DNA of 49,818 nucleotides, filler included, from Jimgerdemannia flammicorona (Eukaryota), in NCBI GenBank assembly GCA_003990765.1. It is 2 parts of 2 records of this genome, joined end to end, with 100 filler letters (N's around TTAATTAATTAA, not from the genome) between each part and the next. Parts side by side here need not be neighbours in the genome. Positions count along the whole stretch, not along the records: positions 24,966 to 49,818 come from RBNJ01000911.1; 1 more part is not named here. One strand, written 5' to 3'. Below the pieces are notes generated by a model. The model worked only from the letters and a program-made list of their open reading frames with translations, did no database searches and had not been told where the DNA came from. Numbering within the stretch: position 1 is the first letter of the stretch; each line of letters starts with the position of its first letter. A program made the position numbers and the translations under genes. This document shows, piece after piece, positions 1 to 49,818 of this stretch.

Positions 1-12
1 AAAAAAACTCAC

Positions 13-3000
13 ACGGAAGTATACCCTTGGTTGGGCTAATAATTGGCGGATCTCTTGAAAAAGGAAGAAGCACCCCAGGATAATTGTTACCCACATAAGA
101 GAATCCTTGGTTGGCGCATCCATCGGCAAAATTTCTGCGGCTGCGAACGCTGCAAAAAACAATAAAAAAAGTCCGAATACAAAGGTAAAGCGCATCTTCG
201 CAAAAGTTTGCCATTTGAAATTGATGATCGCCTTCATTGGTGTCGTCACGAATATGGGACTATCGCCGCGGAATACCTGCTTCGTGAATTGGCTCTGTGG
301 CTTCATCCAATGTTTCCAGAAATACTTCAAAAAGTTATCGTTGGCAGTGCACCTTTCATATTTTGTAAAGCCAGGCAGTGGTACTACACAGGTGGTAACT
401 GAGTTGTAGGTTTGATAGTGAGTAAAGTAAAAGGGTGTGTAAATTGAGAGTGGAAATAATTCAATGAAAGTGAAATACCTATATGAGGCGTCTTGTTGAA
501 TTGAAAACGCAGCATACCCTTAAATGAAGATGAAGCGAAATTCATGATCTTTGAATGCCGCTTCATTTGCTCCGGAATCGCAAAGGCGTATAATTCTGAG
601 TGTGTAGAACGCACATAACGACCAAAATGAAAGTGACTCGCTGCTGGAAGGTAGCGAAGTGTCTCCAGCGCTTTTTTAACGGTGTCGGGGTAGGAATGAC
701 AAACTATGTCAAAATCTGCAGTTAACATTTCCATCCATGAGTAAGAGGCGATGCTGAAATGTTTCTTCTGTGAAGTTCCCGTATTCTTGTGCATTTCTCT
801 CACAGCGATGTTTGTCAGCCTTTGGATAAACTGATCGACCATTTCCGGTTGCTGTAAAGACACGAGCTCGCGAAGAACGTGCTTCCCGCCATCACCATTA
901 AGCAAGGAAAGTAAAATCTCGCCTTCAAAACGAGAATTAACGAAACCCTTTTTGAGAATATTTTCTAGCCACTCTTGTTCCCACTGACCTAGCTTTCTCC
1001 AGAGGACTAGTAGGTCGAACATAGGCGAAGTTTTGCATGAACCCCAAGGTGCGGTGTCGAGCAAAGATAGCTCAATATCTCCCAAAAGCTGTTGGGCCCG
1101 GTGCAGTTGTTTTTCCTCAGGTTCAACAGACGTATCTGAAAGGTAGCGGAAAAGTTGCCACCCTCCATTCTCCAATTGAAACGTAGAAGTCGTCAAGTTT
1201 GATGGTATAGGCAAAACATAGCTTCGCTTGAAAATATCTTCGAGACGTATGTACCATTGGGCGTCGACTTCCGAGTCGATGCCATGCATGAGTGCTGATC
1301 TAAGTATTACAGGTACAGGTTTCAAGATTGTGTTGTCACCATCGACGATAGGATCCAGCGGGATGGATCCTCCAGAAGGTGGGATATCGCGCCACATCCA
1401 TTTAGTGCATGGTATGTATCTGCCATCTACTTTGCAGGGAGGATTGACGACGTCAATATCCACGATGCGGACGTTAGCGCCATCAACAATAGCCACACGA
1501 CATGCAGCATCAACATCATCTCCGAAAACGATGTGCACCGTACACTCGCGTAGTGTGCCGATATTAAAGAGATGAAGAACTTGGTCGAGAGTTTTGATTT
1601 CGATGTCCCCCTCCTGTGAGATCCTGAAATGTTGATGTGTAAACCATTCTGTCGCCTTGTCCTGTTCCGAGAAGCCATGTGAAAAACATTGTTTAAATTT
1701 CGGAGGAAAATCCATGCCAACAGAGGTGACACGCAAGCTCTCTGAGATTTCGATAAGAACGTCCCCGTTTGTGAAATCTTCATCGTTCAATTTCATGCGG
1801 TTGAGAAGAGGATTCTGAGTGTTGAATATGTCCAGAAAGTATAACCAACGGCAGCTTGAGGTGTCGGAATTGCTGAAGGTGATGTCGAAGAAGATGTGGC
1901 GATCGGTTTTGAAGCGCAAAAGATTGATTTTTTGTAACTCTTTAAACTCGGGTTCAAATTTTGTGTATGGAATGAGACTCCTGAGACTGGTATTGAGGGA
2001 GCAGATGTGAAGGTTGTCTATAACAGCGATGACTAGCGTGTCTCCGTTCGGCGAAAACTTATTAGAATGTAGAGATTCTCGCCATTGTTGTGGAAGTGGC
2101 AGCAAAGTAATGCGACATCTTAATTGTTCTGTATTGAGCCACCAAATATCGACAATGTTGTGAGTGATGTTGTGAGAATCAAAGACTGTCGCAAGCTGTT
2201 TTCCATCTTCTGAGAAAGAAGGCGCAAGCTTGGTCGACACAAGGTCCTTCATATCGAAGGCGTAAATAGGTGCCCACGTGTTGGTGTCATAGAAATGAAC
2301 AATCGAGAGATCGTCCGCCAACATAAATCTGTCGATACCAGCGTGGAATCGACCCCAACGGACACACGGCTGTTGAAATTCAGTAGGTATAATGTCGTCT
2401 GAACCATTCTGCATAGCCACCAAGGTGAAGAAGTCGTTCGCAGAATCATTACCGCAAGACAAGCACACCACCTCCGCCCCTCTTGACGCAGTGACTTGTA
2501 ATTGCTTGTGTCTGGCTATCCGAATTCGTCGACTCCTAAAAGTTGACCGTCTGAGATCGGCGCTAGAAGTGTTGAAGTCCCAGACACAGATTTCTACATC
2601 ATACGAGGGGCCAAAGCGTTGCATTTCATCCGAGTAAGATTCCTCAACTGTAACGTCGTTATAGCAAACCGTAACTATGTGTTTGTCGTCGACAGAGATT
2701 CCCACATTCTTCAATGTGTATGAATGAGGCCAAATAGTTAGGTCGTCCGGAAGTTGTGCTGCTTCTATAATCGTTTCAATCTGAGTTACGAGATCGATTT
2801 TTGCGTTGAGGACCATTTTTGGTGTGTCATCTCTGTCGTTTGGTTCTTGTGTGAACATGAAATAGTCGTTCGTCAGGTCAAGGTCCGGAAGAGGTTCGCT
2901 CTTCAGGGACCCGCTGAATTGTTGGTCGAAGACATATTTGTTGCATGTAAGTGCTGTTGTGAACGTGGCAGCAGATGCATTGCTGGTAAGTTGTTTGCCG

Positions 3001-3548
3001 TCGGCACTCTTCCTAATGGTCTTCTCGAAATCTCCGTCGTCGTCTTCAAGGTGGTACTCTTCATCGTCGTTGTCATCCGTTTGGTCCCCCGAGACGCAGA
3101 TGATGACTGGAGCCGCTCCATCAGGTTTTTTACGATCTATAGACGGCGAATTGGAAAGGGTAAGGGAGGACACCGTACGGTCTGTCGAGGTAAGCGTACC
3201 GTTTTGTTCCCCGCCAATAAAAAGATCCTCCACATCGCCTTCCTGGGTTGCGAAAGGAGACCCGAGAGTGTTAGGAGTTGTCATGGGGTTGGCTACAATT
3301 CCTCCTCTTGGCTCGGAGGTATTGGGAACAGATACGGAATCTGGCGACGCGGTAGCTGAGGTTGTCGCAGACGGTTGGTGGCGACTGTGTGCATGGTTGG
3401 AAGATAGTTGTACGTCGCCATGTTTAGCATTGATACCAAATGACGACTCTACAACATTTGAAGGTGGTCGGGAGGCATGAGCTGGATCTTGATCGATTTG
3501 TTCTTGCGAACCATTGCGATTCGGCGCGACCACGGCTATCTCTTCCAT
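13..3548 (-). CDS. TRP-like cation channel with long N-terminal disordered and beta-propeller-like region; 3' part lies beyond the left edge
   Basis: Exon 1 is 3548-479 (most of the 1054-aa ORF), followed by a GT-AG intron at 478-399. Exon 2 (398-13), read by hand, gives VTTCVVPLPGFTKY...MKAIINFKWQTF, then hydrophobic helices and LFQEIRQ...YF. These match pre-S1/S1/S2 motifs of fungal TRP-like channels. A GTGAGT donor follows at 12. Confidence 0.8.
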
Positions 3549-5598
3549 CGTAGAGAAACTTCTTGCAGGTAAATTGACTTTTTGCAGGTAAATTGAAGAC
3601 GGAAGGGTTGCTCAAATAGTTTTTTTTTTTTTTTTTTGTACAATACACCTAGTTATGTGTAGCCACAGGGCTTAGACAAAAGGTCATTTTTAGATTTTAC
3701 TGGGGGCAGTCATCTTCATTCGGCGGAGTGTTCACTAAAACTGTCTGCCCTACATTATTTGAGAAAATTGAAATGCCGAATCAGACCTCTCAGTTCTCTT
3801 TGGTGGCGACACGAAGGATGCTATTATCGTGACCCTTAACTAGAGACTCACAGCGCCTTGCCCGAGAATGCTAAAATAAATTTCTCATTTCATCCATCTC
3901 CCCTTCTTTGGCGATACTTAGGCAAAATACCAACGCAATATGCTCTCGAACCATGAAGAGTAGGATTTTTTTCTTTTCTTCTTGCAATACTGGTCGCTTG
4001 TCTCGTGTTGTGCTATAGCAAAATTTCCGAAATATATATATATTATGCAACAACATTGAAATAGCCATAAAAACCCCCCCCCCGATATCATCACATACAT
4101 CTATTATAAAATAGGTTTGTTTATGGCTATTGCATAGTATATGTCGTCGCGTCGGAAATTACACTACACGTGACCGTAGACCCAGTAAACGGAACAGATA
4201 GCCAAGACTCAAAACAGTGATCTGTTACGGTGTTGCGCAGTGTTCCAGGAAATGGTACAGATATCCAAGAAGAGACATGTCCTGTCGCTCGCTCAGTACT
4301 ATGATCTACACAACACATATGATGACATTACGGTGATCATTATTAATTGTATTATATATATTATCGGACAACATAGCATACTGCCGTAACTACCCCTGCG
4401 ATGTGAGGTGCAGTCCATAAACTTTTCATTTTCGGGTGAACGACAAGTCGGGTGAACCACAATAGCGGCAGCGACAAAGTCTGTGAGCGGTTTGTTGCTT
4501 CGCCACCCATGTGAACTTACGTAAACGGCTGTGCAGTGTCGGAAATTAAAAAAGATCAAGTAATGGGAGATTATATAAGAATATCAAGTCAGATTGTGTA
4601 TATTCACAGCAGGGTAGGTCTCTCGCGGGTTGTCCCTTCGGAGGAGGGGGGGGGATTATATCCCACCAGACGGTGGTAGCCCATCTGCCGTTCTCAAAAC
4701 CATGGCACCTCCTAAAAAACCGAGTTTATTCCTCCAACTCAAGCATCAATGACCGTCGAACATGCCCTTGCCGCACCCTACGAACTTGTCACTGCCAGAG
4801 GGTGCCCCTCCCACCTGAAGCGGATCTCCAAAAAAAATTCCAAGCACCGCAAAGAGCGCGCACCTGCAGACGGGGCGCTTCATATGCCACAGCTTCACAA
4901 AGGTGGGTTACGACAGAATTCAACTTGAGCGAGCCATGGACGATGAGCAGAGGGCGATCTTGAAGCGCGGATTGGAAACGTGATCCGGGGGTTATATGGG
5001 TGTGTAGATGGGGAGCTGAGCCTCCCCCCTCCCTCCCCCCCAAAGTGAAATGACATACGCTTCTGCCTAGATCAGCTGCATCACGTGTTCCTTGCAGCGA
5101 AAAAAAATATGAAGCGCGCGAAAGAGCAGCGAAGAGCACAAAATGTTCGATTGACGGAATATTTAAAACGGAATCCAAGCGGTTCACCGACACAATGGTG
5201 AAGAGGCCAGACGAAATGAGGGAGGCAGATGCATCCTGACATTCGTAGAATTAAACTCGTTCCCGCCCGCAACCGAACGTTCGCTGGATGAGAACAATGC
5301 ATTTTTATGGGACATCTACATACGCGCGCACTTAATGCACGCTAAACTAAGCTACACCTAACAGTACAGTACAACCACACGCGCGGTAGTCGTCTCGTTT
5401 CGTTTCATAATACAACCAACGCTTGTTCGGAGCGTCGCGGGGATATAACTATCTAGTAAAAAAAAAAAAAGGCAGAAATACAAAAGGAAGAAAATATTTT
5501 GGCCCCATCCGCCATCACATCCGCTCTAATAAATAAGGCACGGGTTTCCTTCCTCACACATCCATTACTTTCTCCTACCTGCGACCCCTCCTATTCCC

Positions 5599-6418
5599 TC
5601 ACCTCAACCCATTATCATTATCCTCATCCTCCCCAAGCTCCCGATACCTCCTCACGGGGGATCCAACAGGTGTCTCGACAGGACTAACGACATCCTGCGT
5701 CACAATCATCTGAGCGACGCTCGCCCTAGGCAGGAACATATATTCCGTCGCGCCCGTCACGGTCTTGGGGGGCTCTTTCCCAGGCTCCGCGTGCTCCTCA
5801 TGGGGCTCTTGAGCGCCAGCATCAGACTGGTACGATCCACGATATCCCGCCGGGTAAGGGTCGTTCGCGAGTGCGGCTGGGAGCGGGAAGCCATCTTTCG
5901 GGAGGCTGGGTACCGGTGGTGGGGCGTCGGAGGTTCGGTAAGTGTCTCTGTACCTTCGGGCGGGCATAGCCGATGGAGGACGAGAGGAGACAGAGAATGG
6001 ACGATCTGGGTCCTCCTCATCGTATCCGTCGAGGAAGTCGTTGTCGTACGGTTCGTCACCACCCTCCTCGTCATCGTAGTACCCGCCTTCACCCTGATCG
6101 CCCTCCATCATGTCCGCGTATTCGCCGTATCCGTCGAAGCCGTCCTGTGTCTGGCGGGCGGAGGCGGAGGAGTGATAGCGTGGGTCGCGGGCTGGGTAGG
6201 ACATGTGGTCGAAGCGCGAGGAGGCCGGACGAGCGTCCGAGGAGCGACGGGAGGCTGACGCGAAGGAGTCGCGGTTCGGGTCGTCGATTGTGGGGTTGTG
6301 GTCCTGGTCGTGGTCGTGGTCCTGGTCCTGGTCGTGGTCCTGGTCCTGGTCCTGGTCGTGGTCCTGGTCCTGGTCGTGGTCGTGGTCGCGGTCCTGGTCG
6401 CGGTCCTGGTCGCGGTCC

Positions 6419-6455
<37 letters not shown>

Positions 6456-8432
6456 CGTGATCGTGGCCGTGTTCGTGATCATGATTGTGATCATGATCGT
6501 GATCACGATCGTGCTCGTGCTCGTGTTCGTCTCGCTCGTCGATGGAGTGCGGGTGCTGTACAGGGGCGCTTGAGCCGCGCTCGGGGGTGTAGAGTTCCGA
6601 GTATCGGAGCGTGGGGTCCTCAGATTCGTCTAGTAGCGGGGACGACGAGGGTGAGACGGTTGTTGTTGTTGCAGTCGCGACTACGCCTGCGACGACGACG
6701 GCGGCGGTCGTGACGCCTGCGACGGCAAGAATGTCTGAACCAATATTTAGGCCCGACGAGTACCGTTTCGGTGAGAGCGGGGCTGGGTCGGCGAATGGCG
6801 TGGTGGTGATCGGGTCGGAAGGTCTGCGCTGCTGTGGCTCGAGGGATCTTGATTGAGCCAGCTGTGGTTCATAAGGTTGCAGGATCGGTGACAAAGGTTG
6901 TTCTGATTGTTCCGCCTGGTGTGCTGGCGGTTGCGGCGGTGGTCCAGAAGGCGGCGGACCCGGTGGCGGCGGAGCAGGTCCCTTTGACACAGGTTCCTTG
7001 AAGAATGAGTCCTGCGGTACGAATGGTTTCGTGAGCAGCGGGGAGCGCGGGAGGCTCGAGTACTGCTGGTGTGTCATTGGGGGTGAGGCTGCGTTCCTAT
7101 TCATTTCTGGATTGAAGGGGTCGGTGAGGGAGGGGCCCTCGACCTTGAGATGTGGGGCGGGGACGGGGGCGATGACGTTGCCAGAGTTGAAGAGGTCCGA
7201 TGGCGGGCGCTGGGACATTGAGCCGGTGGAGAGAATACGGCTTGATGATGGGCGGGAGGAAGACTTGGGCTCGTCGAATCCATGCGCGACGGAAGAGCGC
7301 AGTGCATTGTACGACCCGCCAAGCAGCGCAGAATCCTTCTTGGGCTTCCCCTTCTTCATATATGCGAACAAGAAGTACCCGACCCCGCCCACAGCACACA
7401 CGACACCGGCGCCGACACCCGCCAACACGGGTGTGGATAGCCCTTTAGGCGCCGTGGTTACCGTTGGTGAGACTGAGTTTGTTGGGGAGGTGGCGGAGAG
7501 AACAACTGGGGTTGTTCCCGTTGCGGTGGCCGAGGGACTCGAGCTGACGCGGGAAGACGTGGTGTGGGTTGAGCTGGCTGCGTGAGACGCTGAGTCGGCA
7601 GAGGCAACATCACGGGGAGTGGTGGCGACGCCCTTCGCATTGTTGGCAACAGCGTGGCTCGAGCTGGCGCTCGTGGCGGCTTTAGGGATACCGCTGCTCG
7701 CGACGGCTTTGGAGGCACCGCCGCTCGCGACGGCTTTGGGGCCACTGCGTTGAATTGGGACAGGAGAAGTCAGGTCTTTACCGGTGGCAGTGCAGGCCGC
7801 GAGGATCGAGGAGATGTACTGGATTGAGGTGGTTATTGTTATTATTATTATCATCATTATTGGAGAAGGGTGTGAGAAGGAAGATGTGGGAGGTTGGTTA
7901 GAAACTTTGCTTGGCTGAGGCGATAAAGATACCGTCGCAGTTCGCTTTTGTACGCTTTTTTTTTTTTTGTCTTAGAATTATTCTTGTCAATCGCCCACAA
8001 CCTTCAAACAAGCTACAATATGCATCAGCTCCCCTATTCGTCACACAACACCTCTTCCGTAATATCGACAATCCGATCAATCAACCGCTACATCTAATTC
8101 ATTGTCACCGTTCCTTTATATATAAGAAAAAATAAAAAAATAAACAAATACGCTACGAAACCACCTACGTTAGCGTTCCCGTAGCAACTCGTGCATGTCG
8201 CCAGGTTGTCGATGTAGGTCTGGTTGCAGTACGCCTTTGTACAGGTGGCACTCTCGTAGTTGGCAGAGCACTTGGCCACAGTGGCGAACATAGTGCTGCA
8301 TGCTTTGTTCTGAGGCTGGCAGGCTGGTGCTGGTGCAGCGGTGACGATGTTGGCGATGGCGATGAGGACGAGAAGGATGGGAAGGTTCAAGAGACGGCGG
8401 TGGGTCGCAGTCCCATGGTGCGACGCGACCAT
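5599..8432 (-). CDS. Type I membrane protein with Wsc/Mid2-like cell-surface sensor architecture
   Basis: Exon 1 (8432-8169) encodes a signal peptide and a Cys-rich domain. A GTAGGT...CAG intron spans 8168-7819. Exon 2 (7818-5599) encodes a Ser/Thr/Ala stalk, the TM helix VLAGVGAGVVCAVGGVGYFLFAYM followed by KKGKPKK, a Pro-rich tail, an HD/QD repeat and an acidic region. Confidence 0.8.
6298..6530. repeat. Coding hexamer microsatellite (GTCGTG/GTCCTG on +) encoding (HD/QD/RD/HE)n on the minus strand
   Basis: Tandem tggtcg/tggtcc units are visible directly and are in frame in the 752-aa ORF. Confidence 0.95.
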
Positions 8433-10641
8433 CTTTTTGGTGGGGGTTGGCAGATGGGTCGGGTCGAAGGGAAAGGAAAGGAAAAGTGGGTGGGGTGGGT
8501 GGAGTCGAGTCAGTCGGCGGATGTTTGTTTTGGTTAACCTGGTTGAGTGTCAGAGTGGGTGATCTCGTTCTAATACAACCGGAAGTGACACAAACCACGC
8601 TCCTGCCAACCTTATTGGGCCACAACAGGTACCACCGAAAACTCCATCCTACCGTTTGACAAAAAAAAACCCCCAATATCGTCATAGACCATATTGCCCT
8701 GCTCACCTCTCATTTCCGTTCCGAGACGGTAGGCGAAATCCGCATTACCACCGACTACCAAAGACGGGAGGGCGTCGTCCAAAGACGGCATCTCCATATA
8801 GGCCCTGCCGTCATCCCGCGATCGCTCCTTGCTGCCACACGAATGAGCTTGCCCCTTTATATTCCGAGTATTGCGATCGCCAATGGTTATTCTGTAACAA
8901 AGAAAAATCATGCCTCGGATTATAAGTAGGTGGAATGCCCTCACCATATTGAAGCGTGTTTCGTTTTGTTGGTCCCAAACCTCAGGTTTTGTGGTGAGTG
9001 TTTGACAGGTAATATTACCCGAGGTCTTACAGACCATTGCACAATAAAAACCGACTCCGCCCTTATCACCAAGGCATTTGCTTGGATCGAGAAATGCTCC
9101 TTTCGCCTCCGCTTAGCTAGCGGCCCGTTTTGACGAAAGCGTAGGGTCCACAAAAGACTCAAATCTACAAAACCATGTAGCTGAAAAAAGAATAAATGAA
9201 ATTACCGATATTGTTCTTTCCACATCCCCCCCTTCCTTCATACACCGACTTCTATGCGCTAACCCAAATTCATTCCCTCAACCTATCAAAATTCCCTTAG
9301 ACCCAAGGGAGAGGGTTGAGCATTTTTCGAAAAAAAAAAAAGAGAGGGAAAAAAAAAAACCCCCCTACACGTTTGGAGCCCCGACATGTGACATGTACTA
9401 CACAACCCTGTGATGACATCATCAACCTATGACCACCCAAACATCCTTGCCATAATTCGTCAGCAACGCTGGAGTAGGACAGAATTTTGGTCGACGCCCC
9501 AAGTGGGCTTTCGCTAATATACAGTTAATGCATTGTTATGATTATCGCAATGTTATTATTATTATCACTATACTACCTATTGAAAGGTTCATTCGTAGCT
9601 ACATCTGCGGTTTTTGGAGGTATTGGTCGAGCGTTTTTTAGTTCCAAATCTAAAAAGAAAAAAATCAAATCGCATGTTCGCCAAACTAACGTGTGTGATT
9701 TGGAGCTATGGCCATGACAGGTTGAATTTGGTTTTCCACAGCAGTCCTAACCCACATTAAAGTTGTCTCACCGTCACGTCGCACGGAATCTGGCGGTGAA
9801 ATGACCAGAAAGTCGAAATTCCAGGATCCCAGGATGATACATGGAAAAGGCGTGAAAAAATCTATACCCATATTGAAGGTAGGTAAGCCTTTCCGCGGCT
9901 GGGGGGGGTAGGGGGATGTAATATATCTGGCGAGGCAAGCGGTGTCCAGCATACCTAAGAGCTCGAGGTTGCTAATTGGTCGAGGTATGGAAAATGACCA
10001 AACAGAGTTGTGCCGCCAATAAGATTATGTCTTGCCAATTACGCTTGGTAATTTTTATATTCCAAAAACACGGTTCGCGGTATGCAAGAAATGTCGATAT
10101 GTCTCCGGTAAACAGAGCGGGGTGGTACATACTAAGCCATAATAAACCATTGACTTCCTACAGACACTCGTACACCTGGATAAAGAGTCCACACTTTAAA
10201 CCGTAAATAATTTACTGTCGGACAACATTACGTAAAAAAAATTACAGCGGGAACACGCTCCGTTACAAAGACCTCCCTTAATACCACACATCCTTTAACA
10301 CAAAAGACCCTTTACAACATATGGCATACGGGTTTTTGCGAGGTTTCGTACAAAGTGTGGCCAGGGCTAGAAAGCGACGACGTCCAAGCATTTAGACCCG
10401 GTTGTACGGTTTTCGTTGTGAATTCATCTGCATCCACGCATCCTAATGGTGCTGACGGGGCTTGGAACGTAACCTTTGACAAGAATGGCCGAAACGAGGG
10501 GTTTCGACGCCGCGATGCTTTCCATTTCCGTTTGGTCATGGTGCAAACAACGGAATGCAAGCGCGAGCCGGAGGGTTTAAGGGTAATTTCGAACATATTT
10601 TCCCGTCTTTATTTAGAAATGGTGAGACCCAACAACAAATC

Positions 10642-12222
10642 TTAAACTGGAAGCCACCCAGTTATGACCTCCCTACTGATGCTTTCAATCTCGCCGCAAT
10701 TCAGGTCTCTAGGAAAACATTGGCTACATAACAAACATGTAATATGAAACCATGCTACCATATATGAGGCCATTATACCTCCTACGATGTCGCTAATTGG
10801 TTCTAATTTACCCACTATAGCTCGATAGCTGTCAAACAGTTGGGAGCAAACAGGGCAAGGTTTCGTGAACAACTTGGATTCGATAAACCGCAACATCGCG
10901 TCAAGGTGGCGTAGAGCGCTGACGCCATCGATTTTTTGCCTTTGAATACCTTCGACTAGTTCCACAATGCGGTGGAAGGGAATGACATCACCGCACATGT
11001 TGTATTGTCGAACAAGTATATACTTCAACTTGACGCACTCGAGCACGGCGGGTTGACCGGAAAAGACCTCTTCTAAGGTTTGAGTGGCTAAAGTGGTGTG
11101 CAGGTCGCACTTTGGTTTTCCGTTCAACGCTACGATGAAGAGATCAATCATCATCTTCAAGGAGTTACTCAGTGCAAAACTGAATTTGGAAGTCGGGATT
11201 TTTCGAGTCGTCACGGATGACATATTTGTGTTGTTGTTCTTCGCTTCGTCGTTCTTGCTTGCCGTTGGTGACGACAAAAGGTCTTGAGTTGACACGTCCT
11301 CCAGTTTAATCACTGGAGCCGGAGGACTGCCTCCGTTGATTGTGCTGTCCTCGTCGAGATTCATTCCAGTATACATGCTCTGGTCGTTGGCAAACCACTC
11401 GAGCATGACATAACGGACTTCTTTAAGAACCTCCTCTCCACGATCCTCGAGATTGCGGAGCTTCTGCACGCCACCGCACACCTTAACGTGCTCCGCGTAG
11501 CGGTTGGCTCCACCGGTCCAAGACATCCTGCGTCGCTTGGACCCACCGATGCGAATCTCTGCGTCGCCTATCCAGAGAATTCTCTTCAGGTCGCGGACGG
11601 CCTTCACGACGTCACCTTCGTTCGGGTCTAACTGGTCGCACAGAGACTTGATGGTTGCAGTGTAGTTGCTGTCTCCGAAGCAAGGTCGGCTAAGCTGGCT
11701 ACAACGAGTGCAGGGAGCGAGGCCAAGACATTTCTTTTGGTCGACTTTGCATCCGTTGCACGCGGCGCCAGGTGAGATCCTTTTCGATGACATCTTTGCA
11801 GTGGGGTGTACGCTGCATCGTTTATGGGTGGTCAGACAGTCTAGGCAGTCTTTGTACTGAGGGTGCTTCTTTAAGAACGTGGCAGTGGGAGCAGTTGACG
11901 ACGGGTTGGATGGTACATTGACGTAGGAGTCCGAGCCACCTCCAGCGTACGAATTCGAGCCGGGACGGACTTGCTGGACAGCGCCTTGGCCGTCTTTCGA
12001 CGGTGTGCCATCATGCGGTTCGGAGTTCAAGTGAATCAGAAGGTTGTTCATGCCCATAAAGATCTTTGGGCATATTAGGTAGGGGCATCGGAGGAACGTC
12101 AGCATACTTTCGTGGACACCCGAGTTGAGATGAGCCAGGAGGAATTCCATTTTGCCGTCGTTATTGATCCATGGACATGCAGGCCTGGGGCAGCGAATGT
12201 TAGAGGGAGTAGGGGGGGACAT
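10642..12222 (-). CDS. Zinc-finger transcription-factor-like protein: 2 C2H2 fingers, CxxC-CxxH motif, Zn2Cys6 cluster
   Basis: 526-aa ORF with CPRPAC...HLNSGVH, CPYLICPKIF...HLNSEPH, CLDCLTTHKRCSVH and ACNGCKVDQKKCLGLAPCTRCSQLSRPC. A TATA-like TATAAAT lies on the minus strand near 12291-12297. Confidence 0.85.
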   Translation of the reverse strand: MSPPTPSNIRCPRPACPWINNDGKMEFLLAHLNSGVHESMLTFLRCPYLICPKIFMGMNNLLIHLNSEPHDGTPSKDGQGAVQQVRPGSNSYAGGGSDSYVNVPSNPSSTAPTATFLKKHPQYKDCLDCLTTHKRCSVHPTAKMSSKRISPGAACNGCKVDQKKCLGLAPCTRCSQLSRPCFGDSNYTATIKSLCDQLDPNEGDVVKAVRDLKRILWIGDAEIRIGGSKRRRMSWTGGANRYAEHVKVCGGVQKLRNLEDRGEEVLKEVRYVMLEWFANDQSMYTGMNLDEDSTINGGSPPAPVIKLEDVSTQDLLSSPTASKNDEAKNNNTNMSSVTTRKIPTSKFSFALSNSLKMMIDLFIVALNGKPKCDLHTTLATQTLEEVFSGQPAVLECVKLKYILVRQYNMCGDVIPFHRIVELVEGIQRQKIDGVSALRHLDAMLRFIESKLFTKPCPVCSQLFDSYRAIVGKLEPISDIVGGIMASYMVAWFHITCLLCSQCFPRDLNCGEIESISREVITGWLPV

Positions 12223-12315
12223 GATATTGGAAAAGGTAAGGTGATGTATTTGCGAGGTTGTGTGGGATATGTCCTTTCGTTTGGGGCCCTATTTATAACG
12301 TACATAATTTAGCGC

Positions 12316-12540
12316 AGCCCGACGTGCCGGCGAGGCGACGAGAAGCCGATGTGGAGTATAAACGCTTCCGCAGAGCCGATGTGACGTCTCGGAGCCGAGC
12401 CGACGTGAAGCCGACGTGACGTTTCACAAATTAGCCCATGTTTCACAGACGAACCGACATTTTTTCACAGCCGTCACAGCCGACAAGCCGATGTCAGGAA
12501 CCGAAATTGCCGACTGCGGAACCGATGTGAGCCGATGTGT
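12316..12540. promoter_or_regulatory. Cluster of same-orientation CCGA(C/T)GTG motifs upstream of the C2H2/Zn2Cys6 gene
   Basis: About 13 CCGA cores, about 7 of them CCGAYGTG, within ~225 bp directly beyond the TATA-like box. Confidence 0.5.
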
Positions 12541-13127
12541 TGTGCCAAAAACGGAAGGTTTAAAATTTTTCGTTCGCAATGTTCCACCAGGGGTATTCCC
12601 AGAGAAAAGTGCACACACACATGAATGCCTTTGGCACCAGAACCCAAGTGCAGCGTCTACACTCAGAGCGTCAATTGTTGACGTGCATAAATTAATCAGG
12701 GACAGGAGGTATAGGAATACATAGTGAAAGGAACCCCGACCTTTGAAATATCCGATATCAAGTAACCTAAAAGATGTTACGTTGCCCTTGCATGGGTCCA
12801 AACACGAATCACGCGCGCTTATTGTTCAAGTCCTAAAGAGACGACGTCTAACAATTTCCAAGTTTGGATTCGTTTTCGGTTCCGCATCACACTTGAAATT
12901 TCACTTCTGGCGTCTCATATGCAATAGCCATCAGTACGAGCCGACCAGCAGTAATTAGGTGGGTTTTTGCGCCTCGATCAGAACCCGAGCCGCATACCGG
13001 TTTTCATGTTACAATTAAAGGTCCCTCCTGTTTTTTTTTTTTTCATTCATCAGTTATATGACATCTCGCACATCCTTTCTACATCTCTATCATGTCTCTA
13101 ACCTAGCTAATTGAGCCTCATCGCCGT

Positions 13128-13796
13128 TCAATTCCAATCGGTCACATATACTTCGCCGTTTGCTCGCCTGTCTCTCTCACACGCGTTCGTCGGATTCGCA
13201 CGTGGTCGGCTGGTACGACAAAAGTAATGAACTCTGCGTCCGGCCCTGGAATCTGTACGGGCTGCTGCTATTCTATGCGACCAGGACCAGGACGGTGACT
13301 CCCTTGGTAGCGAATATGTTGTGGCCTCCTCACGCGTGAATACAATGAGTGGCCGTTTGTCACTGTGATCGGCTATGTCGGCTGCCTGTGCACTTTCGAG
13401 ATAATTCCGTTTGGTTTTTACACTACGATATATTGCGGCGCCAAAATATTCGAAGGAATCAAACCAGGGATTCTCAGTCGTTTTGGTGTGATTATATAGG
13501 ACAATACTATCAGAGTGAGATATGGGGTTCGTTTTATATGGCGTTTTATCTGTGGATCCAGAAAAAATTGGCGCCGACCTGCATGCTTGAATACAGTGTA
13601 CTTTAGGAAATGTTTTGGCTGAGTAGTATATATCTCCCCACCTCGCCCGCATTTGGTCTCTCTGATCCGCAGTACGCCGATGTTGCGCAAAGGAGCCAAG
13701 TTTGCCGACGTGTGCATCACGGCTATCTCCGACGGGTGATCCAGACTCCGAACTGAGCTGGGAACTGGTCGGCCCCGTGATTACGTGATCAGACAT
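13128..13796 (-). CDS. Hypothetical 222-aa ORF; may be spurious or a gene remnant
   Basis: ATG-initiated ORF with no convincing domain. Only a PSWSW string is noted. Confidence 0.2.
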   Translation of the reverse strand: MSDHVITGPTSSQLSSESGSPVGDSRDAHVGKLGSFAQHRRTADQRDQMRARWGDIYYSAKTFPKVHCIQACRSAPIFSGSTDKTPYKTNPISHSDSIVLYNHTKTTENPWFDSFEYFGAAIYRSVKTKRNYLESAQAADIADHSDKRPLIVFTREEATTYSLPRESPSWSWSHRIAAARTDSRAGRRVHYFCRTSRPRANPTNACERDRRANGEVYVTDWN

Positions 13797-14340
13797 GAAA
13801 GTGGCTCATGTAGACTAGTATCTTGCCGTCAAGGAAGCTCAAAAAGGCTGACAAGAATGCCCAGGTGGGTGCAAGTTCTACAAAAAAGATGTCATCATTC
13901 GCACCAGATATACCGATAAGGCCGCTCGCCTCGTTGATTGCGTCAGAGAGTATCCGACGAAAATCTTGTCATATAACATGGTAAACCTTTGGGATAGGAT
14001 CTCCATCACTAAAAAGTTACGCGGGTACACTACAAATCACAGTTCTGCGTGTACACTTGATAGTAACTAATTCGAAATGCGGGGAGTTAGTTTGCAGAAC
14101 GCGTTCTTCGATTACATCTGAATTACGCGGATCAAATGAACAAATCTGTATATTACTTACGGTTCGTGAAACGAAAACATATGCACAGGAAAGGAAATTT
14201 TATATGTAGCAAAAGAAGAAAGATAAAACACTACAATATATATACAAGAATGACCCCCAAATTTGGTTGCGGTAGCAACATCCTCCAATCTCGTCGCCAT
14301 CATTACCGATATACCAAGGCGTCTGTCCGCAAATAACCAA

Positions 14341-15265
14341 TTACGCCAAGTCAGCGTCAACCCTTGTCACCTTCGGCGCGACCATCTGCAAGAACTTATA
14401 GACTTCCTCGTAGACCGTGAAGGCGATACCGCCAGAGAACTATAATGAGAAGAGAGTTTTATAAGTGCGGAGAAAAATATGATAATAACGTGGTGGGAAA
14501 TGTCATTGTATGCACGAAATAAAGCTTCTCGCCATTGCCCAAGCCACAGACACACGAGTCCGATTCAACTTACAATCAATCTGGCCAATCTCGGCGTGGC
14601 ACCTTTTCAAGGCACGAGCACATCATCCTTCCTCGCAACCTTTACCACTTAATCAAAGCTATTCTTGTACAATTTTTTGTCGAGGGTAATAGTGGTATAC
14701 ACCGTGACGATACCTGCCACGCCACCGACGCGAAGGCAGCCTATGAAGGAAGCGGGTCGTCCAGCCTTGCGCAGAGACGCTGCACCAGTGTCTTGGACGG
14801 CGGAGTTGGCATCCTGGCGCATTATGACGGGGAACAGGCCGCGTTATTTGAAAATAGTCCTCACACTTTCGACACCCACTCCAACATGGTGCTCGACCAT
14901 AACCTCCACACTCACTTTATCGTGTCTGACGGCGTGATAATCAGCGCCGTTTCCGTCATACCCACTCCTAACCCTGCAAGGCTTGCCCTGGTCGTCGCAG
15001 AGGGTCTGTGCGAATCGGTCGTAGGCAAGGAAGCGGACAGCGCTCTTTCAAAAAATGAGGACGGATATGCCACGATAGATGGCGAAGATTTCCTTGGTGC
15101 GAACGGTGTGCGTGAGGAGGCCGATCGGGCGGCTGAGGTTGGGGGTGGAAGTAAGTTAAGTGTACTGGCGAAAGTCAGGTTTCTATGACATAATGGGATA
15201 TAACCGATGCCTTACCGCCTGTACAGCCTCTTTACAGTTACAACCTCGTCTTTGTGTATTCGGTC
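14341..15265 (-). pseudogene. CTP1: Unprocessed pseudogene of a mitochondrial citrate carrier (SLC25/CTP1-like)
   Basis: The minus strand reads TEYTKTRL*L, KSAVRFLAYD, LAGLGVGMTETALIITPSDTIK, RGLFPVIMRQDANSAV, GGVAGIVTVYTT and *KGATPRLARLI. An intact intron at 14573-14440 leads to FSGGIAFTVYEEV...*. In-frame stops, frameshifts and deletions interrupt it. Confidence 0.85.
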
Positions 15266-15782
15266 ACGTTTCAAAAGGCATCAAAACGAGTCATAACCTT
15301 GTCAGACGTATTCGCAAGGTGGTATGGGAAGAGAGTGTCTTGGTGGCTTGACAATCATCAATTCAAACAATAACCGAGTGACCACTTGGTTGAATGCAAA
15401 TATTCCAAACATCATAAAAGATTGGACATTATATAACTTCATATATCCAACCAAAAAAATATATCGGTGTGCTGCTACTGAGCTTTTCTGGGGTAGCCTG
15501 TGCCATATCCCTCCAATAGAATTTCCGAAATTTGAGGTGGCAGTGGATAGTTTTCCTGGAGGCAGGAGTCGTAAAGGAACATCACTTTTTATCAAATGGC
15601 ATTTGACACACGCCGTTCCGGGTGCTTTTTCTCTTGGATTTGTTCGTGCAGGTGTGCAGGTGGCATCGCGTATTGCTTGTAGGTGTGTTGTGATGTCACC
15701 CTCTATCCATGCATGACGTATTATTAATTTACGTGTGAGTTTCGCGATTCCTGCGAGTCTTTACGCGACGCGACCAAAGCAC

Positions 15783-18700
15783 ATGCCAGACTCCACCCCC
15801 CTCTCCCCGACCACCATGTCCAACATTCCGCACTCTCCCTCCAAGAAGCGTCGCTTCTTCGAGCTGGACGAACCCGCTCACACTTCGTCATCCCCGTCAC
15901 CCGCCTCCTACATGAACCTCGTCTCGTCCAACCCCGTCGTCCTGCCAGAGGAGACCGTGCCTCCGCACCTTGCAGAGTTGAGGGCAGTCCTGGGCCCGGG
16001 CGTGTCACCGCGGATGCTCGAAGCGTTGTACAAACTGGCGAATGGGAATCTTGATGTCGCCGTGAATAGCTATTTTGAGGGGTCGATGAAGGAGGAGAAG
16101 GAGGTGGCCGCGGTGAAGAAGGGTGTGAATCCCTTTAATGTACTTGAGACAGTAAAGGAAAATAATGAGTTTAAAGGTGGATCTTCGTCGATGCAAATCC
16201 CCACTGCACCGGCAAACAGTAAGAAGAAATCAAAACGCGAGGGGACAACCTGGGCCCGGAAATATATTGGAGAATTTATTGTCATTGGTATATTTATTGA
16301 ATCGTCCATCTCGCAAACACATCATCGCCCTGTTTGCTACTTTCTCATTTTACTTCCCCCCCCCACCACCAGGCTGGTCAAGTTTCAAAGGCCCTAACCC
16401 CCTCCACCCCGGCGACAAAGTCCTTATCGACCGCACTCCTCCTCCGACCCCTACCACAAAACGCGGCAAACTACCATCCACGACGCGCCCCAACACTATC
16501 GTCCGCTTCACGACGCTTCCCACACCAACCTTCCCACGCGCCCTCGAGATCGGTCGTCTGCCATCCTCAACAGCGCGGCACGTTTCCAAGCTGCTCGACC
16601 TCGGTCTCTGCGACTTCGACGGCACTGTGGTGCATTGTTCTGACCGGCTCTCAACGGGTGACGACGTGCTTCTTCAAATCCGCGCGTTCCTTCTTCCGCA
16701 TGCCTTTTCCTTTGACCCTTATTACCGCACCAACGTCGCTGCGTTCGCGCGGAAACCCATTTTCGACAAGGTTGCCGAGACCGACCTGGAACGTGAGGCC
16801 AAGGATCGCCGTGTCGCCATGCTGGCGTTGTTCAAGGCACTTGGACTCAGACCCGTGGGTGCCGCTAGGCCAGATGCGGGCGAGGATGCGTATCGTGAGA
16901 ATTTGGTTGCGGCGGATGAGGTGGAGGGGCCGGCGGGAAGTGTGAAGAAGGAGCTGGGGGTGGAGGAGGATGGGACGAATGTGGCAGAGGCAGAGGAAGG
17001 GGAGAAGCAGATATCGGAGGAGGAGTTAGATAATCTGTATGAGAAAGCGCAGAGGTTCGATGCTGCGTTACCTGAGATGGAGCCGGCGCGGTCGATGGTG
17101 CTCGAGTTGAGGTCGTACCAGAAGCAGGTGCGTTCTGTTTTGTCTATTTGTTAATGTATTTAATTTATTATTGGGATCTCAGAGGGGCGAAGACGGGAAA
17201 GAGTTGGAATTTCTTCTTCTTCTGTTTCTGTTACCCTACAACTCACTTCACTCGGTTCGATACTACTCTGCACAGGCGTTATCATGGATGGTATCCAAGG
17301 AGTCACCCGAGACCGCTGATGGGGAGGGCGCGCGCAAACTAGCGTCATTGCATCCGTTATGGGAAGAGTACGTGTTTCCCGCGGATCTGGAACAAGGGGT
17401 TGGCGCAGTTGGCGAGGAGGAGGAGGAGAGGTTTTATCTTAATCCATATTCTGGTGAGTAAGTGGGAGGTGTTCTGGGTGTCGATAGGGTTTTTGAGGTG
17501 ATGGGAACTGATTACTGTGTTGGGATGGGTTTGATATCGTTTATTAGGAGAAGTGAGCCTGAAGTTTCAGCCGGCGGGGTCAATGTGTCGAGGCGGGATC
17601 TTGGCGGATGGCAAGTACCATAACAATCATATCGGCATCGAATCTACTCTACGAAGACATGGAATCCAATAATAACACTCACTTCTCCCAGAAATGGGCC
17701 TCGGTAAAACGATCGAAATCCTCTCCCTGATTCACACCAACCGGCCTATCCTCCCCCTTCCGCCCTCCACCTCCGCCCCCACCCGCCACTCTTCGCCCAC
17801 AACCCTAATCCTGTGCCCGATGTCCCTCCTCGCTCAATGGCGTGATGAGCTCCTGCGCGGCTCAGCTCCCGGCACGCTGAAGGTGGATGTATACTATGGT
17901 GGAACCAAGGACCGTGCTGTACGCGAATCGTGCTGCCGGTGGGATGGTCGCGCCCCTGACGTGCTCGTCACGAGCTATGGCACCGTTATGAGCGAGTGGT
18001 GTGCGGGCGCTGAGGGAGGGAGGAGGGGGTTGTTTGGTGTCGAGTTTTGGAGGGTCGTGTTAGATGAGGCGCACCAGATTAAAGTGAGGACTACCAAGAC
18101 TGCGAGAAGTTGTTTTGCGTTGGAGGCACAGAGGAGGTGGGTTGTTACGGGGACGCCGATTCAGGTTAGTGAGATATTTATTTTTTTATTATCATTAGTA
18201 GTATTGCCTACATGATTTTCTGATCTCACCAAGCTCCTTCCTTCCTTTACGTACACCCAGAACAAACTCGAAGACCTCTTCTCGCTCGCGCACTTCCTCC
18301 GCTCCGAACCCTGGTCTAACTACACCTTCTGGCGTGCGCATATCAGCCTGCCGTTCGAATCCAAGGACGCGCGGGCGCTGGACGTGGTGCAGACCGTACT
18401 GGAGCCGCTCGTACTTCGCCGCACCAAGGCCATGCGCGGGCCCGACGGTACCGCACTCGTCCAACTGCCGGACAAGACCATCGACGTGGAGTTCCTCGAC
18501 TTCTCGCCTGCCGAGCAGGAGATTTATGATGGATTGTTTAAGGACTCTAAGAGGCGATTCTCTACGTTCGTTAATCAGGGGAAGGTGTTGAGTCAATACG
18601 CGAGTATTTTTCAGTTGTTGATGAGGTGAGGTTTTATTTTTTTTTCTTGGGCAAGGAAAGGAGGATAATGAAGTGAATGGTGTTCGAGGGTGAGTATGTG

Positions 18701-20182
18701 GGATTTTATATTGATAAGTACGTGGATTTTGATCAGTATCTTGATATTACGGGAATTGGCTTCCTTTGAACGGACTAAAGATTGCGACAGGTTTGTGACC
18801 ATCCCTACCTCATCCTCGGCGGCAAGAACTCCCAGGGCGAAGACGTCGTTCTCAAGGTACAGTCGCCTTTTTTTTCCTCTCGTTCACCTGCCTCTACAGA
18901 CACTCATACAACTCGTCCTCTTCCTATATATCACCCATCTCATAGGACGGTCCAGTCTCCCTCGACGAGCTGATAGCGAAGTTCGACGCTTCCGGCTCTA
19001 GCCCCGGTTCCACGGACGGCGCACCCTCGTATGGCGCCTCAGTCCTGCAGCGGCTCATGGAAGGAGCCGGCGCGGACGACGAACAGGAGTGTACTATCTG
19101 CTTCGAAACCCTCGAGGGCGGCGTGTTGATGCCGTGCATGCATATAGCATGCAGGACTTGCGTCCTGGATTGTTTGCAGGTGCGTGCGTGAATCCAACAT
19201 GTTTAGGATGTACCGACAATCTCGTTCCTTTGATCAGAGTATATGAATCTGATTTCTTATGTACTCCACCGTACCCAGAAACGTGAAGACGAAGGTGAGG
19301 AAGGCCAATGCCCCATCTGCCGGCACGGGCCCATCACCGAGGGCGATCTCCTCGAGGTGATCAAGCGGCATAGCACCTCCTCCTCCTCTCCCTCAACCTC
19401 TTCCACCTCCAAACCCTCGCTCTCCCTGCGCCACAACACGTTCCGATCGAGCACGAAGGTGGACGCGCTGCTACGGCACCTGATGACGTGGCGGCGCGCC
19501 CGCCCAGGCGTCAAGACGGTAGTCTTCTCGCAGTTCACCAGGATGCTGGACCTAGTGCAGATCGCACTCGAGCGCGACGAGTTCAGATATGTCCGCCTCG
19601 ATGGTACATTGCCGCAGACGGCTAGGGAGAGCGTGCTTAGGAAGTTTAAGGAGGAGACCAGGATCGATGTTATGCTCATTAGCTTGAAAGCTGGAGGAGT
19701 TGGGTTGAATTTAACTTGCGCGAGTAGGGTCGTGGTGATGGTAGGTTGTTTGGGGTGCCGAAATGTGGACGATGGGCGAGTCTCTTGTTGCGTTCATCTG
19801 ACGCGAAACATGTATTTTGTCGCCTCATAGGACCCGTGGTGGAACTACGCGGTGGAGGCTCAGGCGATTGACCGTGTGCATCGGCTCGGGCAAACGGAAG
19901 AGGTGATCGTTAAGCGGCTCATCATTCGCGGGTCAGTCGAGGAGAAAATCCTGGCGATACAGAATAGAAAAAACGTGAGTGTGTTTTCATCTGGGAAAAA
20001 TAGGCAGTAAAACGTGGTGAATTACAATGTCGTGTTGCGTCGTTTTAATTTTATCTCCTTACCCCTACCCGATTCTGATCGCCTTCCAGGCCCTCGCGAG
20101 CGGACTCGGTATGTCCAAGGACGAGGCGAAGACACAGCGGGTCGAGGATCTGTGGATTCTGTTTGGAGAGAAAGAGGTGTGA
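15783..20182 (+). CDS. RAD5: DNA repair helicase / E3 ligase Rad5 (CUE/UBA-like, HIRAN, SNF2 ATPase, RING, helicase C)
   Basis: Exons: 15783-16287, 16373-17127, 17276-17453, 17548-17610, 17692-18164, 18261-18625, 18781-18856, 18946-19179, 19279-19740, 19831-19974, 20090-20182. Motifs: EIGRLP (HIRAN), [84 protein letters not shown]. Confidence 0.95.
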
Positions 20183-20834
20183 TTGCGGTCGTGGTGCAGA
20201 GGTCGGGCGGTCGGGATGGGTATGGATATACATGATGGAAGGGGACAAGTCAGTTTGCGGCGTATGAATAGGCATGTTTTTTTTTTTTTTTTTTTCTCGG
20301 TAAATGGCCTCAAAGGGCAGCGAACCATTCTTTGACGAATGCACCTACGATCTACTCCATGGTGTATGGAGCAAAAATAAAATAGACTTTAACGGGACAT
20401 CTACGTGGAGACATCGTCCGAAAATACTATCGACATTATGTGGGTGTAGCTGCCTGAAATGTACATGCAGGCAGTAGTTGTATATAATAGAGAATATATT
20501 TGAGAATCTGTTACTCTTTTTTAATTAATAAGATTTTATAATATTAATTATAATATATTTTTATTATATTTTATGATATAATTTTAAATTAATTAAGCTT
20601 TATTATAACTCAGTGTTGTAGATTTTTTTTTTAAAAAAAAAAAAAAAACGGACTAACCGAAAATGTACGCAAGTGACTGCGGAATTTCAAAACGGTGCCG
20701 AAACTAATAGATGTGGTCTCTACTCCGTTGCAGCAATGATCGTAATTCAACTTATTTTACGTAACCTGGAATCGACCCGACCTTCAGCCACGTTAGCTGC
20801 ATATCTCGCTCGGTTCTCCGTAAATTCTCCGCAG

Positions 20835-20920
20835 CACAGTGTCGTATCCCAGCTGGGAATAAACACAGTGTCGTATCCCAGCTGGGAATAGACAGTGTCG
20901 TATCCCGGCTGGGAATAGAC
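20835..20920. repeat. Three tandem ~28-bp units ACAGTGTCGTATCCCAGCTGGGAATA with an internal palindrome
   Basis: Direct repeats start at 20835, 20864 and 20892, with palindromic core CCCAGCTGGG and no spacers. Confidence 0.9.
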
Positions 20921-22336
20921 CGGCCTTGTGGCGCAGTGTCCAGCATGTATAATGGTCAGTGCCTTGACACCTGCCTCCCCACCAACCTTCCCTCGGCCAA
21001 CCCATGACCCACGCTCTCTACATCACCTCCGTCGACGGTATAGTTATAATCCGGATTTTCCGTAAGCTATCCGTCGCCAAACAATACGTGCTCCTGGAAG
21101 CCGTACGGAAGCGGGTGGTGAAGGCCACAGCTGTTGTTGACACTATTTCACTTTTAGTTCTGGTGCCATGTCCTTGTATAGCTCAAACTCATCGGTGTCT
21201 CACCGACGGGAACCACCAACCTGCTCGTCATGGTAAGCGCCACTCTGAGCCGGTGTCGATTAAGAAACTAAATATATTTCGTGCCTCGTACAGCATTCCG
21301 CGGTGGTTTACCTCTACACACTATCGGCATGGACAGCCTCTGATGAATGTGCCTGACTGAACAGGCGATGTGTTTGGAGGCTCGGCTAACGGAAGGTCCG
21401 TTCAAGGTCTGTTCAAGGCCCGCTCAAGGCCGTGCTCGGTGACCCATCGCTCGGTTTGGTACATTGTCATTTCTAGCGGTTTTAATGGTCTCCTTGATAC
21501 CAAGCATAGGAATGTCACCAATCCAAAAAAAAACCCCCCGTGCAGTCAAGACCCGGAAGACCGAGCGGTAGGTACCTTGCCTATGAAGCAGGTGAAGAAA
21601 TGGTGCCGAGAAGAAAGGTTGTATGATTTTTTTCTTTTTCTGTTTGCCCTTTGTAAAGCGATTATCCTGCAGAGAGTGATTTCTCGCCTTTCTTCGCTCT
21701 AAATTCTGTCAGTTCTTGCTGCTTTCCACCCTACGCACTCGCCCAAAAACCTAGCCACCGTTAGGCGTCGTTACCGAGGAGCCGATCTGACTAATATCGG
21801 TACCTTGACATCATCCCCAGCCCCCCATTCTTATTAATGCTGGTGGCTGTGAATATTATGTCGAGGTGTGCGGATAGTGTGAAACAGGCCTGGGAAAATG
21901 GTAGGTGCTCCTCCCGCAGCCTTTGCCATTTCAATGGAGCTGACATGACTTCTAAGTTACATTGACAGGTTGGCGGCTTCGATGTATATCCGCAGTAAAA
22001 CTGGCCCAATGGAAATTTCTGCGGTTCATTTATCAACTCCGGTTAAAAAAGGAGTGGCGGGAGACCAAGGAAATCACTCGTATTTTCGATTTTCACGATG
22101 CTGCGCAGTAATATTAGTAACAATTACTCTCTTTGAAATTTGCTTCCCAATGGGTGGTGTTGGCGGGTTCGCGGAGCCGGCGGCTGAGCCGAGTCTCGGG
22201 GCCGCCGCTGCGGTTTACATACTATTTTTGGAATCTGCGCAATTACTTCGTACTATATATCAAAGCAATTGGCACTACACTACATCGCTATAAATTGTAA
22301 GCCATTGGCTCACTCTCTTAGTTTCAGTATCCCACC

Positions 22337-24187
22337 ATGAACTCTACCACTTATACATCCTCATCGCTTCCCAATGCCAATCCTTCTTTCCCAAGGATGT
22401 CCGTCTTCTTATCAGGTCTTGCACTGCTTATATTCTGTCCGCACTCATAAGTAGAATATCTTAGCTCACAAGTACTAAAACGTCGCTGTCATTCACTTTC
22501 CCCACCATCCCTGCCATTCTACTCCTCCCTCTCCGCCCCTTTGTATTCGGCTTAGCCAACAAAGGTCTGATCTGCCCGATATGCAAGAAACACTTTGCGA
22601 ACGATGCAATGGAGCTGCCGTGCTCACATAGGTTTCACAACAAATGTCTGCAGCCCAAATGGATGACAGGGAATTGGGGGATGTGCCCAGAATGGTAGGA
22701 TTGGGTCAGACTATATTGGAAATTTAATACAAGGTGTACTTACTACATTTCTGAATGTCGATGTGCGTATGGCTAACCTATACATTCGTACGTATCTTCA
22801 CCTTTCCATTTGTCATAAAAGCCCACAGTCTCTTGACTCCGGCAAATTGGGATCTTCCTTGCTTCCTTTTTGCCCGATTGATGTATCAAAACCGACATCG
22901 AACACCACTGTCTTTTTGCCGATTACTGGACAGACCAAAGAGTGTATGGACTGTCGCTGGAAAAAAAAGTGCTGCTTACACGCCAGCTTAAGGGTAACTC
23001 ACGCACCAAAGAGGACCAAACCTGGTGGCGCATGTGCTCAGTGCAAAAAGCTCAAGAAACAGTGCGACGGGTTTCCGTGCTCCCGCTGTAAAAATCTTGG
23101 TATTGATTGTCAACGGCAGATCGTGAAAACTCGCGCGAATATGCTTTTTGTTGATAGCAAAAAACCATATGCTCGCGTGGCAAAGGTCGGAGGGACCACT
23201 GCTCAAGATGAATCACTGCCCGCCGCATCGCCGCAGACTGTCCAGGACAAGGAAGTTGAAATACACGCCGACAGTGATGGAAATCGCAACACGAACCAAG
23301 GATTGCTACCGCATCAACCACTAGCAGCATATTCGTTATCTCGAGTAGCTATCGAAAGTACGACAACGGCGACTATAGGACGACAGGGGCAATGTGCGCG
23401 ACGCCAGGATTGCCCTTATTCACGCTATGGAGTGCCTTGCACTGTTTGTAAGAAATTCGGCGAGAAAAGTGCACCTGCAACGCACGCTCGCCTCCAGCGT
23501 TTGGCGAACATCGATCGGCTTGACGACGCCGCTTCAATACTCCAACCATATTGTGGATCGACTTCATTTTTACTTGCGCCTGGCGGGTGTAAGGACACTG
23601 CGCAAATCAAAATACGCTCCAACATTAGGCTGATTTTGGAGCTCATTTGCAGTGCACTACCGGAGGTCATTGTCGATCTGAAAGATGACCACGAATTATG
23701 CGCAAATACCGCAATTCGTGGAGCGCTGTGGACCGCTGCATCAGAGGCTTCTAGTATCAGGGACAAACGGTTGATAGGAGATCTGGAAAGACGATTTACC
23801 ACTTGCGACGACACGGAGGCTCTGAAAACGATTTGTCAATTGGGCATGCTTTTTCAGAGGATTTTTGTTGCTATTGACAACAAGGATGACATAATTCATA
23901 ACATTATAGAACTATTCGCACACATAGAAAAATCTTTTTCGATCGTGTGTTGTGACAATTGTTCCAAAAAGCTAAAAACACTTATTCGATCTACTTTGCC
24001 GGATTTTGGGGATGACCTCGAGGGTCATAGTTATTCGTCTATGATATATTGTATATGCTTGTTACTAGACTGGTATCAGCTTGTTAGTCTACAAGATAAT
24101 TTGTGTATGAAATATGCCCACAGCATTGATATGAGCAACCTAATTTCTAAAGTTAAAGATATAGTTGGTATAGTCACAGAGTGGTAA
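22337..24187 (+). CDS. RING-H2 + CxxC-CxxH + Zn2Cys6 protein; distant paralogue of the 10642-12222 gene
   Basis: The RING exon (~22556-22694) reads CPIC...LPCSHRFHNKC...W...CPE(C). An intron at 22695-22821 (GTAGGA donor, CTAAC branch site, AAG acceptor) joins it in frame to the main exon 22822-24187, which has CMDCRWKKKCCLH and ACAQCKKLKKQCDGFPCSRCKNLGIDC. First exon and start codon (22337 or 22374) are uncertain. TATAAA lies at ~22289. Confidence 0.8.
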
Positions 24188-24232
24188 ACAAATAAACTTG
24201 TCTCGTATGTATATATATATAATTTGAGGAAT

Positions 24233-24269
<37 letters not shown>

Positions 24270-24865
24270 GTTAAACTTCAACATGGACACACTCCACATG
24301 TCTCGAATCCTGGCACCTTATCGAACAACAGAAAATTCTCGTTCAATATCCCCAAGCACCCTCCCACCAAGTTTCAACAAACCTCACAAATGTCAGCCGT
24401 GAACTAACCATGGCATAATAATAATAATAACCACCAAATTTTGCACACCTCCAAAGCGAAGCTCGGTCGACTTGAAAGCAAACTCGCCGAGTCCCTAATT
24501 AAGACCAGGCCCGAGCGAGCCGGGACGGGTACTCATAGACATCGATGAAAATTGTAAGTTGCGGCGGCGACATCCGCGAAGGACCTCGGTCGACAGACGG
24601 TGATGTATATACATATACGGCACCAGCCTCGATTTTTGTGGTGTCCAATGTTGACGCTGGCACAGCCTAGAATCGAATGACTTGGTAGCAAGAAATACAT
24701 GTGTAATCCGTTTATTCAATGTCATGAATATCGTGTCCATATTGTGATTTGCTTTTTCAGGAACGAGGACGAGAATGAAAACCCGCCGCGAGAGGACCGA
24801 GTATATGGAGATAGAAGCTTACTGTTGTTGAGAGGCGCAGGAGGGGGGAGGGGGGGGTTGGATAT

Positions 24866-24965
24866 NNNNNNNNNNNNNNNNNNNNNNNNNNNNNNNNNNN
24901 NNNNNNNNNTTAATTAATTAANNNNNNNNNNNNNNNNNNNNNNNNNNNNNNNNNNNNNNNNNNNN
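24866..24965. other. Artificial assembly/concatenation spacer
   Basis: 44 N + TTAATTAATTAA (stops in all six frames) + 44 N = 100 nt. Composition changes abruptly across it. Confidence 0.95.
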
Positions 24966-25116
24966 AAAATATAAATGTTCCTATATTTATTTAATAGAAA
25001 AAAAATATATATTACATACCTTGGTTTTGTAAGATATCAAGAAAATTGTTGACAATTTTGACAGATGAAGAATGATCTTATAGCTGAGTTAGAAATAAAA
25101 TATAGACATCACAAAC

Positions 25117-26600
25117 CTGTACCATTTGGGTATACCATTTGGGGATTATGAGCCTAAATGGTGTTTGGCCTTAAATTGATTACCAAAATTATTCCTCTTT
25201 GCTAAATTCCCCTTTAAGTCAGCCAGTTTCACAATTTTAGCCTGTAAGATCCCAAATGGTGTTTGGCCTTAAATCCATTACCTAAATTGTTCCCCTTTGC
25301 CAAATTTCCCTTCAAGTCAGCCAGTTTCACAATTTAGGCCTTAAATCAATAGAGAACTTAGTGAAGGGGAACTCAGCAAGATCAGTGAAAGAGAACTCTA
25401 CAAGATTAGTAAACCTTCATGAAGCTTCACTATTTGGGCACACTATTTGGAGATCATGTGCCCAAACAGTGTTTGGCCTTAAATCAATTATCAAAATTAT
25501 TCTCCTTTACTGAATTCTCCTTCAAGCCAGCCAGTTTCATAATTTTAGCCTTAAATCAATAACAAACTTGGTGAAGAGGAACTCAGCAAGATCAGTGAAC
25601 CTGTACCATTTAAGTGTACCATTTGGGAATCATGTGTCCAAATGGTGTTTGGCCTTAAATCAATTATCAAAATTATTCCCATTTGCCAAATTCTCCTTCA
25701 AGCCAGCCAGTTTCACAATTCTGGCCTTAAATCAATAAAAAACTTAGTGAAGGAGAACTTGGCAAGAACAGTGAAAGAGAGCACACCATTTGGAGATCAT
25801 GTGTCCAAACAGTGTTTGGCCTTAAATCAATTACCAAAATTGTTCCCCTTTGCCAAATTCCCCTTCAAGCCAGCTAGTTTCACAATTTTGGCCTTAAATT
25901 GATAGAGAACTTGGTGAAGAGAAACTCGGCCCATTTGGGGATCATGCAACCAAATGGTGTTTGGCCTTAAATCAATTACTAAAATTGTTCCCATTTGCCG
26001 AATTCCCCTTCAAGCCAGCCAGTTTCACAATTTTGGCCTTAAATTGATAGAAAACTTAGTATAGGGGAACTTGGCAAGAATAGTGAAAGAGAGTATACCA
26101 TTTGGGGATCATGTACCCAAATGGTATTTGGCCTTAAATCGATTACCAAAATTGTTCCCCTTTGCCGAATTCTCCTTCAAGCCAGCCAGTTTCATAATTT
26201 TGACCTTAAATCAATTATCAAAATTATTCTCCTTTACTGAATTCCCCTTCAAGCCTGCCAGTTTCACAATTTAGGCCTTAAAATCGATAGAGAACTTAGT
26301 GAAGGGGAACTTGGCAAGATCAGTGAAAGGAAACTCTACAAGATCAGTGAACCTTCATGAAGCTTCACTATTTGGGTACACTATTTGGGGATTATGCACC
26401 CAAACAGTATTTGGCCTTAAATCAATTACCAAAATTATTCTCCTTTACTGAATTCCCCTTCAAGCCAGTCAGTTTTATAATTTTGGCCTTAAATCAATAA
26501 AGAACTTAGTGAAGAGGAACTCAGCAAGATCAGTAAACCTGCACCATTTGGATACACCATTTGGAGATCATACATCCAAATGATATTTGGCCTAGAACTG
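25117..26600. repeat. Tandem array of ~120-190-bp hairpin-forming units; possibly the subterminal array of a Tc1/mariner-like element
   Basis: About 9 variant units of CCATTTGGG..CCCAAATGGTGTTTGGCCTTAAATCAATTACCAAAATT..CCCCTTCAAGCCAGCCAGTTTCAC..GTGAAGGGGAAC. The array ends ...GGCCTAGAACTG|TA. Confidence 0.85.
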
Positions 26601-26651
26601 TAAATACAACCACCTTTACCATAATTTTACTAAGTCACAAATTAACAGTTA

Positions 26652-27265
26652 TATCTAAACTTATGCTTATTTTTTTTGTCACTTCTTTTTACTTTTTCTT
26701 TTTAATATATTTAATAAAATAAAAATAAAAATCATAACTTGATAGAAAATTCTATTAAGTTTAATTAAATAGAGAGCTTTTTTTTATTATTGCATATAAT
26801 ATTTTAATAGAGATTATTTTTTTACTTATTTAATATAGATTTTTACATTTTTTTAAATCTCTTCTCCTATATATTAGTTATTTTAAAAAAAATTATTATT
26901 AGAAATATAAATAGTAAATATTATCTACTTTACTTAAATAGAGAGTTTTTTTTAAAAATAATATAGTTATAAGTGATCTATTAAGATTAGTTATAATTTT
27001 GGCCTTATTTTAACTCTCTATAGCTTTGAATTTATGACTAGTAATTTGTAATTTAGCTTTAATTTAAGGCTGAAATTGTGACTGGTCTCAATATTTATTA
27101 TAAAATAATAAAGAAACTATTTTTATTAAAATATTATATGTAAAAATAAAAAAAGCTCTCTATTTGATTAAACTTTATAGGATGTTTTATTAATTTATAA
27201 TTTTATTTTTATTTTTATTAAATACAATAAAAAGGAGATACAAAAAGTTGAGTATAAGTATAGTG
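26652..27265. mobile_element. AT-rich MITE with ~180-bp imperfect terminal inverted repeats and probable TA target duplication
   Basis: 26652-26830 matches the reverse complement of ~27095-27265, e.g. AAATAGAGAGCTTTTTTT versus AAAAAAAGCTCTCTATTT. TA flanks both ends. Confidence 0.7.
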
Positions 27266-27534
27266 TATTATACTATTATAAAGTTGACACTAGTGATACC
27301 AAGTCTATTTATTAGAAAGCCAGACCCATACCACCTATCTATAGAGAATAACTACAAGCAGAACTCAAGGAAATGGAAGAAGCTAAAATCATCAAGCAAG
27401 CTATCAGTCTCTAGACTTCACCTATTATCCTTGTCTTAAAGAAAGGAAGTAAGCCTGAAGAGTTTGTTCTAAGACTCTATATTGATTATAGAAAGCTCAA
27501 TGTAATCACTAAGAAGGATAAGCAGTCTTTGCCA

Positions 27535-27546
27535 AATATTTAAGAA

Positions 27547-27589
<43 letters not shown>

Positions 27590-27600
27590 TTAAGAAATCC
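27535..27600 (-). mobile_element. Poly(A/T)-only retro-insertion with 16-bp target-site duplication
   Basis: AATATTTAAGAAATCC (27535-27550) + T34 + AATATTTAAGAAATCC (27585-27600), inside the Gypsy RT. Confidence 0.8.
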
Positions 27601-28286
27601 TTATTACTCTTAAAAGTAAAGCCAAATACTATATCACTTTAGATCTGTTCTCAGGCTTCTATCAAATTGGTCTTACTCAAGATGCTAGTGAGAAATTAGC
27701 CTTCATCACATCTGATACTACTTATGTATATCTACCTATAAATACTATTTGGAATATGCAATACCCCAGTAAGTTTTCAGTGAATGATGAATAAAGTCTT
27801 CAGCAATGAGATTGAAAAATAGCTCTTTGTCTATATTGATGATATAATCATCTTCAGTAACACTATATGGAAATATGTCAACTATATATAGCTAGCCCTC
27901 AAAAGGCTCAAAGAGTATGGCCTCTACATTAAGCCCAAGAAGTGTAAGTTTGCAGCTCAAGAAATTGCCTACCTAGGACACATTATCAACCAGACTAGAA
28001 TTTACATAGACTCTATAAATATTGAGGCTATTGCAGCCTACCCAAGACTTAGAATAACTATAGAAATCTATGTCTTTCTTGGACTAGCCTTCTACTATAG
28101 AAGATTCATCAAAGGATACTTCAATATTATAGCATCTATCTATGAGCTACTGAAAAAGGAGACCAAACTTAAATAGACCAAGAAACATTAAGAAATCTTC
28201 AATAAACTCAAGACTAGGTTAACCCAAATATCCATTCTTAGAAGACCAGATTGAAACCTAAAGTTCATCCTATAGATAGATACAAG

Positions 28287-28920
28287 TAGTGCTCCTAATG
28301 AGTCAATTTAATCTGGATTGGATTTGGATTGATTTGGATTGATGGGATTTGAATTCCATTCAGATGGATTCGAATCAACTATTGTTTTGATTTCCAAATT
28401 AGATAATTAAATGTTTACATTAATAACTTAATGAATAATCATCTAAATTTGATGATCTTAGTGTCATTTGAAAGTCCTTAATAAGGCCTATCTAATGATA
28501 TCAAGAACATTGAAATCTGATCATGTGTTGCTGAGTTATGAAGGAAACTGTCTGAATTACCGATTTTGGAAATTCTTTGATTTACCAATTTTGGAAATTT
28601 CATCAAATAGAACATTTTCCTTAATATCTTGGCAATGCGTAATCCGATTTTAATGTTCTTGATATCATTAGAAAGGCCTTATTAAGGGCTTTCAAATGAC
28701 ACTAAGATCATCAAATTTGAATGATTATTCATCACGTTATTGATGTAAACATTTAATTGTCCAATTTGGAAATCAAAACAATGGTTGATTCAAATCCATC
28801 TGGATGGGATTCAAATCCAATCCAAGTTGATCTGGATGGGATTCGAATCTAATCCGAGTTGATCCAGATGGGATTCGAATCCATCTGAATCCCATCTGGA
28901 TTGACTCATTCGGAGCACTA
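28287..28920. mobile_element. Non-autonomous hAT-like foldback MITE (634 bp)
   Basis: TIRs TAGTGCTCC(T/G)AATGAGTCAAT / ATTGACTCATTCGGAGCACTA. An 8-bp TSD GATACAAG lies at 28279-28286 and 28921-28928. The arms are palindromic almost to the centre, and the element splits the Gypsy RNaseH D-T-S motif. Confidence 0.9.
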
Positions 28921-29912
28921 GATACAAGTACTATAGAACTTGGAGCAGTCCTAGCTCAGAAGAAAGATAGACATAAATATGTTATCTCCTATATATGCTA
29001 AGATACCTATAGAGCAGAACAGAACTATGAGTTATATAAGCTTGAATACTTAGCAATAGTCTGGGCAGTAGACAAGTTCTACTACTATCTAGCCAGAAAA
29101 CACTTTACTATTCAAACAGACCATTCTGCTCTTATCTGGCTATTTTTATACTCTGAACCCCAAAGGAATATATGCCAGATAGATCTATAGGCTGTAAGAG
29201 TATGACTATACTGTCAAGCACTATTCAGAAAGAACTAATGCCAATACTGATGCACTCTTAAGGATACTCTGAAATACTCTCATCAAGACTATTTAACATA
29301 AATAAGGAGCTATACTATAGATTAATTAGCTATTTTGAGTAGCAGAAGATGCTCAACCACCTTAAACTCTGGACTATCACCATTATTAACTGGACTTAAA
29401 AACAATTTAAACTAGACAATACTATACTCAGAAAAAGAGAAAAACTTATAATATCTGAATACAAGAAATATTAAGTAATAAAGGAAGTATATGAACAAGG
29501 ACACCTAAGAGGAACTAATATATATGACAAGGTAAGAAGAACTATGTAGTAGCCTAAGATGGAAGAAGATCTGTACCAATTTGTCAAAGGGTGTGACAAG
29601 TATCAAAAACAGAAATAAGATCAGTAAGATCAGATATCTAGGTCATCAAGAATTGAGCCTATTCCCTTCCACCATATTGCAATAGATATCATTGGACTAC
29701 TACTAGTAATACTATCAGAAAACTGCTACATTATAATTATCATAGATCTCTTTACCAAATAGATAGAAGTAGGAGCATTACAAGAAGTCAATGCTCCAGG
29801 GGACAATACCTTTCTCCAGTAACATTCAGGTTATACAATCTTTTGGCAATACTTTTGACACAGTTTCTGGAGACAAGCTACTAGTATCATAGTAACCAAT
29901 GAGTATCCTGGG

Positions 29913-31901
29913 GTGCATACTGGGCAGAGTGGCCCTGGAGCATTTGAATGGCAGCAAGTGGGGAGAGGCCCTGGCTTGGGGGGTAGTATGAGGGGCCTGC
30001 TGGCAGGAGGATGTGATGGAGGAGGGGGCAGAGCTGGAGGTCAAGGGTCTGGCAGAGCGAGCTTTGTGGAGAAGGTGAAGGGGGGTCAACAGGAAGCTGG
30101 ACTGGAGAGCTGGCTGAGGGGGGGGAAGGTGCCGGTGAGGGCTACCAGGCAGCAACCTCATGGAGATAACCCTCTAGAGGGCTATAGGGGTGGAGCTGGG
30201 GGGGTAGTAGCTGAGGTGGGGACTGCTGATGGGGGTGTGATGGGTGATCTGGAAAAAAATCTAAATGGGACTGCTGATGGTAAGCCAAGCAGTGGGAAGG
30301 GCATGAGGCCCAGGGACCTGGTGGATGGTATAACAGGACTGGTGGTGGCTCCATTACTCAAGAAGTTGATCTCAGAATTTACAGTCACAATGTGTTTCCG
30401 GGGCTTAGTGGTGATGGCAAAAATGATTCTGGGGCTGATTGTGAAGCAGATGAGTGGGGCGGTATCTGTTAAGTTCCTGAAGGGCCTCAAAGGGGTAGAG
30501 GTGGGATTTGAGGAGGCTGGGCCACTGGAGGAGGCTTTGAAGGCTGAGATGAAAGTGGGCGAGGTATATATACTGATGGTGAGATGCCTGTGGTGGGACT
30601 CAAGAGTAGTGCAGCTTCTAGTGAAAGGAGTTCCCACTGTTACTGCTGTAGAGATGAGGAAGAGAGTTGAGGAGACTATAGTGGAGTATGGGGAGGTGGT
30701 CAATATTGGGTTCAGAGTGTGGGAGGGAACCTCCCTCTAGACAGGGGATGTTGACATCAGGATTTGGCTGGCTGGGCAAGAGGCTACTGAGAAGGCTTGG
30801 GACTAGCCCTCAGTAATGGTGTGGGGGGCTATCTTGTATAAGGTGACAAGAGTAAAGGGGAGCAAGGAGGAGGAGGAGGAGTTGAGTGGGGCAGTTGAGA
30901 GGAGGGCGAGAGCATGGAAGGCATTTGAGGCAGTGACACATCTTGAGGTAGTTGGAGAAAAGCAAGTCTGCATCAACAAGGAGGTGTGGGAGAGGTCCCA
31001 AGGGCGCAGAAGGCAGAGAGAATTGTTGGCAAAAATGGGGGCAGAGGTGACAAGGAAGGCAAGCGATAGTGCAACTGCTGGAGGTGCTGAGGCGAGTGTC
31101 TGGGCTACTAGTAGTGGGCAGAATGAGGAGGGGGGGCAGGTAGAGGCCATGAAGGTGCCAAGCAAGAATCCATATGAAGATGGCACACTAGAGGTTTGGG
31201 AGAAAACCTAAGAGGATTCATCTTCACCCTCTCCCCTTATCAGAAGGGATCTAGCAGCAAAAGATAGAGTGATGGAGAATGTGCCGATGCGCAGTGCTCA
31301 GCAGGTACACTTTGGAGTCCCAAATGTAGAGAAGGGGAGATTGGTAAAGGCAACTGGGGAAGAGGAATTGGTGGATGTCTCAGAGGAGGGATGGAATGAG
31401 TCAGTGAGTATAGGGGCTGATACTATGATGTTGGATGGAGGGAGACTAGCGACCCCAGGAGGGAAGGAGGTGGGAAACTTGCTCTGGGTATGCTGGATAA
31501 TGAACAACTTGGCAGCAGAAGAGCTGGGGGAAGTTGACCTCCAAGTGATGAGCAATGAGCATTGGGCAAGGATCCTGCAAGGAGATAGAGTGGTAGCAGC
31601 ATTGAAGGTAGAAATTCTGGTGGTATACTTGGAGGAGGAGGGGTATGAGGTAGATAAGGAGAGGGAAGCTGCTCTGGTGGTTATGGCAGGTGAGTGGGCT
31701 GCCCACTGTTGGACTAAGAGACATGGACTGCAGCTCTGGCAGGAGGCTTGTTTGGAGTACTGTGAGGAGTTTGAGGAAAAGGAGGATGGGGAGATGGTGG
31801 AAATCCTGGCTGAATTGGAGGCTAAGAGGACTGAGAAAGCAGAAGCTATTGCTGAGCACAACCTGGATAGGGCTCAGGAGGAAGTGGACATGGAGCAGTA
31901 G
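29913..31901 (+). pseudogene. LINE ORF1 remnant
   Basis: Successive in-frame segments separated by stops. VQLLVKGVP...YGEVVNIGFRVWEGTSL*TGDVDIRI resembles Tx1/L1 ORF1 RRM-like regions. Confidence 0.7.
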
Positions 31902-31932
31902 AGGATGCATCTGAAACTATATAATTTCTCTT

Positions 31933-34900
31933 ATGAATAGTACAACCAACATTTTTTCTTTGAACATGAATGGGTTATAGGTCGCTTATCAACATAAGAA
32001 CATTTTTACTTAGCTGAAGGGATTGGAGGCTGATCTCTTCCTCTTGCAGGATGTCAGGTGTAAGGATGACTTGAATAGACTGGAATAGACGAAGGAGTGG
32101 GGAGGTGAGGTAGTTTGGAAGGGCAAGGTTGGAATTCTGGTGTGGAAGGGCAGAGAGGAGATATGGGATGTGCAGAGCTGGGGGGATAGATTGGTCTGAG
32201 GAGAGTGGTTATGCACAGGTTGGGAGCCTGTCATAGTGGGCTCCTGTTACTGCCCTGCAGTATGGGGTAAGCAAGTGAATTGGGTGACAGGCCTACAGGA
32301 GAGTGGAATTTTTGTGGAGACTGGGGTAGATGTGCTTGGTGGGGACTTCAATATGGTCCAAGATATATTGAGGAATAGAACTGATGGGGGACAAGGTGCT
32401 ATGGGGTGGAGTGGAGGACTGGCAGCATGGGAGGAAGTGGAAAGACTTAGTGCTCTGGTGGATGCAGATAGAGAATGTTGGGGGAATAGGAGGGTGTACA
32501 CATACTGGGCCAGGGCCTGGGGATGAGGATTGATTAGATTCTGACAGCCAGCTGCTGGGGCCTGGATGTTTAGAAGTCACTGGAGGTGGAATGGTGTCCT
32601 TGGTCAGATCATTGGGGGCTTTTGGGGCAGAGACATTTTGGGGGGAGTGGGGATGGGTCTGGACATTGGTGTCTCAATTCCTCCCTACTAGATGATAAGA
32701 TCCAGTGGGGTAAATGGGCTGAAGTCATTCAAATGCAGGTGGAGTATTGGAGGCAGGGAGGGGTCATAGTTGATATTTGGTGGATGAGGATGATGGAGAT
32801 GGCCAGGGCCTTCTGGAGTGAGGCTGGTATGGAGGTGAGGAGGCAGAGGAGGTGGCAGGTGTAGTGGGCATCACATAGATTATCTAGGCTCTTAGAGGAC
32901 TGGGCAAGACTGGTAACATTGGAGGGAGAGGAGGACTGGTGATCAATAAGGTTATAAATGGAGGTGGCTGAACTACAACAGGTGCTGCAGAATGAGGAAG
33001 AGGCAAGGGTCCAGGGTCTGGCAGCATGGCTTCATTGGCAGGGGCTGGAGGAAGGAGAGCGGCCCTCCAAGTTTCTTACAAGGGACCTTCAGGTGAGAAG
33101 GGTGCAGTAAAGGTGGAAAGGAGTGCTTAATGCTGATGGTTCATTGGTGCATGGGGTACAAGACAATCTTGGATCATTAAAGGAGCATTGGAGTGGATTG
33201 TGGAGTGAGGAGGAGGGTGGGGCAGGTGCTGAGGACATTGATCGAGCTTTGGAGAATTGGTACCCTACCCAAGCAGCTGGGTTGGATGAATTAGTACTGC
33301 CAGTGCTAGAGGAGGAGATCCACTAGGTTTTTGCTGTGACAACCTTGGGTACAGCACCTGGAGAGGATGGTCTGCTCTGGGAATTCTGGAAAAGGATGAT
33401 GGGAGTCCCTGAATAGTGGGAGAGATGATGGCACTATGTGATTGGATTCTACAGATAGGGAGATGGGTGGGAGAACAGGATCTAGGGTTGGTGACATTGC
33501 TTTATAAGAACAAAGGAAGCTGAGAGGATTGGAAGAACTGGAGGCCAATTATGCTACTGGATATGGACAGAAAGTTGGTTACCAAAGTGGTGGTCACAAG
33601 GTTGCAAAAGGTGGCCCAGCAAGTCTTGGGTGAGGAGCAGCAGGGCTTCATTGGAGGCCGGCTCATCAGGGATGGTACAGCATGAGTATATGGCATTATT
33701 GAAGGGGCACAAGCCAGTGGACTGGATGGGCATCTGGTCTTTTTGGACCAGGAGAAGGCCTATGACTGAGTGCAATAGGTCTGGTTAGCAAAAGTTTTGG
33801 ATAGGATTGGGGTCCTACAACAGTTCAGGACTGCCATGGTCAGCCTACTGGAAGAGAGTAGGGTGGCACTCATGTGTAATAGACATAGAGGGGTAGCATT
33901 TCCCCTGGGTAGGGGGGTGCCCCAGGGGGACCCACTGTCCCCCATTTTGTACACTTTGTCTCTGGAGCCCTTCATGGACAGAATCAGGCAGAAGATAGTG
34001 GGGTTCTCTATCTTTGACATTGGGTGGAAAGTAGGGGCATTTGCAGATAACATGGTGGTCAGTCTGGGATCAGTTGCAGATGTTGAGAAGCTCAAGGAGA
34101 CAGTGGAGTAGTATGAGGCAAACTCTGGGGCTAGGCTTAATTAGCATAAGTGCAAAACAATGGTGTTAGGCAATGGTCTAGTGGGTGGGGAGATTATTGG
34201 TACTATTGTCCCTGCTGGTGAGGCAGTATGGTACTTAGGTATCTATCTGTCAGTATATGGGTTGGTTCTGCTCAGACTTTGGTGGGAGCAGTGGGTGGGC
34301 ATTTGGGAGGAGGCCCTGCAGAGCTGGGGGGGCTGTCAATTGTCTCTGGCAGAATGCGTTTCAATTCTGAATGTCTATTGGCTGCCGAAGATGTGGTATC
34401 TAGCTTATCATCTGGACTTCCCGGCTTGGGTGGTGAAGTGATTGATGAAGCTGGCCAAGGGGTGGATCTGGGCTGGAAGGCAGAGTCAGATTAACTGGGA
34501 GATCTTGTCCTTACTAGTGGCAAGTGGGGGACTTGGGCTGGTCAACTTTCCTAAGAGGCTACACTGCTTGAGAGCTTGGTGGCTGAAGAGAGCAGTGGAG
34601 TTGAGAGGGGGTGATTGGGTTCCCCTACTGCAGAAAGTCTGGGAGATGAGGTCCTCTCTGAGAGGTTCGACAGGTGACCTTATAACACTTGTGGGCCTTC
34701 AGAACTCTGGCCAATTATGGTACAAAGGCTTCTGGTGGGGAGTGGCAGAAGGGGCACACCGCATTGGGATTAGGTGGCAGGGAAATGAAGAGGAGGAGGC
34801 TTGGGACCCAGCAATGTGGCAATGGGATCGAGTGTTACTAGGTGACATTCTCTTACTGGAGTTTGACATTGGTGATAGGATTAAATGCCAATGGGGACCA

Positions 34901-35467
34901 GGCCAAGATCTGTGGCCTAGCAGTTGGCAGGGTGTAGGAATTGGCAAGGAGTGGGACTGGCATAGTATATGGATCTAGAGTGCCAAGGTGAGGAGGTGGC
35001 TGCCACTAAAGTACTGAGTGGTCTGGTGGTGTGTACTGAGGCGAAATGTCATGCTCAACTTCTGCTCTGGTCATCTTATCGAGGGAGGCTGCTTTGACTG
35101 TAAAGAGTGTTATAATGTAGGGCAGGAAGGGGGATATGTACAGATGCCTGAACATTGGCTAGGAGAGTGTGAGGTACTTAGTACCTTTTGGCAGAACATT
35201 GGGGATCATCTGGGAGTAGTGTACAGGAGAGCTGATGTATGGGGGCATTGGGAGGATTTAAGGGGTAGACTGGAGGGAGGAGTGGGGAAGGAATGGCTGA
35301 TGTTAGGGTGGGCTTTGGCCATTTGGGTTGGGCTGGCCAGTCACTGGCTATTTGTTTTTGAGGATGAGAGAAAACTTAGCTCCGAGGTCAGACTGCTGCA
35401 GTGGCATAGCCTTATGGAAGACACCTTGATGGGCTGGTGGCTGGGGTGGGGGTTGAAGGGGGGTTGA
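31933..35467 (+). pseudogene. LINE ORF2 remnant (APE endonuclease - RT - C-terminal CCHC)
   Basis: SLNMNGL, LLQD, GGDFN and SDH (APE). APGEDGL, NWRPIMLLD, QQGFIGGR, LDQEKAYD, GVPQGDPLSP, AFADN, YLGI and GGLGL (RT and downstream). CFDC..EHWLGEC at the C-terminus. Confidence 0.92.
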
Positions 35468-35667
35468 AGGTGTTATTTGGTAGAACAAATTTGTAGGCAG
35501 AGTGGGGGGAGGGTTGGGGTAGTGGGTGAGAAAGTGGTCTTTGTTCATGTAAGTAGAAGGAGTGGTACTCCTATGGAAATTGGGTAGTACAAGGGTAAAC
35601 TGTAAATTTATTAATAGATGGATAATAAATGGCAGAGTCCAAGTGACTATAAAAAAAAAAACAAAAA

Positions 35668-36763
35668 CTCAACCACAAGTACCTCGAGTATGTCAAAACC
35701 ACAGACAGAACCTTCTCACACCCCAATGATCATATCCTGCAAATGCCCCAAGTTGGATATGCTATGAAGGATATCTACAATATAATCCACTTTGATGAAG
35801 ATGAAGCAGAAGACAATGATCCCTCTGATACTGATATGACCTCTAGCCAAGGATCTCTGCCAACTCTGATCATACTGCCAACCTTGCTGATGAACTTACA
35901 ACAATTCATAACAGCATATGAGACTTATTGAGACAATGACCACTGGCATGAATACAAACCTGCATTCACCCCTGATTACTTCAACTATAATGAAGAGACC
36001 AGAGAACACAACCTGTACCTCCAGACAACCCTCGAGATTGAACCAACCACTCCACTACTCAAGTATGAGCAACATGAACCACAGTCACCAGCTTACTACA
36101 ACTCCATGACTCATAGTGCTATAACCTACAGAAGGTATGTAGACAGCAAATCCAATGAAAGTGAAAATAATGCACCCCTCCTTTGCCCACCAACACCTTA
36201 TCCAGCATATGAGACAGATGATGCTATTCTTTAGGATGGTGACGAAGTTCAAATGTATTATTACCTCAGCGAACAAGGAGAAGTAATCTGTGAACTACTG
36301 TTCCTAGACGACTACTTCATCAGAGATGATGCAATTGATAGTGATGTCATCAAGGACTACCCAGACAGTGCCTAAACCCATAAATAGCCTAGCAGTCATA
36401 GTATAGTTAGATTAGCTTTGTATGATGTGACTGTGAACTGACTCAGCAGTCAGACAATCTCTTAATATGTCAGATCACACTTGTACTATGTGACTGCATT
36501 CTGACTCAGCAAGGCACTTAGTGCTATATCCATATTCAGCATAGTCCAGATAGCCCTCACTAGTATAAATACCCCCTCCCCCAGAACTCAGAATCTCAGA
36601 CTCAAACACACAAGAACATTCCTGAATATTTCCCCACAATATCCATTCACACAACTACTCCTAGTATAGCAATATCATGAATAGTGAATAAACCTATTCA
36701 ATAACCCACAAACTACTTAAGTAAATCTACTCCCTGTTAGGTCCCACTCCTAACCCTGTCACA
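35668..36763 (+). mobile_element. 3' region / LTR of a Gypsy-type element (probably element A) with an acidic ORF remnant
   Basis: A reading frame at ~35668-36374 has only two internal stops. TATAAAT at ~36564, AATAAA at ~36687, and terminal ...TGTCACA at 36763 abutting another element's gag. Confidence 0.6.
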
Positions 36764-37746
36764 AAATCTCCTAATTGGGTATTGTCTGCAGCAATATGCC
36801 AATTCAACTAAGCTGGTCTTAGTTTTTTGAACTTCCTGAAATACAGAAAATCCTGAACATCCAGAACTAGTCCAAAAAAGGACTTTGGTTGAGACATCAA
36901 CCCGATCTTGAAATCAATAAGCATAGAGGATGTACTCCATACAAAATTGATCTTGATCATAAGAAAACGGTCTTCCAGAATATCCAGAACCTCCAGAAAA
37001 CCCTTCCAGAACTACATAATGGTTACTCTAAAAAGCAACCCTCTTACACTAGCAGTCCAGTATCTTTGGACATAGATAATCTTTTGTGCTAGGTCCAGTG
37101 CCATTGGGGTGGATCAGATAGCTAAGGCAATTTCTTGATGAATGCCCTTCATGAAGATATTCTTGGCCCTTGGTCTTGAACTGCATCTGGGTAGTTAGCA
37201 AGGACTATTTGGTGTCAGATTCTTGTGTAAAATGTGTTTGGGTCTTCGGACATTCCTTGGCAGATAGTATTCAATTGATCCTTGAGTGCTTGTTTGATTT
37301 TGTCTATATAGTAGATTGCTCGGAGCCAGGTCTTGAAAGCCAGAATTCTTGCTGGATCATTGGCTCCTTGTACATTAGCTGCAGTGAATGCAGTTCTTGC
37401 TGGGCCTCTGAGGCTTACAGGGAGTAAGGCTACTTATTGTGCTGCACTTAAGGTTCTTATAACAGCATACTGCTCGAAATTATCAATGAAGGTGATGATT
37501 GATTCATTGAAGGTATATCTATGGAATACAGGTGGTCTCATATCCATTTTGTCTGATTGTGTTGTGTGGGTTCTTGTTGTAGTTGTCCATTGTTCAGCTT
37601 GAAAGTGAGAGATTTGTCTTGAATTATCAGCCAATGGACACTAAGTTGAAATGTAGCAGATACTAAGATAGGCAAGTACATTGGATTTCTTTATCTTAAA
37701 TTCTTATCTTCTTGACTCCCAGAGTCAGTAGTTCCTGGAGGCCAAA
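36764..37746 (-). mobile_element. Truncated minus-strand Gypsy element C: PBS and gag remnant
   Basis: PBS-like TGGCCTCCAGG from 37744. The gag reads MRPPVFH..ESIITFIDNFEQYA..SLRGPARTAF..FKTWLRAIY..QGMSEDPNTFYTRI..FMKGIHQEI, which is homologous to the gag at 41736-42203. Confidence 0.85.
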
Positions 37747-38103
37747 TGTGTTTAAAGAGGTAATCCTGAAAGTCCCTTTATCAGTATACTTGTTCTTTTT
37801 CTAACACTTTTGATCTGAGGTTTTATTTACTTGAAGATACTGGGTTATTTATACAAGTTTGCTAGCTATGAGATAGTTACTGAGTTACGTGGCTAGGTTA
37901 TGAGTCATTTAACACTTTGTGAAATATTTTGCCAGTTGTGAAATGCTATACTATATTGAGAAGCTCGATCTCGCACTTTGTGAAATATTTAGCAAATGGC
38001 AAAATCGGGGACTACTAACTATGTGGCTATACTACTTTGGGACTGGGTGTGATCAAGTATCTGTTCTCTATTTCTTTCTTCTAAATCTGGCTATACCATC
38101 ACA
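37747..38103 (-). mobile_element. 5' LTR of element C (357 bp)
   Basis: The minus strand begins TGTGATG and ends CACA, followed by TT and the TGG PBS. It contains TATAAAT and AATAAA. Confidence 0.8.
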
Positions 38104-38235
38104 GTATATATATTATATTGACTAATAGTTGAGGTCAGTATAATTGAACTCTATCCTGATTGTTTATATTATTAGATATATTATCTGTTGTTATAGCTAA
38201 TATTTAGAGTGAAAAATCATTAATTCAAATATAAG

Positions 38236-38590
38236 ATAACCTGTTTTTTAAAAACTCGATCTTTTTGAAAATCTGATCTTTTTGAAAATCTGATCTTTTT
38301 TGAAAACCTGATTTTTTTTGAAACCAAATCTTTTTCAAAAACCCAATCTTTTTTAAAAACTCAACTTTTTTCAAAAACCTGACTATTTTTAAAAACCTAA
38401 CCTTTTTTGAAAACCTGATCTTTTTCAAAAACTCAATTATTTTTAAAAACCTAACCTTTTTTGAAAACCTGACCTTTTTTGAAAATCTGATCTTTTTCAA
38501 AAATCTGACCTTTTTAGAAAACTCAATCTTTTTTAAAAATCTGACCTATTTTAAAAAATTTAATCTTTTTAAAATATGATCTTTTTGAAA
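38236..38590. repeat. Minisatellite of ~18-22-bp units (TTTTTGAAAAYCTGAYC-like)
   Basis: More than 15 degenerate tandem copies between element C and element B. Confidence 0.9.
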
Positions 38591-38608
38591 GACTTGTTCT
38601 CTATATAT

Positions 38609-40841
38609 TGTGATGTCTACAATCGACCCTGTCCAAATTCGGAGTATCTTGTGACCACAAGATCAGATGACATTATGGTGTGATAACTGGTAACTAGCCC
38701 AATCCGTCAAGTGATTTCACCAAAAGAAGACAAGATGATCCAAGCCAAAATGAAGACCATGTTATTTAAGAAACTATACTCTGCCTCAGGGATCGGCACC
38801 AAAAGAACAAGTACTCACTACACAATGCCTCCTATCCGCTGCCCCAACCAGACCTCCTGCCGCTCTTCCCCCTTGCCTGGCCCAAAGACTCAAATCTTTG
38901 AAGCTATCAAGAAGGCCATCTGGTGCCCAGATACTTCTGAACACTTGAACTTCTATACCGAGGACCTTGGACACTTTATCAACTACCGGTATATAATGAC
39001 CCATCAGCTCAAAGACACTACCGAACGAATGACCCTCTGGCATGACTATGAAATCGGACACCGCCTTTGCAATGAGACTCAAGAAGATGACCAGGAAGGC
39101 CTCATTACCGAATTGATAACCACTAGCTGGCTAATCAAGAGAGCCCTCTGTGTCTACCAAATCTTCTGCCATATTCTCTGGGCCATAGCACACTTGCAAG
39201 GAGTAATGGCTGGCAGTCTCTCCTGCCTTTCAACTGAAGATGCTGACTAGATAGAATCTGAAGTAGCCAACGCTATTGGCAACAACTGCATCGCCATAGG
39301 AAGCCAATAAACCGAACCTACTCAGCCAGGTTTCCACACCACCCCACTCTGAGACAACCATCAAGGTCACCTAATGAGTCTTATGGAGATATTTGAAGGA
39401 CTGCCCATTACCATAGAAGCACTCATTGGAGCTACCCCAACCACCCACCACCTTGTCAGCCACAATTCACACCTCATCATTTGGAAACCAAATCAAGAAG
39501 AAGTCCAAGAAGTTCCTGTCTTTGAAGAGGAGGCCCAAGAACTCCAAGGCCCTGCCTCTGAAGAAACCCCCTCTGACACCAAAACTGACAAGTCTTCAGA
39601 AGAAGAAGAGGAGCAACAGAGAGTCTACCAGTCCTCTGTCCGCATTCAAGCAGTTCAGGGATTGGAAAATGTTGTTGAAGATGACTGGCTACTTTTCTAC
39701 CCCCTCACCTCTTGGCTGGCACTTCCCCCCTTTGAGGAGAGATATGATGAAGAAGAAATCACAACCCAGCAAGATTTGCCCACTGCGGATGAAGGGTACT
39801 ATTCCCTCTAGAGTACCGCCCATCAGCCGTGAGAACTCAGCATTTTTGTCAGCAGGTCTGAATTCAGCATTGCCACCCTCCACAACCATTTCTGGCAATA
39901 ATCATCGTATTATGTCAGCTCATCCAAATCCAGCATTGCTACCCAGTACCACCATTTTCAGCATTTTATCAGCAGGTCCAAATCCAGCATTGCTATCCCC
40001 TACAACCCAATCCATAGTAAACAATAGCCTGCACCTTGCATCATGTAAACCAATAGCATAAGTTCACCACAACGTAGTATACCTTAGCCTTAGTCGTGCC
40101 CCCCCCCCCCATAGCTAGCAAACTTGTATAAATAACCTATATTCTTAGAGTGAATAAACCTCAGTCAGACAGTTTTACAGAGAAAACACACTGCCTCCAA
40201 GAGACTGGATAAATTCTGAGAACAAGATAACAACCTAGAGCAATAGATCACTCGGAAGTTTGAGTTAAAGAATTTTCTCTTGCCATGGAAAGAAAACATT
40301 ACTCGACCACCATTCGAGACCCAGCCAAGGATTCAAGACTATGACCGCTGTGCATTCAGACCACCATTCGAGATTCAAGACCCAGAAACCCAGGGATACC
40401 CAGCCAAAGGATACTAGACTGCCAAAGACCAATCTGCTGCCAAAAGACCTGAACGACCACCAGAAACCTTTCAAGTTAACAAGTCAAGATGGATGAGCGA
40501 GCCATCAACCTCCATTTTCCCAACCTACTGTGCCACGCACCACTTAAAGTCAAGACTGTCACCCGCTTCAAATCGACCATATATTCTGCTAAAGTCTATC
40601 ACCACCGGCACACCCAAGTAACTGCCCTCTGTTAGCAACAACACCTTTTTCCACTGAATATTGAGCCACCATCGTTGAACAATCTCTCGCTATTATCAAT
40701 TACCGCACGAATCGAATGAGCCAATCACGTGATCAATGACCCGCGAACATCACCAATGTATTCAGTTATCCATTGCGCACTTCACCAGTGGCACACATTG
40801 AGCCGTGCAGTCGAAGTTCATTATACATAACCAATACCACA
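38609..40841 (+). repeat. 5' LTR of element B (~2233 bp)
   Basis: TGTG...CACA termini. It matches 48720-49818 over the available length. TATAAAT at 40127, AATAAA at 40153, PBS directly after. Confidence 0.9.
38711..39811 (+). pseudogene. LTR(U3)-encoded ORF of unknown function, ~367 codons in the two-LTR consensus
   Basis: ORFs 38711-39250 and 39374-39811 share a frame. The three intervening stops are sense codons (TGG, CAA, CGA) in the 3' LTR copy. Confidence 0.75.
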
Positions 40842-40844
40842 TTT

Positions 40845-40862
40845 TGGGGGCTCCAATGGGAA
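40845..40862 (+). promoter_or_regulatory. Primer-binding site, tRNA-Pro-like
   Basis: TGGGGGCTCCAATGGGAA lies 3 nt after the LTR end. The first 9 nt equal the canonical tRNA-Pro PBS start TGGGGGCTC. Confidence 0.75.
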
Positions 40863-40910
40863 AGTTTTCAAAAGACTTGACCATTTGGCTCAAGAACCCA
40901 GCTATCTACA

Positions 40911-42800
40911 GTGGAGAACTTAGCAGGACCAAGTCAGCAACCAAACCAGGGGCAGCAACAGCCCTCCTCAGTAGAAAAGAAAGCCCACACCCTTGTCAGA
41001 ACAGTAGCCAAGACCCTACTCAACACCAGTAGTCAGAAAACCGAATCAGAAGAAAGAAGTGACCCAGATTATGGTTTGACTTCAAGAGAAAGGAGACAAC
41101 TCAGAGGGCAACCAGAACTGCCCCTTCAGATCCAAGACTTAGGTCAAGAAGAAGAAGAGGATATCCCTGAGGAGTATCAGACCCTTATCCATAGGAAGAA
41201 CTCAGACAGAAGTGACTACATAACTACTGTTGTTACTCGAGTCACTCCACTAGACCGAGTATACTTTGAAACATCAGAAAGAGAAGAGGACTATCATCCA
41301 TATCAACCAGAACAAGACAATGATTGGGAATCAGACCATCAAAGGGACAAATTCAACCTATACTATTATCCAGACAGCAACACTGACCCACAACAAGGCA
41401 AACAAGACTTCACTACTTCACAACAGCAAGGGGCAGACGAACTCACTATCAGTTATATCAGTCCACTCCCACCATCAGTTGCTCGAACTTCAGTACTCTG
41501 GTCACTCACACCTCGCCACTATCACCAGTCTATCAGAAGATCTCCACCACTACCCAGGACTTCAACCCCAGCATTAATTAGAAGAGCCAGATTACCCTCA
41601 CCCTCACCAAGACACCACCCTCTGCCAGCACCACTAGTTCATCAAGTACTAGCACCACCACCTTTCCCATCACCCTGAGGATCCGCCAGACCCCCTACCC
41701 CTGAACAATACTCAGATAGTGAAGATGAGCCAGACATGAGCTATCTTCAGAAGTTCCATGGTACAGATAATGAAGATATCGAGGAATTCTTTGGAGAAAT
41801 TGAAGTTCAAGCAGCCGCCAAACAATGGAATGCTGTGAGAAAACTCAGAATTGTGGATTCGCTCCTGAGAGGACCAGCCCTACAGAGGTATAATCAAGCC
41901 AAGCAAGCTGGAGGAGAAATCCATGCAGAGGAACTAAATGACAGCCTTCAACCTGATAGGAACTATGTAGCAAGGTACATGATTTACAAAGCCTGGCTCC
42001 ATGCCCAGTTTAATGGATTTGAGCGCCAACAAGAAGCACAGGAGGCTTTGACCTACATGAGCCAAGCTGCCAATGAAACTCCCAAGAGTTTCTACCATCA
42101 GATTCAAGCTCAAATGATCAAGGCGAACCTTCAACCAGCAGTCCAACTGGCCCTAGCCTCAACTACCTTCCTCAATGGCTTATACCCAGAACTCCAAAGA
42201 TAAGTTATCAGGATGGGATATCAAAACATTGAACAGCAAGTTGCTGGAGCACAAGGATGTTGGGAAGCAGATTATAGATCAGTACAACAAGTACAAGGCT
42301 ATCCTGAGCCAATCCGAGCTGAAAACCCAAGGACCCGAGGAACAACCATGGAGCAAGAGAATGCCTTCCTCAGGGCCCAGATAGCCAACTATGAGGACAG
42401 ACCAGCACCCACAAATCCGACTCCATTCAGGCAACCACAGCAGCAGCCACCATCAAGAGTTCAAGAAGACCCCATGACAATACTCACTAAGCAAATGAAG
42501 GACCTGGCCATTGTGGTTGCCCAGCTGAACAACCAAGGTAGAAGACAACAAGACTACTGTCGTGATAACAGACCAGACTACTGGCAACAAGACAACAGAG
42601 GTCCTGCCCCTGCACTACTAGCTGCAACTACAGCCTCATCAGTGACTGGTTCCTATGGTCCCACCTACTTCAGCTGTGGAAATCAAGGCCACATCCAGAG
42701 GAATTGTCCAAGGAACCAATCCACCCAGTCCAATGACAGAAATGTCAACCTCTTTCAGGTAGATGAAGAGACTCAGGAGATGGAAGAAGAAGCAGCCTAG
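40911..42800 (+). pseudogene. gag: gag of element B (Pro-rich leader, capsid, zinc knuckle)
   Basis: Same-frame segments start at 40911, 41736 and 42213. Motifs KFHGTDNEDIEEFF, LRGPA, FLNGL and the decayed knuckle (Y)FSCGNQGHIQRNC. Confidence 0.88.
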
Positions 42801-43359
42801 CTCCATGGTCAAGAAGATGACATCTACCCGTATTTCGAGGCCTTTCCATCCAAGGTGACATGGGAAGCTGCCCCAGCAGAGACCAGAGGACGAGGAAGAC
42901 CACGAAGGAACCCCCCACCTCAACTGCCAGTAACAATATCCACAGACAAGCATCCGCGATATGGCCATTCTTCTTCAGACACTCCACAAGAACAGGAGAA
43001 GTGAGTGAGAAGAGATACCCCTGAACCAGAAGCCGGACCATCTAGGACAACCCCCAGCTCTACTCTGCCAGACCTTGAAGAAGATGAGCATATGAGCATA
43101 GAATCTTCAGCTGATGAAATGCCCATCAGGGATGAGAGACTACACCCCAAGGGACTAAGACACTGAAGAAGCAGCAAGCCCTATGCAGCAGCCTCACTTT
43201 GGGAACATATCTGCCTATAGAATGCTGGTCTTACAGTTGAGCAAGTCCTCAAGAATGCACCAGAGGTCAGGTGAAAATTCCTGAAAGAAGCCAAGGAAGA
43301 TACTAAGAGACTTCCAGTCTAAGGGCCACACACTCAAGAACCTAGTACTATCCACACAG

Positions 43360-43770
43360 TCCATGAGAGCCAGCGACATGAACATCAATCTACAAGACTC
43401 GCCAATGGAAAAGTACATGGTGAAAATGCCAGAATTCTCGTCGATACTGGAGCAGCAGTATGCATCATCACCCAAAGGATGTTGGAGTGAATTGGATGGG
43501 GAATAGATGAAGGAACCAAAGCAAGAGTTATCATGGCCGACGGATCAGCTTCCACACCCCTTAGACTTGTCAGAGACATTCCCATTCAAGTTGGAAAGGC
43601 CCGCCTCAATGTACCCAAAGCCATCGTGACCCCCACAACCTCCTATGACCTGATCCTGGGAACTGACTGGTTAAGCCAAGTTGGAGCCAATGTAGATATC
43701 AAGAAACAACTTCTGGTCTTCTTCATTTATGGACAGAAGCACAAGGTGCCCATTGACTCGAAAGGATTAT
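43360..43770 (+). pseudogene. Aspartic protease of element B
   Basis: ILVDTGAAVCII (D at 43443), MADG and DLILGTDWL, in the same frame as gag. Confidence 0.9.
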
Positions 43771-44864
43771 CCAAAAAAACGAATCAAGCCTCAGAAACAG
43801 AATGGCAAGGACATGGTGACACCCCCACTACTACTGAGGATGAAAGCGAGGCCAATTTCCTACAAAAACTAGGAAGTGATTTCGATGCCCCAAGGGACCA
43901 AGAAAGAGAACAAGAAGACTCTTTTGTTGGAGTTATTGGTGTTGAAGGCCTGGAAGAAAGCATTGATAGAGCCATTAATGCAAGGGCAGCACTTGAGTTT
44001 GCAGGACCTTCTGCTCAACCACCACCACCACTGGTAGAAAATCAGATCATGCGAGCCTTTCATTGAGGCATATGTGAACATTTCATCAGCTTCCACTCAC
44101 CAAGAGATGATTGCAGCAATTGCCGAATCCTGGATCTCAAGAAGGTTCCAATGCCAGAAATTGACAACAAGGACAAATTGAAGCAAGTACCATCCCACAG
44201 CCGAATACAACCTCCAACCCCGAAGACCTTCAAGAAGATCTATAAGGAAGGACAGAAGATCCTCACCTGCCAAACATTTGAGTCCCTTACCATCGAAGGA
44301 GAAAGCAACAGCTCTTACACTATCACCTGGGCCCTCCAGATCACACAGCCCACCTATGACAAGTATCGGAAGAGATTCCCCACCAGTAGGGAGGTCAAAC
44401 AGTGAAATGAAGACTTTGTCAAGAAGGGACATTGTAATTGTGGAAAAACCTTTACCTGCTACTGGTGTGAACATCGAGATGTTCATCTCAGCGAAGATGT
44501 CTACAAGAGCTGAGTCAAGAGAAAGGACCCCACCCTGCAAGAACCTTGAATTCGCTGGGCCTGTCAGAAGTGCAAAGAAATCAACCATGAAGGAGACTGC
44601 AAGTTCAAGAGCAAGACCTCTATCTGGGACCTACCATTGAAAGTTCTTGCCATCATTCACTGATACTGCCACCCTCATCAAGGAAAAGAAGGTATCAATC
44701 TTGCCTTCATCCTTATGGAAGCTCTGGACTCTCTAGGAAAGACTGGATTCAATTACACAAGAAACTCAAAGACAGGAGCTCACTGGCCTTTCTTCAAACT
44801 GGAGCGCATGGACTTCTCACCTACAATGGCAATGGCTGAAGCACCATTTCTCAAAGCTCAACCA

Positions 44865-45275
44865 ATTATCCAGATCAAGCTGCTTTCACCCTGGGTACAG
44901 CCACCTCTTGCACAAACAGAAGGATCAGTTGGTTATGACCTCTGCCTCCCCTACCAAGCAAGAATCCGACCCAGAAGTACCAGGACTTTTGACCTACAGA
45001 TTGCACTTGCTATACCACCTGGGCATTATGGACAGTTGGCCTCAAGATCCTCATTGGCAACCAAAGGAGTCACAGTAGAAGGAGGAGTCATTGATCAGAA
45101 CTACTGAGGTCCCCTGAAGGTCATTATCCGCAATTCTAGTAGAACCAGCCAATTCTTCAGTCCTATGGAAGCCATCTGCCAAATCCTGTTTATCAAGACA
45201 TCATAGCTGACCATCCAAGAGGTAGACCAACTAGAAGATACCAACAGAGGACAAGGAGGCTTTGGAAGCACCAAT
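44865..45275 (+). pseudogene. Trimeric-type dUTPase domain within the element B polyprotein
   Basis: All five motifs are present: GSVGYDL, ASRSSLA, GGVIDQNY*G, ICQILF, RGQGGFGST. Two stops. Confidence 0.93.
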
Positions 45276-45839
45276 AGAAATCTATGGACACCACCTATCG
45301 AGGTTCATTTGGCAACAGTTGCTCAATTCCGACAAATGAGACTCCATATCTGCTGCCCAATCCGAGCAAGAGAAGACATCCTCCTGCAGCCCTACTAGCA
45401 AAAAGGCCTAGATGTGCACCTACTAGTAGAAGCAAACAACTTGATATTTGCACCATCACTGGAGCTTCAAAAGGAATACCACATCCTCCTGGCTGAAGAA
45501 TGAATTCATGACCAGATGTCACCAATCCACATCCCTATCAGAAACTCGGGCTTCAAAGTGATAACTATCCCCAAGAGAACAACACTGGGATATTTCGAAC
45601 CACTGATAGACACCTATGAGGAAGAAGTCTTCGAATTCTTGGGAAATGGCAAGCCCTCTCTGGTGAGACTGACGGTACCAGGGAGGAAGACTCAGCAAAT
45701 TCAGCAATCAAAGCCGTCGACATCGAGACAACTCTAACCAAGGACCAGCAACAACAAATACAGGAGTTGATAGAAGAGTACAAAGATATATTTACCACCA
45801 TATATGATAACTTCCCACCATATCAATACAGAGAACACT

Positions 45840-48393
45840 CTATACATACTGGAGATACAAGACTAATCCGACAATGACCCTACCGAATACCACATCATCT
45901 GATTGAATTCGAACAACAATACATAGATGAAATGCTACGAAATGGAGTCATCAGACCATCATCAAGCCCCTGGGCTTCACCAGCAATCATAGTACCAAAG
46001 AAAGGAGGATGGAGATTAGTCGTGGATTTCAGAAAACTCAACAAAGTCACCACAGAAGATGCCTACCCACTGCCAAGAATTGATGATCTCATCAATGCCC
46101 TTGGAAAAGCCAAAGTCATGACCACTACCGACTAGTTCTAAGGATTCCAAGTAATACCCATTGCCAAAGAAGATATCTGCAAGATAGCCTTCATCACCAG
46201 ATGAGGACAGTATGAATACCTACGAATGCCCTTTGGACTCTGCAATATGCCCGCCTCATTCCAATGAATGATGAACTATGTCTACCGGGACCTCATTGGA
46301 AGAAATATACTAGTGTACATAGATGATGTAATCATCTACTCTGAGACATTCAAGCAGCATTTGCAAGACCTCCATGAAGTATTCAATACCATTCGAAATT
46401 CAGGACTCAGACTCAATGCCAAGAAGTGCTTCTTTGGAAAACATCAAGTCGAATATCTGGGATATATTGTCTCAGCTCAAGGAACACATGCCAACTCCCG
46501 CAAGGTGGAGAAAGTCAAGAACTACCCAACCCCGACCTCAGCAAAGGAGATCCTATCCTTCCTTATGCTAGTATCCTACTATCGATGATTCATCTCAAGG
46601 TTTTCAGATAAGGCAGCACCTCTCTGAGATATCTCCAAGAAGGACCAACCATTCTACTGGAAAGAAGAACAACAAAAGTCATTCGACCTACTCAAGAAGG
46701 CTCTTACCGAAGCCCCTGTCCTAGTGTGACCGGACTTTGGCAAACCATTCATCCTGACAACTGATGCCTCAGCCTTAGGACTTGGATCAATTCTGTCTCA
46801 GCAAGATGACCAGAAGAGGGAGCATGTTATTGAATATGCTAGCAAGGCCACGAATGAAACACAAGCGAACTATGGAGCCACTAAGTTGGAATGCCTAGCA
46901 GTAGTTTGGGCTATGGACCACTTCTGACACTATCTCTTGGGAAAGAGATTCGCCCTCATCACTGACCATCAAGCTCTATAATGGTTGTTCAACAAGCCAG
47001 AGCCCTCAGGAATCTTCGCTAGATAGATCATGTCTCTGCAAGAATATCAGTTCACTATTGTCTACAAGAAAGGTGCTAAGAATTCCAATGTCGATACCCT
47101 GTCAAGAATCCCACGAAACTAACAAGAAGGGAAGGAGCCCCCACAAGAGAAGGCTACTTCCCACTCACCCAAATGAACCAAGAATTGTGCCTCGCCCTTA
47201 CCTGGAGTCTGCACCATAGAAGCTTCAAGAAAGGAATCCAACCAGTCCACAAGTTGTTTATCCAAAGGAATCTCAAGAAATTCCAAGAAGGCGATGGTGA
47301 ACTTTGGAGAGTAGAAGGAGAGCAGTATACCCAAGTTCTAAGAGAAGAAGAAATATTGAAGATCCTGACAACAAATCATGACCAAAATGCATACCGAGGA
47401 ATTGGTGCCACAATTGCAAGAATCAAGAAGCGATACTGGTGGCCCAAGATGAGAAAACAAATTTCAATGCACATTCAACAATGTGATACATGCCAAAGAT
47501 ACCGACAAAAGCCTACCAACAGAGCACCATTAATACCAATCGCAGCACCAGCTGGAGCCTTTCAAAGACTAGGAATAGACATTATTGGACCTCTACCAGT
47601 AACCAGCTGAGGAAGACGCTACATCCTCACTATTGAAGACCACCTGACAAAATGGCCCGAAGCCTTTGCCATCGAGACTGCCGATGCCCAGACAATTGTT
47701 GGGATCCTGTATGATGAAATTTTCAGCTACCATGATGTGCCCAAGGAAATCATTACAGATCAAGACCGAGAATTCGTCAACCAGGCCATGAAGACCTTTG
47801 CAAGCAACTTCAAGATCAAGCTACAACAAACAACAGCCTACCACCCACAGGCAAATGGACTCACTGAACGAATGAACCAGACCATCAAGCGAGGTCTCAG
47901 TAGAACCGGAGATCAACTAAACTGGGATATCTATCTACTGGCAATTCTGTTCAGCATCTGTACCTCTAAAGCAACTGCTACCCAACAGACCCCCTTCTAT
48001 TTGGTGAATGGCCAAGAAGTACAAGATCCTACTGAACCAGTCCAGCTAGATCTGTCAAAACGAGTCACAGAAGAGATCACCCGGTTACATGACATACGTC
48101 AGCAAGCACAAGGATTTATCGCCAAGGCACAAGAACAACAAAAGAGGTACTACAACCGCAAAGCCGACCTCGAACCCCTGCTCATTGGACAAAAGGTTCT
48201 GGTGTACCGTACCATCATAGAAGGAAATTGGAGTATCAAGCTTGAACTAAAATGGGAAGGCCCCTATCTCATACACCAAGTATTCTCAAACCACACTTAT
48301 CAACTCAAGACCTTGGATGGAGTTATCCTCAAGACCAAGATACACTGCAACCGCATAAGACTCTACTACTCAAGAGAAGCAAAACGCATTTGA
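45840..48393 (+). pseudogene. pol: RT - RNase H - integrase of element B
   Basis: SSSPWASP, VDFRKLN, YPLPRID, MPFGL, YIDD (46316), TDAS, ITDHQAL, WWPKM..CDTCQ, GIDIIGP, TDQDREF, YHPQANGLTERMN and KWEGPY. No chromodomain seen. Confidence 0.95.
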
Positions 48394-48709
48394 ACAAATT
48401 CTGTTCACTCTGTCTGTATCATCTCCATTGGAGATATGATGGACATTTCACTCGGAACTCAAGAAAGCCAACAACATTGGAACCAGACTCAAGCCCATCC
48501 ATGTGACAGATATTGTTACTAAGAAATTGCCTCAGATTACAAGTAATACTATTTCCAATGGGTTTGAACCCCCAGCCGTGACTATGGGAGCCCTCACCCT
48601 AGACAAGGATGGCCAGTCCTCACAAATACACCGACATTCTGCTCATCCCTGGAGTTAAGACCACCCAACTCTGTGTAACTCTCACCACCAAGGACGGCTC
48701 TAATTTTGC

Positions 48710-48719
48710 AAGGGGCAGA
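48710..48719 (+). promoter_or_regulatory. Polypurine tract of element B
   Basis: AAGGGGCAGA immediately precedes the TG of the 3' LTR. Confidence 0.75.
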
Positions 48720-49818
48720 TGTGATGTCTACAATCGACCCTGTCCAAATTCAGAGTATCCTGTGACCACAAGATCAGATGACATTATGGCATGATAACTG
48801 GTGACCAGCCCAATCCGTCAAGTGATTTCACCAAAAGAAGACAAGATGATCCGAGCTAAAATGAAGACTACATTATTTAAGGAACCATACTCTGCCTCAG
48901 GGATCGGCACCAAAAGAACAAGTACTCACCACACAATGCCTCCTATCTGCCGCCCCAACCAGACCTCCTGCCACTCTTCCCCCTTGCCTGGCCCAAAGAC
49001 TCAAATCTTTGAAGCTATCAAGAAGGCCATCTGGCACCCAGATACTTCCGAACACTTGAACTTCTACACCAAGGACCTTGGACACTTCATCAACTATCAG
49101 TATATAATGACCCAACAGCTCAAAGACACTACCGAATGAATGACCCTCTGGCATGACTACGAAATCAGACACCGCCTTTGCAATGAGACTCAAGAAGATG
49201 ACCAGGAAGGCCTCATTACTGAATTGATAACCACTAGCTGGCTAATCAAGAGAGCCCTCTGTGTCCACCAAATCTTCCGCCATATTTCCTAGGCCATAGC
49301 ACACTTGCAAGGAGTAATGGCTGGCAGCCTCTCCCACCTTTCAACTGAAGATACCGACTGGATAGAATCTGAAGTAGCCAATGCTATTGGCAGTAACTGC
49401 ATCGCCATAGGAAGCCAACAAACCGAACCTACTCAGCCAGGTTTCCACACCACCCCACTCCGAGACAACCATCAAGGTCACCTAATGAGTCTTATGGAGA
49501 TATTTGAAGGACCGCCCATTACTATAGAAGAACCTGTTGGAGCTACCCCAACCACCCACCACCTTGTCAGCCACAATTCACACCTCATCATTTGGGAACC
49601 GAATCAAGAAGAAGCCCAAGAAGTTCCTGTCTTGGAAGAGGAGGCCCAAGAACTCCAAGGCCCTGCCCCTGAAGAAACCCTCTCTGATACTGAAACTGAT
49701 GAGTCTTCAGAAGAAGAAGAGGAGCAACAGAGAGTCTACCAGTCCTCTGTCCACATTCAAGCAGTTCAGGGATTGGAAAATATTGTTGAAGATGACTGGC
49801 CACTTTTCTACCCCCTCA
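48720..49818 (+). repeat. 3' LTR of element B (partial)
   Basis: Colinear copy of 38609 to ~39707, differing mostly by transitions. Confidence 0.95.

Follow-up and report, generated by a model that had tools for sequence, protein, structure and literature searches.

Introduction

In retrotransposons, the long terminal repeats (LTRs) count as control regions without coding capacity, and masking them ahead of gene calling is routine. Among retroviral systems, MMTV sag is an ORF of ~320 codons that lies wholly in U3, upstream of the TATA box, occurs twice, once per LTR, and is not needed by the enzymatic core; foamy-virus tas/bet and lentiviral nef are 3'-end accessory genes overlapping U3. Foamy-virus Tas carries an acidic activation domain at its C-terminus and is made from an internal promoter. 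Among Ty3/gypsy elements, Steinbauerova and colleagues are said to have described additional ORFs (aORFs) in plants in 2011.

Extra ORFs of Ty3/gypsy elements are also described as the ORF3s of bdelloids (PMC5408684). A text on dUTPase-bearing fungal Ty3/gypsy elements gives sizes of up to >13 kb and places the dUTPase of PosPlaTy3-5 from Postia placenta between PR and RT; for some fungal elements the legend to its Figure 3 marks an 'add. ORF' without known function, for which that text gives no position (PMC2864245). In the open-access literature searched, no LTR-internal gene was reported for a Ty3/gypsy or fungal element, and the term 'LTR ORF' is used there chiefly for MMTV.

The window analysed here is a stretch of 49,818 nucleotides, filler included, from the Jimgerdemannia flammicorona assembly GCA_003990765.1. 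It holds an LTR retrotransposon whose LTRs contain an ORF, and we put the probability at about 80% that this ORF represents a genuine accessory gene belonging to a fungal Ty3/gypsy family, lying entirely within the 2.2-kb LTR, intact in relatives and maintained by selection.

Structure of the element

Judged by its sequence, the element is a Ty3/gypsy LTR retrotransposon of ~12 kb with the backbone gag-PR-dUTPase-RT-IN in a fungal genome (Table 1). The pol order PR-RT-IN between two copies of a repeat is that of Ty3/gypsy elements (Metaviridae). The start of the 5' LTR is fixed by the repeat with 48720, and its end is placed tentatively at 40841 by the CACA terminus and one contig break, not by the LTR pair; the contig in question (record 23 of the set labelled X3) matches the window through 40841 and is unlike it beyond that position. 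Within the zone of direct repeats, one X2 contig omits 70 nt (39841-39912) and one X4 contig goes back from 39998 to 39909; TRF did not score these repeats. Searches for tRNA genes and Rfam families gave no match anywhere in the window.

Table 1. Positions of the features of the element in the window
Feature	Position	Strand	Remarks
5' LTR	38609..40841	+	2233 nt; TGTG...CACA ends; 3' end inferred
TGA-TAA pair in ORF frame	38681..38686; also 48792-48797	+	Common to both LTRs; shuts the frame against the internal region
TATA-like box TATTTAAG	38763..38770; second copy 48874-48881	+	55 nt 5' of the ORF ATG; candidate own promoter
LTR-embedded ORF, 5' copy	38825..39811	+	328 codons and stop; broken by TAG 39248, TAA 39308, TGA 39350
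Imperfect direct repeats, CAGCATT x5 and CAGCAGGTC x2	39838..40007	+	Between ORF stop and TATA box; enhancer-like U3 repeats
Core block, TATAAATA (40127-40134) and AATAAA (40153-40158)	40110..40164	+	Motifs; candidate main promoter and poly(A) signal
Candidate primer-binding site (TGG...)	40845..40860	+	3 nt past the inferred LTR end; from sequence
gag-like ORF pieces with weak zinc knuckle	41679..42800	+	Stop-broken; zf-CCHC E 0.0038, below the Pfam cut-off
Aspartic protease piece	43491..44066	+	RVP_2, E 4.9e-05
dUTPase piece, between protease and RT	44664..45107	+	PF00692, E 1.9e-14
Reverse transcriptase pieces	45878..46588	+	ORFs; RVT_1 E 3.2e-15 at 46268-46588
Integrase (zinc-binding domain and core)	47080..48393	+	Two ORF pieces; Integrase_H2C2 E 2.1e-16; rve E 7.1e-09
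Block shared with distant locus L001	48590..48632	+	~90-130 nt 5' of PPT; blastn 77%/44 nt, E 0.004, collinear
Polypurine tract (PPT)	48708..48719	+	Adjoins the 3' LTR
3' LTR, opening 1099 nt	48720..49818	+	Cut by the window end; PPT directly before
LTR-embedded ORF, 3' copy	48936..49818	+	First 294 codons; broken by TGA 49137, TAG 49290

An open reading frame shared by the two LTRs

The LTR pair aligns without gaps over 1099 nt (38609-39707 and 48720-49818) with 66 differences (94.0% identity). The sequence-only reading had held that the two copies carry different stops in one frame, from which a single ORF can be recovered, and this observation is confirmed: at the three stops of the 5' copy the 3' copy reads TGG, CAA and CGA, and at the two stops of the 3' copy the 5' copy reads CGA and TGG. 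All five are thus private to one copy and a single transition away from a sense codon. Downstream of the TGA-TAA pair, over the 1099 shared bases, the two copies have not a single stop in common in the ORF frame, compared with 20 and 16 common stops in the two other frames. Five private stops of this kind together with no common stop show, on the evidence of the sequence, that the gene was open when the element inserted. Its presence in both LTRs indicates that it was copied along with the LTR at the last transposition, and every round of reverse transcription would place a gene lying wholly inside the LTR in both repeats.

The ORF occupies LTR positions 217-1203, wholly within the 2233-nt repeat, and ends 316 nt upstream of TATAAATA at 40127; its final 104 bases are readable in the 5' copy alone. 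In that copy the stop-bounded frame runs from 38687 to 39811. The start codon at 38825 is set by the homologues P0002, P0003, P0007, P0011 and P0020 and by the ORF of L001, and the 46 codons upstream of it are without a counterpart in every relative. Since the homologues begin at this Met, the gene has 328 codons, and the length of ~367 codons and the corresponding start proposed earlier are not upheld. The frame is indeed open from 48609 up to the TGA-TAA pair, as had been remarked. A longer ORF beginning there, upstream of the LTR, was considered and rejected, the pair that closes it being common to both LTRs; in L001 the corresponding upstream ATG lies out of frame, and a stop closes the frame to which it belongs. 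An antisense frame of 114 codons (38786-39130) gave weak antisense matches, which are read as a by-product of conservation on the sense strand.

The copy in the window is dead. Transitions make up 63 of the 66 differences between the LTRs, with a spread of 19/15/18 over codon positions 1, 2 and 3, and the internal genes of the element are split by stops; the gene, like the rest of the element, has decayed neutrally through C-to-T and G-to-A transitions. One observation counts against the reading as an accessory gene: at site 39308 the sole covering X3 contig (depth 2.2) has T, as does the window, and four X1 and two X2 contigs have C.

Relatives and selection

Naturally intact relatives were used in place of a consensus. 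The closest, P0002, encodes an intact protein of 325 residues with 75% identity to the window ORF (E 2.9e-149); its cluster has six members from environmental assemblies, three of full length (325, 324 and 331 residues) and three partial. A HMMER search of 1.84 billion representatives returned nine matches, four of them with E<=1e-10. Further relatives include P0011 (342 residues, on a 4.8 kb contig), P0012 and P0018 (247 residues each), P0020 (246 residues) and P0005, which sits on a 19.4 kb contig. Starts are kept over an identity range of 29-95%, and the distant relatives (29-36% identity) have the same start Met, common motifs and the same architecture. Several members of subfamily A show Arg-to-Cys/His/Trp changes, which are typical of decay.

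At the DNA level, four runs yielded 517, 42, 66 and 6 contigs with at least 80% likeness to the LTR and leader, and one contig of 792 nt spans 38989-39780 without gaps and with 53 differences. A scan of metagenome contigs for more distant DNA found a single locus, L001, and scans of viral contigs and genome contigs found none. The L001 ORF is open over 291 codons and is collinear with the region just 5' of the 3' LTR of the window, the distance from the block before the PPT to the ORF ATG being 346 nt in the window and 366 nt in L001. Residence in the LTR is shown by sequence for the window element and, for L001, rests on the 44-nt collinear match. The 3' end of L001 was also considered as a homologue of the TATA/AATAAA block and was unconvincing.

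Conservation is at the level of the protein. When 35 six-frame pieces of L001 were compared with the element, the ORF frame alone matched significantly (E 3.7e-25 and 2.9e-23). Identical bases between the window and L001 number 131, 155 and 105 of 277 at codon positions 1, 2 and 3, respectively (position 2 versus 3, p=3e-5). Jukes-Cantor (JC) dN is 0.69-0.81 and dS is 1.6-2.9; because dS is saturated, dN/dS can at best be bounded roughly, and it lies below 1 between subfamilies. No fixed stops or frameshifts, for which the sequence-only reading had proposed a check, were found in independent copies. At the sequence level these comparisons show purifying selection on the protein between subfamilies that are ~30% identical. 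The earlier view that a protein-coding gene lies within the LTR, upstream of the TATA box, thus stands, borne out by the intact relatives and by the conservation of the protein.

An open frame might also arise by chance from a T-poor strand. The + strand of the LTR is poor in T and G, and an overlapping frame of 214 codons (39417-40061) is open as well in the 5' copy. However, in first-order Markov simulations of the LTR, matched in composition, none of 2000 sequences contained a stop-free stretch of 329 codons and 12 of 2000 (0.6%) had three or fewer stops, and the codon-position asymmetry between lineages also speaks against chance. The existence of homologues at 29-95% identity with conserved starts already refutes this explanation, to which we assign practically no weight.

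The ORF might instead be a passenger, a captured host gene or gene fragment that is of no use to the element and is conserved through a host gene family. LTR retrotransposons do capture host sequences (PMC5408684), and comparison of the protein with the gag pieces of the element itself found no relation, leaving it without a link to gag or pol. Against this, no relative came from an annotated genome among 5.8 billion clusters and 1.84 billion representatives; all matches from both sets come from short environmental contigs of JGI/ENA and are proteins that either lack a name or are labelled 'hypothetical'. Moreover, two lineages ~32% identical have the gene in the same placement relative to the 3' end of the element, and purifying selection extends across the divergence of the subfamilies. 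A passenger origin is therefore regarded as improbable.

Predicted protein

The sequence-only reading had noted a helical-looking core followed by an acidic tail, and both features were recovered. In the structural model the N-terminal domain is all helical, with pLDDT 70-96 over residues ~17-165, and the protein family, which contains a conserved ...FEGPPI... motif, appears to be a new one with a folded all-helical N-domain of ~150 residues. The tail is disordered, strongly acidic and dotted with bulky hydrophobic residues: the net charge is -9 to -32 and D+E content 21-38% in all 15 tail-bearing sequences, and F/W/L motifs appear in the tail alignment. With a pI of 5-7 in most members, the N-domain is close to neutral and gives no sign of DNA binding. 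A hydrophobic segment is absent from the natural members, in which the maximum Kyte-Doolittle mean over 19 residues is <=1.25.

Database searches did not connect the protein with a described family. Pieces of the window ORF matched no Pfam family at E<=0.01, ten members searched against Pfam gave two chance rows, each from a single member (E 0.044-0.046), and PDB sequences gave no match at E<=1. The fold match that Foldseek might have supplied was not obtained with the moderate-confidence models, the best E being 0.35-0.4 in two runs against the PDB and 0.07 against BFVD. VIA-align, run on models of the same moderate confidence, gave best Z scores of 3.2 and 3.8, and a DNA-binding fold was found by neither Foldseek nor VIA-align. 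The ESM Atlas gave no usable match for the protein, and for the host taxon the Atlas gave one row that leaned towards Basidiomycota, without a clear assignment.

Promoter and expression

The motifs discussed here (promoter, transcript ends and splicing signals) are inferred from sequence and could in part occur by chance. The core block at 40110..40164 is taken as the probable U3/R border, with the transcription start and poly(A) site inferred from its motifs. X2, X3 and X4 contigs match this block and diverge from the window after 40164 or before 40107-40120.

A second TATA-like box lies closer to the gene (Table 1), and the stretch from this box at 38763 to 38825 is free of ATG. In L001 the sequence TATAAAAG is found ~75 nt 5' of the ATG, again with no ATG between. 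TATA-like boxes with ATG-free leaders in two distant lineages point to a promoter of its own in every LTR, and the sequence suggests a self-sufficient gene cassette in each LTR. The box ~55 nt 5' of the ATG would start an mRNA of ~1.4 kb, which would stop at the poly(A) signal of the LTR itself (AATAAA at 40153), while the main promoter TATAAATA at 40127 would make the genomic RNA. We rate this arrangement at a little under an even chance. If the LTR is self-contained in this way, expression from 5', 3' and solo LTRs would be possible.

The route proposed earlier differs: the ORF, with no promoter of its own, would come last, at the 3' end of genomic RNA or of a spliced subgenomic RNA that continues through U3 of the 3' LTR. 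The 3' LTR U3 belongs to every full-length transcript of an LTR element. Both the window and L001 have a pyrimidine tract and TAG in the block before the PPT, which could be a splice acceptor, and one L001 contig joins this block to the ORF. That contig may be DNA, however, and a splice donor was not found. A transcript arriving from upstream would also meet six ATGs before 38825, two of them out of frame (38613 and 38667), one opening a two-codon frame (38675) and three in frame (38735, 38750 and 38759); several upstream ATGs precede the ORF in L001 too, and the TATA-like boxes 55-75 nt 5' of the ATG in both lineages also speak against this route. This route is possible but on balance rather unlikely.

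Alternatively, the element's own transcription could begin 5' of the ORF; the ORF would in that case belong to a very long R/U5 leader and be the first cistron on the genomic RNA instead of a U3 gene. The box at 38763 is 155 nt into the LTR, and R+U5 would otherwise already be ~680 nt. The canonical TATAAATA followed by AATAAA (40127-40158) nevertheless stands in a block shared by contigs that diverge on both sides of it, and enhancer-like repeats lie directly upstream. A transcript from 38795 would presumably reach the poly(A) signal after 1.4 kb and end there. We consider so long a leader very unlikely.

X3 contigs (records 17-22) cover parts of the ORF; their status as RNA is a guess, so that transcription is not implied. 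In the same set, depth differs between the ORF and 40112-40325.

Possible function and significance

Our leading guess is that the protein acts as an adaptor or transactivator with an acidic tail. In this tentative model, the helical domain would dock on a factor from the host or the element, and host machinery would be recruited by the acidic-hydrophobic tail, in the simplest case to activate transcription from the LTR, as Tas or Tax do; the tail is read as an acidic activator by resemblance. That the protein is instead an antagonist of host silencing seems doubtful. A broader proposal, speculative as a whole, is that every LTR of the family, even a solo LTR, functions autonomously as a gene, complete with promoter, ORF and poly(A) site, and encodes a new kind of element-borne regulator, an acidic-tail adaptor that boosts LTR transcription or blunts host silencing. 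If so, this would be, as far as our searches show, the first case outside retroviruses of an accessory gene embedded in an LTR, and 'dead' solo LTRs across fungal genomes could still supply a factor in trans. Should the protein prove to be a regulator of transcription or silencing, it would offer a new handle on the contest between fungal retrotransposons and host defence, with solo LTRs as trans-acting helpers.

A gene resident in the LTR is doubled with each insertion, persists whole in solo LTRs once the element is lost and is missed by genome annotation; the relatives found are unnamed proteins from environmental assemblies.

Comparison with known systems

The backbone of the window element is the same as that of the dUTPase-bearing fungal Ty3/gypsy elements such as PosPlaTy3-5, and the 'add. 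ORF' marked there may be an earlier sighting of the LTR gene (PMC2864245). Like the plant aORFs and the bdelloid ORF3s, the ORF is a lineage-specific accessory of Ty3/gypsy elements with no assigned function. Those ORFs are described as lying between LTR and gag or between pol and LTR, and not within the LTR.

The foamy-virus tas/bet and lentiviral nef genes share the position at the 3' end, and the acidic activation domain and internal promoter of Tas parallel the cassette and activator proposed here. In contrast, these genes start in the internal region and merely overlap U3, and no homology to them was found. In position the ORF parallels MMTV sag, with which it has in common its approximate length, its probable confinement to U3 upstream of the TATA box, its doubling in both LTRs and its dispensability for the enzymatic core. 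Sag, however, comes from a betaretrovirus of vertebrates and is a type II membrane glycoprotein, whereas the LTR protein described here lacks a hydrophobic segment and belongs to a Ty3/gypsy element of a fungal host. No homology to Sag was detected, all nine HMMER matches being members of the family on environmental contigs, so that the likeness is one of position only. The design of complex retroviruses (sag, nef, bet) would thus extend to a fungal Ty3/gypsy lineage, through a protein family without a known fold or domain.

The element and its surroundings

Most of a Ty3/gypsy retrotransposon of ~12 kb is present on the + strand (see table). Both LTRs start with TGTGATG, a polypurine tract (PPT) precedes the 3' LTR, and the two copies are 94.0% identical, with 66 differences and no gaps over the 1099 bases of the 3' LTR inside the window (38609–39707 against 48720–49818). 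The 5' LTR most likely ends with ...CACA and has a length of 2233 nt, because the termini are inverted and one contig matches as far as this position and then diverges. The internal region comprises, in order, gag-like pieces with a weak zinc knuckle, an aspartic protease, a dUTPase, a reverse transcriptase and an integrase, all interrupted by stops. According to PMC2864245 and PMC6431247, a dUTPase between protease and reverse transcriptase is known in some fungal, rotifer and planarian Ty3/gypsy elements. Among the genes flanking the element are ones for a Zn(2)-Cys(6) protein of fungal type and for a HIRAN-SNF2 helicase, which identifies the host as a fungus.

A T/A-rich tandem array with a unit of 18 nt (19.8 copies) directly adjoins the 5' LTR and shows copy-number joints in contigs of two sequencing runs, X1 and X2. 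One region has a + strand very rich in purines (G 2132, C 886; GC skew 0.33–0.46), contains long ORFs on both strands without a Pfam match and may be another decayed repeat. Two N runs of 44 bases each lie in an AT-rich stretch (GC 0.28–0.37, 24–30 kb), and a host ORF of 790 codons, also without a Pfam match, encodes a long His/Asp dipeptide-repeat tract (HDHDHD..., DQDRDQ...).

Coordinates of features of the element and its surroundings
Feature	Position	Strand	Remark
His/Asp-repeat host ORF	5599–7971	-	
N runs	24866–24909, 24922–24965		
Purine-rich region	30001–36000		
18-nt tandem array	38244–38594		
Element	38609–49818	+	part inside window
5' LTR	38609–40841	+	end most likely
TGA-TAA pair	38681–38686, 48792–48797	+	common to both LTRs
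TATA-like box TATTTAAG	38763	+	55 nt before ORF ATG, no ATG between
LTR ORF	38825–39811	+	328 codons + stop
Second frame, offset +1	39417–40061		
Shared block	40110–40164		putative main promoter
TATAAATA	40127	+	AATAAA 26 nt on, at 40153; motifs by sequence
dUTPase	44664–45107	+	between protease and reverse transcriptase, E 1.9e-14
Pre-PPT block	48590–48632		possible cis element
3' LTR	48720	+	start

An open frame in both LTRs

The sequence-only reading had rebuilt a U3 gene of ~367 codons from the two LTR copies. The stops on which it drew are as described: within the frame 38687–39811, three are private to the 5' LTR (TAG 39248, TAA 39308 and TGA 39350, which are TGG, CAA and CGA in the 3' LTR) and two to the 3' LTR (TGA 49137 and TAG 49290, which are CGA and TGG in the 5' LTR). 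Apart from the TGA-TAA pair that closes it upstream, the two copies share no stop in this frame over the 1099 bases, compared with 20 and 16 in the other frames. None of 2000 composition-matched simulated LTRs contained a stop-free stretch of 329 codons, and 12 had three stops or fewer. Since reverse transcription derives both LTRs of an element from one template and the stops are private to one copy, the frame was open when this element inserted. The proposed length has to be shortened, as the homologues start at the ATG at 38825 and the 46 codons upstream of it have no counterpart in any relative.

A second frame overlaps the acidic-tail region; its 214 codons are open in the 5' LTR and the first 97 also in the 3' copy. 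It is lysine-rich, as expected from GAA/GAG runs read out of phase.

Protein relatives

Among 5.8 billion protein clusters, a word-indexed search retrieved a single match, the intact 325-residue protein P0002 (75% identity, E 2.9e-149), in a cluster of six proteins, three full length (325, 324 and 331 aa) and three partial. At the three stop sites of the 5' copy the proteins of this cluster read W, Q and R, which is the reading of the 3' LTR. The C-terminal end of P0007 (331 aa) resembles that of the window copy. HMMER, run exhaustively over 1.84 billion representatives, produced nine matches (four at E ≤ 1e-10), among which the distant P0010, P0011, P0012 and P0015 show just 29–36% identity and P0016 46% over a short stretch only; residue 1 of P0011 aligns with residue 47 of the window read-through. 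With cluster mates included the family has at least four subfamilies, and profile searches found none beyond those from HMMER and the clusters. The subfamilies have in common a Met-Pro start, the motifs LN..(D)LGHF, W(H)(D/E)YEIGH, HQ(I/V)FRH.P and D(N/T)....(L/M)...(L)...FEGPPI, and an acidic tail. All relatives stem from environmental assemblies at JGI or ENA, on contigs between 567 and 4848 nt long and one of 19.4 kb, are unnamed or labelled 'hypothetical protein', and none has a named genome source.

Residence in the LTR and selection

In the window element the ORF is part of the LTR because both LTRs have it. A second case may be L001, the one related DNA locus recovered, a 1535-nt metagenome contig locus with an open 291-codon member (32% identity to the window copy). 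Within its first 50 bases, positions 10–53 match the window shortly before the PPT (44 nt at 77% identity, E 0.004). This pre-PPT block is collinear with the ORF in both, at a block-to-ATG spacing of 366 nt in L001 and 346 nt in the window, which indirectly suggests that the L001 ORF likewise lies inside an LTR. Outside the ORF, this 44-nt block, ~90–130 nt before the PPT, is all the DNA that the two have in common; it consists of a pyrimidine tract, TAG and then ATGGCC, and may be a splice acceptor or other cis element. The short frames that begin with this ATG do not keep the same phase in the window and L001.

Four sequencing runs, three of them soil metagenomes of one study and the fourth a single organism, yielded 517, 42, 66 and 6 contigs on the LTR and leader at ≥80% likeness. 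Contigs of 792 nt (38989–39780, 53 differences) and 364 nt (39426–39782) align without gaps. LTR sequence with the ORF is thus common in these samples, with the frame kept. The six-frame translation of L001 yields 35 pieces, and significant matches to the element come from the ORF frame alone (E 3.7e-25 and 2.9e-23); the ORF is thus the conserved part of an otherwise presumably fast-evolving U3. Over 277 codons aligned between the window and L001, identical bases number 131, 155 and 105 at codon positions 1, 2 and 3 (2 versus 3, p = 3e-5). The uncorrected Nei–Gojobori pN/pS is 0.65–0.75, and Jukes–Cantor correction gives dN 0.69–0.81 and dS 1.6–2.9, with synonymous sites saturated, so that the ratio is an upper estimate. 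The LTR ORF is a real gene that belongs to the element and is embedded in its LTR.

The two window LTR copies diverged neutrally. The 52 differences within the ORF fall 19/15/18 on the three codon positions, and five codon differences create or remove stops. Transitions make up 63 of the 66 LTR–LTR differences, mostly in CpG and CpA/TpG contexts, and 16 differences adjoin another differing position; the transitions suggest deamination of a methylation- or RIP-like kind more than ordinary drift. In the X1 contigs a window T is replaced by C roughly twice as often as a window C by T (66 T>C against 30 C>T), and the environmental contigs have G at a window A more often than the reverse; the window copy has therefore undergone C-to-T and G-to-A decay, which falls in CpG and CpA contexts. 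At 39308, C (CAA) is present in all four X1 and both X2 contigs, and T, as in the window, in the X3 contig at this site (depth 2.2). The ORF copy in the window is dead.

The encoded protein

The AlphaFold2 model of the L001 protein from a 19-row alignment has a confident all-helical domain (residues ~17–165, pLDDT 70–96), then lower-confidence segments around the FEGPPI motif and a disordered tail, and a 10-row model agrees with it. The N-terminal domain of the LTR ORF protein is near neutral. In each of the 15 sequences with a tail, this region has a net charge between -9 and -32, although its sequence is not conserved; it closes with acidic runs and then hydrophobic motifs of the P/W-L-F/V type. 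No hydrophobic segment was found in the family. No convincing match to the proteins came from Pfam, PDB sequences or the ESM Atlas, from Foldseek on PDB (best E 0.35) and on BFVD (best E 0.07), from VIA-align on 48,161 chains (best Z 3.2 and 3.8) or from the element's own gag.

The LTR ORF protein could be an adaptor that recruits host machinery through a folded domain of protein-binding type and an acidic, hydrophobic-rich disordered tail. Such a combination resembles acidic activation domains (VP16, Gcn4, foamy-virus Tas) and also acidic SUMO-interaction motifs. The adaptor would most simply, though tentatively, be an LTR transactivator; an antagonist of silencing is a less likely alternative role.

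Expression

The shared block is common to the window and to contigs of runs X2, X3 and X4, which diverge on both sides of it, and imperfect direct repeats lie just upstream. We take it for the putative main promoter of the element; the poly(A) signal would then fall within U3 or on the border of U3 and R, an arrangement found in retroviruses with short R regions. The ORF ATG has a good fungal Kozak context, and L001 has TATAAAAG ~75 nt before its own ATG, again with no ATG between.

In the preferred model (probability about 0.45), read from these motifs, each LTR would be self-sufficient, with promoter, ORF and poly(A) site in one cassette, giving an mRNA of ~1.4 kb from 5', 3' and solo LTRs. 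The sequence-only reading had placed expression at the 3' LTR, and the ORF would by that route be the 3'-terminal ORF of a genomic or subgenomic RNA, for which the conserved pre-PPT block could serve as splice acceptor; a transcript entering the LTR from upstream has six ATGs ahead of the ORF start, and we consider this route less likely.

Comparison with known systems

Accessory ORFs are known in Ty3/gypsy elements of plants (ascribed to Steinbauerova 2011) and of bdelloid rotifers (PMC5408684); they reportedly lie in the internal region. PosPlaTy3-5 of Postia placenta is a dUTPase-bearing fungal element with the same backbone as the window element (PMC2864245). The legend to Figure 3 of that paper marks an 'add. 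ORF' of unknown function, which may be an earlier sighting of the LTR gene. In a full-text search of the open-access literature, no gene within an LTR was described for any fungal or Ty3/gypsy element; the term 'LTR ORF' there denotes chiefly MMTV sag. Sag is the closest positional parallel, an ORF of similar size wholly within U3. Unlike Sag, the LTR ORF protein is not a membrane protein, and it has no homology to Sag, so that the likeness is one of design and not of membership. The LTR ORF encodes a new protein family.
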